Part shown: piece by piece, positions 1 through 64,000 of the stretch
Numbering within the stretch: the first letter of the stretch is position 1
Layout of the letters: every line of letters begins with the position of its first letter
Assembly: GCA_017414645.1 (NCBI GenBank)
Contig: JAFQLL010000017.1
Location: 6,057 to 70,056 of the forward strand
Length of the DNA: 64,000 nt
Direction: 5' to 3'
Source: Clostridia bacterium
Lineage (GTDB): Bacteria > Bacillota > Clostridia > UMGS1883
Made by a program: the position numbers and the translations under genes
The notes under the pieces: generated by a model
The model's input: only the letters and a program-made list of their open reading frames with translations
The model's database searches: none
What the model was told of the DNA's origin: nothing

Positions 1-31
1 CTATCAGCAAGGCAATGAACGAAGTGATTAA

Positions 32-502
32 ATGAGAGAAGTAAATTTGTATACAGATGGTGCCTGCAGCGGCAACCCGGGCAAGGGTGGCTATGGAGCC
101 ATATTAACCTTTAACGGTCACGAAAAGGTCATGAGCGAGGGCTTTTTGCTTACAACCAATAACCGCATGGAGCTGCTTGCAGCAATTGTGGGGCTGGAGG
201 CCTTGAAGGAGCCCTGTAAGGTAACCTTATACAGCGACTCAAAGTACCTTGTTGATGCCATCAAAAACGGCTGGGTCTATGCCTGGAAAAACAAAGGCTG
301 GAAAAAGTCCGACGGCAAAAAGGCTCTTAACCCCGATTTGTGGGAGCGAATGCTCACTCAGCTTCGGGTTCATCAGGTGGAGCTTATCTGGCTTAAGGGC
401 CATGCAGGGCACGAGTATAACGAGCGTTGCGACAGCTTAGCGGTTGCGGCGTACAATTCATCAATCCTTAAACACGACGAGGTTTATGAAGCCTCTGTCT
501 GA
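32..502 (+). CDS. rnhA: Ribonuclease HI
   Basis: 156-aa ORF with YTDGACSGNPG near the N-terminus and GHAGHEYNERCD near the C-terminus, typical of type 1 RNase H. Confidence 0.9.
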   Translation: MREVNLYTDGACSGNPGKGGYGAILTFNGHEKVMSEGFLLTTNNRMELLAAIVGLEALKEPCKVTLYSDSKYLVDAIKNGWVYAWKNKGWKKSDGKKALNPDLWERMLTQLRVHQVELIWLKGHAGHEYNERCDSLAVAAYNSSILKHDEVYEASV

Positions 503-513
503 AAGAGGTAGGT

Positions 514-1056
514 ATGGCAAAGCTTTTAAATGTGGAACAAAAAGAACAAACAAAGAGAATTTTAATAAAGGGCATCATTCTGTTTTTTGCCCTTGTGGCT
601 GTTATAACAGCAGCGTTTATCCATCACCATTCCGAAAAGGTTGAAAAAAGCGAGCGCACCGAAGAGGTAAAGCTTTGCGTGCACGTAAAGGGTGCGGTGG
701 AAAAGAGCGGTGTGTATTACGTGCCCTACGGAACAAGGGTTCTTGACCTGGACTCTGTGGCAGGGGGCTTTCTGGCTTCTGCCGACCTTGACGGTATTAA
801 CCTTGCAGCATACTTAAAGGATGGGCAGGAGGTTTACATTCCCTATAAAGGCTCAAAAGAGACCGGTGCCTATAACCTTAATACTGTCTCGGTTGAGGAG
901 CTTGTGGAAAACGTAGAGGGCATTGGCGAAACCTACGCAAATAAGATTGTTTCCTACCGTGAAGGTAAGGGCAGGTTCAATTCTGTAAACGAGCTTAAAA
1001 CAATCCTTAGCGAATCGACCTACGAAAAGGTAAGAGAAAAATTCTACGTCGAGTAA
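514..1056 (+). CDS. comEA: ComEA-family helix-hairpin-helix DNA-binding (competence) protein
   Basis: N-terminal TM helix and C-terminal HhH region (GIGETYANKIVSYREGKGRFNSVNEL); RBS AGAGG upstream. Confidence 0.8.
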   Translation: MAKLLNVEQKEQTKRILIKGIILFFALVAVITAAFIHHHSEKVEKSERTEEVKLCVHVKGAVEKSGVYYVPYGTRVLDLDSVAGGFLASADLDGINLAAYLKDGQEVYIPYKGSKETGAYNLNTVSVEELVENVEGIGETYANKIVSYREGKGRFNSVNELKTILSESTYEKVREKFYVE

Positions 1057-1074
1057 CAAAAACCCGAAGAAGCT

Positions 1075-1713
1075 TCAGGCCTTCTTCGGGTTTTTCTTCG
1101 GGCAGAAATCTGTCGCCGGGCATTTTTCGCAGTATGCCTTTCGTGCTGTGCATATATCCCTGCCGAAAAGCACCAGTCTGTGGCAAAAGTCCGACTGCAT
1201 GTTTGTAGGGATAAGGGGTGTTGTTTCCATTTCAACCTGAGTGGGGTCGGTTTTTGTTGTAAGCCCCATGCGGTATAAAATGCGCTTTGCATGGGTGTCA
1301 ATAACCATGCCGCCTTTTTTATAAACATCACCTAATATGAGGTTGGCGGTTTTTCTGCCAACGCCTGCAAGCTTTAACAGCTCCTCCATGCTGTCGGGAA
1401 CAGCACCGTTGTAGTCCTCCAACAATTGCTCGGCACATTTAATAAGGTTCTTTGCCTTGTTGTGGTAAAAGCCACAGGGCTTTATGAGCCTTTCAACCTC
1501 TTCAAGTGGGGCAGATGCCATTGCTTTTGCATCCGGGTAAGCTGCAAATAGGGCAGGGGTTGTAAGGTTAACCCTCGCATCGGTGCATTGAGCTGACAAT
1601 TGAACTGCACATAAAAGCTGGAAAGGGTCTTTATATTCCAAAGAACAGATTGCATCGGGGTAAAGCTTTTCCAAAGCATTGGCAAATGCTAACGCACGCT
1701 CTTTTTTTCGCAT
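1075..1713 (-). CDS. nth: Endonuclease III (DNA glycosylase/AP lyase)
   Basis: HhH-GPD motif LKLAGVGRKTANLILGD and C-terminal Cys cluster (CTARKAYCEKCPATDFC). Confidence 0.9.
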   Translation of the reverse strand: MRKKERALAFANALEKLYPDAICSLEYKDPFQLLCAVQLSAQCTDARVNLTTPALFAAYPDAKAMASAPLEEVERLIKPCGFYHNKAKNLIKCAEQLLEDYNGAVPDSMEELLKLAGVGRKTANLILGDVYKKGGMVIDTHAKRILYRMGLTTKTDPTQVEMETTPLIPTNMQSDFCHRLVLFGRDICTARKAYCEKCPATDFCPKKNPKKA

Positions 1714-1791
1714 AATAATAACTCCTTATTTATGGTTTCGGATGGTTTAACCGCAAAATTAAAATCTTAACTACATATTAGCACAAAAAGC

Positions 1792-1820
1792 TTGCAATTT
1801 AAAGAAAAAAATTATATAAT
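1792..1820 (+). promoter_or_regulatory. SigA-type promoter of glyA (TTGCAA-17-TATAAT)
   Basis: Hexamers read directly, 17-nt spacer, 33 nt upstream of the glyA ATG. Confidence 0.6.
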
Positions 1821-1852
1821 GATTTTGTATTTTTTTTCAAAGGAGAATTGTC

Positions 1853-3085
1853 ATGGAATTTAACAGAGTGAAGAATGCTGACGTAGAGTTATACGAGGCT
1901 ATGAGCCGCGAAATTAACCGTCAGAAGAACAAAATTGAATTAATCGCTTCCGAAAACTTTGTTTCCGAAGCTGTTATGGAGGCTATGGGCAGCCCCCTCA
2001 CAAATAAATATGCTGAAGGCTATCCCGGTAAGAGATATTACGGCGGTTGCGAATATGTTGACGAGGTTGAAACCATCGCCATTGAAAGAGCAAAGGCGCT
2101 CTTTGGTGCAGAGCATGCAAACGTTCAGCCCCACAGTGGTGCACAGGCTAACATGGCTGTGTTCTTTGCCGTTCTTAACCCCGGCGACACAGTTTTATCT
2201 ATGAGCCTTGCTCACGGCGGTCACCTTTCTCATGGTAGCCCTGTTAACATGAGCGGTAAGTACTTTAACATTGTGCCCTACGGCGTAACAGAAGAAAACC
2301 AGACAATTGACTACGAAGAAATCCGTCGTCTTGCATTGGAATGTAAGCCCAAGCTTATCTTAGCAGGTGCAAGTGCATATTCAAGAGAAATTGACTTTAA
2401 GAAGTTTAGTGAAATTGCAAAGGAAGTTGGCGCATATTTCATGGTTGACATGGCGCACATTGCAGGCTTGGTTGCTGCAGGCGTTCATCCTTCTCCCGTG
2501 CCCTATGCCGACTTTGTTACAACAACAACCCACAAAACACTCCGCGGTCCCCGTGGTGGTCTTATCCTTTGTAAGGAAGAGCATGCAAAGGCTGTTAACA
2601 AGGCAGTTTTCCCCGGCATTCAGGGTGGCCCCTTAATGCACGTTATCGCCGCAAAGGCAGTTTGCTTCAAGGAAGCTGCAAGCGACGAATTCAAGGCTTA
2701 TCAGCGCCAGATTGCTAAAAACGCAAAGGCACTCAGTGAAGCTCTTCTTGCTAAAGGCTTTGACCTTGTTTCCGGCGGCACCGACAACCACCTCATGCTT
2801 GTTGACCTTCGTCCCTTCAAGGTTACAGGTAAGGAATACGAGCACCGTCTTGACGAGGTTGGTATTACAGTTAACAAAAATGCAATTCCCTTCGACCCCG
2901 AAAAGCCCGGCGTAACAAGCGGTATCCGTGTTGGTACACCTGCTGTTACAACACGTGGTCTCAAGGAAGAAGACATGGTTGAAATTGCAGAATTAATGTA
3001 TCTCACAATTGCAGAGTTTGACACAAAGCAGGACGAAATCCGTGCAAGAGTAAAGGCTCTTTGTGACAAATATCCTTTGTATTAA
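1853..3085 (+). CDS. glyA: Serine hydroxymethyltransferase
   Basis: 410 aa; PLP-lysine motif [14 protein letters not shown]; full-length SHMT layout. Confidence 0.97.
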
Positions 3086-3117
3086 AAAGCTCTGCTTTTT
3101 AATACAGTGCAGAAGTG

Positions 3118-3284
3118 GTGAAGTTTTTGCTTATGCAAAAGTGAAGTTGTTCGTTTCACTCACAGTGAAGTTTTTATTGCATAAAAGTGAAGTTAAGTTT
3201 GAACTTCGGCGTAAGCCGAAACTTCACTCGCGAAGTGAACTTCACTATCGAAGATAACTTCGCTTGCCGACAGGCAAACTTAGT
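3118..3284 (+). repeat. GTGAAGTT/AACTTCAC 'ladder' element, copy 1 (candidate structured 3'-UTR RNA)
   Basis: Four GTGAAGTT at 3118, 3141, 3165 and 3187. Central hairpin TTCGGC-GTAA-GCCGAA. Complements AACTTCAC at 3220 and 3238, degenerate at 3256 and 3277. Small side hairpins lie between octamers. A second copy is at 21515-21683. Confidence 0.75.
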
Positions 3285-3313
3285 TGTCAGCAGAGCTGAC
3301 AGAGGTGATTTTT

Positions 3314-4570
3314 ATGAGCAGTCCTTTGGCAGACAGAATACGTCCTGACAGCCTGGATTTGGTTGTAGGTCAGCATCATTTGCTGGGCGAAGGAAAGGTA
3401 TTACGCAACATTCTTGAATCGGGTAACATTCCTAACATGATTTTTTACGGCCCCAGCGGTGTTGGCAAAACAACCGTTGCAAACATTGCGGCAAAAAGGG
3501 CAAACAAGCGTCTTTTCAAGCTCAATGCAACAACTGCCTCCGTTGCCGATGTAAAGCATGTTGTAGAGGAGTCCGAAACACTTTTCGGCACAGACGGTGT
3601 GCTTTTATATCTGGACGAAATACAGAACTTTAATAAAAAACAGCAGCAAAGCCTTCTGGAATGCATTGAAAACGGCAAGGTTACCCTCATTGCATCAACT
3701 ACCGAAAACCCCTATTTTTATGTATATAACGCCATTTTGTCACGTTGTACAGTGTTCGAATTCGAGCCTGTTGGCCCCAAGGACATTTGCGAGGCAATTG
3801 ACAGAGCAACCCATCTTTTAGGCGAGGGCGTTGTAATAGAAAATGATGCAAAGGAGCATATTGCAAATACCTGTTCTGGCGACGTGAGAAAGGCTCTTAA
3901 CACTCTTGAGGTTGCATCTCTTACAGCAAAGGCAGACGAGAGTGGCAAGCGCTTGATTACCTTAGACATAATTGAACAGGCAACAAGAAAAAAAGCCTTC
4001 CGCCACGACCGTGACGGCGACGACCACTACGACGTTTTGTCCGCTTTCCAGAAGTCTGTACGAGGAAGCGACCCCGACGCGGCACTTCACTACATGGCGC
4101 GCCTTTTAACAGCAGGGGACCTGCAAAGCGTAACAAGGCGCATTCTTGTTATGGCAGCCGAAGACATTGGTCTTGCGTACCCTAACGCAATTGTAATAAC
4201 AAAGGCATGCGTTGATGCGGCGCTGCAGCTTGGTCTGCCCGAAGCACGCATCCCTCTTGCCGAAGCTGTTATAATGCTGGCAACTGCGCCGAAGTCAAAC
4301 AGTGCAATCTGCGCTATCGATGCTGCCATGGCAGACATAGCCTCCTCCGACACAGGCGAGGTGCCTTATCACTTAAAGGACAGCCACTATAAAGGTGCTG
4401 AAAAGCTTGGCCATGGTCAGGGCTATAAATATCCTCATTCTTATCCTAACCACTATGTGCCACAGCAATATCTGCCCGACAAAATTAAAAACAAAAAATA
4501 CTACACCTATGGCGACAACAAGATGGAGCAGGCAACTGAAAACTATTGGAAGAGTGTAAAAGGAAAATAG
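3314..4570 (+). CDS. rarA: Replication-associated recombination protein A (AAA ATPase)
   Basis: Walker A GPSGVGKTT and an MgsA/RarA-type C-terminal domain. Start set at ATG 3314 behind RBS AGAGGTG; the track ORF begins at an upstream TTG. Stops at TAG 4568-4570. Confidence 0.92.
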   Translation: MSSPLADRIRPDSLDLVVGQHHLLGEGKVLRNILESGNIPNMIFYGPSGVGKTTVANIAAKRANKRLFKLNATTASVADVKHVVEESETLFGTDGVLLYLDEIQNFNKKQQQSLLECIENGKVTLIASTTENPYFYVYNAILSRCTVFEFEPVGPKDICEAIDRATHLLGEGVVIENDAKEHIANTCSGDVRKALNTLEVASLTAKADESGKRLITLDIIEQATRKKAFRHDRDGDDHYDVLSAFQKSVRGSDPDAALHYMARLLTAGDLQSVTRRILVMAAEDIGLAYPNAIVITKACVDAALQLGLPEARIPLAEAVIMLATAPKSNSAICAIDAAMADIASSDTGEVPYHLKDSHYKGAEKLGHGQGYKYPHSYPNHYVPQQYLPDKIKNKKYYTYGDNKMEQATENYWKSVKGK

Positions 4571-4760
4571 TTGTAGGGACCGACGTCCTCGGCGGTCCGT
4601 GAGCAAAGCGTTTTTGCCCATTTGGAAAAATATAGACAAATGCAGACAGCATAAAAAAATCCTCCCGGGACTATGCGCCTTCTCCTTTGAGGAGAAGGTG
4701 TCAGCAAAGCTGACGGATGAGGTGTACCCACAAAGTGGAAAATATAAAAGAGAGTAAAAA

Positions 4761-4790
4761 GCATAAAAAAATCCTCACGGGGAAAGATTT
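4761..4790 (+). promoter_or_regulatory. Forespore sigma (SigF/SigG)-type promoter of sigG: GCATA-15-GGAAAGATTT
   Basis: Matches the GCATA / GGnRAnAnTW pattern with a 15-nt spacer, ~30 nt upstream of the sigG ATG. Confidence 0.55.
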
Positions 4791-4821
4791 TAATATATCT
4801 TTCTTTCGGAGGATTTTTTAA

Positions 4822-5586
4822 ATGAATAAAGTAGAAATATGTGGCGTAAATACATCGAAATTGCCTGTGCTTACCCAAAAGGAAAAACAGGCACTTTTTG
4901 AAAAAATCAAACAGGGGGACATGAAGGCAAGGGAGGAATTCATAACAGGCAACCTAAGGCTTGTATTAAGCATAATAGGCCGCTTTGCCTCCCGTGGCGA
5001 AAACCCCGACGACTTGTTTCAGGTTGGTTGCGTGGGGCTAATAAAGGCTCTTGACAATTTCGACACAGAGCAGGGGGTACAGTTTTCAACCTATGCTGTG
5101 CCCATGATAATTGGCGAAATAAGAAGATATTTGCGTGATTATAATTCAATCCGTGTTTCCCGAAGTGTGCGTGACACAGCCTACCGCGCCTTGCAGGTAA
5201 AGGAAAGGCTCATTAACCTTTACGGCAAGGAGCCAACCATTGAACAGATTGCAAAGGAGCTTGAAAAGCCCAAGGAGGAAATTGTTTTTGCATTGGATGC
5301 CATAAGCGAGCCTGTAAGCCTGTTTGAGCCTGTTTACCACGACGGCGGCGACACCTGCTTCATTATGGACCAGCTGTCCGACGAAAAGAACGACGAAGCC
5401 TGGATTGAGCACATTGTTTTAAAAGAGGCTATGGAGCACCTTAACGAAAAGGAGCGCCAGATTCTTGACTTAAGGTTTTTTGCAGGCAGAACACAAACCG
5501 AGGTTGCCGAGGAAATAGGCATAAGCCAGGCACAGGTATCAAGGCTTGAAAAAAGCGCAATAAAGCACATGAGGAAATATGTTTGA
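4822..5586 (+). CDS. sigG: Sporulation sigma factor SigG
   Basis: NKVEICGV...SKLPVL N-terminus, GNLRLVLS, FSTYAVPMIIGEIRRYLRD and GISQAQVSRLEK are collinear with B. subtilis SigG. Confidence 0.93.
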   Translation: MNKVEICGVNTSKLPVLTQKEKQALFEKIKQGDMKAREEFITGNLRLVLSIIGRFASRGENPDDLFQVGCVGLIKALDNFDTEQGVQFSTYAVPMIIGEIRRYLRDYNSIRVSRSVRDTAYRALQVKERLINLYGKEPTIEQIAKELEKPKEEIVFALDAISEPVSLFEPVYHDGGDTCFIMDQLSDEKNDEAWIEHIVLKEAMEHLNEKERQILDLRFFAGRTQTEVAEEIGISQAQVSRLEKSAIKHMRKYV

Positions 5587-5855
5587 AAAACCTTATGGTT
5601 TTTCAAACGCGATATATTTTGCAGGCAAAATGCGATATAACAAAAGGGACATCTGATGATGTCCCTTTTGTTGCGATATGTGCTCCGCACGCAATATGTT
5701 TTGCTTTGCAAAACGTAATTTTAAATTTATATCAAAAAAATTGCGTCAAAACTGCGTCATTTTTACTATTAAAAAGGGTATTACGTTATAATGTAATTGT
5801 CATTAACGATGACTCCATGTTGCGACACAGTGGAAATGAATCAGAGGCACAAGAC

Positions 5856-5886
5856 AAAACCGAACGGAATAGTTCCGTTCGGTTTT
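5856..5886. terminator. Bidirectional rho-independent terminator
   Basis: AAAACCGAACGGAATAGTTCCGTTCGGTTTT hairpin flanked by A and T runs. Confidence 0.7.
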
Positions 5887-5891
5887 GTCTG

Positions 5892-6782
5892 TTATATCCC
5901 ACTTAAATCAAACTCGGGTATAAAGCTTTCCTTTGCGGTGCCGCCCTGTTGGATAACTGCGTTTTTAATTCCCAAGTGCATTGCATATTCAACAAGTGAT
6001 TTATACTCGTAATCTGTTACAGTGCGGTTTAAATTTTCATATTCATGCTTTTTAATTGGTGTGTACTGGTTCATAAGGCTTATATAAATATTATCGCCAT
6101 AGGTTTCAAAAAGGTATTTCACAATCATTTTTGTTTCAATAAGGTGGTCGGGAAGTAGCAGCACACGCACAATCACGCCCTTTGTCATAAGAGAGCTTTC
6201 AAAGGTGGGGGATGGGGCAATTTTAACCATTTCACCTAAAGCAGCCTTTGCAAAGCTCACATAGTTTTCCGCATTGGAATACTTTTTAGCAGTTTCGGGC
6301 TTTATATATTTAAAGTCCGTCAGGAAAATGTCGACAGTGTCCTTTAAAAGTGCAACGGTTTCAGCCTTTTCGTAGCCTGAGGTGTTATAAACAACAGGAA
6401 TTGTAAGCCCTTTTTCTTTAGCCTCTTTTATGCCTTCAATAACATGGGGCACATAGTGCGTTGGTGTTACAAGGTTAATGTTATGTGCGCCTTTTTGTTG
6501 CAGGGCGATGCATGCTTTGGCAAATTTATCTATTGAAACTACTTTGCCACCCTCATTGTGGGCAATGGCATAGTTCTGGCAGTAAATGCACTTAAGGCTG
6601 CAGCCTCGGAAAAACACCGTGCCCGAGCCATTTGTGCCCGATATGCAAGGCTCCTCCCACTCATGCAGTGCAGCACGTGTAAGGTTAAGATAAGCTCCTT
6701 CACCGCAATAGCCTTTATTTTCGTTTCTGTTTACTTTACATTCTCTTGGGCAGAGACTGCAGCTTTCATACAGGTTGAGCAT
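5892..6782 (-). CDS. Radical SAM protein (activating-enzyme-like)
   Basis: CSLKCIYCQN (CxxxCxxC) cluster motif plus an N-terminal extra Cys motif CSLCPRECKV. Confidence 0.8.
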   Translation of the reverse strand: MLNLYESCSLCPRECKVNRNENKGYCGEGAYLNLTRAALHEWEEPCISGTNGSGTVFFRGCSLKCIYCQNYAIAHNEGGKVVSIDKFAKACIALQQKGAHNINLVTPTHYVPHVIEGIKEAKEKGLTIPVVYNTSGYEKAETVALLKDTVDIFLTDFKYIKPETAKKYSNAENYVSFAKAALGEMVKIAPSPTFESSLMTKGVIVRVLLLPDHLIETKMIVKYLFETYGDNIYISLMNQYTPIKKHEYENLNRTVTDYEYKSLVEYAMHLGIKNAVIQQGGTAKESFIPEFDLSGI

Positions 6783-6791
6783 AGTTAAACC

Positions 6792-7655
6792 TCATTTTTC
6801 AGCAGTCCACACATAGTCGCCCTTTTCGCCCTTTGTTGTGCAAATAAGGGTGCCGTCAATATCTGTGCGGTATATTGTTATATCATCGTTTTCAAGCTTT
6901 TCAAGGGTTTCGTAATGGGGGTGACCATAGTCGTTACCTTCGCCGCAGGAAATAACCGCATACATGGGGTCAACTCTTTTCAAAAAACTGTCCGATGTAG
7001 AGGTTGATGAGCCGTGGTGACCAACCGACAGCACATCTGCAGACACATCTGCGGTAATGTCGTTTTCGCTTTCAGCCTCCGCATCGGCGGTAAAGAGGAA
7101 GGATGCATCCTTGTAGGTAAGGCGAATAACAATGCTCATATTGTTTAAATCCTCGTAGTTTTTTACCGGTGCCACAACCTCCATTTTAAGAATGCCATCG
7201 TCGTAAAGCACCATGGGCGCAGCTGTTATAACCGCTTCAATGCCCTTATTGGAAAGCGCCTTTTCCACATCGCGATAGCTCTTTGTGTCGTTAGTTGCAT
7301 CGGGCATAAAAACATTGCCGATTTCATAACGTTTAATTACATAGTCCAATGCGCCAATATGGTCCTCGTGGGGGTGTGTGCCTACAAGATAGTCAATTTT
7401 TTGTATGCCCAGCTTGTCAAAATAAGGGCGGATAATGCCTGCATCGTCGTTGTTGCCTGCGTCTATCATCATAACCTGCCCTGTGGGAAGAAAAACAAGC
7501 TGACAGTCAGCCTGACCAACGTCAATAAAATGAACCTCCAATGTATCTGTTATGTGCTCAAGCCCATCGGGGAAAGATTGCTCGTTTTCTGTGGGGGCAG
7601 AGCATGCACAAAGCATGAGAATTGTAACAAGAACTAAAAGTAAGCTTTTTTTCAT
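6792..7655 (-). CDS. MBL-fold metallo-hydrolase lipoprotein (ComEC C-terminal domain-like)
   Basis: Lipobox LMLCAC; HPHEDHIG metal motif; SVGHHGS. Confidence 0.8.
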   Translation of the reverse strand: MKKSLLLVLVTILMLCACSAPTENEQSFPDGLEHITDTLEVHFIDVGQADCQLVFLPTGQVMMIDAGNNDDAGIIRPYFDKLGIQKIDYLVGTHPHEDHIGALDYVIKRYEIGNVFMPDATNDTKSYRDVEKALSNKGIEAVITAAPMVLYDDGILKMEVVAPVKNYEDLNNMSIVIRLTYKDASFLFTADAEAESENDITADVSADVLSVGHHGSSTSTSDSFLKRVDPMYAVISCGEGNDYGHPHYETLEKLENDDITIYRTDIDGTLICTTKGEKGDYVWTAEK

Positions 7656-7710
7656 TTAACGCACATCCTTTCGAAAATATTATATATCAGTATAAAGAAT
7701 TTGTCAAAAA

Positions 7711-7725
7711 CAATAATTATTATTG
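7711..7725. promoter_or_regulatory. Fur/PerR-box-like 7-1-7 palindrome CAATAATTATTATTG
   Basis: Perfect inverted repeat just upstream of TTGCAT-17-TATAAT, in front of the Fur-family gene. Confidence 0.55.
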
Positions 7726-7798
7726 CATTTAAAAGCGTTGTATGGTATAATAGCTGTGTGTAACTATGTTTACAAGTAAGTTGAAGGAGGTGCCTTGC

Positions 7799-8179
7799 AT
7801 GGCTACTACAAAGCACAGTAAGCAGAGAGATGCTTTGATTGCAATCCTGCAGTCTACAGACACTCATCCTACAGCAGAATGGGTTTACGAAAAAATGCGT
7901 GAACAGTTTCCCAATGTGTCGTTGGCAACAGTGTACAGAAACCTTAAGCACATGATTGAAATCGGCATTGCAAAAGAGCTCTATACCGACAATTCCTCAA
8001 GGTTCGATGCCAATATGAGCGAGCACTATCATTTTGTGTGCAAAAAGTGCAACCGCCTTATTGACATTTTCCCGGATAAGGAATTTTGCGAAACAGAGCG
8101 CATGAAGAGCATGGGCTTCACAATTGACCATTACGATTTGTCAATGTACGGCTTATGCAAGGACTGCTCGGGTAAGTAA
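7799..8179 (+). CDS. Fur-family metalloregulator (Fur/PerR/Zur-like)
   Basis: HPTAEWVYEKM DNA-binding region and two CxxC pairs (CKKCNRL, CKDC). Start set at ATG 7799 behind AGGAGG. Confidence 0.85.
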   Translation: MATTKHSKQRDALIAILQSTDTHPTAEWVYEKMREQFPNVSLATVYRNLKHMIEIGIAKELYTDNSSRFDANMSEHYHFVCKKCNRLIDIFPDKEFCETERMKSMGFTIDHYDLSMYGLCKDCSGK

Positions 8180-8180
8180 T

Positions 8181-8777
8181 ATGCGTATACTCGTTACTGC
8201 ATTTGACCCCTTCGGAGGGATAGATACAAACTCGTCAATGCTGGTATTAGATGCCATCAATACTAACATTGGCGACATTCAGATTAAAAAGCTTATAATA
8301 CCCACGGCTTACGGTGAATGTGCCCGCCTTGCATGGGAGGAGGCAATGCGCTTTAATGCAGATGCAATTCTTTCTCTTGGTCAGGCAGGGGGCAGGAGCG
8401 CTGTAACCGCTGAGGTTATCGGCATAAATTATGCCTGTGCGAATATGGCAGACAATAACGGCGTTAAAAAGTGCGGCGAAAGGCTTTTTGACGGCGGCAA
8501 AGCGGCGTACTTTGCAACTCTTCCTGTTGAAAAAATGGTGGAGTGGGCAAAGGATAGCGGCTTTAAAGCAGAATTAAGCCTGTCGGCAGGAGGGTTTGTT
8601 TGTAACAGCCTTCTCTACACTCTTCTTAAAAACGCCCATGAAGCCGACAACGGCATGCTGGTTGGTTTTGTGCATCTGCCCTACGAGGCAAGCCAGAATA
8701 GAGACGGTTTTTCCATGACTAAAGAAGAAATGGCACTATGCGTTGAAGAAATGATTAAGGCTATTAATAACATTTGA
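8181..8777 (+). CDS. pcp: Pyroglutamyl-peptidase I
   Basis: MRILVTAFDPFGG N-terminus, and the GFVCN / FVHLP catalytic Cys/His context. Confidence 0.88.
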   Translation: MRILVTAFDPFGGIDTNSSMLVLDAINTNIGDIQIKKLIIPTAYGECARLAWEEAMRFNADAILSLGQAGGRSAVTAEVIGINYACANMADNNGVKKCGERLFDGGKAAYFATLPVEKMVEWAKDSGFKAELSLSAGGFVCNSLLYTLLKNAHEADNGMLVGFVHLPYEASQNRDGFSMTKEEMALCVEEMIKAINNI

Positions 8778-8791
8778 AAGGATCTGACAAT

Positions 8792-10582
8792 ATGTGCGGA
8801 ATAGTTGGATATATAGGCGATAAGCTTGTTGCGCCCATTTTGCTTGAGGGGCTCAGCAAGCTCGAATACCGTGGCTACGACAGCGCAGGTATTGCCGTTT
8901 GTGACGAAAACGGTGTTACCATAGAAAAGGCTGTAGGCAAGCTGGAAAACCTTTACAAAAAAACAGACAACGGCACAACTATAAGCGGAACAAAGGGCAT
9001 TGGCCACACACGCTGGGCAACACATGGCAAGCCCACCGAGGAAAATGCTCATCCTCACAAAAGCGAAAGGTTTGTGCTTGTACATAACGGTATTATCGAA
9101 AACGAAGAATTCTTAAGAAGCAAGTACCTTAAGGGCGTTAACTTCGTTTCCGAAACAGATACCGAAATCATTCCCTGGCTTTTAGACAAGTTCACTCAGT
9201 CAGGTGAAGACACAGAAATGGCAATCCGCCATCTTATGAGCGAAATTGTGGGTAGCTATGCTTTAGCCATAATCGACCGCGAAAACCCCGACGTGCTCTA
9301 TGCAGTGAAGAATAAGTCGCCCCTTCTTATCGGTAAGGGCGAGGGCTTCAACATGATAGGCAGCGACTCTATGGCAATGATTGCAAACACAAACATGTTC
9401 TTCGAAATTCACGACAAGGAATATGTTGTTATAACAAAGGAAACTGTTAAAATCTACACTCAGTACGGCAAGCTTATTGACCGCGCACCCTTTAAGGCAG
9501 AGCTCGACCTTTCCGACACAGAAAAGGGCACCTACGCTCACTTCATGATTAAGGAAATTGAAGAACAGCCTGCTGTTATAAGAAGGCTTATCCAGAAGTA
9601 TGCCGACGAAAACGGCGACATTTCCGTTGACAAGGCAATTGTTAACGACATTCAGTCCTGCGACAAAATTTACATTATCGCATGCGGCACAAGCTACCAT
9701 GCAGGCCTCGTGGGTAAACAGCTTTTCGAAACAATGGCAAAGAAGCCCTGCGACAGCTACATTGCAAGCGAGTTTGTGCACAACACACCTCTTCTTAGCG
9801 AAAAGCCCTTCTTTATTTTCATTTCTCAGAGCGGCGAAACAGCCGACTCCAGAGCAGTTATGGTAAAGGTTAAGGCAATGGGCCACAAAATTCTTACCAT
9901 AACAAATGTAAAGGGCTCCACACTTTCCAGAGAAGCTAACTACACACTTTTGCTGCACGCAGGCCCCGAAATTGCCGTTGCATCCACAAAGGCATACACC
10001 GCACAGATTGCAGTGCTTGCAATTTTAGCCTCCACCGTTGCCAAAGAGCCCGGTCTCGACATTAAGTACGAGCTTTCCAAGGTGGCAAACGTTATCGAAA
10101 CCATCTGCTCCGAAAGCGAAACCTATAAGTATCTTGCTGAAAAGTATCTTAAGAATGCGCGCAATGCCTTCTATATAGGCAGATGCGTTGACTACTATGT
10201 GTGCCTCGAAGCGGCATTAAAGCTTAAGGAAATTTCCTACATTCAGGCAGAAGGCTTCGCCGCAGGCGAATTAAAGCATGGCACAATCGCCCTCATTGAA
10301 AAGGGCACACCTGTTATTGCAATTATCACACAGGAAAACATTAACCTCAACACACGAAGCAACATTGAAGAGGTAAAGGCGAGAGGTGCAAAAACACTTG
10401 TTATCTCCACAAGCTCACTTTCTTCTCATAACGACAAAATCGTTATCCGCGACGTGCATCCGCTTCTTGCGCCCATTGTTTCCGTTGTGCCCACACAGTA
10501 CATTGCATACTATGCAGCACTCTGCAAAGGCAGAGACATCGACAAGCCCAGAAACCTGGCAAAGAGCGTAACAGTTGAATAA
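8792..10582 (+). CDS. glmS: Glutamine--fructose-6-phosphate aminotransferase
   Basis: MCGIVGY N-terminal nucleophile, two SIS domains, C-terminal KSVTVE. Confidence 0.97.
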   Translation: MCGIVGYIGDKLVAPILLEGLSKLEYRGYDSAGIAVCDENGVTIEKAVGKLENLYKKTDNGTTISGTKGIGHTRWATHGKPTEENAHPHKSERFVLVHNGIIENEEFLRSKYLKGVNFVSETDTEIIPWLLDKFTQSGEDTEMAIRHLMSEIVGSYALAIIDRENPDVLYAVKNKSPLLIGKGEGFNMIGSDSMAMIANTNMFFEIHDKEYVVITKETVKIYTQYGKLIDRAPFKAELDLSDTEKGTYAHFMIKEIEEQPAVIRRLIQKYADENGDISVDKAIVNDIQSCDKIYIIACGTSYHAGLVGKQLFETMAKKPCDSYIASEFVHNTPLLSEKPFFIFISQSGETADSRAVMVKVKAMGHKILTITNVKGSTLSREANYTLLLHAGPEIAVASTKAYTAQIAVLAILASTVAKEPGLDIKYELSKVANVIETICSESETYKYLAEKYLKNARNAFYIGRCVDYYVCLEAALKLKEISYIQAEGFAAGELKHGTIALIEKGTPVIAIITQENINLNTRSNIEEVKARGAKTLVISTSSLSSHNDKIVIRDVHPLLAPIVSVVPTQYIAYYAALCKGRDIDKPRNLAKSVTVE

Positions 10583-10690
10583 TTAAGTAAAAAGGTCTGT
10601 TCAATAGAGCAGGCCTTTTCTTGTATAGAATTAAATAAAATACGGAACAATTTAAAAGGTGGAGAATAAACATATTATGAGGTGAAAATA

Positions 10691-10771
10691 GTGGCATATT
10701 TTTTTACTTTATCCTTAGGAGCTTTCATAGGAGCTGTAATTATGGGGCTTATTAAAGCTAACGAAAAATAG
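10691..10771 (+). CDS. Possible 26-aa hydrophobic peptide (VAYFFTLSLGAFIGAVIMGLIKANEK)
   Basis: GTG start 6 nt after GAGGTG; single predicted TM helix; ends in TAG. No homology evidence. Confidence 0.3.
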   Translation: MAYFFTLSLGAFIGAVIMGLIKANEK

Positions 10772-10789
10772 GAAAGTGTTTTAATATCA

Positions 10790-10996
10790 CAACCCCCTCT
10801 TCCGTTTGCGGTGCCCTGTATCAACTTCGCTAATCCGCTCGTTGATGACAGACCGCGGCACAGCTCTGCGCATTCGCTCAATCATCCACCGGATGCGCTC
10901 ATGCTCGATTCCCCCAATCTTGGGGGATGAAAAGGTGCACTTTCATTTTATAAGCAAACATGCACACATCTTGCGTGCATGTTCCAATATAATAGG
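10790..10996 (+). repeat. Structured intergenic repeat family, copy A
   Basis: Only 3 mismatches over the first ~148 nt against 30535-30737. Core shared with 26530-26660. Confidence 0.8.
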
Positions 10997-11015
10997 AAAA
11001 AGTTGAAAAAACATC

Positions 11016-11044
11016 TTGACAAAGCCCTGACCATTTGCTATAAT
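11016..11044 (+). promoter_or_regulatory. SigA promoter of tRNA operon (TTGACA-17-TATAAT)
   Basis: Perfect consensus hexamers, 30 nt upstream of the first tRNA. Confidence 0.8.
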
Positions 11045-11073
11045 AACAAAGGTCCTTGAAAAAAGGGTGATAT

Positions 11074-11147
11074 GCGGGTGTAGTTCATCGGTAGAATTCC
11101 AGCCTTCCAAGCTGGTTAGGTGGGTTCGACTCCCATCACCCGCTCCA
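11074..11147 (+). tRNA. tRNA-Gly(UCC)
   Basis: Cloverleaf folded by hand; anticodon loop CUUCCAA; encoded CCA. Confidence 0.9.
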
Positions 11148-11153
11148 AAATAC

Positions 11154-11230
11154 GTGCCTGTAGCTCAGCTGGATAGAGCAACTGCCTTCTAAGCAGTAGG
11201 TCCTGGGTTCGAGTCCCCGCAGGCACGCCA
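11154..11230 (+). tRNA. tRNA-Arg(UCU)
   Basis: Acceptor GTGCCTG/CAGGCAC; anticodon loop CUUCUAA; encoded CCA. Confidence 0.9.
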
Positions 11231-11267
11231 TTTTTTTATTCAGTGTCATTTCAAATGGCACTCATAT

Positions 11268-11345
<78 letters not shown>

Positions 11346-11417
11346 TTATTAAAAAAACAGGATCCGGTGATACCGGGGCTTCCGCGAACCGGTCTTGAGC
11401 GATTCGCTCTTTTATTT

Positions 11418-11493
11418 TGGACCGTAGCCAAGCGGTAAGGCACCGGACTTTGACTCCGGCATTTCGTGGGTTCAAATCCCGCCGGTCCAGCCA
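11418..11493 (+). tRNA. tRNA-Gln(UUG)
   Basis: Acceptor TGGACCG/CGGTCCA; anticodon loop CUUUGAC; encoded CCA. Confidence 0.88.
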
Positions 11494-11496
11494 CAT

Positions 11497-11572
11497 GGGA
11501 CACTAGCTCAGTCGGTAGAGCACTTGACTTTTAATCAAGTTGTCGGGGGTTCGATTCCCCCGTGTCTCACCA
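11497..11572 (+). tRNA. tRNA-Lys(UUU), integration target
   Basis: Anticodon arm CTTGA-CTTTTAA-TCAAG; T arm GGGGG-TTCGATT-CCCCC; encoded CCA. The 3' 46 nt are duplicated at 18742-18787. Confidence 0.92.
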
Positions 11573-11573
11573 A
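11527..11573 (+). repeat. attL core (47-bp direct repeat)
   Basis: Identical to 18742-18788. Confidence 0.9.
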
Positions 11574-11574
11574 A

Positions 11575-11606
11575 CCCTTGATTTCTTCGGAAATCAAGGG
11601 TTTTTT
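11575..11606 (+). terminator. Element-borne terminator now closing the tRNA operon
   Basis: CCCTTGATTTC-TTCG-GAAATCAAGGG followed by TTTTTT. Confidence 0.8.
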
Positions 11607-11679
11607 GTTGCCTTTGTTCCAGTCTGACTGAACACTTGATTTTTGAAATCTATAATAAAAATCAAGAGGGCAGAAAATT

Positions 11680-12609
11680 ATGAAAAAATTCAAAATGAAC
11701 ATCGGAAACACAGTAGCGGAAACTTTCGAGGATTTTATAATATCCCGAAAGGTAAAAGGATTGAGCGACAAAACACTAAAGACCTACAATCAACACTTTA
11801 AAGCCATAAGCCGCCATATCTCGGTTGATATTCCAATAGACACATTGAGTAAAGCCGACTTGGAGGAAATGGTTTCAAATATGCGCGAAGCGGCTCTTTC
11901 GGCAACTACAATAAGCAGTTATGTACGAACTATGAAAGCGTTTCTTTCTTGGTGCAATGAGGAAGATATAACAACACTCACAATTCAGAATTACAAATGC
12001 GCAGAAACAATAAAAGAAACGTACACCGACAAAGAGCTTGAAAAGCTACTTAAAAAACCAAATATCCGAAAGTGTCTTTTCTCCGAATACAGAACTTGGG
12101 TCATAATCAACTTGCTTGTGAATAATGGTTGCCGCGCGGCAACTGTACGAAACATCAAAAACAAAGATGTTGATTTAGAAAACTTCGTTATTTATTTAAG
12201 GCATACCAAAAGCAAAAAAGCACAAGTGATTCCATTGTGTACAGAACTTTGTTTAATACTCAAAGAGTATATGCGCATACGAAGCGGCTCGGAGGATGAT
12301 TTCCTTTTTCCAACAGAAGAAGGGACACAAATGAAAGAGTTTTGTTTGCGAAGCAGCATTGCAAGGTACAACAACAGGCGCGGCGTACAAAGAACAAGCA
12401 TACACGCATTCCGTCACACTTTCGCGCGCAAATACTTGGTTGACTGCGGCGGCAATGCTTTTACACTTCAACGCCTTTTGGGTCACTCCACATTAGAAAT
12501 GACAAAGCATTATTGCGCTATCTTCGACAGGGATATTGCAAAGAACTATGACCGCTTCTCTCCGCTTTCGCAACTTAAATCCAGTAGTAACCGCATTAAA
12601 ATGAAATAA
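11680..12609 (+). CDS. Tyrosine site-specific recombinase (phage integrase family)
   Basis: SAM-like N-domain. C-terminal catalytic residues in ...HAFRHTFAR...LLGHSTLEMTKHY. Confidence 0.9.
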   Translation: MKKFKMNIGNTVAETFEDFIISRKVKGLSDKTLKTYNQHFKAISRHISVDIPIDTLSKADLEEMVSNMREAALSATTISSYVRTMKAFLSWCNEEDITTLTIQNYKCAETIKETYTDKELEKLLKKPNIRKCLFSEYRTWVIINLLVNNGCRAATVRNIKNKDVDLENFVIYLRHTKSKKAQVIPLCTELCLILKEYMRIRSGSEDDFLFPTEEGTQMKEFCLRSSIARYNNRRGVQRTSIHAFRHTFARKYLVDCGGNAFTLQRLLGHSTLEMTKHYCAIFDRDIAKNYDRFSPLSQLKSSSNRIKMK

Positions 12610-12690
12610 GGTAAAACAAAATACAACAAGCCTCAACAAACTAAAACAAAGCAGTCTAAAGTATCAACTTTTGACTGCTTTTATTATCTT

Positions 12691-13722
12691 TTATTCAGTT
12701 TCGTATACGCTCTGTATTTTGGAAATGTATTCTTTCATTTGTTCTACAACGTGCGGCGGATTTTCTATCTTTGCCTTTTTGCCGAAGCCACAAAGCCATC
12801 CAAAGAATTGGTCACTTATTTCAACGTCTGCCGCCACTATAAAATGGTTTTTATCCTTTGCCATATAAAAGACATCAGACTCTGTTCCGAACCTTTCTAT
12901 GACAGTATCAAGAAGCGGATTGATGAAACGTATAACAACGTGTTCGCGAGTGCCGTTGAACATTGAAAAAACGCGGCGCGTGTATGTTGTTAAATCAATC
13001 TTTGCAAAAACTTCTTCTCCTTCTCTTGGCTCTGCGATTTCTCTGACATCTTTCATACGGTCAACACGATATGTACGGAAATCGTTCTTTTCACTATCAA
13101 AAGCCAAAAGGTAATAGTTGCCATCATTGATTAAAAGTTTAAAGGGACTTACTTTGTATGTGTTTCCCTTTTTACGTTCTACTTGTGAGTGAACATCATC
13201 TATTGTGTACTTTAGATATTTAAAGGTTATCTTTCGCGGCGTATGCGGCTTTCCGTTGCGTTTCTTTGCCATTGCATAGTTTATTCTGTCAATGATTTTT
13301 ATAATATGTTTTTCTGTGGTCTTAACCCTGTCGCACATAAAAACTTCTTTTTCTAATTCTTCGCGCTGATAAAAACTGCAGAACTTGCCTAAAGTTTCAA
13401 CAAGGTCTCTTGCTTGGGGTGCTGAAACAAACTTTGCCGCGCAAACACATTCAGCCAAAAGGCGTAATTCGTCATAGTCAAAATCACGCGATAAAAGCCT
13501 AAATCTGCCGCCTTGCATTCCGTCAATATCCATACCGAAAACATCTCTTAAAAGAGCTATATCGCGGTAAATTGCGCGCCTTTCCGCAACTATATCACAC
13601 TCATTTTTTAAATAGTCGCATATGCCTTTTTCAGTTGCTACTGGATGGTTTTCGTCCGAGTATTCAAGAAGGTATTTCGCAACGTATAATATTCGCAATT
13701 TTGTGATTTCGTTTTTTGGCAT
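12691..13722 (-). CDS. HTH + WYL-domain transcriptional regulator
   Basis: N-terminal wHTH; WYL-domain signature around YYLLAFD...FRTYRVDRM. Start set at ATG 13722 behind AAGAGG. Confidence 0.8.
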   Translation of the reverse strand: MPKNEITKLRILYVAKYLLEYSDENHPVATEKGICDYLKNECDIVAERRAIYRDIALLRDVFGMDIDGMQGGRFRLLSRDFDYDELRLLAECVCAAKFVSAPQARDLVETLGKFCSFYQREELEKEVFMCDRVKTTEKHIIKIIDRINYAMAKKRNGKPHTPRKITFKYLKYTIDDVHSQVERKKGNTYKVSPFKLLINDGNYYLLAFDSEKNDFRTYRVDRMKDVREIAEPREGEEVFAKIDLTTYTRRVFSMFNGTREHVVIRFINPLLDTVIERFGTESDVFYMAKDKNHFIVAADVEISDQFFGWLCGFGKKAKIENPPHVVEQMKEYISKIQSVYETE

Positions 13723-13794
13723 ATTAAAACCTCTTTCGTTAGTATAATAATATAATAACATCAACTTTGCAAAAATACAACGAAAAACAAATGT

Positions 13795-13838
13795 TTGACT
13801 TGATGCAAAAGTGTGGTATAATAACTATACCACACTTT
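13795..13838 (+). promoter_or_regulatory. Strong rightward promoter (TTGACT-16-TGgTATAAT) overlapped by a perfect 13-5-13 palindrome
   Basis: AAAGTGTGGTATA-ATAAC-TATACCACACTTT at 13808-13838 covers the -10 element. Divergent from the WYL gene promoter (TTGCAA-17-TATTAT on the minus strand). Confidence 0.65.
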
Positions 13839-14008
13839 CACTTTAATAATAAAACACCGAGCATTCTTGGGAATGTTCTGTTTTGCTATTCAAAAATATA
13901 CACATAAGCAAAGTTGTGTTTTGCAAAAAATGCGGCTTTAATATGTGCTTTGTTTGTGTGTATTATTGAGAGTGAATGTGTGGTAGCATAAATCTCCGCC
14001 GCGTTTTT

Positions 14009-14045
14009 ATGCGTGGTGACGATTTATGTTGCCACGCATTTTTTA
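14009..14045 (+). terminator. Terminator-like hairpin ~185 nt downstream of the 13795 promoter
   Basis: ATGCGTGG...CCACGCAT stem followed by TTTTTAATT. Confidence 0.5.
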
Positions 14046-14284
14046 ATTGCGTGAGAATTACGAAAGGAGATTTTGAGTTGAAAAAACGTAATGTCACCCA
14101 GTCCAAAAGTAGAAGCATGGGGCGGTATATTATGGGAGATAAAAAATCGAAAGTCATATTTTGATATATAGGAGGTCATTCCAATTTTGAAATGTGATTT
14201 TGATTTTGCCGTCTCCGACAAATCACACAATTAAAAAAGCACACTTATATTTCAAGGTGTGCAAACACAGAAAGGAAAATTATT

Positions 14285-15361
14285 ATGAAAAGAAATGTTT
14301 CTCTCTTATTGGCAGTAATACTCACATTGTTGAGCTTTTCGTCTGTTTCTGCTAAAGCAGATGGAAGCCTGTCTAATTTTCAAGCAGTACAAAGCTACAC
14401 AGAAGGTCAATTTACAGATGTTTCATCTTCTGCTTGGTATGCTCCTAACGTAAAATATACTTATGAAATTGGTTTGATGAATGGCAATAGTGATACAACA
14501 TTTAACCCTGACGGAAATATATTGCTTTCCGAAACTATTGCATTAGCAAGTCGTTTACATAGTATATATTATAATGGTGAGGCAAGTTTTGAAGCAAGTA
14601 CACCTTGGTATCAGTCTTATGTTGATTATGCAATAGATAATCGTATAATCGGTTCTGGCAAATATACATACTTTGATAAAGCAACAAGGGCAGATTTTGC
14701 TGAAATTATGGCAAAAGCTTTACCTTCAGAAGTATATAATAAAATCAATACTGTTGACGATGATGCTATTCCCGATGTTAAAACTGCAGCAAAATATTCC
14801 GATGCGGTATATACTCTTTACAGAGCAGGTATTGTAACAGGTAGCGATGCAGAAGGAACTTTTAATCCTACATCAAATATTAAACGCTCTGAAGTTGCTG
14901 CAATCGTATCCCGAATTGTTGATAAAACACAAAGAAAGTATATCACACTTAAATATGAAGTTTCCGAGACATATAAGTATTTTCCTGTTAAAACACTAAC
15001 TGCTGTAACTGGGGCTGAATGTAAGGATTCATATACGGGATATAGTATTCAGATAAACAATGGATACATTGAAGATAACAATACATTTAATTATGATGTT
15101 AAATCAGTATCAGATTATGATAGGTACTTTGTTCCTTATATAGAATACCTTGAATCAAATCCAAATGTTACAAGATATAGCAGCGACGGAATGGACCTTG
15201 GTGGTTTTACTAATGTTTCTTATACGTATAAATTAAATGATGGTAGCAATAAATACATAGATGTTTCATGGAATTATGGAGAATATACTAAAACCTATAG
15301 TATACGGGTATGGATGTATGGAATTAAGAACGGAAAAGTTGTTTGGATTCAGAATATGTAA
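14285..15361 (+). CDS. Secreted S-layer-homology (SLH) domain protein
   Basis: Signal peptide. SLH-like repeats (FTDVSSSAWYAPNVKY..., FNPDGNILLSE, FNPTSNIKRSEVAAIVSR). Confidence 0.75.
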   Translation: MKRNVSLLLAVILTLLSFSSVSAKADGSLSNFQAVQSYTEGQFTDVSSSAWYAPNVKYTYEIGLMNGNSDTTFNPDGNILLSETIALASRLHSIYYNGEASFEASTPWYQSYVDYAIDNRIIGSGKYTYFDKATRADFAEIMAKALPSEVYNKINTVDDDAIPDVKTAAKYSDAVYTLYRAGIVTGSDAEGTFNPTSNIKRSEVAAIVSRIVDKTQRKYITLKYEVSETYKYFPVKTLTAVTGAECKDSYTGYSIQINNGYIEDNNTFNYDVKSVSDYDRYFVPYIEYLESNPNVTRYSSDGMDLGGFTNVSYTYKLNDGSNKYIDVSWNYGEYTKTYSIRVWMYGIKNGKVVWIQNM

Positions 15362-15397
15362 ACAAAAAGAGTGGGATTTCCCACTCTTTTTGTTTAT

Positions 15398-15522
15398 GTT
15401 CGTAAAGGTACACCTTTAGAAACAGGCAAAAAGGGCGTGTTTTCCTTGTTCGTAAAATATTAAAAATTATTTGCGAATATGTTCGTAAAATTGTTGACAT
15501 TTGCGAACAGCGGAGGTATAAT
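15398..15522 (+). promoter_or_regulatory. res-like repeat cluster plus TTGACA-17-TATAAT promoter of the serine recombinase
   Basis: GTTCGTAAA at 15398, 15448 and 15481. Inverted TTTGCGAA(C) at 15470 and 15500. -35 at 15494-15499, -10 at 15517-15522. Confidence 0.6.
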
Positions 15523-15551
15523 ATAGCTATAATCAACAAGGGGGCAATACA

Positions 15552-16160
15552 ATGGAAACACGTACTTACTATTATGCGAGAGTATCAAGCAAGGAACAAA
15601 ACCTTGACAGACAGATTGAGGCTTTCAAAGCTCTTGGAGCTGATGAAAGAGATATTATAACAGACAAGGAAAGCGGCAAGGACTTGAACCGCACAGGCTA
15701 TACCGCATTAAAAAATGCAATGCTCCGAAAAGGCGATACGCTTGTTGTAAAATCTCTTGACCGTCTTTCAAGAAACAAAGCAGACATTAAAAACGAACTG
15801 CAATTCTTTAAAGATAACGGCATCCGTTTAAAAGTTATCGACTTGCCAACAACAATGATGGAATTGCCAGTAGGTCAAGAATGGGTGTTTGAAATGGTAA
15901 ACAACATCTTGATTGAGGTTTTGGGAACAATCGCAGAACAAGAGCGCGAGACAATCAAAAAAAGACAAGCTGAAGGTATCGAAGCGGCAAAGAAAAACGG
16001 CAAGCGTTTGGGGCGTCCCGCACTTGTTTTTCCGCAGAATTGGAAGCAAGTGTATGCTGACTGGCAAGAAGGTAAAATTACCGCCAAAACTGCAATGGAA
16101 TTGACCGATACCAAGAGAACAAGTTTTTATAAGTTAGTGCAAATGACTGAAGGCAAATAA
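15552..16160 (+). CDS. Small serine recombinase (resolvase/invertase family)
   Basis: YYARVSSKEQNLDRQ catalytic-Ser motif; C-terminal HTH; 202 aa. Confidence 0.9.
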   Translation: METRTYYYARVSSKEQNLDRQIEAFKALGADERDIITDKESGKDLNRTGYTALKNAMLRKGDTLVVKSLDRLSRNKADIKNELQFFKDNGIRLKVIDLPTTMMELPVGQEWVFEMVNNILIEVLGTIAEQERETIKKRQAEGIEAAKKNGKRLGRPALVFPQNWKQVYADWQEGKITAKTAMELTDTKRTSFYKLVQMTEGK

Positions 16161-16192
16161 AAAAGACGGGAGGCGTTGACCTCTCGTCTTTG
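16161..16192. terminator. Bidirectional terminator between convergent genes
   Basis: AAGACGGGAGG-CGTTGA-CCTCTCGTCTT. Confidence 0.65.
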
Positions 16193-16196
16193 AGTT

Positions 16197-16595
16197 TTAT
16201 ATTAAAGTGTTCAATACATCTTTTGCATTGACCTTGACCACATCAAATAGTCTCCAATCTTCTACTTTTGGAATCTATGTATTAAGAAGCGGCTTGTATT
16301 GTCTGATGTATTCTCCTTCTTTGTTTCCAATTTCATCATCAATAGCATAATACCCCTAACTGCTTGCATAATAAAGAACATCAAAGTTAATTGAATGCCC
16401 TTTCCTTTGCGCCTCGGACAGTATGCGGTATTTCAATTCGCTTTCGCATTTTATACCGACATAGTGTTGCGCCACGCGTTTTAGCATATTCTGACTTTTG
16501 CCGATGTAAACAATCTATTCATCGACCTTTATACAGTAAATGCCTGCGTGCTCGTATTTTGGTGCAAGACCTTGTCTTTTCAAGTAATTATACAT
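16197..16595 (-). pseudogene. GIY-YIG nuclease-like gene with three in-frame TAG codons (pseudogene or amber-recoded)
   Basis: Hand translation gives MYNYLKRQGLAPKYEHAGIYCIKVDE*IVYIGKSQNML...YYASS*GYYAIDDE...LLNT*IPKVEDW...LI, ending in TAA. TAG at 16515-17, 16356-58 and 16275-77. RBS GAGG. Confidence 0.7.
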
Positions 16596-16612
16596 ATTAA
16601 CCTCGTAGCTCA

Positions 16613-17176
16613 TTAGAATACAAACCCCTTTTCTTTTGGTTCTCTTTGCGGTCTTGGTATGACAATCTCTTTTACTTTTGGAACTTCTATGACTGCTTTC
16701 TGTTGGTTATTCTCTCCGTTATTTGTTTTATTATTTGTTATAATATTATCTATTTCTATACTACTGGGGTCAATTAAATTGTTGGCAGGCTCTTCTTCTT
16801 GAACGTTTCCCGTATTCTCAAAATCGCGAGCCGACAAATTATTTTTTAATTGAGCGCCACGCGCCTGAGGTACTTCGTAAAAATCAAAAGTATTGCTTCC
16901 AGTTTCGACCAAATAGCCTTTGTTAATTAGAATTTTTAACTGGTCGCGATAGGTGGAACGCGCCATCCCTATGGATAGGTTGACCGCTTCGGGCGAAAGC
17001 GCAAACGTATAGTTGTCTGCATTTGCCGCAAAATATAAGTAAAGAGAAAAGGCATATGGCTACAAATCTTTAATGGCATTTTGCCAATTCTCATTCTTGA
17101 TACCTAAAAAATCATTTGTAATTTTTTGTCTGTGAACCCGAACCATTCTTTGGTTCGGATAACTTATTCTTGCCAT
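16613..17176 (-). pseudogene. Winged-helix, replication-initiator-like protein gene with one in-frame TAG
   Basis: MARISYPNQRMV...NAIKDL*PYAFSLYLYFAANADNYTFALSPEAVNLSIGMARSTYRDQLKILINKGYLV... TAG at 17060-17062. The track ORF 16613..16966 is only the distal part. Ends in TAA. Confidence 0.65.
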
Positions 17177-17180
17177 AATT

Positions 17181-17366
17181 TTATCGTCCTTTCGTTGTAT
17201 CTTTTAATGGTTTGAAAATCTTATCAAGTGATTGTTCGATAATTTCTTCAAACTGTTTTTCTATGCCGATGGTATAGAATATTCTTTTGCGCTCCTTTTG
17301 GAGAATCTCGTGCGGTTGCAGATTGTCTTTCTTATATTCTGCATATCTCTAAATTGCGGATTTCAT
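17181..17366 (-). pseudogene. 61-codon small gene with one in-frame TAG at codon 6
   Basis: AGGAGG 8 nt upstream of ATG 17366. MKSAI*RYAEYKKDNLQPHEILQKERKRIFYTIGIEKQFEEIIEQSLDKIFKPLKDTTKGR. The TAA is 4 nt before the next ATG. Confidence 0.5.
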
Positions 17367-17486
17367 TATAAAATCCTCCTTTCATTTTTACTTTCTATAA
17401 TTATTATACAAAAATTTTTTATAAAAATCAAAGTGAGGCGAAGCGGTACTCGTTAAAAAAAGAGTTTGTTCTATGTGAACAAACTC

Positions 17487-17927
17487 TCATCCGTTAGCTG
17501 CTTCTGCTTTTGTTTCGTACTCGTCAATATTAGGTTCGGGTACAGGAAAAGCAGCAATATTCTTGGGTTCAAAATCGGGTAATTCTTTATACGTGGGGAA
17601 CTGCGCGTTGAACCAATCGCAAACATACTTGTAGGGGCAAGCCAAGGGCGCAGACTTTGCTTTTATAGTCTCGAAGCGGCTTAAGAGCTCGTTAGCGTTT
17701 GCAAATGTGTTAATGTACTTTTCCATATTTTCATAGGTTAAACGCTTGTTGTAGCGCGGTTTTTTCTGTTCTCTGCCGGACTTAACAATTACGCTAAAAT
17801 TGGGAAAATCACTTAATATGCTCTTGCGAATATTGTATTCTTCCGAGCCGTAAACGGAAGCCGCCGCGGCAAACTTAAAATTCATAATCAATGTGTTTGT
17901 TGTGAAATCAATCTTATATCCTGTCAT
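17487..17927 (-). CDS. Hypothetical protein, paralogue B of a tandem pair
   Basis: 146 aa. Shares the Y(E/D)NMEKYI ... PYKYV(C/L)DWFN blocks with 17943..18380. Confidence 0.7.
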   Translation of the reverse strand: MTGYKIDFTTNTLIMNFKFAAAASVYGSEEYNIRKSILSDFPNFSVIVKSGREQKKPRYNKRLTYENMEKYINTFANANELLSRFETIKAKSAPLACPYKYVCDWFNAQFPTYKELPDFEPKNIAAFPVPEPNIDEYETKAEAANG

Positions 17928-17942
17928 TGTAATATCCTCCTA

Positions 17943-18380
17943 TTATTTATTAACTGCATTATTGAACGGAACAACGTTTTCTTGTTCATTTGTCTTTTCT
18001 TCTTTGAAAATATCATGTGTTTCATAGCCTTTGAATGTTTCGTTGAACCAATCCAAAACATACTTATAGGGGTTCTTTTGGATTGCGGAAGCGGCTTTTA
18101 CCTTTTCAAACGTTACAAGATATGCCGCACTATCTTTGCCGCAAGCTGTCTTAATGTACTTTTCCATATTATCGTATGTGCGGTTCCTGTTTGTTTTCTT
18201 GTCGGGATTCTTCTTAATGCTCTTGGTTCTCATTTCAGCGTTGGGGTATCTTGTAATGAACTGTTCCCACATTTCGTATTCAGCTGAACCAAAGATTCTT
18301 GCATTTTTCATAAATGCCTTTGTTACCTGACCTACTACTGTTCCGTTTGTGTTTCTAATTACTGTAATCTGATTTTTCAT
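17943..18380 (-). CDS. Hypothetical protein, paralogue A of a tandem pair
   Basis: Start set at ATG 18380 (MKNQITVIRN) behind AAGGAGG. Shared blocks with 17487..17927. Confidence 0.7.
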   Translation of the reverse strand: MKNQITVIRNTNGTVVGQVTKAFMKNARIFGSAEYEMWEQFITRYPNAEMRTKSIKKNPDKKTNRNRTYDNMEKYIKTACGKDSAAYLVTFEKVKAASAIQKNPYKYVLDWFNETFKGYETHDIFKEEKTNEQENVVPFNNAVNK

Positions 18381-18741
18381 AATGAAAAACCTCCTTAAAA
18401 AAATTTTATTATTTAGAGTTTTGAGAGTTTGTTTATCTCTGTTCTCTATGGCTTTATTATAGCAGGCGCATAAGAAAAAGTTGTACCACAAATAGAACAA
18501 GTGAAAAATAATAAAAAACTTTTTTAGTATAAAACAGTACCAGAAACTTAATAAAAGTTGATGATTTGTTCTAATTAGAAGCGGCTTGAAAAAACTTGTT
18601 GACTTTTGGATAAGTTTGATCTAACATAATCTTATCAAGAATTAAGTGTGCAGTTTGGCTTTAAAATCAACGAGAGCATACGAAGAATGCCGATGAAATC
18701 GGGGTTTGCAAGGTGTCATCAATTTGCCTGAAAGGCAAATC

Positions 18742-18788
18742 ACTTTTAATCAAGTTGTCGGGGGTTCGATTCCCCCGTGTCTCACCAA
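18742..18788 (+). repeat. attR core (47-bp direct repeat = 3' part of tRNA-Lys)
   Basis: Identical to 11527-11573. Confidence 0.9.
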
Positions 18789-18797
18789 CATAAAAGG

Positions 18798-19663
18798 CAC
18801 TTGCAGTAGCAAGTGCCTTTTATGTTGGCAAGATGTGGGATATATCCCACACACTTAATAAAGTGCAATACCGACTGAGCGTGCGAAGGAGGGAGTAACG
18901 GAGTCCGACCGCGCCCGGTGGGCGATGCAGGGAGCACGCAAAGGCTGTGCCGCAACACAATGAAACAAGCCACATGCTGTGCGGCGCAGTTGAATTGATG
19001 TTGCAAACGTAAACGACCGTTTGGGTTCCGCTCTCCAAAACGGAATGGGATAAAAATCACTTGCAGTAGCAAGTGCCTTTTATGTTGGTAAGATGTGGGA
19101 TACATCCCACACACTTAATATAGTGTAATACCGACTGAGCGTGCGAAGGAGGGAGAACTGCGTAGCGACCGCCTCCTGCGGAGGATGAAGGGAGCACGCA
19201 AAGGCTGTGCCGAGGTCGAAGTAGCCGAGCGAGATAGCGAGGATACGAGGGCACCTCAAACGTAAACGACCGTTTGGGTTCCGCTCTCCAAAACGGAATG
19301 GGATAAAAATCACTTGCAGTAGCAAGTGCCTTTTATGTTGGCAAGATGTGGGATATATCCCACACACTTAATAAAGTGCAATACCGACTGAGCGTTGCGA
19401 AGGAGGTAGTAACGGAGTCCGACCGCGCCCGGTGGGCGATGCAGGGAGGACGACGGGCTGTGCCGCAACACAATGAAACAAGCCGCATGCTGTGCGGCGC
19501 AGTTGAATTGATGTTGCAAACGTAAACGACCGTTTGGATTCCGCTCTCCAAAACGGAATGGGATAAAAATCACTTGCAGTAGCAAGTGCCTTTTATGTTG
19601 GCAAGATGTGGGATATATCCCACACACTTAATAAAGTGCAATACCGACTGAGCGTGCGAAGGA
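18798..19663 (+). repeat. Tandem array, 3.3 copies of a 253-260-bp structured unit
   Basis: Unit-initial hairpin CACTTGCAGTAGCAAGTG at 18798, 19058, 19311 and 19571. Conserved 5' and 3' blocks flank a ~100-nt variable block. Confidence 0.9.
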
Positions 19664-19687
19664 ACATTTACTCCTGTTTGAAAAAAA

Positions 19688-19708
19688 CACTTGATTAAAA
19701 GTCAAGTG
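19688..19708 (+). other. Inverted copy of the tRNA-Lys anticodon stem-loop
   Basis: CACTTGATTAAAAGTCAAGTG is the reverse complement of 11521-11540 (20/20 nt). Lies 20 nt upstream of the 19729 ATG. Confidence 0.8.
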
Positions 19709-19728
19709 GCTGTTGAGGTGAAAAACCT

Positions 19729-20247
19729 ATGCAAAAAATTCTCATTATCGGCTCACCGGGGAGCGGTAAAAGCACCTTTGGACGCCGTCTTAGCAAAAAA
19801 CTTAATATTCCTTTGGTACATCTCGATTCTCTTTTCTGGAAGGCCGGCTGGGTTGAAAGCGAGAGGGAAGAGTTTGACACACTTTTATTAAGTGAGCTTA
19901 AAAAGGATAAATGGATAATTGACGGCAACTATTCCCGCACTATGGAAATGCGCCTTAAATATGCCGACACTGTAATCTTCTTCGATTATAACCGTTTTTT
20001 GTGCCTGTGGCGCGTTATAAAGCGCGTTGTAACAAATTACGGGAAAGTACGCTTTGACATGCCAAAGGGCTGCCCTGAACGGTTTGATTGGGAATTTTTA
20101 AAGTATGTGTACAAGTTTAACGATAAACAAAGGGCAGATATTTATAAAAAATTATCGACAAATCCCCATACAAGGGTTATAATTATTAAGAACAGGAAAG
20201 ATTTTAGAAGAATGGAAAAGGAAATATATGAAAAATCCGGACTTTGA
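19729..20247 (+). CDS. P-loop NTPase (adenylate-kinase-like / topology-modulation family)
   Basis: Walker A GSPGSGKST; ~170 aa kinase-like layout. Confidence 0.75.
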   Translation: MQKILIIGSPGSGKSTFGRRLSKKLNIPLVHLDSLFWKAGWVESEREEFDTLLLSELKKDKWIIDGNYSRTMEMRLKYADTVIFFDYNRFLCLWRVIKRVVTNYGKVRFDMPKGCPERFDWEFLKYVYKFNDKQRADIYKKLSTNPHTRVIIIKNRKDFRRMEKEIYEKSGL

Positions 20248-20812
20248 ATTTATATTTCATGCAGTAGTGTTTTTTTGTATAGTCGTAGCATTATTGTTGT
20301 ATATTTGGATTGAATGGATATATCCGCTGAATGTGAAGAGGCGTATAAAAAAGCTGGAAAGGTATGAAACTGCGTCATTTGCTGAATACAAAACAAGTTT
20401 TATGGGATATTTGGGGACACTTGGACCATTGCTGCTGTGCGTAGTTCTTCTCATGGTGGGAATTGTGGGAGTTGCCCCCGAGAAACGTGTGAGCTGGGAA
20501 TATGGTTTTTTAATAACGCTATCAGCTGTGGGGACAATGTGGTTCATATTTAAGCTGATTTACATATTGCCAAGACGATATTTTAAGTGGGAAAATAACG
20601 TTATATATTATCATACAGGATTGCGGGAAAAGGTTATTACAGAAATTAAGCATATATTTAGACACAGTCCCGGCAGGACTAATTATTTCTCTGTAGAAAT
20701 TTGGGAAGATAAGAAGCCAAATATTTATGTAGATATTTTATCTTTACAACACCCGAAAAAGATTTATTCAATTTTAAAGGTTAAATCAAAAGCAGAGCAT
20801 GAGTTTTATTAG
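20228..20812 (+). CDS. Hypothetical membrane protein
   Basis: 194 aa with 3-4 hydrophobic helices; overlaps the upstream gene end. Confidence 0.55.
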   Translation: MKNPDFEFIFHAVVFFCIVVALLLYIWIEWIYPLNVKRRIKKLERYETASFAEYKTSFMGYLGTLGPLLLCVVLLMVGIVGVAPEKRVSWEYGFLITLSAVGTMWFIFKLIYILPRRYFKWENNVIYYHTGLREKVITEIKHIFRHSPGRTNYFSVEIWEDKKPNIYVDILSLQHPKKIYSILKVKSKAEHEFY

Positions 20813-20837
20813 TGAACTAAAATAAGGAGCTGACATT

Positions 20838-21518
20838 ATGAAATATCGTTACGAAACACATTGCCACACAAAGCCCGTAAGCGCATGCGGTCATGCAACT
20901 GTACGTGAAACGTTGGAGTTTTACAAAAGCTTAGGCTATGATGGCGTTTTTATAACAAACCACTTTTTAGACGGTAACATCGGAATAGACTGGAACACAC
21001 CCGTTACAGAAAAGCTTGACTTTTATTTTTCAGACTACGAGGAAGGCGTAAAAATAGCCGAGGAAATTGGCATTAAGGTTTTCCTTGGTGTTGAAATGAG
21101 CTATGGCGGCACCGACTTTCTTGTTTTCGGGCTGGATAAAAAATGGTGGTATGACCACATTGACATTCTGCAGGAAAGGAAAAGCCGACAGCTGCCATAT
21201 TTCATGAGTGAGGGCGCTTTAGTGGTGCAGGCGCACCCCTTCCGTGAAGCAGGCTATATCGACCACATCCGCCTTTTTCCCCGTGGGGTAGAGGGTGTTG
21301 AGGTTATGAACGCCGACAGAACCGACTTTGAAAACCACATGGCAAACCTCTATGCCGAGGAATACGGCCATTTGAAAACAGCAGGCAGCGACAACCACTG
21401 GGCAAGCGGTGCAAAGCGCCTTGCAGGCTTGGAATGTGACGAAGCTGTTGACAGCGTAGAGGATTTTATAAAAAAGCTCCGCGACGGCAAAATGAGCATT
21501 TTTACAGTGGAAAGGTGA
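20838..21518 (+). CDS. PHP-domain phosphoesterase
   Basis: N-terminal ETHCHT metal motif; later HP...H and GSDNH motifs. Confidence 0.8.
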   Translation: MKYRYETHCHTKPVSACGHATVRETLEFYKSLGYDGVFITNHFLDGNIGIDWNTPVTEKLDFYFSDYEEGVKIAEEIGIKVFLGVEMSYGGTDFLVFGLDKKWWYDHIDILQERKSRQLPYFMSEGALVVQAHPFREAGYIDHIRLFPRGVEGVEVMNADRTDFENHMANLYAEEYGHLKTAGSDNHWASGAKRLAGLECDEAVDSVEDFIKKLRDGKMSIFTVER

Positions 21519-21683
21519 AGTTTTGAACCATGTTCAAAGTGAAGTTGTTTCTTACGAAACAGTGAAGTTTTACGTTTTACGTAAAGTGAAGTTAAGTTTG
21601 CACTATGCCGTAAGGCATAACTTCACTTGCAAAGCAAACTTCACTGCGAAAGCAACTTCACTTGCCTGAAAGGCAAACTTAAT
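21515..21683 (+). repeat. GTGAAGTT/AACTTCAC 'ladder' element, copy 2
   Basis: GTGAAGTT at 21515, 21539, 21562 and 21586. Central ATGCC-GTAA-GGCAT. AACTTCAC at 21619, 21637 and 21654, degenerate at 21676. Confidence 0.8.
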
Positions 21684-21689
21684 TGTATT

Positions 21690-21733
21690 AAAAAAATCAG
21701 GGTTGGGGAATTTATCCTAACCCTGATTTTTTT
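21690..21733. terminator. Bidirectional terminator
   Basis: AAAAAAATCAGGGTTGGGGAATTTATCCTAACCCTGATTTTTTT. Confidence 0.8.
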
Positions 21734-22151
21734 AATACAATGTATAAGTACCTTTAACCATAATAATTATGTCAGTATCGGCTTTAATGCCTCTGCCGTC
21801 TGAAAGGGGCACAATAAGGTTGTGGTTTGCAGGAACTGCAGAGCCGTGAGGCCAGTCGCCGCCCAGAGTTATGTCGCAAAGACCACCTTTTTCTGTTGCA
21901 ATAACAGTTGCAGTACCCATTCTGAGAATAATTTCGCAGCCTGCATCACCGATAAGCATCTGATTAGCGCTTAAGTTAACTACAGTATAGGAAGACACCT
22001 TGTTTACATAGGGAATAAGATTTGTTTCAACATAGCTCTTGGAAATGAGCGGGTCTTCGGGCGAACCGGGTTCAGCTGCAGAAACCGCAATTGCCACTAA
22101 AAAGGTGAGCGCCAGTATGATTGTAAGGGTACGGTTTGTAATTGTTTTCAT
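21732..22151 (-). CDS. Hypothetical secreted protein
   Basis: Signal peptide; 139 aa; RBS AAGGAG. Confidence 0.6.
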   Translation of the reverse strand: MKTITNRTLTIILALTFLVAIAVSAAEPGSPEDPLISKSYVETNLIPYVNKVSSYTVVNLSANQMLIGDAGCEIILRMGTATVIATEKGGLCDITLGGDWPHGSAVPANHNLIVPLSDGRGIKADTDIIIMVKGTYTLY

Positions 22152-22168
22152 TGTTTTTCTCCTTTGTG

Positions 22169-22513
22169 TTAAATGAGGCCAAAGCTGATGGATAATGCAT
22201 CGTTTACCTTTATCATCTGAACCTCATCCAGTTTGCCTATTTTCTCACGAAGTCGCTTTTTGTCGATGGTGCGGACCTGCTCAAGCAGTATGACACTGTC
22301 CTTATTAAGCCCGTACCGAGCCGCGTCGATCTCAATATGTGTGGGGAGCTTAGCCTTGTTAATGCGGCTGGTAATTGCCGCGGCTATTACAGTTGGACTG
22401 TATTTATTTCCCACATCGTTCTGGACAACAAGCACCGGGCGTGTTCCGCCTTGTTCACTGCCCACAACGGGACTGAGGTCGGCATAAAAAATGTCTCCTC
22501 GCTTTACGATCAA
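22169..22513 (-). CDS. mazF: MazF/EndoA-type mRNA interferase toxin
   Basis: [30 protein letters not shown]... collinear with B. subtilis NdoA/MazF. Confidence 0.93.
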
Positions 22514-22515
22514 AA

Positions 22516-22788
22516 CTATTCACATCCCATTAAAAACTGCTCGTAGGCATCTTGTGTAGCTTGATCGGAATTGAAACATTCATTGGCTATTGAAAGGTTA
22601 ATATCTGCCATTTCAAGGTAGCCCTTTTTCAATTCGGTTTTGTTTTCAATTCTCCTTCTTTCCGCCAGATAAGCTTTAATAATGGACATAACCACTCTAC
22701 CTGCGGACATATGTAAATCCGCAGACAGCGCATCAATATCATTTGCTATATCTTCGGGAAGTGTTATGGAGATTTTTTTAGGTTCCAT
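22516..22788 (-). CDS. mazE: RHH antitoxin (EndoAI/MazE-like)
   Basis: ISITLPEDI ribbon-helix-helix N-terminus. Immediately upstream of mazF with a 2-nt gap. Confidence 0.85.
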
Positions 22789-22979
22789 GTGTCACCCTCC
22801 CTTTGGAAATATAGATACATATAGATTATATACCCAAAGAGAGGCTAAGTCAAATGTAACTTATCCCATAAATGGCATTAAAAGATGTGCCAAGGATTAA
22901 CTCAAGTGCCTACAATGTAAGTTTTAACAGAACACCGTTAAATAATACACCTGAGAAAAAAATATCTCATTACATTATA

Positions 22980-23453
22980 CTATATTATATTTCGTTTTAC
23001 CTTGCTCGGTGCAAGCATAAAAAGCTCGTGAAGAAAAGCTTCATCGGGCGAGAACAGAACCGATGCCTGCTTGCCCTCTTCGTTAAAAACAACAGAGCAT
23101 ACGTTTTCTCCCTCGGAATAGTCCAGCTTAACCCCAAAAAGAGGCTGACCCGTATATTTTTCGCAAACTACCAGATGGGCAATGTCGCAGGCAAAAAGCT
23201 CCTTTCGTGATGCCTTGTTTTTAATTAAAGCAACAGAAAATGTATCCCCTTCAAGGTTGTATTCATATTCGGTAAAAATAGCCGAGGGTGCAATAACTGC
23301 CCCTGTAATGATGCATGCGGCACAAACTGCAAAGGCAAAAATGGCAGAAATGCCAAGTAAAAGCAAAAGCGCAATCAGCCCAATGCCAAACAGCGCAAAG
23401 GAGGGGAGAAGTGACTTCATTTTAAATTTACGTTTTATAATACAGCTTTTCAT
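22980..23453 (-). CDS. Hypothetical membrane protein
   Basis: 157 aa with two N-terminal TM helices. Confidence 0.55.
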   Translation of the reverse strand: MKSCIIKRKFKMKSLLPSFALFGIGLIALLLLLGISAIFAFAVCAACIITGAVIAPSAIFTEYEYNLEGDTFSVALIKNKASRKELFACDIAHLVVCEKYTGQPLFGVKLDYSEGENVCSVVFNEEGKQASVLFSPDEAFLHELFMLAPSKVKRNII

Positions 23454-23522
23454 AAAATCAATACCTTTCGTAAAAATTAAAGAGGCTGCGCTTGTCGCAA
23501 CAGCCTCTTTATAGGTTCTATA

Positions 23523-25868
23523 TCATACTCCCGGAGGAAGTGCGTAGGGGTCAACGACAGGTGCGCTGACAGAAGGTGTGTTATCAGTAACGGGAGGATT
23601 TACCACAGGATTGTTAGCAACAGGCGGTGCCAGTGTTGTGGAACCGGGGTTGTTAGCGATAGTGTTGTCGATGGTTGGATTGCTATCAATAATGCCGTCA
23701 CCGTCTGCATCTATTCCTTCGCCCTCGGGTTCGTACTTAACCTTAAGTTCGCTGCCGCCGGGCTCTGTTTCTGAGTGAATGTCACAACGAGCCTTAGGTG
23801 CCTGATCCTTTGTGTAATCGCCAAATGCAAAGTTTTCACAAGCAGAGTTTATAAGAAGACCGCTGTCTGCACACACAAGATAATGGCGTGTGGTGTCGAG
23901 CTTGTTAAAGTCTCTGTATTCAAGGTCCGCATGAACTTTTTCCATTACGCCCTTCCACACTCTTGCAGAGGGGTTACCGGAAATGCCTCTCAATGAAGCA
24001 GGAATGTCGTAGCCGTACCATACTGCACCTACATAGTAGGGAGTATAGCCTACAAACCAACGGTCGTGGTTGTTACTTGTTGTACCTGTTTTACCTGCCG
24101 CAGGCATTTTGGAAAGTCGTGCCGATGTACCCGTACCGCCTGTAACAACACCACGGAGCATCTGTGTCATTGTAACAGCAGTTGTTTCGCTTATTGCAGG
24201 CTGAGGATCGGGTGTGCGGTCAAGAACTATGTTGCCCTTAGAGTCTAATACCTTCGTGTAGAAGGAGGGGCGGTAGTAGTAGCCCTTCGAAACAAAAGGC
24301 ACATACGCCGCTGCCATTTCAAGAACGCTTACACCGTCTGTAAGACCACCCAGACCAATTGCCGCATAAGCCTTATCGGTGAAGGTTCTTCCGCTTTCTG
24401 TTTCTCTGAAATCAACCAACGAGGAAATGTGATAGTTCTTTGTAAGGAAGTTGAAGGAACGTGTAAGACCCAGATTCTGCAGAATTCTTACCGCAGGAAC
24501 GTTTCTTGAGCCTGCAAGCGCTGCAGCAACGGTAATGTTGCCACGGAATCCGCGGTCATCGTTTCTGGGTGCCCAGCTGCCAATCTTAAGGGGAGCATCG
24601 GTAACAATTGTGTTGGGAACAACATTGCCGTATTCAACCGAGGGTGCATAAATTGCAATAGGCTTAATGGATGAACCGGGCTGACGAAGTGACTGTGTTG
24701 CACGGTTAAGTGTTCTGGAGGAGTCCTTGGGACCTCTGCCGCCAACAACGCCCGATACATAGCCTGTTGTGGGGTCAATAATTACCATCGCAGACTGCAC
24801 GGGAACTTCGCGGTTGGTTTTAGGGAAGTTAGAATCGTCAAGATAGTACTCGTCCATTATTGCCTGAATGTCCATATCCATAGCGGCATAAATCTTAAGA
24901 CCGCCTGAGTAGAGCATTTTTTCAGCAACGGCTTTTGTTACGCCCTTTTCAGCTACAAGGTCGTTAAGAAGCTGTTCTATAAGAGCATCGGAGTAGTAGG
25001 TTGTGGTTGAAATGTAAGCGTCTGTTTCGCTGGCATCAACCGTAACAACCATTTCCGCCTTTGCTGCATCGCGTTCTGCTTCGGTTATATATCCCAATTC
25101 GCACATTTTATTAAGAATTACGTTGCGGCGACCTTTGTTATTTTCGGGATTACGCTTGGGGTCGTACTTGGTGGGGAACTGGGTGATACCTGCAATTGTT
25201 GCACATTCAGCAAGCGACAGCTCGTCAAGGTTTTTATTAAAGTAAATCTTAGCGGCACTCTTAACACCGTTACACTGCTGAGAAAGGTAAATTGTGTTAA
25301 GGTACAATTCCAGAATTTCATCCTTTGTAAGGTCCTGCTCAAGAACATAGGCACGATAAATTTCCTGAATTTTTCTGTCGATGGAATAGTCGTCGTCGCC
25401 TGTTATGTTTTTAATGAGCTGCTGTGTAATTGTACTACCGCCATAGGAAGAGTCACCGCTGCCGGATATTTTCTTCTGAATGTAGGACATAGCAGCACCG
25501 AAGGTACGCTTCATGTCAAAACCATTATGTTTTTCAAAACGTTCATCTTCGATGGCAATGAACGCCTGCTGAAGCCTTTCCGGAATTTCTTCAAGGTCAG
25601 CCCATACGCGGTTTTCTTCATCGTAAAGAACCTCGAGCTGGTGAGCATTACCTTCATCATCTACTGTGTAGATAAAGCTGGTAAGATTAAGGCTCAACGT
25701 TTCCCTTATGTTTTCAACTGCGGAAAGGTCAGTGTTACCTATAACGCCTGCAAGAGCGCCCACAACAACACCGCCTGCAGCTGCTATCGCAAACAGAATG
25801 AGAGCAAACAGCGAAACAAAAAAGATTTTTAAAGCCTTGAGAAACTTATTAGATTTGTTTTGACTCAA
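23523..25868 (-). CDS. Class A penicillin-binding protein (transglycosylase/transpeptidase)
   Basis: GT51 motifs (AIEDERFEKHNG, GGSTITQQL); transpeptidase SSIKP (SxxK) and KTGT; Pro/Asn-rich tail. Confidence 0.93.
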   Translation of the reverse strand: MSQNKSNKFLKALKIFFVSLFALILFAIAAAGGVVVGALAGVIGNTDLSAVENIRETLSLNLTSFIYTVDDEGNAHQLEVLYDEENRVWADLEEIPERLQQAFIAIEDERFEKHNGFDMKRTFGAAMSYIQKKISGSGDSSYGGSTITQQLIKNITGDDDYSIDRKIQEIYRAYVLEQDLTKDEILELYLNTIYLSQQCNGVKSAAKIYFNKNLDELSLAECATIAGITQFPTKYDPKRNPENNKGRRNVILNKMCELGYITEAERDAAKAEMVVTVDASETDAYISTTTYYSDALIEQLLNDLVAEKGVTKAVAEKMLYSGGLKIYAAMDMDIQAIMDEYYLDDSNFPKTNREVPVQSAMVIIDPTTGYVSGVVGGRGPKDSSRTLNRATQSLRQPGSSIKPIAIYAPSVEYGNVVPNTIVTDAPLKIGSWAPRNDDRGFRGNITVAAALAGSRNVPAVRILQNLGLTRSFNFLTKNYHISSLVDFRETESGRTFTDKAYAAIGLGGLTDGVSVLEMAAAYVPFVSKGYYYRPSFYTKVLDSKGNIVLDRTPDPQPAISETTAVTMTQMLRGVVTGGTGTSARLSKMPAAGKTGTTSNNHDRWFVGYTPYYVGAVWYGYDIPASLRGISGNPSARVWKGVMEKVHADLEYRDFNKLDTTRHYLVCADSGLLINSACENFAFGDYTKDQAPKARCDIHSETEPGGSELKVKYEPEGEGIDADGDGIIDSNPTIDNTIANNPGSTTLAPPVANNPVVNPPVTDNTPSVSAPVVDPYALPPGV

Positions 25869-26027
25869 AGTTAATCAGTCCTTTCAAGAACATAGTTTGC
25901 CAATTATATAACTATGATTATTATAACTGAAAAGAATTAAAAAAGTATTACAAAATGAAAAAATATGAATATTTTAATAAAAAAAGGGAAAGATAGCACC
26001 AAAAAGAGTGAAAGAGGCCTGTTTTTT

Positions 26028-26414
26028 ATGAGAAATGTACGTTGGTTTTTACGGTTTTTTTGCATTTGCATAGTGGCATTTGCCGCAGGAATTGTAACAG
26101 GTTTTATAAAAAACGAGGTAAATAATAAACCGGAGATTGTTACCGAGCCCATTTTTGAAAATGCGCAGGCTGTCATTGTGGAGGAAGAAACCTTGGAGTA
26201 TAAGGAGAGCGAATTTTTGCACTATCTGGTGCAAAGCAATGGCAATTTGGTTTTACTTGAAAAGGTTTTTACCGACGGAAAGCGAGAATTGGTGGAAAGC
26301 TATACTGTTAACACAAGCGTTCTGCCAAAGGCAGACATAACCCTTTTAGAGGAGGGCATGAGCTTTGCCGAAAAAGAGGAAGCACTTTTAATGATTGAAA
26401 ACTTTGTAAGCTAA
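26028..26414 (+). CDS. Hypothetical membrane-anchored protein
   Basis: Start preferred at ATG 26028 (MRNVRW) behind AGAGG; a single TM helix. Confidence 0.5.
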   Translation: MRNVRWFLRFFCICIVAFAAGIVTGFIKNEVNNKPEIVTEPIFENAQAVIVEEETLEYKESEFLHYLVQSNGNLVLLEKVFTDGKRELVESYTVNTSVLPKADITLLEEGMSFAEKEEALLMIENFVS

Positions 26415-26529
26415 AAGTGCGTGTCGAAAAGTCGACACGCGACAAAAAATCTTGCTTGTGGCAATCTTTTTTGTCAATACTTTTTGAGGAACAAAGTGAC
26501 GATTTTGCGTGCAAGGGGCTTGAGATTAT

Positions 26530-26660
26530 CCGTTTGCGGTGCCCGACAACAACGTCTTTCAGCCGGTGTTTGTCGACCGCGGCACAACTCTACACTCTCG
26601 CTTCATCGTCCACAGGACGCGCTCGAGCTCGATTCCCTAAAATCGGCACTTTTGGAGTGG
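26530..26660 (+). repeat. Structured intergenic repeat family, divergent copy C
   Basis: Shares CCGTTTGCGGTGCCC...GACCGCGGCACA...GCGCTC..GCTCGATTCCC with copies A and B. Hairpins are kept through compensatory changes. Confidence 0.65.
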
Positions 26661-26748
26661 CAATGCGATTGCCCCTCCTATTTTATGCGGAAAACCTTCT
26701 TTTCCGCACCTTTCGCTATTGTGCAAAAAACAGGTTTATCTACAGTAT

Positions 26749-26777
26749 AAAAGCCGCATCAATCCGATGCGGCTTTT
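26749..26777. terminator. Bidirectional terminator
   Basis: AAAAGCCGCATC-AATCC-GATGCGGCTTTT. Confidence 0.8.
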
Positions 26778-26780
26778 AGC

Positions 26781-27065
26781 TTAATCAAGTACCTTTTTAT
26801 AGCCTCCGCTGCCATTGGAAAGGCAGCGGCTCACCCGTGAAATGGTGGCTGTGGATGCGCCTGTTTCTTCCGAAATGCTGTTGAAGGACTTACCTTCGTT
26901 AAGCATAGCTGCAACCTGAAGCCTTTGTGCCATTGCGTGCAACTCCTTTACAGAGCAGATGTCTTCAAAAAAGGCTCTGCAGTCCTCCTTTGTTGAAAGG
27001 CGTGAAATTGCCTCATACAATACGCCCATTTCGTCGGTATAGGTTTGTTTTGTATCTGTTTTCAT
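26781..27065 (-). CDS. yerC: YerC/YecD-family TrpR-like DNA-binding protein
   Basis: 94 aa; LHAMAQRLQVA...G.SFNSISEETGASTATISRV pattern. Confidence 0.85.
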   Translation of the reverse strand: MKTDTKQTYTDEMGVLYEAISRLSTKEDCRAFFEDICSVKELHAMAQRLQVAAMLNEGKSFNSISEETGASTATISRVSRCLSNGSGGYKKVLD

Positions 27066-27075
27066 ACTGCACCTC

Positions 27076-27864
27076 TTAAGAGAGCTTTTGTAAAAATGCC
27101 TGTGTTCTGGGGTTTTTGGGGTTTCTCAAAACCTCATCGGGTGTGCCTTCCTCGGCAATAACGCCCTTATCCATAAAAATAACCTTGTCGGAAACTGAAT
27201 ATGCAAAGTCAATTTCGTGGGTTACAATAATCATTGTAATGTGCTCCTGTGCCAGCTGGCGGATAACCTTTAAAATTTCGCCTGTCAATTCCGGGTCAAG
27301 AGCGCTTGTGGGCTCGTCGAAGAAAAGCACTCTGGGCTTTAGTGCCAGGGCTCTTGCGATGGAAACTCTCTGCTTCTGCCCGCCTGAGAGCTGACAGGGG
27401 TAGCTTGAAAGCTTTTCGCTAAGACCAACGCTTTTTAAAATTGCCTTTGCGTTTTCTTCAATTTCATGAAGGATTTCCTTTTTGTTTTCCTTATAGTCTG
27501 CTCGCTCCTTTGCCAGAAGGCGGGGAGCAAGGGTTACGTTTTCAAGCACGCTGTACTGGGGGAACAAATTAAAGTCCTGGAAAACAAGCCCTAAGGAAAG
27601 CTGCTTTTCTCTTAGTTCCTTCTGGGTGTATTTAACTCTGGAATCTGCATCGATAAAAAGGTTGCCGTCAAGAAAAACCTTGCCGCCGTTGGCATTTTCC
27701 AGAAGGTTAATACAGCGAAGAAGAGTTGTTTTACCGCTGCCCGAGGAGCCTATAACAGAAACAACCTGACCTTCCTCCATTGAAAAGTTAATGTCCATAA
27801 GAACCTTTGTTTTGCCAAAGTGCGTGGAAAGGTTTTTAACCTCAAGTATTTTATTATTACTCAT
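27076..27864 (-). CDS. Amino-acid ABC transporter ATP-binding protein
   Basis: Walker A GSSGSGKTT, signature LSGGQKQR, Walker B LFFDEPTSALD. Confidence 0.93.
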   Translation of the reverse strand: MSNNKILEVKNLSTHFGKTKVLMDINFSMEEGQVVSVIGSSGSGKTTLLRCINLLENANGGKVFLDGNLFIDADSRVKYTQKELREKQLSLGLVFQDFNLFPQYSVLENVTLAPRLLAKERADYKENKKEILHEIEENAKAILKSVGLSEKLSSYPCQLSGGQKQRVSIARALALKPRVLFFDEPTSALDPELTGEILKVIRQLAQEHITMIIVTHEIDFAYSVSDKVIFMDKGVIAEEGTPDEVLRNPKNPRTQAFLQKLS

Positions 27865-27877
27865 TCAAAACCCCTCC

Positions 27878-28624
27878 TTAGCTGAAATAATTAAGCTTCT
27901 TTTCAATTTTGCCGAAAAGAACAGTAAGCACACCGCAGAATACAAGATAGAATATTGCAGTGTAGAACAGCGGCCACAAAAGACCCTTGCTTACAAACTT
28001 CTGACCTGCCCAGATAACCTCGTAGAGCATAATTGTTCTTGCAAGGGAGGTGTCCTTTACCAATGTAATTATTTCGTTGCTCATGGGAGGCACAATGTGC
28101 TTTACAACCTGCAACAGCACAATGCGGAAGAACACCTGACTCTTTTTAAGGCCAAGCACCTGACCTGCCTCGTACTGTCCCTTGGGAACAGACTCAATGC
28201 CGCCACGGTAAATTTCGGAAAAATAGCAGGCATAGTTAATTACAAAGGTAATTATAACAGCAGGGAAGTTCGAAAGCCCTTTAATGCCAAAAAGAATGGA
28301 CGGACCGTAGTACACAACCAGCAGCTGAAGCATGAGGGGAGTGCCGCGGATTATCCATACAAATATACGTGTTAAAAAGCTTATGGGTTTAAAATTGGCA
28401 ACAAACGCAAAAAAAGAGCTAAATGCATTTTTCTTAGCCTTGTCGCCCGAATGAAAAATTTCAATAAATTTGAAGGGTGCCCATTTCGACATGGAGCCGA
28501 ATGTGATTATAAGCCCCAAAGGCAGGGCAAACAAAAGGGTGAGGGCAAAAATCTGCAGTGTAACACCGAAGCCTTCTGCAAGCTTAGCAGTTACAACCAT
28601 CAAATCCTTTAACGTAATAGCCAT
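27878..28624 (-). CDS. Amino-acid ABC transporter permease
   Basis: Polar amino-acid permease layout with an EAA-like loop (YEAGQVLGLKKSQVFFRIVLLQ). Confidence 0.88.
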   Translation of the reverse strand: MAITLKDLMVVTAKLAEGFGVTLQIFALTLLFALPLGLIITFGSMSKWAPFKFIEIFHSGDKAKKNAFSSFFAFVANFKPISFLTRIFVWIIRGTPLMLQLLVVYYGPSILFGIKGLSNFPAVIITFVINYACYFSEIYRGGIESVPKGQYEAGQVLGLKKSQVFFRIVLLQVVKHIVPPMSNEIITLVKDTSLARTIMLYEVIWAGQKFVSKGLLWPLFYTAIFYLVFCGVLTVLFGKIEKKLNYFS

Positions 28625-28698
28625 CGTAATACCTCATTCAAACGCATAAATTGAGGCTGCATTGAGCAGCCCCAATTTTATGTACAAATCAGTTTAAA

Positions 28699-29490
28699 TT
28701 ATTTAACAAGTGCAAGTGTGTACTTTTCAGCAAGAGCATCGAGTGTGCCGTCTGCCATAAGCTCAGCCATAATTGTGTTGAATTCGTCAACAAGGGGAGA
28801 GCCCTTCTTGAATGCTACGCCGTATTCTTCGCTTGTAAGCTCCATTGCAATTGCAAGAGAATCGAAGTCTGTGCCTTCCTTAAGCATGGACTGTGCCATT
28901 GTAATGTCGATTACACAAGCGTCAGCCTTGCCTGCAACAACCTGAAGAAGAGCTGTTGTCTGAACGTCAACCTCTACAAGGTTGCATTCAACGCCAGAAT
29001 CTGTAACTGCGGAAGCACCGGCACTGCCCATTTCAGCAGCAACTGTAAGACCACTAAGAGCATCAGCGGAAGTAAGCTCAGCAGCCTTTTCAGCTGTTGT
29101 AACAACAACCTGAGCGTTCTTTACATAGGGGTTGGAAACAGAAGCGTTAGCCTTAGCTTCGTCTGTAATTGTCATACCGTTCCATACGCAGTCAAATTCG
29201 CCTGCTTCAAGAGCAATGAACTTTGTGCCCCAGTCGATTTCGATAAATTCAACACCGTCAAAGCCTGCCTTGTCAGCAAAAGCCTTGGCAAATTCTGTGT
29301 CGAAGCCTGTGAGCTCGCCGTTTTCGTCTTCATAGTTCATGGGTTCATAAATTGTCATACCAACAACTAATGTACCGCGGGATTCTTCAGTTGCATCTGT
29401 GGGAGCAACAACGTCTTCTGTATTGCCGCCGCAAGCTGCAAGAGCAAATACAAGGCATAAAGCCAATACAAGTGATAAAAGTTTTTTCAT
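28699..29490 (-). CDS. Amino-acid ABC transporter substrate-binding lipoprotein
   Basis: Lipobox LAACG; family-3 SBP layout. Confidence 0.85.
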   Translation of the reverse strand: MKKLLSLVLALCLVFALAACGGNTEDVVAPTDATEESRGTLVVGMTIYEPMNYEDENGELTGFDTEFAKAFADKAGFDGVEFIEIDWGTKFIALEAGEFDCVWNGMTITDEAKANASVSNPYVKNAQVVVTTAEKAAELTSADALSGLTVAAEMGSAGASAVTDSGVECNLVEVDVQTTALLQVVAGKADACVIDITMAQSMLKEGTDFDSLAIAMELTSEEYGVAFKKGSPLVDEFNTIMAELMADGTLDALAEKYTLALVK

Positions 29491-29548
29491 GGTAAAATAC
29501 CTCCGTAAAATAATGTTTTTTAGCCTTTTTTCTAAAAACTATGTTGCT

Positions 29549-29577
29549 ATTGTAGCACTTTAGTGCACTAAAGTCAA
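29549..29577 (-). promoter_or_regulatory. Promoter TTGACT-17-TACAAT with a perfect 16-bp palindrome in the spacer
   Basis: -35 at 29577-29572, -10 at 29554-29549. CTTTAGTGCACTAAAG at 29558-29573. Confidence 0.6.
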
Positions 29578-29616
29578 CCCCTTTTTTGAAAAAATTGTAA
29601 GAATATTTAAAAACAC

Positions 29617-29644
29617 AAAAAAACGCCCGAAAACAGGGCGTTTC
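29617..29644 (-). terminator. Terminator of the isomerase gene
   Basis: Minus strand: GAAACGCCCTGTTTTCGGGCGTTTTTTT. Confidence 0.75.
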
Positions 29645-29653
29645 TTATGCGCT

Positions 29654-30454
29654 TTATTCGTATTTTTCAAGGTTTTCAAATGCCTTTACAGCATCCTTTT
29701 CGTTTATTTCCTCGCAAATAAAGGGAACATCAAGCCCAAGAGCCTTCAATCTCTCAAAAATGAGGCTGTAATTAAGCATGCCTTCACCGGGAATTGCCGA
29801 CTTGACCCTTCCGTTTTCAATAACAAAATCCTTTGCGTGGATAATTGCAATCTTGTCACCCAAAAGGTCAAACATGGTGTTTATCATTTCGTTCTGCTTT
29901 TGGTAGTTATTTATTGTAATGTAGTTGCAGGGGTCAAAAATGACCTTTACATTGTCGCTTCCAATGTCGTTAACCAGCTTTGCAAGCTTTTCTGGCTTGT
30001 TTATAACATGGAAATGAACGCCCTCAATGCCTATTGTAACACCATACTTTTCTGCCTCACAAGCAAGTTCCTTCATGCTTTTAAGAAGGGTGGCATAGGC
30101 TTCTTCACTGTCATTTTCGCCATCACGGTAGCTGCAGGTTTCGGTGCCCACCAAAATGGGGTTAAGAACGGTTGCATAGCGTATTTTTTCTTTAAACCTT
30201 GCCAGGTCGTAGCTTAATGCATCGCTGTCGCTGTTTGATGGGTTAATGTAGCTGCCCAGCACCGCAACCTTTGTGCCGTCAAGCATTTCTTTAATCTCGC
30301 TTGCATATTCTTCCGAAAACTTGCCGAACTCAAAGCCCTCAACACTTCTTTCACATACAAGCTGAATGTAGGGGAGGTCAACCTCTTTGCACCTTTCACA
30401 TATGGCAACCAAACCTTTTCTTTCAACGTCATGACCACGTATACCTTTTTTCAT
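29654..30454 (-). CDS. Sugar phosphate isomerase/epimerase (xylose-isomerase-like TIM barrel)
   Basis: TIM-barrel family layout. Start set at ATG 30454 behind GAGGTG. Confidence 0.75.
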   Translation of the reverse strand: MKKGIRGHDVERKGLVAICERCKEVDLPYIQLVCERSVEGFEFGKFSEEYASEIKEMLDGTKVAVLGSYINPSNSDSDALSYDLARFKEKIRYATVLNPILVGTETCSYRDGENDSEEAYATLLKSMKELACEAEKYGVTIGIEGVHFHVINKPEKLAKLVNDIGSDNVKVIFDPCNYITINNYQKQNEMINTMFDLLGDKIAIIHAKDFVIENGRVKSAIPGEGMLNYSLIFERLKALGLDVPFICEEINEKDAVKAFENLEKYE

Positions 30455-30534
30455 AAAAATCACCTCAATAAAGCGATTTTATCATACAAAATAGGGAAGT
30501 GCAAGGGTAATGTAAAAAAGCATTTTAAATGCTT

Positions 30535-30737
30535 CAACCCCCTCTTCCGTTTGCGGTACCCTGTATCAACTTCGCTAATCCGCTCGTTGATGACAGACCG
30601 CGGCACAGCTCTGCGCATTCGCTCAATCATCCACTGGATGCGCTCATGCTCGATTCCCCCAATCTTGGGGGACGAAAAGGTAAGCTTTTATTTCATAAGC
30701 AAATATGCGCACATTCTGCGCGCAATTTCCTATATGA
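30535..30737 (+). repeat. Structured intergenic repeat family, copy B
   Basis: Near-identical to copy A over ~148 nt, then alignable with compensatory hairpin changes. Confidence 0.8.
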
Positions 30738-30768
30738 TAAAAACAGCGTGGAGAATTACTCCACGCTG
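30737..30768 (-). terminator. Terminator of the RHS operon
   Basis: Minus strand: CAGCGTGGAG-TAAT-TCTCCACGCTG followed by TTTTTAT. Confidence 0.65.
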
Positions 30769-30875
30769 AACTAATTAAGCTGTAAAATTTGAGGCGACGT
30801 CAAAGCTGTCAACACAACAGAACTGTAGCCTTGGGTTCCGGTATTCACACTAACCGTCCCCTTGTGCTGTTTATG

Positions 30876-31871
30876 TCACCATACTTTTTCATGAACAGTG
30901 CCGTTTGTATTAATTCGATACAACTTGTCATCTATATTGTAAAAATAAACCCAATCATCTATAATGTTAATTCCGTTTCGAGCAACCTTTATATTAGAAA
31001 GTTTTTGTTCTAAAGTTCCGTCCGTTTTAATTTTGTATAGATTAGAATCTTTTTCTTTAACAAAATATATCCAATCATCTTGAATATTAAAATTACTGCA
31101 CTGGTCATAAGTTATTTGAGAATACTGTAGGGAATCAATATCTATTTTAGCAATACCATAACCTTTTAGATGGCCGGAAATAAAATACATATCATTGTCA
31201 ACAAACAAAACATTGTTTTTAGAAAGTTGCTTTAAATCCTCATCGAAATCAATACTTTTGATAACATCTCCATCTAATGACAAAAGTAAAATGTTATTAG
31301 ATTCTGTATAGATTATGTTATCAATAATATTAAATTCATCTACGGCAAAAGTTGTAAGTTGAGTAATTTCCGTTCCGTCATATTTTGCCTTGTACAAGCA
31401 ATTTGTAGGGAAACTTTCGCAATTTGTATAGTAAATCCAACCATCATATGCGATTAGTCTATGTGTGGTTATGCCTTTTATTTTAGACATCGTATTAGTT
31501 TTTAAATCTCGACAATAAAGCGAGGGGGGAGAAAAACCACCCCAACCTTCGTATCGAATAATGAACATTAAATCCCCAACCACATTAAGATTGATACCGC
31601 TTTTGATTCCTAAAGTTGCTTGTTTCTTACTGCTTTCATTAAAAGCATATGAGTGGAAAAATTCTTGACAATATATCCATTCACCTTGCTTTGACACAAA
31701 AGCATTGTTTGCAATATTTCCGTTTGTATTGCCTGCAACATTCTCTTGTGCCAAATCTATGCTGTTGATAATATGTTTATTTTTAATGCTAATGTAAAAA
31801 CAAACAACAATTAGAACAGCAATAAATAGACATATAATAAATAGAAATATTCGGCGATAATCTTTCTTCAT
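30876..31871 (-). CDS. Membrane-anchored beta-propeller repeat protein (DUF5050-like); candidate immunity/accessory protein
   Basis: N-terminal TM helix. Repeated D(D/G)W(I/V)Y(F/Y)...LY(K/R)I..(D/N)G blades. GGAGG RBS 20 nt after the RHS stop. Confidence 0.75.
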   Translation of the reverse strand: MKKDYRRIFLFIICLFIAVLIVVCFYISIKNKHIINSIDLAQENVAGNTNGNIANNAFVSKQGEWIYCQEFFHSYAFNESSKKQATLGIKSGINLNVVGDLMFIIRYEGWGGFSPPSLYCRDLKTNTMSKIKGITTHRLIAYDGWIYYTNCESFPTNCLYKAKYDGTEITQLTTFAVDEFNIIDNIIYTESNNILLLSLDGDVIKSIDFDEDLKQLSKNNVLFVDNDMYFISGHLKGYGIAKIDIDSLQYSQITYDQCSNFNIQDDWIYFVKEKDSNLYKIKTDGTLEQKLSNIKVARNGINIIDDWVYFYNIDDKLYRINTNGTVHEKVW

Positions 31872-31891
31872 TCATTTGCCTCCTGTTACAA

Positions 31892-34800
31892 TTAGTAGTT
31901 AGAATTGCCAAAGATTTTAACAAGACTTTCGTGCAGAGCTACGGGTATAATTTCTGTTATTGAGGGATATTCCCACATTTTTTGAACTTCTCCCCAAAAC
32001 CCTTCGTATTTTGAGAAATCTCCGTCGTATAGAATTTCCATTGATTTCGTTGCACATGAGCTACCAACTGCAAGATAGATTTCATCATCCCAGTCGAATT
32101 TGCCGTTGTTTTTTTCTACATCGTTTTGAGCATGTTCGATAGATTCTGTAAAGTCACCTTCAATATAGACACTTTTATCATAATTATTAAACGAATTTTC
32201 ATCATGTACACCAGAGGCAACCAGCCATTTATTAAGATCATCAATATTATCAAGAGGATATATTACGGTTCCATCGCTCATAGTATATGAATCTGGTACT
32301 TCTACTAAAATCACAGTTGCAGTCCAAATCGGCATTCCGCTTTGACTTGGACCAAAATAGTAATAACTCCATTTTCCAGTGCTCTCATCTTCTAACAAAA
32401 GAGATGTGTGCCCCAGCCCACCAACTGCAGTAGATGCAGTTATTACTCGTGCATCTAACCCACTCGGGTCAACAAACGCAATGGGGTTATTACTACAATA
32501 CACATACCAGTTCGTTCCGTCCTTGATGGGGTCAACGGAAATGAAGCGACCTATTGAGGGGTCATAATAACGTGCACGAAGGTAAATGTCGCCTGTTTCG
32601 TTGTCGAGATATTCACCTGCATAGCGGAACGGGTTTGTATCGGTTGACCTTTCTCCCTGCCATATTTCACCAAAGGGAGAATAGTAATAATTCTGCACAA
32701 TGGGATATTTAACACTGGCGGTGTTTAAGTCCATAAAGTCAAACTCACCATCGCAGTTCAAATCCATCTCGGGGAATGGTGCAGCAGAGCCGTAGAAGGG
32801 TGAAAGATACAAATCAACACTGTCGATTGCCATGGTGTGAACAACGTTGCCTCTGCCGTCATAGGCGTAAAATTCGTGATAGCCGTTGACGGGAACAACA
32901 GTTTCAACATAATCGTCGAGGGTTTCGTCATAATAAGAGTCAATAAATGCATTGTAGGTGTATGCATCGCCCTTTACAGTACGGGAAACACGGTTAACAC
33001 CGTAGAAATAGTCTGTTGACTTGTCAGGTGTTTCCTCGCGGACAATGTTGTCGCCAGCCCAGATGAAGGAAGTGGTTACACCGTTTGCTGTTTTGCTTGT
33101 TCTTAAAGAAGAAGCATTGTAGGTGTAGGTATATGTTCCGCTTTGGGTTGTAACGGATGCAACCTCGTTACGTGGTGTGTAGGTATACTGATAAGTAACC
33201 GAGTCGTTAAGCTTGGCAATGGTGTTGCCGTTTGCATCGTAGCGGTACTCGGTAACGTTGCCTGCTGTGTTTTCGCTTGTTAAGCGGTGATTTGTGTAGG
33301 TATAAATAGTTGCTGTGGAAACGTTTTCGGCATCTGTTACGGTCTGGCTTGTGCGGTCACCACGATTGTTGTAGTTGTAGCCCCATGTGCGGACACGCGC
33401 GCCGTTGTTGGTTGTGTTTGCAATTGTAAGGCGGTTGGCAGCATCGTAGCCATAGATGGTGTCGTAGGTGGTGCTGCCGCGTGTGTCGGACACGGTTTTC
33501 ACATTGCCGTCGGGGTAGTAGGAATACACAAAGGATGAAAACTCGCGTATATCATTGTAGCCTTCTTCGTATGTGGGGTCATTGACAAGGCGACGGCTAT
33601 GGGTAGTGGATTTCATTAAATTACCGGGAGTGTATTCATACTCGGTAATAAGTCCGCTCTTTTCCTCGGTTGTGGGGAAGCCGTTTTCGTTATACTCATA
33701 CACTACAGTGTCAACACCATCGGAGGCAGAGGTCATATTGCCAAGGATGTTATACTCGTATGTATTGGTTTGCAGTGTGGTAGTGCCCTTTTTAAGGAGC
33801 ATGGTTTCAACCTGCCCTGCAGTATTATATGTACGGAGTATGGAATTATCCCCTGTAACCTCTGATATGTTACGACCAAAGTTGTCGTATGCATAGGTTG
33901 TGGCAACATTGTTACGGCTTGCCAATGTAATGTAATTGAAGGAATTGTATTCATATTCAATCACGTCGCCTGCTACAACAGATTCTAAAAGATTGCTTCT
34001 TGAATCGTAGGTGTTATACGTAACCTGGCCCTTGGGGTCGGTTGTTGTAAGTGTGTTGCCTGCAAGGTCGTAGGTGTAGGAGGTTGTGCCGTTAAAGGTT
34101 GTTTCGGATATAAGGTTGCCGAAGTTGTCGTATGCAAAATCAGTAACATTATAGGTTGAATTAAGGGGCGTAAGCTCAGAAATGTCAGTTGTTGAGCTCT
34201 CTAAGCCTGACACCGTTTTTACGAGCTGATTGCCGTCGTATTGGTTAACTGTGTAGGTTGAACCGTTAAAGGACGATACAAGGCGGTTGCGGTTGTCATA
34301 AGAATAAGTGTATGCAACATCGCCTGCTGCCGCTGAAACAACTGTTTTGACAGTATTGCCGTTAGCGTTGTAATAATAGCTTGAAAGGCCTGTTACATCA
34401 GTATCAACAGGGGCTGACTTGGTGAGCATACGACCGATGGAGTCATAAGTATAGGTTGTGGTGTTACCCATGTAGTCTGTTGTTGAAAGCTGTCTGCCTA
34501 ATACGTCGTAAGTGTTGGTAATGTAATTTTCATCGGCATTATATGCCTTAATTACCTGGTTATTATAATTATACTCGTATTTCTGCGAATAGTCAACATC
34601 ATAATCTGCATAGGCAGCTTCGTCCTTGTATTCAAGCACGTTGCCAAGGGCATCGTAGGTATAGGTAGCAATATACTCATTATCTCCGTCGGTTGTGATT
34701 TGCTTGCACAATCTTCCTTGGCGGTCGAGGTATTGCTTCACCGTGGGAGGAGTGATGCCGTCCTTTGGTGTTGATTCTACGGTGACAGAAGTGAATTGAT

Positions 34801-37465
34801 AATAAGAGCCACTATTGTAGTTGTCGTGTGCCCATGAAGGACTTGATGTGTTAAGGGTTGTGAGTCTGTCGACTGTATTGTAAGTGTAGGTTTGCTTTGA
34901 CAATTCTGTTCCGTTTTCGTCGAAAGCTGCGACCTCGGAAACATTGTCAAGGGCACCATAGGTGTAATGGGTTTCAATCCATTTTGTGGGTAATTTGCGA
35001 GTGTTATAACCGGTGTATTGTACCATTACAGAAGGACGGCAAAGTGCATCGTATTCGTATTCAGCTACAACAATCCAACGAGGATTTGTTGTGGTGGCTA
35101 CGTTTTTGTATGTTGCAAGCACGTTGCCGAATGCATCGTAAAGTGTTTTCTTCATTATGCCGTTTTCATCTGTCACAATGGTTGTACGATTCAATGTGTC
35201 ATAGGCATAAGTGACGGTTGTATCGTCGGGATTAATTACTTTTATAAGGCGACCTAAAAGGTCGTATTCGTAAGCTGTTTCGTTGCCGTTTCCGTCTGTT
35301 GATGAAATGAGCCTGCCGTAACGGTCGATTGTAGTTGATGTAGTAATATTGGCGACGGAATTGTTTTCAGCATCTTTTATGTTGTTTGCAATGGCAGTTG
35401 TTGTTATACTGCCGTTTGCAGAGTAAGTATAGGTATAGGTTGTAACCTGATTAATGCCGTCGGGGTCAACAGTACTGCTTGAAAGTGTTCCGTCGGGATT
35501 GTAGGTGTATTCAACAGTATACTTGTCGGTATAATTGTCGCCACCATCTGTTGATTCGGACACGGTCATTGAATCAATTGTTCTGCCGGTATAAAAATCA
35601 TCGCCTTCTTCTGAAAGAGTATATGTAGTTTTTACAAAAACATCTTCGGTTTGGTTGTAAATTTCGCTTTCCACAAAACTGCTGTCATCAAAATACGATA
35701 TGGTTTTTTCGTAGTCGTCGTGTGCAATACGGCTGGGGCGGTTAAGAGAATACCTTGTGTATATATTTCTTCCTCCGTCAATGCGTGAACCGTTATCGAA
35801 AAACTGTTCTGTGCGAATACGCTTTCGGTTTAAATAATGATATTCTTCACTATACTCTTCGTCTTCGAAGGCTATTGTCATATCAGATACGCGATATTCT
35901 CCGTTGTAGGTATATGTTTGTCCGTCGGCGGTTCTTGTTGCAATTGAATAGTTTCCGGGGGAGTACGTGTAGGTGAAATGATTGAATGTATCGTTGTTGT
36001 CAAGGTCATACCGCTCTGAAACGGAATATGTTTCCTTCTTTGTGGAGTTTTTTATGTTGCGAGACCTCGAATAATTGTAGGTAGATACTAATCCGTTGGG
36101 ATGAGTAACTTGTTTAACAATTTCGCACTCAATAGGAACGTGGTGAGTGTAATCTCCCATGGTGTACCATGCCTGATGATATTTTGAATATTTAAAGCTT
36201 TTTGTATATTCGGTCGTTGCGTTTTCATATCTGATGATACTGCTTGTGCAATCGTCGTCAAAGGCAAATACGTTTGTTGTGTCTTCAACACTGTTTGTAC
36301 GGGTATTTTTAAATTTAGCGTGTAAAGTGGGAGTTGCGGTTGAGTTTTCTGCCACGTATATTGACACATCGTTGTTGCTGTATGTGAATGTTATTTTACG
36401 TCCCAAGGTGTCGGTAATGTCTAAAATGCGACCCTTTAAACCACTCATTTCTTCAAAGGTGTATTTTATCATATTGCCGAAACGGTCCTCTGCTGCGCAT
36501 AAAAAGCCTTCCTGTGTAAAAAACATGGTGCGACCTGAGCTGTCAGTGATCGAGCAACGGTATGTTATGCCTCTTTGCTCGTCAACAATATCTTCGCCTG
36601 TATAATAGCCTGTGTATTCACCGGGGCAGTCTGCAAAAGTTACAGACAAATTAGATATTGCATCATTTGACTTCTTTTTACGGTACTTTATTGTAAGCTC
36701 ACAATATTCTCCGTCCAAGTCTACAAAAGCACATGTTTGCTTATAATAATTGTAGGTGCTGTCATAATCATAGCGCGTGGGATAGATTACATCCGTTATA
36801 ACAGGAAGATTCCACTTCCATATGTCGGAGAAGTTAAGCCTTTCCGTGTTGGAATCCATTTGTGTTAATATGGTATTTTCTTCCCAGCCAATAACAACCG
36901 GAGCCATGTCTGTATCTCTGGTCAAAAGAATATTGTTTTCAATTGTGTTCAAGTTGGAAAGCCAATGAAATTCTATATCGAAATCATCGGTGATTGCTGC
37001 CGTGGGTATAGATTTTACATAAAATGAATTTAGCCCGACGGACGATAATTCTTCCTCGTAATATGGTGCAATTAATATGTATTTTGTAGTGTCATTGTCG
37101 TCATAGGAGTAGTAATAAGCATATTTAAAAAACTCGCCAAGATATCTTGTGCTGCCTGTGTATAAGCCAATGCCTATTTCGTTACTGTTATATGTAGCAG
37201 AAAGATTAACGTCAAATCCATTTTTGCCGGGCAAATGAAGAATGTTTTCCGAAAGCAAAAGCGAACCATCGGTAGGAGCAATGTATTCTTCAGGGAAATT
37301 TTCTTTGCTGTAAGGGCTGTTGTAGCCTACAGGGTCGCTGTTCTGTATGAGTTCAGCCACCTGCGCGGAGGATAATGCCGCTGATGTTGACTCTGCCGAA
37401 GCCGGAAGTGAAATTAAAAAAATAAGTAATACAATGAGGGCAATCAAATAAAGGCATTTTTTCAT
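31892..37465 (-). CDS. RHS/YD-repeat polymorphic toxin, 1857 aa
   Basis: Signal peptide; many YD repeats (YxYDxxGNxx). RHS core end YDPSIGRFISVDP...NPIAFVDPSGL, followed by a 187-aa tail. Confidence 0.93.
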   Translation of the reverse strand: MKKCLYLIALIVLLIFLISLPASAESTSAALSSAQVAELIQNSDPVGYNSPYSKENFPEEYIAPTDGSLLLSENILHLPGKNGFDVNLSATYNSNEIGIGLYTGSTRYLGEFFKYAYYYSYDDNDTTKYILIAPYYEEELSSVGLNSFYVKSIPTAAITDDFDIEFHWLSNLNTIENNILLTRDTDMAPVVIGWEENTILTQMDSNTERLNFSDIWKWNLPVITDVIYPTRYDYDSTYNYYKQTCAFVDLDGEYCELTIKYRKKKSNDAISNLSVTFADCPGEYTGYYTGEDIVDEQRGITYRCSITDSSGRTMFFTQEGFLCAAEDRFGNMIKYTFEEMSGLKGRILDITDTLGRKITFTYSNNDVSIYVAENSTATPTLHAKFKNTRTNSVEDTTNVFAFDDDCTSSIIRYENATTEYTKSFKYSKYHQAWYTMGDYTHHVPIECEIVKQVTHPNGLVSTYNYSRSRNIKNSTKKETYSVSERYDLDNNDTFNHFTYTYSPGNYSIATRTADGQTYTYNGEYRVSDMTIAFEDEEYSEEYHYLNRKRIRTEQFFDNGSRIDGGRNIYTRYSLNRPSRIAHDDYEKTISYFDDSSFVESEIYNQTEDVFVKTTYTLSEEGDDFYTGRTIDSMTVSESTDGGDNYTDKYTVEYTYNPDGTLSSSTVDPDGINQVTTYTYTYSANGSITTTAIANNIKDAENNSVANITTSTTIDRYGRLISSTDGNGNETAYEYDLLGRLIKVINPDDTTVTYAYDTLNRTTIVTDENGIMKKTLYDAFGNVLATYKNVATTTNPRWIVVAEYEYDALCRPSVMVQYTGYNTRKLPTKWIETHYTYGALDNVSEVAAFDENGTELSKQTYTYNTVDRLTTLNTSSPSWAHDNYNSGSYYQFTSVTVESTPKDGITPPTVKQYLDRQGRLCKQITTDGDNEYIATYTYDALGNVLEYKDEAAYADYDVDYSQKYEYNYNNQVIKAYNADENYITNTYDVLGRQLSTTDYMGNTTTYTYDSIGRMLTKSAPVDTDVTGLSSYYYNANGNTVKTVVSAAAGDVAYTYSYDNRNRLVSSFNGSTYTVNQYDGNQLVKTVSGLESSTTDISELTPLNSTYNVTDFAYDNFGNLISETTFNGTTSYTYDLAGNTLTTTDPKGQVTYNTYDSRSNLLESVVAGDVIEYEYNSFNYITLASRNNVATTYAYDNFGRNISEVTGDNSILRTYNTAGQVETMLLKKGTTTLQTNTYEYNILGNMTSASDGVDTVVYEYNENGFPTTEEKSGLITEYEYTPGNLMKSTTHSRRLVNDPTYEEGYNDIREFSSFVYSYYPDGNVKTVSDTRGSTTYDTIYGYDAANRLTIANTTNNGARVRTWGYNYNNRGDRTSQTVTDAENVSTATIYTYTNHRLTSENTAGNVTEYRYDANGNTIAKLNDSVTYQYTYTPRNEVASVTTQSGTYTYTYNASSLRTSKTANGVTTSFIWAGDNIVREETPDKSTDYFYGVNRVSRTVKGDAYTYNAFIDSYYDETLDDYVETVVPVNGYHEFYAYDGRGNVVHTMAIDSVDLYLSPFYGSAAPFPEMDLNCDGEFDFMDLNTASVKYPIVQNYYYSPFGEIWQGERSTDTNPFRYAGEYLDNETGDIYLRARYYDPSIGRFISVDPIKDGTNWYVYCSNNPIAFVDPSGLDARVITASTAVGGLGHTSLLLEDESTGKWSYYYFGPSQSGMPIWTATVILVEVPDSYTMSDGTVIYPLDNIDDLNKWLVASGVHDENSFNNYDKSVYIEGDFTESIEHAQNDVEKNNGKFDWDDEIYLAVGSSCATKSMEILYDGDFSKYEGFWGEVQKMWEYPSITEIIPVALHESLVKIFGNSNY

Positions 37466-38385
37466 TTTTTAAGCACCTCTTTTTCTGTAAGTGCATCGAT
37501 GGTTTTTGCTGTACAATCAGGTTGTTTAAGTGCATTAAAAATATCTAATTCACTATAACCGCTGTCAAGAAGTTCTGTTATTTTTTCTTCTGTAATGCCA
37601 TCCTTTTCAGCTTCTTTTACCATTGCGTTAAAGTTGGGGCTCTTTTTTCCCTTCCAATAGCCTTTTTCTTTAAGGATGGAATTTACTTTTTTTGCATTTT
37701 GTTCAAAATAAGTATTTGAATTATCTGTGAGAAGTATGGTATTAACTGCGGTAGCTTCTTTTACATTTGATTCAGCAGTCACTTCTTTTGAAATGGAAAT
37801 TTCTATTTTTTCAAGGTTTATGCCCGAAAGGCGTGCATCAAGAATTTCCTGTATTGTCATAACAGCTTTACGGCTCAAAAGATTTGCCTGCATTATGTCG
37901 TCAACTGACAAGCCTTTTTCTAAATAGGCAACCACATCGTCCTCGGTGAGAACACCACATTTGTTATTTGTGATTTTGTTAAATGCATTTTCAAATACAA
38001 CATCGCGGTTTGTTATTGGTTCTCCATTATAAACCATGTCGTAAATTTGCTTTACGATGGATATGGGCTCATTGGTTGTGAGATAAAACTGATATATGTC
38101 CATTGTTGTCTGTGGATCACAGCCTGATAATATCATTTGTTCGATAAAGGAAAAGGAATCCTCCGTGGGACAATATCGACCTAAAAAGAGGGCAGTTTTA
38201 TGGAAAGAGTGAAACGCCTCTTCGGTATCATAGCCCATGTAATTTGCCAAACGGTCAAAGGACGGGGCAAATTCATCTGCAGGTTTTACAATAGGCTCTA
38301 AAGTGAGTGAGCCGCTTGCCATTGCGACAGTTGCAATAGTAAGCAACGTTACCATAGCAATAACCACCATAAGTTTATTTTTCAT
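37462..38385 (-). CDS. Secreted helical-repeat protein, unknown function
   Basis: Start set at ATG 38385 behind AGGAGG; signal peptide. The stop overlaps the RHS start (ATGA). Confidence 0.65.
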   Translation of the reverse strand: MKNKLMVVIAMVTLLTIATVAMASGSLTLEPIVKPADEFAPSFDRLANYMGYDTEEAFHSFHKTALFLGRYCPTEDSFSFIEQMILSGCDPQTTMDIYQFYLTTNEPISIVKQIYDMVYNGEPITNRDVVFENAFNKITNNKCGVLTEDDVVAYLEKGLSVDDIMQANLLSRKAVMTIQEILDARLSGINLEKIEISISKEVTAESNVKEATAVNTILLTDNSNTYFEQNAKKVNSILKEKGYWKGKKSPNFNAMVKEAEKDGITEEKITELLDSGYSELDIFNALKQPDCTAKTIDALTEKEVLKK

Positions 38386-38486
38386 GTTTTTCCTCCTGTG
38401 TAACAATTTTTGTGTGCGAATATAGCTTTCGGTGTAGCATTTATTAAAATGGTTTTTCCCGAAAGCTATATTCCGCCATTGTGGAA

Positions 38487-38921
38487 TTACTTGTATTCCA
38501 CAATGTTGCTTGTGTCGTAAAAGGCTTCAACTTGATTTCCATCGGCATCGTAAGCGATGTATACGTTCATCAAGCGGTAGTCGTAACCCTTTTCAACCTG
38601 GTAAGTTTCGTCGAATGTTACATTGGTTGAGTCTGTGCCGTTCCAGGACTGTACGGTTCTCCACATGGAGCCCTTTTGTTGCAGTTGCATTACAAGGCGC
38701 ACGGTGTAGCCTGCTCTGACGCTTACAGAACCATAACAGCTTGCTATGCCTGATGAACTGATGTCGAACGAATAACTTGTTCTCGTAATTGCAACGTTAT
38801 AAGGCGTAGCTTCTGATGACTGGTAATCAAATTGTTCAGTTGCCATTGCAGAGATACATGAAGAACATGAAATCATACATAATGTAGCTATAAGTGCAAT
38901 TACCCTTTTAATTTTTAACAT
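38487..38921 (-). CDS. Small secreted beta-rich protein, unknown function
   Basis: Start set at ATG 38921 behind AAGGAGG; signal peptide ending SAMA. Confidence 0.6.
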   Translation of the reverse strand: MLKIKRVIALIATLCMISCSSCISAMATEQFDYQSSEATPYNVAITRTSYSFDISSSGIASCYGSVSVRAGYTVRLVMQLQQKGSMWRTVQSWNGTDSTNVTFDETYQVEKGYDYRLMNVYIAYDADGNQVEAFYDTSNIVEYK

Positions 38922-38989
38922 AAAAACACCTCCTTTCAATCGTGTCTGTATATATAACGATTGAAAGGAGGTGAAGTGGACAAGATTTT

Positions 38990-39673
38990 TCAATTTTTTT
39001 TCAAATTTTTTGAAATTTTTTCAATTTCTTCCTTTGTAAGGTTGCCGCAAACGTGATAAGAATATTCGTTGTCGTTCCATATTATCTGGTTGAGGTCATC
39101 CTTAAATATGCCTACAGCGTCGTAGCCCTGAATAGTGAGCTGTTCAATCGAGGCATTTTCAGTGTCGGTATTAAACTGCAAATCTAAATCACTTATCGTT
39201 ATTTGTAAGAACAAATCTTCCTTAAAAAAATTAAGAAAAAATTCTTTACTTGAGACAACCTTCTTTTGAAGCTCAAAGCCTTGGGGAAGGTAGGATAGGG
39301 TTACATCTTCATCGGTGTAGCTTCCATGGGCAGAGTCTGTAAAAAGCACATCACTGTTGGGGGCATTTTCGTTGTAAATAAGCTTTATAAATTTTGTGCG
39401 CCAGGCTTTTACGCTGCATATTGAAACGCTTGCCAGCATAAGTGCAACAAGGCACACACATGCCGCGCGCTTGGCATAGGTTATGAAATTGCTTTTTAAA
39501 CGGGCTTTGTTTGCTTCTTTAAAAAGCTGTTGCATTTTTTCTTCATGCTCTTTGGAAAAGCTTGCTTCGGACGCACCTGATTGGCAATCGCAGTCTTTTT
39601 CGGCAATGGCGGTAAGTGCTTCGTCAATAATTAAATCAAGGGCATTTTCAAAAGCGTTATTCTTATCCATCAC
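38990..39673 (-). CDS. Anti-sigma factor-like membrane protein (DUF4367-type extracytoplasmic domain)
   Basis: Cytoplasmic N-terminus, one TM helix, extracellular domain. 4-nt overlap with the ECF sigma gene. Confidence 0.7.
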   Translation of the reverse strand: MMDKNNAFENALDLIIDEALTAIAEKDCDCQSGASEASFSKEHEEKMQQLFKEANKARLKSNFITYAKRAACVCLVALMLASVSICSVKAWRTKFIKLIYNENAPNSDVLFTDSAHGSYTDEDVTLSYLPQGFELQKKVVSSKEFFLNFFKEDLFLQITISDLDLQFNTDTENASIEQLTIQGYDAVGIFKDDLNQIIWNDNEYSYHVCGNLTKEEIEKISKNLKKN

Positions 39674-40203
39674 TGTACATCCTCCTTTGCAAGCTGTTTT
39701 TTTATTTCGATTTTTGCACGTTGCAAGCGTTTGGTCACAGCTTCTGCGGATATGCCGAAAAAGCTTGCAATGTCGGCTCTGCTCATGTCATACACCCGGC
39801 TTAAAATAAGAGTGTCGCGGTATATGGGGTTCATGTTGTTTACTATATCCATTATCCTGCGGACACTTTCGCTGTCTATGGTTATGTCCTCGGGGGTGGA
39901 GTCTGCTACAAACTCAACCTCTGACATGGTTAAAACTTCGCGTTTTCTTTTGTTGTAAATATCTATTGCAATGTTGCGGCAAACAATAACAAGAAAATTG
40001 CGAATGTGAGAGCTGTTTTCTGTTTTTATCTTGTCAAGGTTTTTTATTATGCGCACAAAAGCCTCGCTCACAGCATCCTCAGCGAGCGATTGGTCGTTCA
40101 ATATTGCATAAGCTTCGTCGTACATGAAATTGCGGTACGTGTAGTACAGCTTTTCTACCTTTGTTTGTTTTTTCAAGGGCATCTTCTCCTTATTAACCGG
40201 CAA
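39670..40203 (-). CDS. ECF-type sigma-70 family sigma factor
   Basis: Region 2 (AEDAVSEAFVRII...FLVIVCRNIAIDIY) and region 4 (ADIASFFGISAEAVTKRLQRAK). Confidence 0.88.
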   Translation of the reverse strand: MPVNKEKMPLKKQTKVEKLYYTYRNFMYDEAYAILNDQSLAEDAVSEAFVRIIKNLDKIKTENSSHIRNFLVIVCRNIAIDIYNKRKREVLTMSEVEFVADSTPEDITIDSESVRRIMDIVNNMNPIYRDTLILSRVYDMSRADIASFFGISAEAVTKRLQRAKIEIKKQLAKEDVQ

Positions 40204-40220
40204 AGTGTAAATTCAGTAAA

Positions 40221-40249
40221 ATTTTATCATATACACAAATGGTTGTCAA
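40221..40249 (-). promoter_or_regulatory. SigA-type promoter of the ECF/RHS operon (TTGACA-17-TAAAAT)
   Basis: -35 at 40249-40244, -10 at 40226-40221 on the minus strand. Confidence 0.55.
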
Positions 40250-40297
40250 CTAAGCCAAAAGGGGAGAGCGTAGCGAAAAAAAGAGTAACCGTAAAAT

Positions 40298-40329
40298 AAA
40301 AACAAACCACTTCACGGGGAAGTGGTTTG
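40298..40329 (-). terminator. ilvC terminator
   Basis: Minus strand: CAAACCACTTCCCCGTGAAGTGGTTTGTTTTT. Confidence 0.8.
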
Positions 40330-40395
40330 CACTTTAGAAAAAACTTTGTTATATTTTTCCTTTATGCGGTGTGCGCGTTTTGCGCCCGCCATTTT

Positions 40396-41445
<1,050 letters not shown>

Positions 41446-41458
41446 TTAAAATCAATTT

Positions 41459-41962
41459 TTAGTCTCTGTTTTTGAGACATTCTTTACCTCGACCGATAGC
41501 GGTGAGGCCCGTTCTTGTGAGCTCTAAAATTTCGTACTGGCTTAAAAAGTCAACAAATGCGTTAATTTTAGAGGGCTCGCCTGTGAGCTGAACTGTGATA
41601 GCTTCAACACCTAAGTCAATTATCTTACCGCGGAAAATATCAACCGAAGTCATAATATTTGCGATAGAGTCACGAGGCACTGCAATTTTAACCATCATCA
41701 TTTCACGGAATACGGAATTGCTCTTTTCCATAACCTGAATTTTTTTAACGTCGTGAAGCTTAGAAAACTGCTTTACAATCTGTTCCTTTGTTGCTTCGTC
41801 GCAGGTGGAGCAAACTGTAACGCGGGAATAGCGGGGGTCTTCTGTTACACCAACTGTTAATGAGTCGATGTTGAAGCCACGGCGCGCAAAGAGGGAGGAC
41901 ACACGTGTAAGTACACCTGAATGGTTAGTTACCAATGCGCTTATTACGAAAGATTCTGCCAT
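41459..41962 (-). CDS. ilvN: Acetolactate synthase small (regulatory) subunit
   Basis: ACT-domain N-terminus (ALVTNHSGVLTRVSSLFARRGFNIDSLTVG). Confidence 0.93.
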   Translation of the reverse strand: MAESFVISALVTNHSGVLTRVSSLFARRGFNIDSLTVGVTEDPRYSRVTVCSTCDEATKEQIVKQFSKLHDVKKIQVMEKSNSVFREMMMVKIAVPRDSIANIMTSVDIFRGKIIDLGVEAITVQLTGEPSKINAFVDFLSQYEILELTRTGLTAIGRGKECLKNRD

Positions 41963-41964
41963 AA

Positions 41965-43638
41965 TCAGTTTTCCTCCTTCTTCATAATAATATCGGAAAT
42001 TGAGCCGTTTGCAGGAATCATGGGAAGAACGAACTCGTCAGAGTCGATACGGCAGTCAATAAGAGAGAAGCCCTCTTCGTTGAATGCCTTTTCGCAGGCT
42101 GCCTTTAATTCCTCGGGGTTGTTGGCAACATAGCCTGAGCCGCCCATTGCTTCTGCAAGAGCCTTGTAGTTTGTTTTTCTGTCAAGTGTTGTCTGAGAAT
42201 AGTGCTTGTCGTAGAAAACTGTCTGCCACTGACGAACCATACCCAACACGTTATTGTTAAGCAAAATAACCTTAATAGGCAGATTGTAGCGTGCACAGGT
42301 TGCAAGCTCGTTGAAGTTCATGTGGAAGCTGCCGTCGCCTGTAACCATAACAGTCATTTCCTTATCGTTTGCAATACATGCACCGATTGCTGCACCTAAG
42401 CCAAAGCCCATTGTGCCCAAGCCGCCACTTGTTATAAGCTTTCTGGGCTGCATAAAGTCATAGAACTGTGTAACCCACATCTGATGCTGACCAACGTCGG
42501 TAGCAACCGCGGTAGAGTCCTTAGCGTGCTTACGAACCTCTTCTAAAATAACCTTGGGGTTCATTTCGTTAGGCTGTACAATGCGTGAATATTCCAAGTC
42601 CTTATATTCCTGCACTTCCTTTGTCCATTCCTCATGGTTAAGAGAACCAACCTTCTTTGTGAGGGTTGTAAGAATGGGGGCAAGTGCACCTACAATGCCA
42701 ACATTGCAGGGAATGTTCTTATTAATTTCAGCCTCGTCAATGTCGATATGAATAACCTTTGCATTGGGGCAGAACTTAACCTTGTTGCCTGTTGCACGGT
42801 CAGAAAAGCGTGTGCCTATTGCAACAATAAGGTCGGCAGAGTACATAGACTTTGTAGCGGCAAACCTGCCGTGCATGCCAACCATGCCCACAAAGCTCTT
42901 GTGGTTACGGGGAACAGACGAAATACCCATCATGCTTGTACCGATAGGTGCATCGATTGCTTCGGCAAACTTTAAAAGAAGGTCACTTGTGTCGGAAAGA
43001 ACAACACCGCCGCCTGCGAAGATGAAAGGCTTTTTAGCATTTTTAATAAGCTCAAGCGCCTTGTCAATATCCTCCTCGTCATACTCGGGAGCAGGTAAAA
43101 GCTCCACGGGGGCTTGGGGAGTGTATTCGCAAACATCGTTCTGTATATTCTTAGGAATATCGATAAGAACGGGACCGGGACGACCGCTTGCTGCCAAAGT
43201 AAATGCTTCGCGGATAGTATCGGCAAGGTCGTTTACATTTTTAACAATATAGTTATGCTTTGTGATAGGCATTGTGACACCTGTAATGTCGACCTCCTGG
43301 AAGCTGTCCTTACCAAGAAGGCTCATGCCTACGTTGCCTGTGATTGCAACCATGGGAGTTGAATCAAGGAAAGCTGTTGCAATGCCTGTTACAAGGTTTG
43401 TTGCACCGGGACCCGAGGTAGCGATTACAACACCAACCTTACCGGATGCTCGTGCAAAGCCGTCAGCCGCGTGAGACGCGCCCTGCTCATGGCTTGTTAT
43501 GTAGTGGGTTATGCGGTCACTGCGCTTATAGAGCGCCTCGTAAATATCGAGTACAGCACCGCCGGGATAACCGAAAACAGTATCAACGCCCTGTTCAATG
43601 AGCGTTTCAACCAAAATTTCAGAACCCTTAAGCTGCAT
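41965..43638 (-). CDS. ilvB: Acetolactate synthase large subunit
   Basis: ThDP enzyme motifs (GGLGTMGFGLGAAIG, GDGSFHMN). Start set at ATG 43638 behind GGAGG. Confidence 0.96.
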   Translation of the reverse strand: MQLKGSEILVETLIEQGVDTVFGYPGGAVLDIYEALYKRSDRITHYITSHEQGASHAADGFARASGKVGVVIATSGPGATNLVTGIATAFLDSTPMVAITGNVGMSLLGKDSFQEVDITGVTMPITKHNYIVKNVNDLADTIREAFTLAASGRPGPVLIDIPKNIQNDVCEYTPQAPVELLPAPEYDEEDIDKALELIKNAKKPFIFAGGGVVLSDTSDLLLKFAEAIDAPIGTSMMGISSVPRNHKSFVGMVGMHGRFAATKSMYSADLIVAIGTRFSDRATGNKVKFCPNAKVIHIDIDEAEINKNIPCNVGIVGALAPILTTLTKKVGSLNHEEWTKEVQEYKDLEYSRIVQPNEMNPKVILEEVRKHAKDSTAVATDVGQHQMWVTQFYDFMQPRKLITSGGLGTMGFGLGAAIGACIANDKEMTVMVTGDGSFHMNFNELATCARYNLPIKVILLNNNVLGMVRQWQTVFYDKHYSQTTLDRKTNYKALAEAMGGSGYVANNPEELKAACEKAFNEEGFSLIDCRIDSDEFVLPMIPANGSISDIIMKKEEN

Positions 43639-43658
43639 AAAAAACACCTCCGTTTAGG

Positions 43659-43693
43659 TAAAAAATAAAGCCCTGCAGTACATCCTGCAAGGC
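43659..43693 (-). terminator. Leader terminator (attenuator) upstream of ilvB
   Basis: Minus strand: GCCTTGCAG-GATGTA-CTGCAGGGC followed by TTTATTTTTT, 20 nt before the ilvB ATG. Confidence 0.7.
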
Positions 43694-43703
43694 TTGATAA
43701 TCA

Positions 43704-43811
43704 TTAACGGGAAATGATATAGGACAATCCTGCGAGATGTGCATTAAAAGAAGCGCCGACTGCTAGTGTAAGCACGACGTAGCTTATAATGACAAAAATC
43801 GCGGACATCAT
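43704..43811 (-). CDS. Candidate 35-aa BCAA-rich leader peptide (MMSAIFVIISYVVLTLAVGASFNAHLAGLSYIISR)
   Basis: RBS AAGGGG ~10 nt upstream. 13 of 35 residues are Ile/Val/Leu. The stop is 10 nt before the terminator stem. Confidence 0.4.
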   Translation of the reverse strand: MMSAIFVIISYVVLTLAVGASFNAHLAGLSYIISR

Positions 43812-43844
43812 TAAAATTTACCCCTTTTTGATGATTTGTGCTAT

Positions 43845-43873
43845 AGTTTAACACTAATTAAGGAATTTGTCAA
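43845..43873 (-). promoter_or_regulatory. ilv leader promoter (TTGACA-17-TAAACT)
   Basis: -35 at 43873-43868, -10 at 43850-43845 on the minus strand. Confidence 0.55.
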
Positions 43874-43986
43874 CCGTAAAATCGCAATTTGTGTGTTTTT
43901 TTCCCTTGGGATGTCAGAATAAATTGCTTGCTAATCGTTGGCTTTTATTTTATAATGTATATAATAATGTCAAACGAGGTATTTTT

Positions 43987-45045
43987 ATGGAAAATAAAGC
44001 TAATACAAATTATAAAGCACATGCCGACATTATCCGCATTATGGCAACCTTTGCGGTGGTTTTGTTGCATGTTGCGGGCGCACGCCTTATAAGGGCAGAT
44101 ATCGGCAGCTTCAATTTTACCGTGGCAGCTTTTTTCGACTGTGCAATGCGCTGGTCGGTGCCTGTTTTTATAATGCTCAGCGGCATGCTGTTTTTAAGTA
44201 AGGAAAAACCCATAAACGTTAAAAAGCTCTACACTAAAAACATATTAAGGCTTGTAACCGCCTTTTTATTCTGGTCCTTTGTGTATAACCTCTACAATGC
44301 TTTTATCGAAACAAGGAGCGTGTTCACATCCGTTGCAAAGGCATTTTTAAACGTTCACAACGGGGCAATGCATCTGTGGTTTGTTTTTATTATAATCGGC
44401 TTGTATGTTGCATTGCCGTTTATAAAACGCATGTGTGAAAACCTCACCAAAAGGGAAGCGGAGGGCTTCATTCTTTTAAGCGTTCTGGTAATGTGTGTGC
44501 CCAAAACACTTTCAGCCTTTAAGGCATTAACCCCCCTGGCAGACTATATCAATAAATTCGAAATTACATACGCCGCAGGCTATGTGGGCATGTTCGTTGC
44601 AGGCTGGTACATAGTAAGCTTTGAAAGAAGCAGAAAAGAGAAAATTGTAAGCTATGCCTTGGGCTTGGCAGGCTTTTTGTACATGCTCATAACAACCCTT
44701 TGTTTTTCAAACATAAGAGGTGCAGTAGCAGAAGAATTTATGAGCTTTAAGAGCATAGGCGCCTTTTTAATGGCTTTTGCCGTTATGGACCTTTGCACCA
44801 ATTTCTTTAAAAATAAAGAATATTCAAAAACAACAAAGGCATGCCTTAAGCTTTTGTCGAAGTGCACCTTCGGGGTGTATCTTGTGCATGAGCTTATTTT
44901 AAGCCTTTTCTCGGGAATGGGCTTCTTTGTGTTTAAAAATGTGCCAATTATAGGCATTCCAATAGAGGCAATAATAATTTTTGTAATAAGCTTTGCCATT
45001 ACAAGGCTCATTAACCTTACCCCCATAGGCAAATACATTTCATAA
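43987..45045 (+). CDS. Acyltransferase-3 family membrane protein (O-acyltransferase)
   Basis: ~10 TM helices; N-terminal IRIMATFAVVLLHV motif. Start set at ATG 43987 behind GAGG. Confidence 0.8.
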   Translation: MENKANTNYKAHADIIRIMATFAVVLLHVAGARLIRADIGSFNFTVAAFFDCAMRWSVPVFIMLSGMLFLSKEKPINVKKLYTKNILRLVTAFLFWSFVYNLYNAFIETRSVFTSVAKAFLNVHNGAMHLWFVFIIIGLYVALPFIKRMCENLTKREAEGFILLSVLVMCVPKTLSAFKALTPLADYINKFEITYAAGYVGMFVAGWYIVSFERSRKEKIVSYALGLAGFLYMLITTLCFSNIRGAVAEEFMSFKSIGAFLMAFAVMDLCTNFFKNKEYSKTTKACLKLLSKCTFGVYLVHELILSLFSGMGFFVFKNVPIIGIPIEAIIIFVISFAITRLINLTPIGKYIS

Positions 45046-45058
45046 CCGGAGAATTTTT

Positions 45059-46393
45059 ATGAGACCCATATACGATGCATTAAACGACGAAAAATTTAAA
45101 AACCAGACCCAGTTTCACATGCCCGGGCATTTACGTGGCAGAGGCTTTGAAAATTTTGAAATAAGCCCGCAAATGGACGTTACCGAGCTTTTTGAAACCG
45201 ACGATTTGCACTCGCCCGAGACTGTTATAAAAAAGTCACTTGAAAACGCCGCAAGGGTTTTCGGGGCAGATAAGGCGTACTACCTTGTTAACGGCTCCAC
45301 TGCAGGTGTTCTTAGCATGGTTTTGGGCTTTGTTTGTGAGGGCGAAAAAATAATTGCTGACCGCTTTTGCCACAAAAGCTTTGTTTCTGCTCTTGCACTT
45401 TCAGGGGCAGTGCCTGTGTGGGTAAAGCCGCGCCTTATGGAAAAGGGTACCATGTGGTCAGGCTGCACAAAGGAAGACATTGAAAAAGCCATAAAAGAAA
45501 ACCCCGATGCAAAGGCGGTTTACATAACAGCCCCAAACTATTTCGGCTTTATGGAGGACATTGGCGCCATTGCCGATACGGTTCATAAAAATGGTATGTA
45601 TCTTCTGGTTGACGGTGCCCACGGCGCCCACTACGGCATGAGCGAAAAGCTGCCGCCCGGCGTTATGGCACTTGGTGCCGATGCTGTGTGCATGAGCCTT
45701 CACAAAACATTGCCAAGCCTTACCCAGACGGCAATCCTTTTAACAAAGGGCACACATGAAAGGGTAGAGGCAGCCTTAAGAATGGTGCAGACCTCGTCGC
45801 CCAGCTATCTTTTCACTTCAAGCTGTGAATACGCTGTGGAGTATTACGAAACCTGCCCCAAGGAAAAGTGGGATGCTCTCTACGAAAACGTAAAGAAATA
45901 TTTTCCTGAACAGACAGATTGCAAAAATGCTATTTATAAGGACTTTTCGCGCCTTAACATAAAAACAAAGGGAAGCGGCTTTCACCTTGCCAAAACTCTG
46001 CGTGAAAAATATAACATTGCGGTGGAATGTGCCTACGGGCAGGGGGTTATTGTCATTCTTACACCCTTCCACAGTGAGGAAGAAATTAAAAGCCTTAAAG
46101 CCGCTGTTGATAAAATAGAAACTGTTGACGAAGAAATCAGCATAATACCATTTGAAACAAAAGCTGTTAAAACTGTACGCGAGGCGTTTTTTGCAAAAAA
46201 GAAAGAGGTAAAGCTTAATGATGCGGTGGGCAAAATTTCTGCTTCGGGCATTATGGTTTACCCTCCGGGCATTTACCAGATCCTGCCCGGGGAAGAGATA
46301 ACAAAAGAAGCGGTAGACGCAATAAACATGCTCATAGCCAAGGGGGCAGAGGTCCCCACGGTTAAACATTCAAATTGCTTGATTTTTGAATGA
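45059..46393 (+). CDS. PLP-dependent Orn/Lys/Arg decarboxylase-family protein (YaaO-like)
   Basis: FHMPGH N-terminus; SLHKTL PLP-lysine motif. Conserved position upstream of holB. Confidence 0.85.
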   Translation: MRPIYDALNDEKFKNQTQFHMPGHLRGRGFENFEISPQMDVTELFETDDLHSPETVIKKSLENAARVFGADKAYYLVNGSTAGVLSMVLGFVCEGEKIIADRFCHKSFVSALALSGAVPVWVKPRLMEKGTMWSGCTKEDIEKAIKENPDAKAVYITAPNYFGFMEDIGAIADTVHKNGMYLLVDGAHGAHYGMSEKLPPGVMALGADAVCMSLHKTLPSLTQTAILLTKGTHERVEAALRMVQTSSPSYLFTSSCEYAVEYYETCPKEKWDALYENVKKYFPEQTDCKNAIYKDFSRLNIKTKGSGFHLAKTLREKYNIAVECAYGQGVIVILTPFHSEEEIKSLKAAVDKIETVDEEISIIPFETKAVKTVREAFFAKKKEVKLNDAVGKISASGIMVYPPGIYQILPGEEITKEAVDAINMLIAKGAEVPTVKHSNCLIFE

Positions 46394-46440
46394 ATATGTG
46401 ATACAATAATTTGAACGTATTTTAAGGAAGGGTTTTAGCC

Positions 46441-47445
46441 GTGGCAGATTTTTTCATACCCGGTCAGAAGGCACGCGAGGTGCTTAAGCGGGACATACAA
46501 ATGAATACCGTCCGTCAGGGCTATATTTTTGAAGGTAGTGACGGCATTGGCAAAAAAACCGTTGCAAGAGAATTTGCACAGATGATTTTTTGCTCCGGTG
46601 ACAATAAGCCCTGCGGAAAGTGCCATGGCTGCAGCATGTTTAATGCGGGCAGTCATCCCGACTTTTTCGTATTGGACCAGTCGCCTGTTAAAATCGATTC
46701 GGTGAGGGACATGAACGCAGAGCTTTTTGTAAAGCCCCTCATAGCCGAAAGAAAGGTTTTTATCGTTGATCATGCCGACGAAATGAATAACGAAAGCCAG
46801 AATGCGTTCTTAAAATCCTTCGAGGAGCCGCCTTACTACGCAGTTATAATTCTTATAACAAGTAGCCTAAGTAAGCTTCTGCCCACAATACTTTCCCGTG
46901 GCACAAAGGTTTCCTTCAACCCCTTTTCACAAAGGGAAATTGAAAAATTTGTGTCGGATAAGTATTCTCTTACAGGCGCAAGGGCAAGCTTTGTTGCACG
47001 CTACAGTGCAGGCATTGTTGGCAGGGCAGTCGAAATCTGCGAGGATGAAGACATTTTGGAAAAGCGTGATGGCATTATTAAAGCCATTTCAAAGCTGTCA
47101 CACGAAAAGGTTTCCATTTTGGAATTAAGCCGTGCAATGGGTGCAACAGGAAGAGAGGCACCCACAGATGCGGATTTTTATTTCGATGTATTCTCTTCAT
47201 TTTTCCGCGACGTTGCTGCAATAAAGGCAGGCGGAAACATTATTAATACCGACTATAAAGACGTTATTGAAAGCTTTGCCGCCAATATACGTGGCTCATC
47301 GGCAAGAGGCGTTGTGGAAATTGTTTCACAAACAAAAAGTGACATGAGCGCAAACATAAAGGCAAAAATGAAATACGACTTATGGATAATAAATATGCTT
47401 ATAAAGTGCTGGGAGGAAATATATGGTACAGGTAATAGGAGTTAA
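46441..47445 (+). CDS. holB: DNA polymerase III delta' subunit
   Basis: GIGKKT P-loop-like motif; zinc module CGKCHGC; SRG/T motif LSRGTKV. Confidence 0.88.
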   Translation: MADFFIPGQKAREVLKRDIQMNTVRQGYIFEGSDGIGKKTVAREFAQMIFCSGDNKPCGKCHGCSMFNAGSHPDFFVLDQSPVKIDSVRDMNAELFVKPLIAERKVFIVDHADEMNNESQNAFLKSFEEPPYYAVIILITSSLSKLLPTILSRGTKVSFNPFSQREIEKFVSDKYSLTGARASFVARYSAGIVGRAVEICEDEDILEKRDGIIKAISKLSHEKVSILELSRAMGATGREAPTDADFYFDVFSSFFRDVAAIKAGGNIINTDYKDVIESFAANIRGSSARGVVEIVSQTKSDMSANIKAKMKYDLWIINMLIKCWEEIYGTGNRS

Positions 47446-48292
47446 ATTTAAAAGAGTGGGCAAGACCTACTACTTTTCACCTAACGGAACAAACCCCAAG
47501 GTTGGCGACGACGTAATTGTTGAAACAGCCCGTGGTGTTGAATACGGCAGAGTTGCAATGGCTATAAAGGAAGTGGAGGACGACGAAATTGTTGCACCCT
47601 TAAAGCCCATTATCCGTGTTGCAACACCCTCTGATGCCGTAACACTTGAAGAAAACAAGAAAAAGCAGGCAGATGCTTTCAAAATATGCGAAGAAAAAAT
47701 TGCAAAGCATAACCTTGAAATGAAGCTTGTTGACGTTGAATACACCTTCGACTGCAACAAAATTCTTTTTTACTTTACTTCAGACAAGCGAGTTGACTTC
47801 CGTGAACTGGTAAAGGATCTGGCAAGCGTTTTCAGAACAAGAATAGAATTAAGACAGATTGGTGTGCGTGACGAAGCTAAAATGCTTGGCGGCTTAGGCG
47901 TGTGCGGCAGAAACCTCTGCTGTGTTCAGTACCTTGACGACTTCCAGCCTGTTAGTATTAAAATGGCAAAGGAGCAGGGCTTAAGCCTTAACCCCACAAA
48001 AATTTCGGGCAACTGCGGCCGTCTTATGTGCTGTTTAAAGTATGAGCAGGACTGCTACGAGGAGCTTTTAAAGGTTACCCCCAGAGTGGGCGCAATTGTT
48101 TCCACCCCTAAGGGGAAGGGTAACGTTGTTTCCGTTTCACTTCTTAAGGAGAAGGTAAAGGTGCTCCTTAACGGTGACGAGGGCGACGTTGCAGAATTTG
48201 ACGTAAACGATATTAAAATTATCCGCGATGGTAAAAAGGTGCGCGACGAAGAGGAATTTTCTGAAAAGGAACTTAAAGCCATAGAGGATTAA
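47423..48292 (+). CDS. ricT: PSP1-domain protein RicT (YaaT, stage 0 sporulation)
   Basis: PSP1 C-terminal domain with CCxxYL and CGRLMCCLKYE Cys motifs. Confidence 0.9.
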   Translation: MVQVIGVKFKRVGKTYYFSPNGTNPKVGDDVIVETARGVEYGRVAMAIKEVEDDEIVAPLKPIIRVATPSDAVTLEENKKKQADAFKICEEKIAKHNLEMKLVDVEYTFDCNKILFYFTSDKRVDFRELVKDLASVFRTRIELRQIGVRDEAKMLGGLGVCGRNLCCVQYLDDFQPVSIKMAKEQGLSLNPTKISGNCGRLMCCLKYEQDCYEELLKVTPRVGAIVSTPKGKGNVVSVSLLKEKVKVLLNGDEGDVAEFDVNDIKIIRDGKKVRDEEEFSEKELKAIED

Positions 48293-48304
48293 CGGAGGAA
48301 TAAC

Positions 48305-49261
48305 GTGAAAATAGCACTGCTTGATGCAATGACCTTAGGAAGCGACATTTCGCTTTTACCCATTACAGGTCAGGGCGAATGTATAATTTATGAAAATATC
48401 GACGATAAGGATATTGCCGCAGCTCTCATTGATGCGGACGTATGCGTTACAAACAAGAAGCTTTTAGGCGAATTTAACCTTAAGGATGCTAAAAACCTTA
48501 AGCTTATCTGCCTTACAGCCACAGGCTATAACAATGTTGACGTGGAATACTGCAAAAAGCGGGGCATTAAGGTAAGGAATGTGCCCGGCTACTGTAAGGA
48601 AAGCGTTTGTCAGCATACCTTTGCACTTTTATTAAGTTTGATGGAGTCCATGTCCTATTACGACAATTTCGTAAAGGACGGCAGTTATACAAAAAGCGGT
48701 TTAGCTAACCACCTTGCAATGCCCTTTGACGAAATATGTTCAAAAACCTGGGGCATTATCGGCATGGGCGGCATCGGCAAAGAGGTAGCTAAGGTTGCCA
48801 CAGCCTTCGGTGCACGTGTTATTTATGCGCCCGTTTCGGGCAAAAGCCGTAAGGAAGATTACGAAGAGGTAACCCTTAGTGAGCTTTTTAAACAAAGCGA
48901 CATTATTTCCATTCATTCACCCCTTAACGAAAAAACAAAAAACCTGGTGAATATGGACAAAATAAAGCTCATGAAAAAGAATGCGGTAATTGTTAACGTT
49001 GGAAGAGGCGCCATTGTCAATTCACGCGATTTGGTAGAAGCGGTTGAAAATGGCATGATAAAGGGCGCAGCTATCGACGTTTACCCCACAGAGCCACCTT
49101 GTGCAGACGACCCCTTTATGAACCTTAAGCACCCCGAAAGGTTTGTGCTTACACCTCATATTGCATGGGCATCGCTTCCTGCAAGACAGCGCTGTGTGGA
49201 CGTTGTGGGCGAAAACATACTTGCTTTAATTGAAAACAGAGGATGTAATGACGTATGGTAA
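48305..49261 (+). CDS. D-isomer-specific 2-hydroxyacid dehydrogenase
   Basis: NAD motif GIIGMGGIGKEVA; catalytic R...E...H layout; GTG start. Confidence 0.88.
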   Translation: MKIALLDAMTLGSDISLLPITGQGECIIYENIDDKDIAAALIDADVCVTNKKLLGEFNLKDAKNLKLICLTATGYNNVDVEYCKKRGIKVRNVPGYCKESVCQHTFALLLSLMESMSYYDNFVKDGSYTKSGLANHLAMPFDEICSKTWGIIGMGGIGKEVAKVATAFGARVIYAPVSGKSRKEDYEEVTLSELFKQSDIISIHSPLNEKTKNLVNMDKIKLMKKNAVIVNVGRGAIVNSRDLVEAVENGMIKGAAIDVYPTEPPCADDPFMNLKHPERFVLTPHIAWASLPARQRCVDVVGENILALIENRGCNDVW

Positions 49262-49917
49262 AGGGTGTAATTTTTGACCTTGACGGTACACTTATTGATA
49301 CAATAGAAGGGCTTGCAAATTCCGTAAATGCGGCTATGGATTTTTACAATTTCCCAAAGCACAGCATTGAAAAGTACAGAAGCCTTGTAGGTAACGGTGT
49401 GGGCAAGCTTGTTGAAAGAGCTCTCCCCGAGGATAAAAAGCATCTCAAAGACGAGGCGCGAAAAATTTTTGAAAAGCATTACACCGAAACAATGCTCAAT
49501 ATTCTGCCCGTATATGACGGCATAGAGGAGCTTTTGGCTTATCTTATAAAAAACAATATTAAAATAGCCGTAAACACCAACAAAATGGACGTTTTCGCAA
49601 AGCCTATGATAAAAAAGGTTTTCGGCGACATGTTCTTTGAGGTATTAGGCGAGGTTTCACATTTTGAAAGAAAGCCTTCACCCGATGGTGTGAACTATCT
49701 TCTTGAAAAAATGGGCATCGACCGCACCGAGTGCCTTTATGTGGGCGACAGTCAGGTTGACATTAAAACTGCCCGCAATGCACAAATGCGCTGTGTGAGT
49801 GTTACATGGGGGTTTGCCACAATGGATGTACTATTGGCAAACGAGCCTGAAATTTTGGTGTCTGACCCCCGTGAAATTATAGATTTGATTGAAAGGGAAA
49901 ACTACAATGCAGGATAA
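49255..49917 (+). CDS. HAD-family hydrolase (phosphoglycolate phosphatase-like)
   Basis: [10 protein letters not shown] motif I; VGDSQVDI motif IV. Confidence 0.85.
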
Positions 49918-51709
49918 TATTCGTAATTTCAGCATTATTGCGCATATTGACCACGGTAAGAGCACACTGGCTGACCGCCTTTTAGAGCTCACAGGTGTGG
50001 TTGAAAAGCGCGACATGGAAGAACAGCTTCTTGATAACATGGAGCTTGAAAGAGAAAGAGGCATTACAATCAAGGCAAGAGCCGTAAGGCTTAACTACAA
50101 AGCCAACGACGGCAAGGACTATGTTTTAAATCTTATCGACACGCCCGGCCACGTTGACTTTAACTACGAGGTTTCGCGTTCCTTAGCAGCCTGCGAGGGT
50201 GCACTCTTAGTTGTAGATGCGGCACAGGGCATCGAAGCACAGACCCTGGCAAACACCTACCTTGCACTTGACCACAACCTCGAAATTCTGCCTGTTATAA
50301 ATAAAATTGACCTGCCAAGTGCACGTCCTGAGCATGTTATAGGCGAAATTGAAGACATTATCGGCATTCCTGCCGAGGATGCACCCAGAATAAGTGCAAA
50401 AACAGGTCTTAACGTTGAAAGCGTGCTTGAATATGTTGTAAATAACATTCCTGCACCTACAGGCGACGAAAATGCACCTACAAAGGCTCTCATTTTCGAC
50501 TCCTACTACGACTCCTACAAGGGCGTTATTGTATATATCAGAGTAATTGACGGCTACATTGAGCCGGGCATGAAAATCCGCTTTATGGCAACAGGCAAGG
50601 AATTTGACGTTGTTGAAACAGGCTACCTCATGCCCTCGGGCACAAAAAGTGCCGACCGCCTTTCTGCAGGCGAGGTTGGCTACATTGCCGCAAGCATAAA
50701 GAACGTGCAGGACACACGTGTGGGTGACACGGTTACAAACGCCGATAAGCCTGCTCCCGAGGCGCTTCCCGGCTACAGAAAGGTAAACCCCATGGTTTAC
50801 TGCGGTATTTACCCTGCCGACGGCGCAAAGTACGGCGACTTACGAGAAGCCTTGGAAAAGCTTCAGCTTAACGACGCATCTCTTTTGTTCGAGCCCGAAA
50901 CAAGTGTGGCGCTGGGCTTTGGCGTCCGCTGCGGTTTCCTTGGTCTTTTGCACATGGAAATCATTCAGGAGCGCCTTGAAAGAGAATTTAACTTAGACCT
51001 TGTTACAACTGCACCCAGCGTTGTTTACATGGTGCACACAACAGCAGGCGAGGTACTTGACATTTCCAACCCCACAAACCTGCCTCCCGTTACCGAAACA
51101 GACTATATTGAAGAGCCCATTGTTGATGCTCACATTTTTGTGCCCACCGACTACGTTGGCTCTATCATGACCCTTTGCCAGGAGAGACGAGGCAACTACC
51201 TTGGCATGGAATATATCGACGAAACAAGAGCCGACATTCACTACGAGCTGCCACTTAACGAAATCATTTACGACTTTTTCGATGCATTGAAGAGCCGCAG
51301 CCGTGGCTATGCATCCTTCGACTATGAGCTTAAGGGCTATGTAAAGAGCAGCCTCGTTAAGCTTGACATTTTATTAAACGGCGACATGGTTGATGCTTTA
51401 AGCTTCATTGTGCACGAATCAGGTGCATACGCACGTGGCAGAAAAATTGCCGAAAAGCTTAAGGAATCCATACCCCGTCAGCTTTTCGAAATTCCCATTC
51501 AGGCGGCAATCGGCGGCAAAATTATTGCACGTGAAACCGTTAAGGCAATGCGTAAGGACGTTCTTGCAAAGTGCTACGGCGGTGACATTACCCGTAAGAA
51601 GAAGCTTTTGGAAAAGCAGAAGGAAGGTAAAAAGAGAATGCGCCGTGTGGGTACTGTTGAAGTGCCTCAGGAAGCCTTCATGGCTGTATTAAAGCTCGAC
51701 GATGAGTAA
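49907..51709 (+). CDS. lepA: Translation elongation factor 4
   Basis: [21 protein letters not shown]-domain and the LepA C-terminal domain. Start set at ATG 49907. Confidence 0.97.
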
Positions 51710-52754
51710 GGGCATTTACGTTCACATTCCCTTTTGTGTAAGAAAATGCCTCTATTGCGATTTTTGCTCAACGGCAGATTGGAAATTGCAAGAGGAATAT
51801 GTGAACGCATTAATAAAGGAAATTAAAGAGCATAAGGGCACTTGTGCCGACAGCGTTTTTATAGGCGGCGGCACACCAACCACTTTGGGCGAAAGGCTTA
51901 TTGAGGTTATAGCCGCCATAAAGGAAAGCTTCAATTTAAAAGAAGGGTACGAATTTACCGTTGAGGCAAACCCCGGCACGGTTGATTTAAGCCTTCTTCA
52001 GAAAATGAAGGCGGCAGGCGTTAACCGCTTAAGCCTTGGGGTGCAGTCCTTTAGCGATAATGAGCTTAAAGCCTTGGGGCGTATCCATACAGCAAATGAG
52101 GCTGAAGAAGCCTTTCACATGGCACGCGAGGCAGGCTTTGACAATATAAATATTGACCTTATGCTGTCAACACCGCACCAAACAATGGAAAGTGTTAAGC
52201 ATACCATTGACATGGTGGAAAAATTAAACCCTGAGCACATTTCTGCCTATTCATTAATAATAGAAGAGGGCACACCCTTTTACGATATGGACCTGCCCCT
52301 TCCCGACGAGGATGTGGAGAGGGAAATTTACCACTACACGGTACAGCGCCTTGATGCCCTGGGCTACAGCCGCTACGAAATTTCGAACTTTTCGAAGAAG
52401 GGCAAGGAATGCAAGCACAACATTAAGTACTGGACCGGCGAGGAATACCTTGGCGTAGGCGTAGCAGCAGCCTCCTATACGGGTAACTGTCGCTACACAA
52501 ACACCTGCGACATTTCTTCCTATATAAATGGCGAAAGGTACTCGGAAAAAGAATTTATCGATAAAGAAGAACAGCTCAAGGAAAGGTTTATGCTTGGGTT
52601 AAGAATGAGCCGTGGCGTAAAATATAACGGCGAATTTAAAGAAAAAATAGAAAAGCTTATTGCCCAGGGGCTTTTGTGTAAGTGCGACGGCTATGTGCGC
52701 CTTACAGAGAAGGGCTTCGACTTAGGCAATTTGGTTTTTATGGAGTTTGTTTAA
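51702..52754 (+). CDS. hemW: Radical SAM heme chaperone HemW (HemN-like)
   Basis: [16 protein letters not shown] cluster motif; HemN_C-like tail. Confidence 0.9.
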
Positions 52755-52763
52755 GAGGTACAC

Positions 52764-53207
52764 ATGACAGCTAAAGATTATGCCGTAAAGCTATTAGGCT
52801 TTTGCGACAGAAGCGAAAAAGAAATACGTGAAAAAATAACAAAAAAAGGCTATAGTGAAACCGAATGCGAGGAGGCTATAGCTTTTTGCCGTAGCTACGG
52901 CTACCTTGACGACGGCCGTTACGCAGAGCATTTTGTAAACGATAGTGTTAACTTAAAAAAGCACGGCAAGGCACGCATAAAAATGGAATTAAGGCAAAAG
53001 GGCATCGACGAAAGCCTTATAGAGGAAGCTATCTCCTCCATTGAAGACGAAAGCGAAATGCTTAAAAGTGAAATGGAGCGCCGTTTTGGAGGTTATGATT
53101 TTACCGATAAAAAGGTAAAAAACAAGGTTTTTAATTTTTTCATGCGCCGTGGCTTTTCAGCACGCGACATACTTAACGCAATGAATGCGGAGGAAGATTA
53201 TGAATAA
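52764..53207 (+). CDS. recX: Regulatory protein RecX
   Basis: Three-repeat helical RecX layout (A..LL..R..SE.E...KL..KG). Confidence 0.75.
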   Translation: MTAKDYAVKLLGFCDRSEKEIREKITKKGYSETECEEAIAFCRSYGYLDDGRYAEHFVNDSVNLKKHGKARIKMELRQKGIDESLIEEAISSIEDESEMLKSEMERRFGGYDFTDKKVKNKVFNFFMRRGFSARDILNAMNAEEDYE

Positions 53208-54519
53208 AATAGGCTTTGTATCATTAGGTTGCAGTAAAAACCTTGTTGATACCGAAAACATGATAGGCATTATGGTAAAAGAGGGCTACACCGTTGTGTC
53301 AGACCCTGCCCATGCCGACATAATTGTTGTAAACACCTGTGGCTTTATCGACTCTGCCAAGGAAGAAGCAATAGCAACCCTTCTTGAAATGGCTCAGTTT
53401 AAAGAGGGTAACTGCAAACTTTTAGTTTGCGCAGGGTGCCTTGCTCAGCGCTACAGCGAAGAAATTAAGGCAGAGCTTCCCGAGGTTGACGTTATCTTAG
53501 GCACAGGAAGCTATAAAGACATTGCCGTAGCCATTGCCGAGGCTAAGGAAAAAGGCAGAAGCCAATACCTTTCCGACATAAACTTCGAAATAGGCGAAGA
53601 GGAGAGGGTACGGACAACACCCGGCTATATGGCATACATAAAAATAGGCGAGGGCTGCGACAACTTCTGCACCTATTGCGCCATTCCTTCCATAAGAGGC
53701 CGCTACAGAAGCCGCAAAATGGAAGCAATTGTAGCCGAGGCTGCAAAAATGGCAGAGGAGGGCGTAAAGGAAATTATTCTTGTTGCACAGGACACCACCC
53801 GCTACGGAATGGACCTTTACGGCGAAAAAAAGCTGCCCGAGCTTTTGAGAAGGCTTTGTGCCATTGAAAAAATAAAGTGGGTGAGGGTTCATTACTGCTA
53901 CCCCGAAGCTATCGACGACGAGCTTATTGAAACCTTTAAAAACGAAGACAAGCTTGTAAAATATTTGGATATTCCCGTTCAGCACGGCTGTGACAGTGTG
54001 TTAAAGCGCATGGGCAGGAAAACCACCCGTGCCCAGATTCTTGACAGGGTTAAGCTTTTAAGAGAGCGTGTGCCAAATATAACCTTAAGAACAAGCATCA
54101 TTGCAGGCTTCCCCGGTGAAACCGAGGAAGAATTTCAAAGCCTTTTAGATTTTGTTAAGGAAGCGCAGTTTGACCGCATGGGTGTTTTTGCTTACTCAAA
54201 GGAGGAGGGCACACCTGCCGCCCGTCTTCCCAATCAGATAGACGACGATGTTAAAGAGGCAAGGCGTGAAGCTGTTATGGAATTAGCAAAAGAAATTTCT
54301 TTAAAGCGAAACGAAGCCATGCTTGGAAAGACTTTGGAGGTTTTAGTTGAAGGCTTTGAAGATAACCTCTATTTCGGGCGAAGCGGCGGCGAAAGTGTAG
54401 ATGTTGACCCCAAAATTTACTTCGGCTCCTTAGAGGAGCTTACCGAGGGCGACTTTATAAAAGTTAAAATAGTTAATTTCGACGAATACGACCTTTACGG
54501 CGAACAAGTGGAGGAATAA
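53200..54519 (+). CDS. rimO: Ribosomal protein S12 methylthiotransferase
   Basis: UPF0004 N-domain (SLGCSKN), radical SAM CDNFCTYC, TRAM C-terminus. Start set at ATG 53200. Confidence 0.92.
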   Translation: MNKIGFVSLGCSKNLVDTENMIGIMVKEGYTVVSDPAHADIIVVNTCGFIDSAKEEAIATLLEMAQFKEGNCKLLVCAGCLAQRYSEEIKAELPEVDVILGTGSYKDIAVAIAEAKEKGRSQYLSDINFEIGEEERVRTTPGYMAYIKIGEGCDNFCTYCAIPSIRGRYRSRKMEAIVAEAAKMAEEGVKEIILVAQDTTRYGMDLYGEKKLPELLRRLCAIEKIKWVRVHYCYPEAIDDELIETFKNEDKLVKYLDIPVQHGCDSVLKRMGRKTTRAQILDRVKLLRERVPNITLRTSIIAGFPGETEEEFQSLLDFVKEAQFDRMGVFAYSKEEGTPAARLPNQIDDDVKEARREAVMELAKEISLKRNEAMLGKTLEVLVEGFEDNLYFGRSGGESVDVDPKIYFGSLEELTEGDFIKVKIVNFDEYDLYGEQVEE

Positions 54520-54521
54520 TT

Positions 54522-55049
54522 ATGAACTTACCTAACAAATTAACACTTTTAAGAATAGTTTTAGTGCCTGTTTGTATGGCACTTATGCTCACAGGGCATT
54601 TTTACATTGCATTGGGCGTTTTCATTGTGGCATCAATTACCGACTTTTTAGACGGCTACATTGCCCGCAAAAACAACCTTGTAACAAGCTTTGGCAAAAT
54701 TATGGACCCTCTTGCCGACAAAATACTTGTGTTCGGTGCACTTTTATGCTTCTTACAGCTTGGCTTTATCAATTCCTGGTGCGTGGCAATCATTCTTGCG
54801 AGAGAATTTTTTGTTACAGGCATGAGAGTTGTTGCTGTTGACAAGGGCAAGGTTATTGCTGCTTCCTGGTGGGGCAAGGTAAAAACAAATGTGCAGATGT
54901 TTGCCGTTATGTTTGGCTTCTTAGCCTTTTCACAGGACTCCGCTGCCCTCATTTTAGCCGGGCAGATAGCTATCTACATTGCAACAGCCTTTACTGCTGC
55001 AAGCTGGGTTGCATACATTTTTGAAAACATCGAAGTGTTTAAAGACTGA
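54522..55049 (+). CDS. pgsA: CDP-diacylglycerol--glycerol-3-phosphate 3-phosphatidyltransferase
   Basis: CDP-alcohol phosphotransferase motif DGYIAR...G...DPLADK. Confidence 0.93.
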   Translation: MNLPNKLTLLRIVLVPVCMALMLTGHFYIALGVFIVASITDFLDGYIARKNNLVTSFGKIMDPLADKILVFGALLCFLQLGFINSWCVAIILAREFFVTGMRVVAVDKGKVIAASWWGKVKTNVQMFAVMFGFLAFSQDSAALILAGQIAIYIATAFTAASWVAYIFENIEVFKD

Positions 55050-55061
55050 GGAGATAAAGTT

Positions 55062-55775
55062 ATGAACATAGCTCTTATTATTGCAGGCGGTGTAGGCAAC
55101 CGCATGGGTCAGGACATTCCCAAGCAGTTTCTTAATGTTAACGACAAGCCTGTTATTGTTTATACAATGGAACGCTTCCAGAATTGCGACGAAATCGACG
55201 TAATTGCCGTTGTGTGCATTGAAGGCTGGGAAACCATGCTTCAGGCATACGCAAACCAGTTCGGCATTGCAAAATTAAAGCACATTATCCCCGGCGGTGA
55301 AAATGGTCAGGGCAGCATCCGCAATGGTATTGAGGAACTTAGTAAGCACTACAATGAGGGCGACATTGTGCTCATTCACGATGCAATTCGTCCCATGGTT
55401 TCGGGCAAAATAATCAGCGACTGTATAGCTTCTGTTAAGGAATACGGCAGTGCCATTGTAACCATTCCCTGTCAGGAGGCAATGCTCGAAACAACAGACG
55501 GCAAAAGCACAAATAAGTCCTACCCTCGTGACAATTTAAAAAGAACACAAACCCCTCAGGGCTTTTTCCTTGGCGACATTGCACAAGCTCACAAGGAAGC
55601 ACTTGAAAAGGGCATTACAAACTCCGTTGCATCCTGCACAATGATGGTTGAACTGGGCAAAACAATTTACTTTTCACCCGGCAGCGAAAAGAACATTAAG
55701 CTTACAACTGTTGACGATATTGAAATTTTCAAGGCACTTCTTGCCGCAGAGAAAGATACGTGGTTAAAATGTTAG
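55062..55775 (+). CDS. IspD/TarI-family cytidylyltransferase
   Basis: N-terminal AGGVGNRMG...PKQF motif. Confidence 0.85.
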   Translation: MNIALIIAGGVGNRMGQDIPKQFLNVNDKPVIVYTMERFQNCDEIDVIAVVCIEGWETMLQAYANQFGIAKLKHIIPGGENGQGSIRNGIEELSKHYNEGDIVLIHDAIRPMVSGKIISDCIASVKEYGSAIVTIPCQEAMLETTDGKSTNKSYPRDNLKRTQTPQGFFLGDIAQAHKEALEKGITNSVASCTMMVELGKTIYFSPGSEKNIKLTTVDDIEIFKALLAAEKDTWLKC

Positions 55776-56797
55776 AAAACAATCTAAAGTATTTGTCCGC
55801 TTTAAAAAGTGTAATAAACAAAAATATTGACGTATCAGAGCTTAGTAACAAGTCTGTTTTAATAACAGGTGCAACAGGGCTTATAGGTAAAGCGTTGGTT
55901 GACTACCTTCTTCTTTTAAATGACAGCGTTAAGGTTTACGCTGCATCAAGAAGCCTTGAAAGCTTTGAAAAAAGGTTTACAAAAAGAGAAAATCTCTACT
56001 ACTTTAATTACGACCTTGAAAAGCCTTTAGATACGGACATCCGTTTTGACTACATTATCCACGCTGCATCCAATGCGGACCCTAAAATGTTTGCTGCAGA
56101 CCCCGTGGGGACCATGACAAGCAACTTCATCGGCACACATAACCTTTTGGAATATGCCCGAAAAAATGACACAAAGCGGTTTTTGTTCGTTTCCTCGGGC
56201 GAGGTTTACGGCCAATGGGACGGCAAGTGTGATAGCTTTGAAGAAAGCTACTCGGGCTATGTAAACTTTACCGAAGCACGTGGCTGTTACCCCTCGGGTA
56301 AAAGAGCCGCCGAAAACCTTTGTGTGTGCTACAGTGCTCAATACGGTGTGGATACGGTTATTGTGCGACCGTCCCATACCTACGGCCCCACACAGCTTAA
56401 GCGCGACAGCAGAGCCATGAGCGAGTTTTTTAATTGCGCCATAGAGGGAAGGGACATTGTATTAAAAAGCCTTGGCTTGCCTGTGCGAAGCTACACCTGC
56501 GTTTTTGATGCTGTAAGCGGAATTATAACTGCTCTTTTAAAGGGCAAAAGCGGCGAGGCATATAACATCGCAAATAAAGAAAGCGTTGTTTCCATTGCCG
56601 ACCTTGCAAAAAAAATTGCCTCTACAGCCGGCAAAGAGGTTGTTTTCGACATTCCCCAGGGCGGCGTACAGGGGGCAGGCAGTATTGTACGTGGCGTTCT
56701 TAACGGCAGTAAATTAGAAGCAATCGGCTGGAATCCTGTGTATGACATCAACAAGGGAGTAAAGGCAACCTACGAAATTATGGAGGGCGAAAAATGA
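55769..56797 (+). CDS. NAD-dependent epimerase/dehydratase (SDR)
   Basis: GATGLIGKAL Rossmann motif; YxxxK (YPSGKRAAE). ATG 55769 preferred over GTG 55760. Confidence 0.85.
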   Translation: MLENNLKYLSALKSVINKNIDVSELSNKSVLITGATGLIGKALVDYLLLLNDSVKVYAASRSLESFEKRFTKRENLYYFNYDLEKPLDTDIRFDYIIHAASNADPKMFAADPVGTMTSNFIGTHNLLEYARKNDTKRFLFVSSGEVYGQWDGKCDSFEESYSGYVNFTEARGCYPSGKRAAENLCVCYSAQYGVDTVIVRPSHTYGPTQLKRDSRAMSEFFNCAIEGRDIVLKSLGLPVRSYTCVFDAVSGIITALLKGKSGEAYNIANKESVVSIADLAKKIASTAGKEVVFDIPQGGVQGAGSIVRGVLNGSKLEAIGWNPVYDINKGVKATYEIMEGEK

Positions 56798-57234
56798 ACG
56801 AAATGAATGTTAACCTTAAAGCGCTTTTAGACAAAGAGGACTGGCTCATAACAAGCCTTTCAAATGCCTCTGCGCTTTTGAACGAATATCTTGACAACAT
56901 TAACTGGGTGGGCTTTTACCTCATGCAGAACGGCGAGTTGGTGCTTGGTCCCTTTCAGGGTAAAAGCGCCTGTGTACGCATAAAGGTGGGCAGAGGCGTT
57001 TGCGGCACAGCCGTAAGCGAGGATAAAACCCAGCTTGTGCCCGACGTGCATCAGTTCCCCGGGCACATTGCCTGCGACAGCGCATCAAACAGTGAAATCG
57101 TTGTGCCTATTCACTTTGGTGGCGAGGTTGTGGCAGTACTCGACATCGACAGCCCACTCTTTAACCGCTTTACTGAAGAAGATAAAGTTAACTTGGAAGA
57201 AAGCGCAAAAATTATTGAAGAAATATGGAAGTAA
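56794..57234 (+). CDS. GAF-domain protein (free Met-(R)-sulfoxide reductase family)
   Basis: WVGFY...G.F.G...C..I..G.GVCG pattern of the MsrC/YebR family. Confidence 0.82.
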   Translation: MNEMNVNLKALLDKEDWLITSLSNASALLNEYLDNINWVGFYLMQNGELVLGPFQGKSACVRIKVGRGVCGTAVSEDKTQLVPDVHQFPGHIACDSASNSEIVVPIHFGGEVVAVLDIDSPLFNRFTEEDKVNLEESAKIIEEIWK

Positions 57235-57276
57235 AAAAATGCACCTCAGGCGTGTTCGCCTGAGGTGCATTTTTTC
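57234..57276 (+). terminator. Rho-independent terminator
   Basis: AAAAAATGCACCTCAGGCG-TGTT-CGCCTGAGGTGCATTTTTT. Confidence 0.85.
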
Positions 57277-57298
57277 TTTTAAAAGGTAAATAGTACTA

Positions 57299-57327
57299 TT
57301 GAAATTTTTCTTAATAGGTGATATAAT
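57299..57327 (+). promoter_or_regulatory. uvrB promoter (TTGAAA-17-TATAAT)
   Basis: Hexamers read directly. A 10-bp stem-loop follows in the 5' UTR (57356-57380). Confidence 0.55.
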
Positions 57328-57446
57328 AATCTGTACTAAAATTTTCGGTGGTGATAGGGTGAAGCCTCACCTTATCATCCCCCGTAAGTGCGTATAAAAG
57401 TGTTTTTGTAATTTATATTTGTGGCAGAAAGGCTATGTGAATTAAT

Positions 57447-59393
57447 ATGGATAAGTTCATTCTTCATTCAGAATATTCTCCCTCGGGCGACCAGCCACAG
57501 GCTATTGAAAAGCTTGCAAAGGGCATAAAAAGGGGCGAAAAGGGGCAAATTCTTTTAGGTGTTACAGGCTCAGGTAAAACCTTTACCATTGCCAACGTAA
57601 TTGAAAAGGTAAACAAACCCACTTTGGTTCTTGCCCACAATAAAACCCTTGCGGCACAGCTTTGCAGCGAGTTTAAAGAATTCTTTCCCGAAAACGCAGT
57701 AGAATACTTTGTTTCATATTATGACTACTATCAGCCCGAAGCCTACGTTGCAGCAAGCGACACCTACATCGAAAAGGATGCACAGCTCAACGAGGAAATC
57801 GACAAGCTCCGACACAGTGCAACAATGGCGCTCTTTGAACGCCGTGACGTTATTGTTGTGGCATCGGTAAGCTGCATTTACGGCTTAGGTGACCCTGAGG
57901 ACTATTCAACCATGGTAATTTCCCTTCGCCCGGGCATGATTAAAGACCGTGACGAGGTTATAAAACGCCTTATCGAAATGCAGTACGAGCGAAACGACAT
58001 TAACTTTGTGCGCGGTAAGTTCCGTGTGCATGGCGACGTTTTGGAGGTTTTTCCCTCAACAAGCGGCGAGTCGGCTGTAAGGATTGAGTTCTTCGGCGAT
58101 GAAATCGACCGCATAAGCGAAATCGACACCTTAACAGGCGAAATCATCGGTGTGCGAGACCACATTGGCATATATCCTGCATCTCATTATGTAACAACAA
58201 AGGAAAAGCGGGAAACTGCCATTGCTTCCATCCGCGAGGAGCTGGACAAAAGAGTTGAATTTTTCCGTAATGAGGGCAAGCTTTTAGAGGCTCAGCGCAT
58301 TTTGGAAAGAACAGAATACGATATTGAAATGATGCGTGAAATAGGCTATTGCTCAGGCATTGAAAACTATTCACGCCACATATCAGGCAGAAAACCCGGC
58401 AGTGCACCCTACACACTTTTAGACTATTTCCCCGACGACTTTTTGCTTGTTATCGACGAAAGCCACGTTACGGTTTCTCAGGTAAGAGCAATGTATGCAG
58501 GGGACAGAAGCCGTAAGGACAGCTTAGTTGAATACGGCTTCCGCTTGCCCTCGGCTTACGATAACCGTCCACTTACCTTCAAGGAATTTGAAGATAGAAT
58601 AAACCAGGTTGTGTTTGTAAGTGCAACACCTGCCCAGTACGAAAAGGAGCATAGCAGTGCCATTGCAGAGCAGCTCATCCGTCCCACAGGTCTTTTAGAC
58701 CCATCGGTTACGGTAAGGGCTGTTGAAGGTCAGATTGATGATTTATTAAGTGAAATTTACAAGCGCACCGAAAAGAACGAAAGGGTGCTTGTAACAACCC
58801 TTACCAAAAAAATGGCGGAGGATTTAACCGACTATCTTGCAGGCATGGGCGTGAGGGTAAAATACATGCATTCCGACGTTGAAACAATGGAGCGAATGGA
58901 AATAATCCGCGACCTTCGTTTAGGTGTGTTCGACGTGCTTGTGGGCATTAACCTTTTAAGAGAAGGGTTAGACCTTCCGGAGGTAAGCCTGGTTGCAATC
59001 CTCGATGCCGATAAGGAAGGCTTCCTTAGAAGCGAAACAAGCCTTATCCAGACCATTGGCCGTGCAGCGAGAAATGAACACGGTGAGGTTATTATGTATG
59101 CCGACCACATTACCGACTCCATGCGCCGTGCCATCGACGAAACAAACAGAAGGCGAAATGTGCAGGACGAATACAATAAAGCAAACAACATAACACCAAA
59201 GAGCATTGTAAAGGCAATTGCCGAAACAATCGCCGCAGTCCACGAGGAAAAGAACGAAGACAAACCAAGCGATACAGATGCAATTATTGAAAAGCTTAAG
59301 GTGGCAATGCTTCAGGCATCGGAAGAACTCAGGTTCGAGGATGCCGCAAGAATACGCGACCGCATTCTTAAGCTTAAACGAGACAAGGGGTGA
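57447..59393 (+). CDS. uvrB: Excinuclease ABC subunit B
   Basis: GVTGSGKTF Walker A, helicase motifs, C-terminal UVR domain. Confidence 0.97.
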
Positions 59394-59398
59394 ATTAA

Positions 59399-62239
59399 AT
59401 GATAAGTGATTATATTAAGGTGCGTGGCGCAAGAGCCAACAATTTAAAAAACGTAAGCCTTAAAATACCCAGAAATAAGCTTACAGTATTCACGGGTGTA
59501 TCGGGCTCGGGTAAAACAAGCCTTGCCTTCGACACCATTTTTGCAGAGGGTCAGCGCCGATACGTTGAGTCCTTATCAGCATACGCGCGCCAGTTCTTAG
59601 GGCAAATGGAAAAGCCCGACGTTGACGACATTGAGGGCTTGTCGCCTGCAATATGTATCGACCAGAAAACAACCAGCAAAAACCCCCGTTCAACGGTGGG
59701 CACCGTTACTGAAATATACGACTATATGAGGCTTCTCTATGCCCGCTGTGGCACACCTCATTGCCCCAAGTGCGGAAAAGTAATCGAAAAGCAGTCTATC
59801 GACCAGATCGTTGACAAGGTTATGGCACTGCCCGAAAGAAGCCGTATACAAATCCTTGCGCCTGTTATAAGGGCAAAAAAGGGCGAGCATCAGAAAATTT
59901 TTGAAAATGCAAAAAAGAGCGGTTATGTAAGAGTAAGGGTTGACGGCATAATGTACGAATTGAGCGAAAGCTTTGCCCTTAACAAGCAGCAGCGCCATAA
60001 CATTGAAATTGTTATCGACCGTTTAATTGTAAAAGAGGAAATACGAAGCCGTCTCACACAGTCCTTGGAATTGGGGCTTCATCTTGCAGGCGGTATGGTA
60101 ATTGTTCTTACCGAGGAAGACGAAATTCTCTTCAGCCAGAACTATGCCTGCCCCGATTGCGAAATAAGCATCGACGAGTTTTCACCCAGAACCTTTTCCT
60201 TCAACAGCCCCTTCGGTGCATGCCCTGTGTGCTCGGGCTTAGGTGTTCTTAAAAAGATTGACCCACGTCTTGTGCTTGTTTCAAGTGAGCTGTCGATTTT
60301 AGAGGGTGCCTTTGCTGTAAGCGGCTGGCGTGCAGCCGACAAAGACACCTCCGTTGCAAACGCAGTTTATAAAGCGCTAAGCAAAAAGTACGGCTTCAAC
60401 CTTAATGCCCCCGTTAAAAACCTGCCCCGTGAGGTTATACAAATCATTCTCTACGGAACAGGGAAGGACACCATCGAGGTTGAGTATGTAAGTGAAAACG
60501 GCAATGTTCGCAACAGAAACATACAATTCGAAGGCCTGGTTAACAACCTGCAAAGAAAATATGACCACACCACCTCCGAATGGGTTAAGATGGACATCGA
60601 AGGCTTAATGCGCGAAACCCCCTGCGATGCCTGTCAGGGCAAAAGGCTTAAAAAGGAGACCCTGGCGGTAACCGTAGGCGGCAAGAACATCCACGAGCTT
60701 TGCGACATGGCAATAAGCGACGAGGTCGAGTTTGTTAAAAATCTGCCATCCGAGTTTTCCGACATGCAGAAAACAATCTCCGAGCAGATTATTAAGGAAA
60801 TTGTTCTGCGCCTTGAATTCTTGCGTAATGTAGGGTTGGAATACCTTACCCTCACACGCTCCTCGGGAACGCTCTCGGGTGGCGAAGCACAGCGAATTCG
60901 TCTTGCAACACAAATCGGCTCAGGTCTTGTGGGCGTTATGTACATTCTCGACGAGCCCAGCATAGGTCTCCATCAGCGAGACAACGGCAAGCTTCTTGCA
61001 TCATTAAAAAAGCTTCGTGATTTAGGCAACACCTTAATTGTTGTTGAACACGACGAGGACACCATGCGAGAGGCCGACCACATTGTTGACGTTGGCCCCT
61101 TGGCAGGCATTCATGGCGGCGAAATAATTGCCGAAGGCACCTGGGAAGAAATTTCTGAGTGTGAAAATTCCCTCACGGGCGCATACCTTTCCGGCAGAAA
61201 GAAAATCCCTGTGCCAATTAAAAGGCGAAAGGGCAACGGCAAAACTCTCATTGTGCGAGGTGCACAGGAAAACAACCTTAAAGAAATCGACGTTACAATT
61301 CCCTTAGGCAAGTTTGTTTGTGTTACGGGCGTATCAGGCAGCGGCAAGTCGAGTTTAGTTAACAGCGTGCTTTATAACCGCCTTGCCTACGAGCTTAACC
61401 GTGCCCATACGGTGGCAGGTAAGCATAAGGGCATAGAAGGGCTTGAACACCTGGACAAGGTTATAAACATCGACCAGTCGCCCATAGGCAGAACACCCAG
61501 AAGTAACCCTGCAACCTACACAGGTCTTTTCAGCGACATACGCGAGCTTTTTGCACAAACACCCGATGCAAAGGCACGTGGCTACCTTGCAGGTCGATTC
61601 TCCTTTAACGTACGCGGCGGAAGATGCGAAGCATGTTCAGGTGACGGCATTTTGAAAATTGAAATGCACTTTTTGCCCGACGTTTACGTGCCCTGTGAGG
61701 TTTGTAAGGGCAAGCGCTACAACCGTGAAACCTTAGAGGTCAAGTTCAAGGGCAAGAGCATTGCCGACATATTGGAAATGACAGTTGACGAGGGCGTTGA
61801 GTTCTTTGAAAGCATTCCCAAAATTAAAAGAAAGCTTGAAGTATTGCAGGACGTTGGCTTAGGCTATATAAAAATAGGTCAACCCTCCACAACTCTTTCC
61901 GGTGGCGAAGCACAGCGTGTTAAGCTTGCAACAGAGCTTGCAAAACGGCCTACAGGCAAAACCATTTACATTCTTGACGAGCCTACAACAGGTCTTCACA
62001 CAGCAGACGTGCACCGTCTTATAACAATGCTTAATAAGCTTGTTGACAGCGGTAACACCATTGTTGTTATTGAACACAACCTCGACGTTATAAAGAGCGC
62101 CGACCACATTATCGACATGGGCCCCGAGGGCGGCAATGCAGGCGGTCAGGTTGTAGCAACAGGCACCCCCGAAGAGGTAAGTAAATGCGAAAAGTCCTAC
62201 ACAGGTCAGTTCCTTGCAAAGATGCTTAATCAAGAATAA
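59399..62239 (+). CDS. uvrA: Excinuclease ABC subunit A
   Basis: Two ABC modules (GVSGSGKSS twice, LSGGEAQR twice) plus zinc fingers. Confidence 0.97.
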
Positions 62240-62242
62240 ATA

Positions 62243-62284
62243 AAGCCTCCTTTGAATATAAATTATTCAAGGGAGGTTTTTTGT
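62243..62284 (+). terminator. uvrA terminator
   Basis: AAGCCTCCTTTGAATA...TATTCAAGGGAGGTTTTTT. Confidence 0.8.
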
Positions 62285-62285
62285 T

Positions 62286-62555
62286 ATGGACGAAAAGATA
62301 CATAATGTCATGCTGGAGGACAGAAAAAGGCTCGCAATAACCCTTTGCAGCGAGGTTTTAAGCTTCGATGAAAACGAGGTTATAATTATGGCAGAGGGCG
62401 AGCAGATTGTTGTAAAAGGAAAGCTGCTGAAGGTTGAGGAGGTTTCAAAAACAAGCGGAAACGTTATTGTAACAGGCGAAAGCATTGACAGCATTGTTTA
62501 CATGAAGGGAAAAGCAAAAAGCAAGGAGGGCATATTCGGGAGGCTTTTAAAGTGA
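62286..62555 (+). CDS. yabP: Sporulation protein YabP
   Basis: 89 aa; YabP-family pattern (L.L..R..L...GV..V.SFD); precedes yabQ. Confidence 0.85.
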   Translation: MDEKIHNVMLEDRKRLAITLCSEVLSFDENEVIIMAEGEQIVVKGKLLKVEEVSKTSGNVIVTGESIDSIVYMKGKAKSKEGIFGRLLK

Positions 62556-63061
62556 TTGTATCAGACAGTGCTCAGGCGAGGGTTTTTCTTATATACGTCC
62601 TTGTGGGCATAGGGTGCATAATGCTATCAGATTGCTTTTTTGTTTTGCGCAAGTATTTCGGAAAAGGTAAATGGCATACAAATTTAATAGATGCAATTTA
62701 CTTTCTCATTGCGTTTCTTCTTGTTCTTTACGCAGGTGTGCGTTTTAATCTGGGTGCATTTCGTTATTATCAGCTTATGGGGCTTTTAATGGGCATGGCA
62801 ATTCAAAAGCTCATGTTATCTGCTGTTTGTCGAACTGTTTTCGATGTGATGTTTGTTTTTACTGTAAGGTGCACAGCCTGTGTGGCAGGTTTTTTGTGGA
62901 AGGGGGCAGCATTTGTTCTGGGCCTTTTCTTTCAAACAACCGATTTTGTTGAAAATAAAACTCTGCATTTTTGTAAAAAGGTAAAAAAACGCGCAACAAA
63001 GGTCAAATTAAAGAAACAAAAGGGACAAAAAACTGTAAAAAAAAGGCTTAAAATGATATAA
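62552..63061 (+). CDS. yabQ: Spore cortex biosynthesis protein YabQ
   Basis: Multi-TM protein with a Lys-rich tail, overlapping the yabP stop. Confidence 0.8.
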   Translation: MIVSDSAQARVFLIYVLVGIGCIMLSDCFFVLRKYFGKGKWHTNLIDAIYFLIAFLLVLYAGVRFNLGAFRYYQLMGLLMGMAIQKLMLSAVCRTVFDVMFVFTVRCTACVAGFLWKGAAFVLGLFFQTTDFVENKTLHFCKKVKKRATKVKLKKQKGQKTVKKRLKMI

Positions 63062-63127
63062 AAAACTCTTTACAAATGGAAAAAAAGGTGTATAATTAGG
63101 TTGTTATACAGAAGGTGGGGTATTGTA

Positions 63128-63403
63128 ATGAAAAACACAGCATTGATGTCAAAAAAAATTATTGGCAGAATGTTTTGGATTGTTGTCATCGTAATTACCG
63201 TAATCTGTCTGGTATCTCAGCAGTTTAAAATTAATAAATATGCTGAAGAGGTAGCAAGGCTTGAAGAAGAAAAAGCCGAATTACAGGACCGCAACGACGA
63301 GCTTTCAACAACTAACGAGCTCTCCGACGAGGACTATGAGCGTGCAGCCCGTGAACAGGGTTACGTGCGTCCCGATGAGGTCATTATAAAAGAGGCTGAG
63401 TAA
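63128..63403 (+). CDS. divIC: Septum formation initiator family protein (DivIC/FtsB)
   Basis: TM helix plus a coiled coil (EEVARLEEEKAELQDRNDEL). ATG 63128 lies behind AAGGTGG. Confidence 0.8.
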   Translation: MKNTALMSKKIIGRMFWIVVIVITVICLVSQQFKINKYAEEVARLEEEKAELQDRNDELSTTNELSDEDYERAAREQGYVRPDEVIIKEAE

Positions 63404-63443
63404 TTTAAGCATTGCTGCATACTGAAGGGAGATAAGTTCATAA

Positions 63444-63872
63444 ATGGCTTTGGAAATTGGCGCAATTGTTGAAGGTAAGGTTTCAGGTATTACAGCTTTT
63501 GGTGCATTTGTTGATTTGCCCGAGGGCAAAACCGGTCTTGTACATATTTCGGAGGTTGCCCGTAACTATGTTAAGGACATAAAGGAGCACCTCACAATTG
63601 GACAGGTTGTAAAAGTAAAAATTCTTACTATGGATCAGGGCGGTAAAATCAGCTTGTCTATAAAGAAGGCTGTAGAACCCCGTGCAAAGGCTCCTGCTTT
63701 TTCAGGTGCACCTGCCGAGGTTGATTTTACACGCAAGTCTGACGAGCAGTTTATGGCGCTCTCTTTTGAAGAAAAGATGGCAAAATTCAAATCTACCAGC
63801 GACGAAAGAATGCAGGATATTAAGCGCAATACCGATTCTAAGCGCGGTAGCTACAGAAGAGGAAACAACTGA
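63444..63872 (+). CDS. yabR: S1 RNA-binding domain protein
   Basis: S1 motif G.IV.GKV..I..FGAFV.L..G..GLVHISE. Confidence 0.88.
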   Translation: MALEIGAIVEGKVSGITAFGAFVDLPEGKTGLVHISEVARNYVKDIKEHLTIGQVVKVKILTMDQGGKISLSIKKAVEPRAKAPAFSGAPAEVDFTRKSDEQFMALSFEEKMAKFKSTSDERMQDIKRNTDSKRGSYRRGNN

Positions 63873-63873
63873 T

Positions 63874-63904
63874 AAAAAAAAGGTCCACATATGTGGACCT
63901 TTTT
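63874..63904 (+). terminator. Rho-independent terminator
   Basis: AAAAAAAAGGTCCACATATGTGGACCTTTTT. Confidence 0.85.
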
Positions 63905-64000
63905 AAGTAACAGGGAATAGTGAATAGGGAATAAGTAATGAAAAAACACAGCGCAAGCTGTGTTTTTTCTCTTTAAAAGAAGCGAACCTTCTTTGCAATT

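Follow-up and report, generated by a model that had tools for sequence, protein, structure and literature searches.

The clostridia contain several toxin loci with a dedicated σ factor, namely those of C. difficile TcdR/TcdC, BotR, TetR, and UviA. The TcdR-family σ factors belong to group 5, and the toxins they control are large clostridial toxins, neurotoxins, or bacteriocins. It is common, but not universal, for an ECF σ factor to activate its own gene through a cognate promoter ahead of that gene, and AAC is typical of the −35 element in many ECF promoters. RHS toxins of Gram-positive bacteria have been described with other kinds of partners; WapA-CT of Streptococcus suis, for instance, is accompanied by SecF-like and SrtB proteins (PMC12704120). 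In the literature searched, we found no published link between RHS toxins and ECF/anti-σ modules in Firmicutes. Here we analyze an RHS block of an uncultured gut Clostridia bacterium, contained in a 64-kb stretch of DNA (hereafter, the window), in which an ECF module lies upstream of an RHS toxin gene.

Overall architecture of the locus

An initial annotation placed six minus-strand genes between a promoter and a terminator. All six open reading frames, the promoter, and the terminator are present where it put them. The features are as follows.

40221–40249, minus strand: σA-type promoter of the σ/anti-σ pair, TTGACA-17-TAAAAT with a TG extension
39670–40203, minus strand: ECF (group 4) σ factor, with Sigma70_r2 and Sigma70_r4_2 only
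38990–39673, minus strand: putative single-pass anti-σ factor with an extracytoplasmic DUF4367 domain (E 3.3e-16, residues 124–224)
38954–38982, minus strand: candidate cognate ECF promoter, TGTCCAC (38982–38976), 16-nt spacer, CGTTAT (38959–38954)
38922–38973, minus strand: putative insulating hairpin, 5′ arm 38973–38958, loop 38957–38943, 3′ arm 38942–38927
38487–38921, minus strand: p144, small secreted Ig/FN3-like β-sandwich protein (144 aa), first gene past the ECF-type promoter
38413–38500, minus strand: two intercistronic stem-loops between p144 and p307, one (38500–38482) over the p144 stop codon and one with a 15-bp stem (38478–38413)
37462–38385, minus strand: p307, secreted all-α protein (307 aa) with a signal-like N-terminus
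31892–37465, minus strand: Sec-signal RHS/YD polymorphic toxin (1857 aa), with RHS_repeat, Rhs_assc_core, and YD_repeat_2x
30876–31871, minus strand: membrane-anchored DUF5050 β-propeller (331 aa; DUF5050 E 2.5e-30)
30744–30768, minus strand: intrinsic terminator closing the unit, 10-bp stem with 7 GC pairs and a T-run

The gene junctions, read directly on the minus strand, are as follows.

σ/anti-σ: overlap, GTGA or TGATG
Anti-σ to p144: 68 nt
p144 to p307: 101 nt
p307/RHS: ATGA overlap
RHS to DUF5050: 20 nt, with an AGGAGG ribosome-binding site

The block had been read as one six-gene operon transcribed from the σA promoter. The stretch separating the anti-σ gene from p144 holds a hairpin resembling a terminator as well as a second promoter, of ECF type, and to judge from the sequence the block is two modules rather than one operon. 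Module A, predicted to be a self-contained three-gene signaling unit, comprises the ECF σ factor, the DUF4367 anti-σ factor, and p144 (the trio). Module B, which in the window lineage is placed directly downstream of p144, comprises p307, the RHS toxin with its variable tip, and an immunity candidate. The two secreted proteins are thus not one accessory set, as had been supposed: p144 goes with the σ/anti-σ pair and p307 with the RHS gene.

The block had also looked AT-rich. Its GC content (0.398) is indeed lower than that of the window (0.428) and of ilvBNC (0.458), but the effect is modest and uneven and comes mostly from the DUF5050 gene, at 0.301 the lowest in the block, and from the toxin tip (0.374).

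The σ/anti-σ pair and its promoter

The σ factor matches Sigma70_r2 (E 1.2e-10) and Sigma70_r4_2 (E 1.2e-11) and scores 78.5 bits against TIGR02937 (cutoff, 42.9), while its score against every equivalog and subfamily model is below the respective cutoff. ATG 40182, which is preceded by AAGGAG and gives a protein of 170 aa, is a more likely start than TTG 40203; gene callers predict 170 or 168 aa.

The start of the DUF4367 gene overlaps the σ stop codon, so that the two are translationally coupled, and the DUF4367 gene adjoins the σ gene in every related locus. The protein has a hydrophobic segment at approximately residues 70–88 and a conserved cytoplasmic motif, FSxEHExKM. Profile searches detect no recognized anti-σ domain in it, and it has no relative in the PDB. 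Its position and topology suggest that it is the anti-σ factor.

The promoter at 40249–40221 matches the consensus at 11 of 12 positions and is the top-scoring one in the region. TTGACA-17-TATAAT-like promoters also precede the σ gene in L006, L018, L019, and L020. No copy of the ECF-type motif described below is found upstream of the σ gene. Because this motif is absent there, and with a σA-type promoter upstream of the σ gene in five loci, there is no sign in the sequences of σ autoregulation.

A candidate ECF-type promoter motif downstream of the anti-σ gene

A search for an ECF-type promoter inside the block, which the initial annotation had proposed, yields a candidate at 38982–38954, upstream of p144-p307-RHS. 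The general motif, TGTCC(A/C)C-N16/17-(C/G)GTTAT, follows directly after the anti-σ stop codon. It is matched once in the 64-kb window, is found at the same place in all seven close loci, and takes the form TGTCCCC-N17-GTTAT at the same position in distant loci. The two blocks are constant across close and distant loci while the spacer between them changes in sequence, and the stem can differ completely. In 467 kb there are 23 matches, versus 1.0 expected, and 23/23 are on the σ strand; five of the 23 are inside σ-coding sequence. Hairpin-free copies precede further downstream genes in L029 (1313 and 5130), L030 (1252), L031 (3936), and L027/L028, and each cargo gene of the outgroups tends to carry its own copy. 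In the window, p307-RHS has no ECF motif of its own. The −35 element lacks AAC. The fixed position, strand bias, enrichment, and hairpin-free copies of the motif suggest that TGTCCAC-N16-CGTTAT works as an ECF promoter.

A hairpin built into the candidate promoter

The 5′ arm of the hairpin coincides with the spacer of the ECF promoter and the start of its −10 box, and the 3′ arm contains the p144 Shine-Dalgarno sequence (GGAGG). TTTTT (38926–38922) comes next, immediately before the p144 ATG (38921). RNAfold predicts a stem of 16–17 bp (−27.3 kcal/mol, z −3.9). Over the seven close loci, 86.6% of the hairpin cells are paired, as compared with 45–56% when the partners are slid, and there are compensatory changes at three pairs. 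G-U occurs at several pairs, a point in favor of a sense-strand RNA hairpin and against a DNA palindrome. The element folds at z < −2 in 15 of 19 cases, including distant loci with wholly different stem sequences.

The stable stem-loop, the direct U-tract, and the Shine-Dalgarno sequence in the stem are the features expected of a terminator or of a hairpin that sequesters a ribosome-binding site. The loop, with 13–15 nt, exceeds that of textbook terminators, and a terminator scan does not flag the hairpin. Because the p144 ribosome-binding site is the 3′ arm of the hairpin and is followed by UUUUU, read-through from the σA promoter should terminate there or stay untranslatable. The hairpin would act by termination or by masking of the ribosome-binding site, and p144 would be expressed only from ECF-started transcripts. 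The conserved ECF-type motif with a built-in hairpin is new here.

p144 and the spacer that follows it

p144 has a signal-like N-terminus. Its AlphaFold2 model (pLDDT 81.8) contains eight strands, and its PDB matches are solely of a generic Ig/FN3-like kind; searches of Pfam and NCBIfam return no match. The family comprises 47 clusters, all unnamed. p144 comes after σ and DUF4367 in every locus with readable context, directly so except in L025, and it accompanies the σ/anti-σ pair without RHS in L020, L023, L024, L029, L031, and L042. p144 appears to be an output of the ECF module.

Neither of the two stem-loops between p144 and p307 is followed by a T-run. In L018, L019, L021, and L022 this position holds a strong hairpin whose sequence is unrelated, while the spacer in L006 is only 34 nt long and has no promoter or second hairpin. 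The loop of the p144-p307 stem-loop in the window contains a weak σA-like promoter, TTAATA-17-TATATT (38447–38419), whose −10 box, GCTATATT, is shared with L007 and L008, two loci without the trio.

p307, the RHS toxin, and the immunity position

The AlphaFold2 model of p307 (pLDDT 79.7) has 17 helices; its fold has no match in the PDB, and no Pfam family scores above threshold. In the family, which comprises 25 clusters, four cysteines are invariant or nearly so. p307 is directly upstream of the RHS gene, usually overlapping its start, in 18/18 distinct loci examined. In 11 of 17 relatives' loci, p307-RHS occurs without the trio and has σA-like promoters of its own. Judged by this distribution, p307 is an invariant partner of the RHS clade.

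The RHS protein matches RHS_repeat (PF05593) in seven stretches (E 1.4e-38), TIGR01643 (81 bits), and Rhs_assc_core (TIGR03696; 89.1 bits, residues 1595–1670). The shell ends in DPSGL (residues 1666–1670), which fits the DPxGL self-cleavage motif, so that cleavage is predicted. The C-terminal toxin tip corresponds to residues 1671–1857 (nt 32455–31895), and such tips vary between otherwise related loci. An orphan RHS fragment of L018 shares 93.4% identity with nucleotides 33675–32454 of the gene. In an alignment of 21 members of the tip family, His16 and Cys134 are invariant. The tip scores 22.7 bits against TseH-like PF25218, below the gathering score of 27; weak sub-threshold TseH-like matches are obtained for 8 of the 21 members (best E 8e-5), two members match PPPDE, and the PDB contains no sequence match. 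The tip is a putative His/Cys hydrolase, distantly TseH-like.

The DUF5050 protein has propeller matches in the PDB. It had been listed with the other five genes, but it is no constant component: what occupies the immunity position varies by locus, being RDD, DUF5104, weakly DUF5050-like (L019), or others, and in L013 and L007 homologs of the toxin tip have other proteins after them. The DUF5050 protein is an immunity candidate by virtue of its position.

Recurrence and exchange of the modules in relatives

A survey of gene neighborhoods, also proposed at the outset, finds the order of trio and RHS in five further lineages (L006, L018, L019, L021, and L022). The pairing is thus seen in six lineages, with two RHS types that are unrelated at the DNA level, and at several chromosomal sites: beside ilvC, following AP_endonuc/GDSL in L019, and beside ack-pta in L006. 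In the close clade, 6/7 trios are followed by p307-RHS. The trio stands alone in L042/L043 and is followed by other secreted proteins in L020, L023, L024, and L029. The occurrence of the σ/anti-σ pair beside unrelated genes in relatives, which had been named as evidence against a linked system, is partly borne out, as related pairs do adjoin unrelated genes.

Between the window and L018, the ilv flank is 90.8% identical, and the trio plus its intergenic sequence as far as the p307 signal peptide is 78.7% identical; between their p307-RHS genes we find no DNA homology. The shared trio and flank with unrelated p307-RHS genes indicate that the RHS cargo was replaced behind a retained trio. L007 has no trio, yet a TGTCCAC-N16-CGTTAT remnant lies directly upstream of its p307-RHS. 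The contents of the site downstream of ilvC differ between genomes. As far as these genomes indicate, the link between trio and RHS is recurrent but optional.

Proposed mechanism and alternatives

We lean, by a little, towards a reading in which the two modules lie head to tail and the ECF switch, upstream of the RHS cassette, raises its expression. The σ factor and its membrane anti-σ factor would be transcribed constitutively from the consensus σA promoter, with the σ factor kept inactive. This transcript would meet the hairpin and UUUUU right before the p144 start and would terminate or be untranslatable. The ECF promoter would be built into the hairpin DNA, with its spacer as the 5′ arm and its −10 box atop that arm. 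A transcript started there would begin in the loop and lack the 5′ arm, so that it would not terminate and its ribosome-binding site would be exposed. An envelope signal that inactivates the anti-σ factor would thereby turn p144 on. The p144-p307 stem-loops, having no U-tract, would attenuate transcription rather than stop it. Because they would only attenuate, ECF transcripts probably reach the RHS gene, and expression of RHS and immunity genes should rise on ECF activation above a weak basal σA level. p307 would be translationally coupled to the Sec-exported RHS shell carrying the toxin tip, with the membrane-anchored immunity candidate next. Gating of toxin deployment by an envelope signal, as suggested in the initial annotation, is plausible in view of the internal ECF-type promoter and the recurring gene order, although 11/17 p307-RHS loci of relatives do without the trio.

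The weak σA-like promoter and the strong stem-loops in the spacer mean that RHS may be transcribed independently and that ECF transcripts may end after p144. It is possible, if rather doubtful, that the modules are independent neighbors sharing a variable spot downstream of ilvC, with the ECF σ factor regulating p144 only and p307-RHS-immunity transcribed from the σA-type promoter in the spacer. Elsewhere the trio occurs by itself or with different cargo, it is missing from most p307-RHS loci, 5/6 loci have strong stem-loops after p144, TTAATA-17-TATATT has a −10 box common to trio-less loci, and the ilvC-downstream site holds differing contents across genomes. Against this reading, the same gene order and strand recur at several sites (ilvC, AP_endonuc/GDSL in L019, and ack-pta in L006) and with two unrelated RHS types. 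In addition, the 34-nt spacer of L006 is too small for a promoter or terminator, the stem-loops of the window lack U-tracts, and L007 retains the ECF-motif remnant directly ahead of p307.

A single six-gene operon from the σA promoter at 40249, with the σ factor working at other places or at an internal promoter that has not been seen, would account for six genes on one strand with short gaps, one strong upstream promoter, and one clear downstream terminator. We consider it improbable, since genes 2 and 3 are separated by a hairpin that is conserved, covaries, has a U-tract, and is predicted to mask the p144 ribosome-binding site, and since the modules separate freely in relatives. More improbable still is that the conserved element is only the terminator of the σ/anti-σ pair, that TGTCCAC...CGTTAT is no promoter, and that p144 and the genes downstream are driven otherwise. 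The hairpin with its T-run would fit, and the five matches in σ-coding sequence indicate that the pattern can have other causes; but a terminator would not explain two constant blocks around a fully changed stem, hairpin-free copies ahead of other downstream genes (L029, L030, L031, and L027/L028), or the confinement of all matches to the σ strand, 23 versus 1 expected.

Comparison with known systems

Module B resembles the Sec-dependent RHS/WapA toxins of Gram-positive bacteria (Bacillus subtilis WapA and S. suis WapA-CT) in its signal peptide, its YD/RHS shell, and a core ending in DPxGL. It also shares with them a C-terminal toxin that varies and is followed by an immunity gene (here a candidate), orphan toxin/immunity modules in the vicinity, and, immediately upstream, accessory genes specific to the lineage. 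The accessory here is p307, which has no Pfam or PDB relative and is not SecF-like or a sortase, unlike the partners of S. suis WapA-CT. A profile search detects no LysM or cell-wall-binding domain in the RHS N-terminus. An upstream ECF module is not reported for WapA systems in the papers found.

Module A resembles E. coli rpoE-rseA-rseB and Bacillus sigW-rsiW and sigV-rsiV, in that a two-domain ECF σ factor is translationally coupled to a single-pass membrane anti-σ factor (putative here) with an extracytoplasmic sensor; p144, a third, small exported protein encoded next, recalls RseB. In contrast to these modules, there is no sign of autoregulation, as the σ gene has a σA-type promoter and the candidate cognate motif comes after the anti-σ gene; no ZAS/RskA-type anti-σ domain is detected; and the third gene would be insulated from the first two by the hairpin and looks like an output, not a constitutive part.

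Like the TcdR, BotR, TetR, and UviA loci, the block is a toxin locus of Clostridia with its own σ factor and a putative negative regulator. The σ factor here, however, matches the ECF superfamily model, the toxin is an RHS protein, and the architecture and promoter motifs are unrelated.

With the T6SS Rhs effectors (EagR/VgrG) and the ABC toxins (TcB/TcC), the locus has in common an RHS cocoon around a C-terminal toxin and a coupled small upstream partner, and the toxin tip distantly resembles the T6SS effector TseH. No T6SS, PAAR, VgrG, or TcA genes are present, and export is predicted to occur by the Sec signal, unlike in T6SS-linked Rhs systems. Because p307 carries a predicted signal peptide, it would act outside the cytoplasm, unlike Eag chaperones.

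The block is composed of two modules

The block comprises six minus-strand open reading frames, and an ORF check and domain searches bear out the positions and identities proposed for them in the initial annotation. The genes encode an ECF-type sigma factor with regions 2 and 4 only (TIGR02937, 78.5 bits versus a cutoff of 42.9), a DUF4367 protein (family match, E 3.3e-16), two secreted proteins of 144 and 307 residues (p144, 38921-38487; p307, 38385-37462), for which protein family searches returned no match, a 1857-aa RHS protein (37465-31892; RHS_repeat, E 1.4e-38; Rhs_assc_core, 89 bits), and a 331-aa propeller (DUF5050, E 2.5e-30). The sigma gene probably starts at the ATG at 40182. The junctions are also as described: the sigma and anti-sigma genes overlap, p307 and the RHS gene share an ATGA overlap, and a 20-nt gap precedes the DUF5050 gene. 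The promoter (40249-40221) and the terminator (30768-30744) are the top matches of their kind in the region. The contig belongs to a metagenome-assembled genome of an uncultured 'Clostridia bacterium', and related contigs are labelled Oscillospiraceae. In GenBank the sigma and RHS genes carry generic family names only and p144 is hypothetical.

Overall, the observation made in the initial annotation is confirmed and its interpretation is partly supported. The block had been read as one unit; it consists instead of two modules, since in relatives p144 goes with the sigma and anti-sigma genes (together, the trio) and p307 goes with the RHS gene (with the gene at the immunity position, the RHS cassette). 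The AT-richness seen by eye holds for the block average (GC 0.398 versus 0.428 for the window) but is not block-wide, being confined mainly to the toxin tip (0.374) and the DUF5050 gene (0.301).

Several other features were recorded in the window. A second low-GC stretch (12000-18000, just after the tRNA cluster; 0.35-0.38 versus about 0.43-0.45) looks like another acquired island. A 216-nt direct repeat (10779-10994 and 30524-30739, 90% identical) has one copy just upstream of the five-tRNA cluster (11074-11569) and the other between the terminator of the RHS unit and an AP_endonuc_2 gene. A unit of 253-260 nt is repeated about four times in tandem at 18790-19725, a stretch with no long ORFs, adjoined by a long palindromic hairpin (18773-18840). 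Rfam scans run on the window as well as on the 216-nt repeat and the tandem-repeat region returned tRNAs and chance matches only, the latter miRNA-like in the tandem-repeat region, and the 216-nt repeat had no match even at permissive thresholds. A 63-nt repeat (3184-3246 and 21583-21645, 83% identical) shows inverted symmetry within each copy (AAAGTGAAGTT...AACTTCACT) and may be a small mobile or regulatory element.

p307 is an invariant part of the RHS cassette

Exact look-ups, a GTDB genome scan, and jackhmmer over all fetched loci recovered 17 distinct p307-RHS loci besides the window, down to ~28% identity. The RHS gene is immediately preceded by the p307 gene in each locus recovered, usually with a start overlap, indicating that p307 is part of the RHS cassette. 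With 25 clusters in a set of 5.8 billion proteins, the p307 family is very small. Eleven of the 17 relatives' loci have no sigma, anti-sigma, or p144 gene, and two of these, L007 and L040, occupy exactly the ilvBNC site of the window.

In an AF2 model (pLDDT 79.7), the signal peptide of p307 leads into an all-alpha domain of 17 helices, and four cysteines of the protein are invariant or nearly so; the model used as query has no PDB match at E < 1. Matches of p307 to UBA and DUF433 proteins are weak and were judged to be noise. The sequence identities of p307 correlate with those of the RHS N-terminus (rho 0.65). Co-evolution at a specific interface was rejected as the cause, because the RHS middle region correlates as well, both with p307 (rho 0.49) and with the RHS N-terminal region (rho 0.77), indicating shared descent.

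The gene at the immunity position varies, with DUF5050 in the window and RDD, DUF5104, or unnamed proteins elsewhere, alongside different toxin tips. DUF5050 was not found as the partner of this toxin family elsewhere, homologous tips being followed by other proteins. The toxin tip of the window (residues 1671-1857) belongs to a small family (44 representatives) with an invariant His and an invariant Cys, and has TseH-like and PPPDE matches below threshold. The tip is a plausible candidate for a papain-fold hydrolase with an envelope target. PDB sequence searches with the single sequence and a 21-member profile gave nothing usable for the tip.

The 3'-terminal 1.2 kb of the RHS shell in the window (33675-32454) matches, at 93.4% identity, an orphan RHS fragment (17541-18762) in L018, a relative's locus whose main RHS gene is unrelated to that of the window at the DNA level. 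The match is evidence of orphan-cassette recombination. Several loci hold orphan tips and immunity genes as well as IS200/IS605 transposases, a dynamic common to RHS loci.

p144 belongs to the ECF module

The p144 family contains 9 close clusters, or 47 by profile search, none of them named. In every readable context p144 comes after an ECF sigma gene and a DUF4367 gene, directly so except in the locus L025, indicating that it belongs to the ECF module. The predicted structure of p144 (pLDDT 81.8) has a signal peptide and an eight-strand Ig/FN3-like sandwich, whose PDB fold matches are generic Ig/FN3 only. A match to the RsgI4 anti-sigma sensor domain, one among these, was not considered meaningful.

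In the putative anti-sigma factor, a cytoplasmic part of ~65 residues containing a conserved FSxEHExKM motif is followed by a single transmembrane segment and an extracellular DUF4367 domain. Domain searches detected no known anti-sigma domain in it, and a PDB sequence search gave nothing usable. An ECF group assignment was sought in the ECF classification paper, whose main text has no mention of DUF4367; in the literature searched, a single paper mentions the domain. More distant sigma/DUF4367 pairs that lack p144 occur in two further loci (L032 6761-10963; L033 10846-17121), with a large RHS gene 3-6 kb off on the opposite, convergent strand.

A candidate ECF promoter lies within a hairpin

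The initial annotation had proposed looking for an ECF-type promoter inside the block, and a candidate motif is present between the anti-sigma gene and p144:

38982-38954, minus strand, candidate ECF promoter TGTCCAC-N16-CGTTAT, sole match in 64 kb

The spacer that contains it (68 nt) is the most conserved non-coding DNA of the locus. Distant trios, whose anti-sigma proteins are 33-43% identical, carry TGTCCCC-N17-GTTAT at the equivalent position. In all fetched DNA, the general form TGTCC(A/C)C-N16/17-(C/G)GTTAT has 23 matches, all on the sigma strand, versus 1.0 expected from shuffles. Five of the 23 fall within sigma-coding sequence, so the pattern alone is no proof of promoter function. 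These five (L023 9648-9676, L024 904-932 and 1588-1616, L031 2353-2381, and L034 1778-1806, each in a sigma ORF or sigma fragment) overlap the region 2 codons for C-P-R-x-x-N-F-L-V-I and have no counterpart in the window's sigma gene; they could be a coding coincidence or mark an internal promoter that reads into the anti-sigma gene. A consensus sigma-A-type promoter lies upstream of each of the five sigma genes examined, and none of these genes has an upstream ECF motif that would indicate autoregulation. In L007, where p307-RHS occupies the same ilvC site as in the window and the whole trio is absent, TGTCCAC-N16-CGTTAT is found at 9852-9880, ~120 nt upstream of p307, with p307's own sigma-A-like promoter after it.

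The candidate promoter overlaps a hairpin with a 16-17-bp stem, the 5' arm of which is the promoter spacer and the 3' arm the p144 Shine-Dalgarno region (CGATTGAAAGGAGGTG); TTTTT and then the p144 ATG follow directly. The free energy of the hairpin is -27.3 kcal/mol (z -3.9), and 15 of 19 elements fold at z < -2. Among the seven close loci, a small number of sequences for covariation counts, three pairs are changed on both sides, several have turned G-U, and 86.6% of cells pair versus 45-56% with slid partners. The stems of distant loci differ wholly in sequence (e.g. CATGTTTT/AAAACATG in L023), and the spacer still pairs with the ribosome-binding site. A DNA operator palindrome was rejected, since several conserved pairs are G-U and form only in the sense-strand RNA, indicating an RNA structure. 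Outgroups contain extra, hairpin-free copies of the motif ahead of further downstream genes (L029 1313 and 5130, L030 1252, L031 3936), the pattern that a regulon promoter would be expected to show.

The promoter and hairpin occur in a second, near-identical copy (92-99 bits) in each of L022 (8822-9594) and L021 (19350-19897), each after a truncated DUF4367 gene adjoining IS200/IS605 transposases. The copy in L022 precedes a 95-aa stand-alone LytTR-domain protein, and the ORF downstream of that in L021 is degraded.

Proposed switch and its possible coupling to the RHS cassette

All statements on transcription made here are inferred from sequence. In the proposed switch, the sigma and anti-sigma factors would be produced constitutively, and their transcript would end at the hairpin or continue with the p144 ribosome-binding site masked. 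Once sigma is released by the anti-sigma factor, transcription would begin in the hairpin loop. The resulting RNA would lack the 5' arm, would thus be neither terminated nor masked, and would allow p144 to be made. Such an arrangement would explain how a target only 68 nt away from a constitutively transcribed sigma/anti-sigma pair can stay tightly silent.

The ECF-started RNA may run on into p307, the RHS gene, and DUF5050; if instead the modules are independent, the block is an ordinary RHS island beside an ordinary ECF pair. The evidence comes from 7 close trios, about 10 distant trios, and 18 RHS loci, all from a narrow group of uncultured Clostridia represented by metagenome-assembled genomes. 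Unrelated neighbors of the sigma/anti-sigma pair, which the initial annotation had named as counting against its reading, do occur in relatives: other signal-peptide proteins come next in the distant trios L023, L024, L029, and L031, a 415-aa secreted protein and a lipoprotein lie downstream in L020, and nothing related follows in L042/L043. In favor of run-on, p307-RHS lies downstream of six of the seven close-clade trios. Shared between the window and L018 are the ilv flank (90.8%) and, at 78.7%, the trio plus its spacer as far as codon ~25 of p307; beyond this point their p307-RHS genes have no DNA homology, indicating that the RHS cargo was swapped behind a retained trio.

Run-on transcription is also consistent with the absence of U-tracts from the p144-p307 stem-loops, with a p144-p307 spacer of only 34 nt in the locus L006, and with the motif retained ahead of p307 in the trio-less L007. 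Against it, the majority of RHS loci lack the trio, p307-RHS lacks its own ECF motif, and a weak sigma-A-like promoter persists in the p144-p307 spacer. A strong hairpin of unrelated sequence is found at this position in five of six loci and could mean attenuation. We regard the following as a possible but rather doubtful reading: that the trio is an envelope- or competitor-sensing switch repeatedly captured by this clade to gate deployment of Sec-exported RHS toxins, that RHS and immunity proteins are made only on an anti-sigma signal (e.g. cell-wall damage or a rival), that the promoter inside the terminator gives a very tight OFF state, and that Gram-positive RHS cocoons have in p307 a new extracellular partner for delivery or assembly.

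Discussion

The regulation and delivery of Sec-exported RHS toxins in Gram-positive bacteria are poorly understood. The locus offers a candidate signal-gated RHS toxin switch in gut Clostridia, which would tie interbacterial antagonism to envelope sensing. It also gives two unannotated families clear genomic roles, p307 as the invariant RHS partner and p144 as the invariant first gene after the sigma/anti-sigma pair of this ECF family. The candidate alternative-sigma promoter sits inside the hairpin that is predicted to terminate the upstream operon and to mask the RBS, a compact design that could serve synthetic circuits as an insulated part.

Like WapA, the RHS protein of the window is a Sec-exported Gram-positive RHS/YD polymorphic toxin. 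The RHS/WapA toxins of Streptococcus suis are preceded by helpers specific to their lineage, namely a SecF-like protein and SrtB (PMC12704120). In the window the helper is neither of these but p307, a different, previously undescribed, putative RHS helper.

The ECF module resembles rpoE-rseA-rseB in its layout of sigma factor, anti-sigma factor, and exported partner, but shows no autoregulatory promoter and has a third gene that is probably insulated. Clostridial toxins have dedicated sigma factors in the TcdR family, which is a different sigma group from the window's sigma and controls different toxins. As the initial annotation had supposed, our literature search found no report linking RHS toxins to ECF/anti-sigma modules in Firmicutes. 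Set beside these systems, the locus stands out for an RHS cassette whose invariant partner is new and which, in one clade, is linked to a compact putative ECF switch of unusual promoter-in-hairpin design.

Follow-up and report, generated by a model that had tools for sequence, protein, structure and literature searches.

The 187-residue C-terminal tail of an intact RHS protein in the window (by which we mean the whole 64,000-nucleotide stretch of Clostridia DNA that was analysed) is best explained as a cysteine hydrolase with a circularly permuted NlpC/P60 papain fold, grouped with TseH, Tox-Act1 and DUF4105/Lnb. It would be directed against acyl esters of lipids at the surface of a rival cell, and the membrane-anchored beta-propeller encoded directly downstream is its probable immunity protein. 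We hold this explanation, taken as a whole, with a confidence that is somewhat better than even.

The RHS carrier and the boundary of its tail

The carrier gene and the two parts of its product that matter most for this argument are as follows.

31892..37465, minus strand: intact RHS/YD-repeat protein of 1857 aa with a Sec signal (open reading frame list and translation)
32456..32683, minus strand: Rhs_assc_core domain, residues 1595-1670 (TIGR03696, E 1.9e-25, model positions 1-76 of 76)
31895..32455, minus strand: C-terminal domain of 187 aa, predicted toxin with a permuted (His-then-Cys) NlpC/P60 papain fold, TseH/Tox-Act1-like

The protein begins with a hydrophobic signal segment (residues 4-22) followed by PASA/EST, and ten stretches of it are matched by PF05593 RHS_repeat (E 1.4e-38), with TIGR01643 YD repeats matched as well. 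The TIGR03696 core match stops exactly at NNPIAFVDPSGL, directly before the variable tail. The earlier note's claim of a 187-residue domain following the DPSGL core is thereby borne out, and the translation reads as quoted there, starting DARVITAS, passing through GLGHTS and GSSCATK and ending GNSNY. Judged by its repeats, its core ending in PxxxxDPxGL and its variable C-terminus, the protein is an RHS/YD-repeat polymorphic toxin. The RHS shell would be both carrier and cage of the toxin, with DPSGL as the boundary at which the shell probably cuts itself. In another RHS protein of the same genus (L019) the last ~50 core residues up to DPSGL are almost identical to those of the window, and a different tail and partner follow. 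The GC content of the tail is 0.355 as against 0.41-0.49 for the core, and both tail and partner lie below the core.

Fold and family of the tail

Comparisons of sequence and of fold single out the same family, that of TseH (VCA0285) of Vibrio cholerae. In Pfam the sole match of the tail is PF25218 (TseH-like; E 1e-4). It aligns residues 9-137 of the tail with positions 30-153 of the 167-position model and, at 22.7 bits, falls below the 27-bit gathering cut-off; by its sequence the tail is a remote relative of PF25218 and not a member by the Pfam threshold. In structure, the AF2 model of the tail (pLDDT 88.1, pTM 0.88) was compared with the PDB by Foldseek, as the earlier note had proposed, and the top and only significant match was TseH (PDB 6V98, E 1.9e-3, probability 1.00), which stood alone at E<0.01, the next match having an E of 0.46. 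The superposition is moderate (TM 0.54/0.55, 185 aligned columns, 17% identity, rmsd 7.2 A).

Forty-four sequence relatives of the tail were found. The family founded by the tail comprises ~40 cluster representatives, nearly all of them RHS C-termini. Of 400 genomes sampled from the class, 18 carry it; by genus the count is 13 of 216. Eleven of 39 family members match PF25218 at E<=0.01, the best of them at 8.9e-6; a single member matches Lnb_N. Columns in the alignment of these 39 sequences average 21% identity, and only five are invariant (His16, Trp29, Gly100, Tyr127 and Cys134). The residues most relevant to a putative active site are encoded at the following positions.

32408..32410, minus strand: codon of His16 (protein residue 1686), putative catalytic His, invariant in 39 of 39 members
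32054..32056, minus strand: codon of Cys134 (protein residue 1804), putative nucleophile, invariant in 39 of 39 members
32153..32155, minus strand: codon of Asp101 in a Y-I-x-G-D-F motif, candidate third active-site residue, present in at least 90% of the close family

That His16 and Cys134 are two of only five invariant columns at so low a mean identity argues that their conservation is not due to chance. These are the His of GLGHTS and the Cys of GSSCATK that had been picked out beforehand as conserved-looking and about 115 residues apart; the actual spacing is 118. In the AF2 model His16 is the first residue of strand 16-22 and Cys134 the first residue of helix 134-142. Given their conservation and their places in the model, we regard the catalytic roles of His16 and Cys134 as putative and Asp101, which lies next to the invariant Gly100, as a candidate third residue. 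A distant subfamily, which aligns to the tail family by hhalign at a probability of 98.5%, also has an invariant His, aligned with His16, and an invariant N-C, aligned with the Cys134 site; the GDF motif is absent from it. The weak Pfam matches obtained with members of this subfamily are all to further papain families in which the His comes first (LRAT, Lnb_N, TseH and PPPDE). Counted against the TseH-like reading are two departures of the tail from its family, Ser-Cys in place of Asn-Cys and Pro-Val in place of Pro-Asn.

The order of the two residues places the tail with the permuted members of the superfamily. TseH likewise has its His before its Cys, at a spacing of 108 (H64/C172, Lnb preprint), as does the Salmonella toxin Tox-Act1, a permuted NlpC/P60 protein whose essential His and Cys (H43/C151) are also 108 residues apart (PMC12994826). 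DUF4105/Lnb_N (PF13387) and LRAT/HRASLS (PF04970) have the same permuted papain fold and a His...(N)C signature, and weak profile matches to them come from relatives of the tail; the tail itself matches neither at E<=1. For the third catalytic residue of TseH, Glu81 (Asn66 in Lnb), no counterpart was identified in the tail. The guess of a permuted papain or NlpC/P60-like hydrolase made in the earlier note is supported, because family conservation, the TseH-like Pfam match and the TseH 6V98 fold match all point the same way: a conserved His precedes a conserved Cys, and the fold resembles that of a solved member.

Other assignments fared less well. No nuclease, deaminase or ADP-ribosyltransferase family in Pfam or NCBIfam matched the tail at E<=1, in keeping with the first reading, which saw no such signatures, and NCBIfam and PADLOC gave nothing meaningful for it. 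A canonical NlpC/P60 peptidoglycan hydrolase was rejected, the order being His-then-Cys and PF00877 (NLPC_P60) giving no match at E<=1. We also rejected Tox-HDC (Zhang et al. 2012, PMC3482391), in which the H...D...C order is similar but for which no such Pfam family was matched at E<=1. Searches of PDB chains with the sequence and with the 39-member profile returned only designed TPR proteins and did not recover TseH; we consider these matches spurious because the Y-x-x-G-D-F-x-E-S-x-E-Y motif mimics the TPR consensus. Used alone as a query against the genome contigs the tail found no relative, and a word-indexed protein search with the family alignment found two short proteins only.

In a viral structure library there was no significant match to the tail model. 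A fragment of a picornavirus polyprotein came up with a probability of 0.96 and a TMq of 0.38, and an LRAT protein of a giant virus with an E of 0.8; both are only suggestive of the H-box/NC group.

The downstream partner and the site of action

The tail is followed at once by a second gene, with which it appears to form an operon.

31879..31884, minus strand: ribosome-binding site AGGAGG, 7 nt after the RHS stop codon and 7 nt before the partner ATG
30876..31871, minus strand: partner of 331 aa, probable immunity protein, N-terminal membrane helix and 7-bladed DUF5050 beta-propeller facing outside
30744..30768, minus strand: terminator-like hairpin after the partner (10-pair stem, 7 GC pairs) and then TTTTT, closing the operon

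PF16472 (DUF5050) matches the partner at E 2.5e-30, its AF2 model (pLDDT 91.9) has a helix at residues 3-36 and is all-beta thereafter, and its best PDB match is the 7-bladed propeller 3S25 (TM 0.71/0.79). The partner is therefore extracytoplasmic, as had been noticed from the sequence, and is held at the membrane by its N-terminus.

Tail and partner travel together. With a second locus (L001) the window shares 71% identity in the tail and 59% in the propeller, whereas the RHS core reaches only 25% and the upstream genes are unrelated. By these comparisons the tail and partner are a module exchanged between different RHS scaffolds, as in other polymorphic toxins. The gene upstream of the window RHS gene, which encodes a 314-aa secreted protein, was considered as a further part of the exchanged module and rejected, because the gene in that place at L001 is not similar to it.

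We favor the possibility that the propeller is the immunity protein of the tail, and grade it as probable. Alternatively, it could help the RHS protein to dock or to be released, act as a receptor at the surface, or simply be a neighbour without a link to the toxin, with immunity encoded elsewhere. In keeping with this alternative, DUF5050 is very common on Bacillota surfaces and is without a known immunity role, most of the 264 relatives found in a wider DUF5050 search lie away from toxins, and a DUF5050 propeller belongs to a T7SS variant (PMC11217815). We think the alternative quite unlikely, and our reasoning is that: (i) the subfamily of the partner (at least 54% identity) has four known variants, all of which lie directly after a window-type tail and nowhere else; (ii) tail and propeller have moved as one between RHS scaffolds that are unrelated to each other; (iii) in each of the remaining 12 partner types of the family its place is taken by another membrane protein and (iv) the partner has its own ribosome-binding site close behind the RHS stop codon.

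Across the wider family each of the 24 downstream partners is embedded in or anchored to the membrane, by a membrane helix, a lipoprotein signal or multiple transmembrane helices. They fall into 13 sequence-unrelated types, and many are small polytopic membrane proteins. Propellers or propeller-like proteins recur among them in at least four unrelated types, two of which are established as propellers (DUF5050 with a transmembrane anchor, and a PD40/DUF5050-like lipoprotein) and two judged propeller-like from sequence only; the partners at L008 and L020, propeller-like on the same grounds, have only the last blade motif in common with the window propeller.

Gram-positive RHS proteins that are exported by Sec, carry a variable C-terminal toxin after a conserved core and are followed by an immunity gene have a precedent in the WapA-type toxins of Bacillus subtilis. 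WapA toxins are tRNases that need to enter the cytoplasm, and their immunity proteins are small and cytosolic; in the window RHS, by contrast, the cargo and all partners point to action outside the membrane. The tail is related to TseH and Tox-Act1 and therefore most likely attacks the membrane or wall of a rival from outside; between DPSGL and its first strand there is no linker or translocation region. From these sequence features we conclude that the toxin most likely works outside the cytoplasm. The opposite reading, in which the resemblance to TseH reflects no more than a generic papain fold and the tail works in the cytoplasm or as a cysteine peptidase on proteins, could draw on the moderate quality of the fold match and on the usual fusion of RHS repeats to cytoplasm-acting effectors (PMC12994826). 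It strikes us as very improbable: every partner is membrane-located or exported, the tail has no translocation or pre-toxin region, and profile and fold both select one specific family rather than papain folds at large. Moreover, many RHS-fused members already stand among the Tox-Act1 homologs in the supplement of PMC12994826, which lists RHS repeat-associated proteins of Lachnospiraceae, Ruminococcus and other Bacillota/Clostridia.

Substrate, mechanism and significance

The suggestion of an envelope-acting hydrolase, with the choice between lipid and peptidoglycan left open, gains support from these results, and published work on the permuted group points to lipid acyl-ester hydrolysis (PMC12994826). 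Tox-Act1 is toxic only in the periplasm, leaves the sacculus intact, cleaves PG and PE and has an immunity protein with two transmembrane segments (PMC12994826). TseH showed phospholipase activity in a liposome assay, one of the two formats used, and there only at pH 8.9 (PMC12994826). Permuted members of the superfamily (YaeF/YiiX-like, LRAT-like) are described as lipid-specific and DUF4105/Lnb as a lipoprotein N-acyltransferase (PMC12994826). DUF4105/Lnb and LRAT/HRASLS act on lipid or lipoprotein acyl esters at the membrane surface, although, unlike the proposed toxin, both are housekeeping acyltransferases. Because the published work on Tox-Act1 and TseH points in this direction, lipid acyl-ester hydrolysis would be favoured over peptidoglycan cleavage for the tail; phospholipase activity has been demonstrated for Tox-Act1 and is predicted by analogy for the tail.

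A peptidoglycan substrate is the alternative that we take most seriously, even if we consider it unlikely. With the same fold and the same extracytoplasmic site, the tail would then be an endopeptidase or amidase that cuts stem peptides and lyses its target. Such an activity was originally proposed for TseH, and canonical NlpC/P60 toxins, Tse1 among them, have been shown to possess it; the tail lies within the same superfamily, and the wall would presumably be the first layer met by an external toxin at a Gram-positive target. Some relatives are also fused to modules that bind the wall, P0016 to SH3_3 and members of the distant subfamily to PG_binding_1, as would be expected of a peptidoglycan hydrolase too. 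Set against this are the intact sacculus after Tox-Act1 action, the distinction drawn in PMC12994826 between permuted His-first members, called lipid-specific, and canonical Cys-first members, called peptidoglycan peptidases, the lack of a canonical NLPC_P60 match in the tail, and the small polytopic membrane partners, which fit a target at the level of the membrane better than the wall.

A plausible scenario for a lipid-directed toxin is the following. The RHS shell would be exported by Sec, would cut itself after DPSGL while retaining the 187-residue domain, and would let the toxin domain go at a neighbouring Gram-positive cell. There the toxin would act on the outer face of the target's cytoplasmic membrane, with Cys134 as nucleophile and His16 as general base, and would most probably cut or transfer fatty-acyl esters of phospholipids, lipoproteins or lipoteichoic-acid anchors, so that lysolipids form and the target cell lyses. 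The co-transcribed propeller, anchored in the membrane and lying on its outer side, would most likely bind and block the toxin, shielding the producer and its siblings.

A more far-reaching version of this scenario, which is speculative and in our view rather improbable, is that the tail is not a plain phospholipase but acts as a deacylase or transacylase on surface lipids of Gram-positive cells (such as lipoprotein or lipoteichoic-acid anchors), that it is delivered by an RHS cage with no need to cross a membrane, and that membrane-anchored beta-propellers are a new, recurrent class of immunity protein in this toxin superfamily, which caps the toxin at the membrane surface.

The likeness to TseH extends beyond the fold to the system, for TseH is antibacterial, extracytoplasmic and accompanied by a downstream immunity gene, as is predicted for the tail and its partner. 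The systems differ in that TseH is a free effector of a Gram-negative T6SS whereas the tail is the C-terminus of a Gram-positive, Sec-exported RHS protein, and in that the tail is paired with a 7-bladed propeller on a TM anchor. Imm-Act1, the immunity protein of Tox-Act1, is located in the membrane like the partner of the tail, but is a small protein with two transmembrane segments and not a propeller. RHS-fused relatives from Clostridia are already listed in the supplement of the Tox-Act1 paper and the kind of domain is thus known; the propeller-type partner is undescribed for the TseH/Tox-Act1 superfamily.

Standard annotation assigns nothing to this toxin tip, for which the present analysis provides a fold, a putative catalytic pair and a likely site of action. 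To our knowledge, permuted NlpC/P60 toxins of the TseH/Tox-Act1 kind have been studied so far only as cargo of the Gram-negative T6SS, and the tail would extend this group to gut Clostridia, on Sec-exported RHS proteins. It would also be a clear case of RHS cargo that acts on the envelope and not in the cytoplasm, and provides a testable toxin/antidote pair with a surface beta-propeller as the candidate antidote. Since the choice between lipid and peptidoglycan is unsettled even for TseH, a Gram-positive member may prove a useful second system.

The RHS protein, its tail and the neighbouring genes

The toxin tail ends a long RHS protein, and the gene for its 331-aa partner lies directly downstream. 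The features are listed below, the codon positions coming from translation of the RHS ORF and the hairpin from sequence.

37462-40203 (-): four genes upstream of the RHS gene: one for an ECF sigma factor (Sigma70_r2/r4), an overlapping one for a DUF4367 protein, a 168-aa ORF and one for a 314-aa protein with a signal, its stop overlapping the RHS start
31892..37465 (-): RHS protein, uninterrupted ORF, 1857 aa
31895-32455 (-): toxin tail, 187 residues directly after the RHS core
32408-32410 (-): codon of tail His16
32054-32056 (-): codon of tail Cys134
30876-31871 (-): partner gene, starting 20 nt past the RHS stop and preceded by AGGAGG
30744-30768 (-): terminator-like hairpin after the partner gene

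The RHS protein begins with a Sec-type signal (hydrophobic residues 4-22, then PASA|EST, from sequence and hydropathy) and carries RHS/YD repeats (PF05593, E 1.4e-38; TIGR01643 was also matched) and an RHS repeat-associated core (TIGR03696, residues 1595-1670, E 1.9e-25) that terminates ...RARYYDPSIGRFISVDPIKDGTNWYVYCSNNPIAFVDPSGL. Translation of the 187 residues that follow reproduces exactly the sequence quoted in the earlier note. The window's own genome, that of an uncultured member of Clostridia from the gut (assembly of 2.1 Mb, 112 contigs, 89% complete), holds one copy of the tail.

Conserved residues and fold of the tail

We searched 1.84 billion cluster representatives exhaustively with HMMER (E<=1e-3) and obtained 44 relatives of the tail, two of which are repeat proteins and were left aside. 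The majority are C-termini of RHS proteins or short contig fragments, and there the domain starts D-A-I-x-I-T and is preceded by ...DPxG(L/T/E). One member, the short protein P0016 (290 aa, NCBI source), lacks an RHS carrier and has an SH3_3 (bacterial SH3) wall-binding domain at its C-terminus, after the toxin domain. Across 39 aligned family domains (mean column identity 21%), H16, W29, G100, Y127 and C134 are invariant and G15, Y31, D101 and P171 are conserved in at least 90%; the consensus reads G-H-T-S-L-L ... W-Y-Y-F-Y-W-G ... Y-D-x-x-V-Y-I-x-G-D-F-S-x-S ... Y-x-L-x-x-x-N-C-x-Q-x-S ... I-P-N. The window tail departs from it with S-C for N-C and P-V for P-N, and in its three nearest relatives Ser or Gly likewise precedes the Cys.

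The sole Pfam match of the tail was PF25218, 'Type VI secretion system effector TseH-like' (E 1e-4), at 22.7 bits, which falls under the gathering score of 27; it spans tail residues 9-137 and model positions 30-153 of 167. Eleven of the 39 family members matched the same profile at E<=0.01 (best 8.9e-6), and one of the 39 matched PF13387 (Lnb_N). An AlphaFold2 model built with the family alignment as input (mean pLDDT 88.1, pTM 0.88) has four N-terminal strands, helix, strand, helix and then C-terminal helices, with His16 opening strand 16-22 and Cys134 opening helix 134-142; placing the nucleophile at the start of a helix is a hallmark of the papain fold. Foldseek gave a single significant PDB match, the TseH crystal structure 6V98 (E 1.9e-3, probability 1.00, TM 0.54/0.55, 17% identity, 185 aligned columns of a 183-residue chain), which is a moderate fold match, and the runner-up stood at E 0.46. 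Two independent methods, Pfam and Foldseek, thus indicate the same specific family, and the predicted structure very probably represents a permuted NlpC/P60 fold with TseH as its nearest neighbour. The earlier note had tentatively proposed a permuted papain or NlpC/P60-like hydrolase, and PF25218, the 6V98 match and the invariant His and Cys all bear this out. The His-Cys spacing is 118 residues in the window tail as compared with 108 in TseH and Tox-Act1 and 99 in Lnb.

A distant subfamily found within the same bacterial class (A-Y-Y-L-N-D-x-x-G-A-x-x-x-G-H ... N-C-D-Q ... I-P-N) aligns to the tail family by hhalign (probability 98.5%, E 3e-15), and its G-H and N-C motifs coincide with those of the family; its members gave weak matches only to LRAT, Lnb_N, TseH and PPPDE, all of them His-first papain-fold families. 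Neither conservation within the 39 domains nor comparison with this subfamily allowed a third catalytic residue to be assigned. In one genus (G048, G111, G272, G348; L013-L015, L017, L021-L027) the subfamily occurs outside RHS proteins in up to 6 copies per genome, as the last part of proteins that also carry a PG_binding_1 domain and a long charged linker, and polytopic membrane proteins come after them; at some of these loci (e.g. L023, L025) the genes form arrays together with orphan toxin fragments and additional immunity-like genes.

The 2012 polymorphic-toxin census describes papain-like toxin families in which the signature starts with Cys, and in addition 'Tox-HDC' (H, D, C) (PMC3482391); no such profile matched the tail in Pfam. 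PDB sequence searches returned only a spurious TPR resemblance, and a TPR identity was rejected. Tail residues 85-121 (window ~32093-32203) contain a conserved Y-I-E-G-D-F-x-E-S-x-E-Y-A that resembles the consensus TPR helix and retrieves designed TPR proteins from the PDB at E 1e-3, a trap for sequence-only annotation.

The propeller partner and exchange of tips

The partner opens with a hydrophobic helix (residues 8-26 by hydropathy, 3-36 in its AlphaFold2 model) and continues with a DUF5050 domain (PF16472, E 2.5e-30). Its model (pLDDT 91.9) is all-beta past the helix, with 3S25, a 7-bladed propeller from Eubacterium rectale, as top PDB match (TM 0.71/0.79). DUF5050 proteins are common in general (264 matches to the partner, mostly 25-30% identical), and only three others are at least 54% identical to it, each directly downstream of the same tail: after the full RHS protein P0005 at L001, after a tail fragment ending ...IFGNSNY (L108/L109) and after a tail ending ...IFSNARY (L110).

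Apart from the window's own, P0005 is the sole complete RHS protein in a 5.8-billion-protein collection to carry a close tail. Between the window and L001 the tails are 71% and the propellers 59% identical, the RHS cores share ~25% identity when aligned globally and 33% in their best local alignment, and the upstream genes are unrelated, the 314-aa protein having no counterpart upstream of the L001 RHS gene. The core has a GC content of 0.41-0.49, against 0.355 for the tail and 0.30-0.345 for the partner. This is the textbook pattern of tip-plus-immunity exchange, and the tail and propeller are therefore a cognate pair. At L019, in a genome of the same genus (G276:C67, reverse strand), the last ~50 core residues are near-identical to those of the window up to ...NNPIAFVDPSGL; beyond that point come about 60 residues of helical linker, a permuted NlpC/P60 tail of the distant subfamily (GAGHTATILV...NNCDHKTA) and then a lipoprotein propeller of 288 aa. 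The two loci represent a natural tip swap between sister species.

Many family members (L006-L010, L020) are 'orphan' cassettes: short ORFs that retain no more than the last 56-206 RHS core residues and the toxin, with a partner gene behind them. In some, a further RHS fragment comes next, resembling displaced-tip arrays. In two unrelated genomes (L003 (rc) 1863-2600; L019 (rc) 2964-3332) the gene immediately following the toxin-partner module encodes a similar protein (MSR(L/I)AR..(G/S)..YH(I/L)(V/L)FRGVN(K/Q)Q.IFEEEAD(Y/F)...). From its sequence it looks like a REP-associated/IS200-type tyrosine transposase, a candidate that might aid module mobility.

Probable site of action and activity

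Of 400 genomes sampled from the class, 18 contain the family, representing 13 of the 216 genera. We examined the gene after each member in those 18 genomes, and all 24 readable partners, which form 13 groups without mutual BLASTP similarity, contain at least one strongly hydrophobic segment.

Types of partner encoded after family members
Small, 3-4 transmembrane helices: 109-135 aa
Larger polytopic: 250-290 aa
Single N-terminal helix and ecto-domain: 205-229 aa
Single helix and propeller-like repeats: 324-414 aa
Lipoprotein propellers (weak PD40/DUF5050 matches): 288-293 aa

Membrane or exported proteins make up about a third of bacterial proteins, and 13 of 13 unrelated membrane partner types are therefore far beyond chance. 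Furthermore, the first tail strand begins one residue past the cleavage motif (sequence and AlphaFold2 model), with no pre-toxin or translocation segment. Together these observations argue that the tail acts at or on the membrane, and we consider it highly probable that its site of action lies outside the cytoplasm; any cytoplasmic action is very improbable. The suggestion in the earlier note of an extracytoplasmic partner and an envelope-acting toxin is thus strengthened, the partner being membrane-anchored.

Within the NlpC/P60 superfamily, canonical Cys-first enzymes are peptidoglycan peptidases and circularly permuted His-first ones act on lipids (PMC12994826, PLoS Biol 2026). Tox-Act1 is toxic only in the periplasm, requires H43 and C151, cuts PG and PE to lysolipids and leaves a sacculus-like ghost, and its immunity protein is 2-TM; for TseH, phospholipase activity was confined to a liposome assay at pH 8.9 (PMC12994826). 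DUF4105/Lnb is a lipoprotein N-acyltransferase (preprint 10.1101/2024.05.31.596883). Because of these published properties and the polytopic-membrane partners, we favor lipid acyl-ester chemistry. The RHS protein would be exported via Sec and, as known for RHS cores, self-cleave after DPSGL; the toxin domain would be released at a neighbouring cell, where the Cys-His pair would hydrolyse or transfer acyl esters of lipids, yielding lysolipids and lysis, and the propeller would neutralise the toxin by binding it on the outer membrane face. We regard this scenario, taken whole, as somewhat probable. That the tail instead cleaves peptidoglycan is the main alternative, and an unlikely one: wall-binding modules do occur in relatives (SH3_3 in P0016, PG_binding_1 in the distant subfamily), but they could equally serve surface retention.

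Our analysis shows the RHS anatomy, a predicted permuted NlpC/P60 fold, the invariant His and Cys, which the model puts in papain-like positions, and the co-inherited membrane-anchored partners. RHS-borne permuted NlpC/P60 toxins, including ones from gut Clostridia, have already been catalogued, none of them studied (PMC12994826). The feature is a polymorphic toxin of the RHS type whose tip is a permuted NlpC/P60 domain (TseH/Tox-Act1-like), an uncharacterised addition to a known kind of toxin. It is less expected that the partner is a 7-bladed propeller and that propeller-type partners recur in the permuted NlpC/P60 toxin superfamily.
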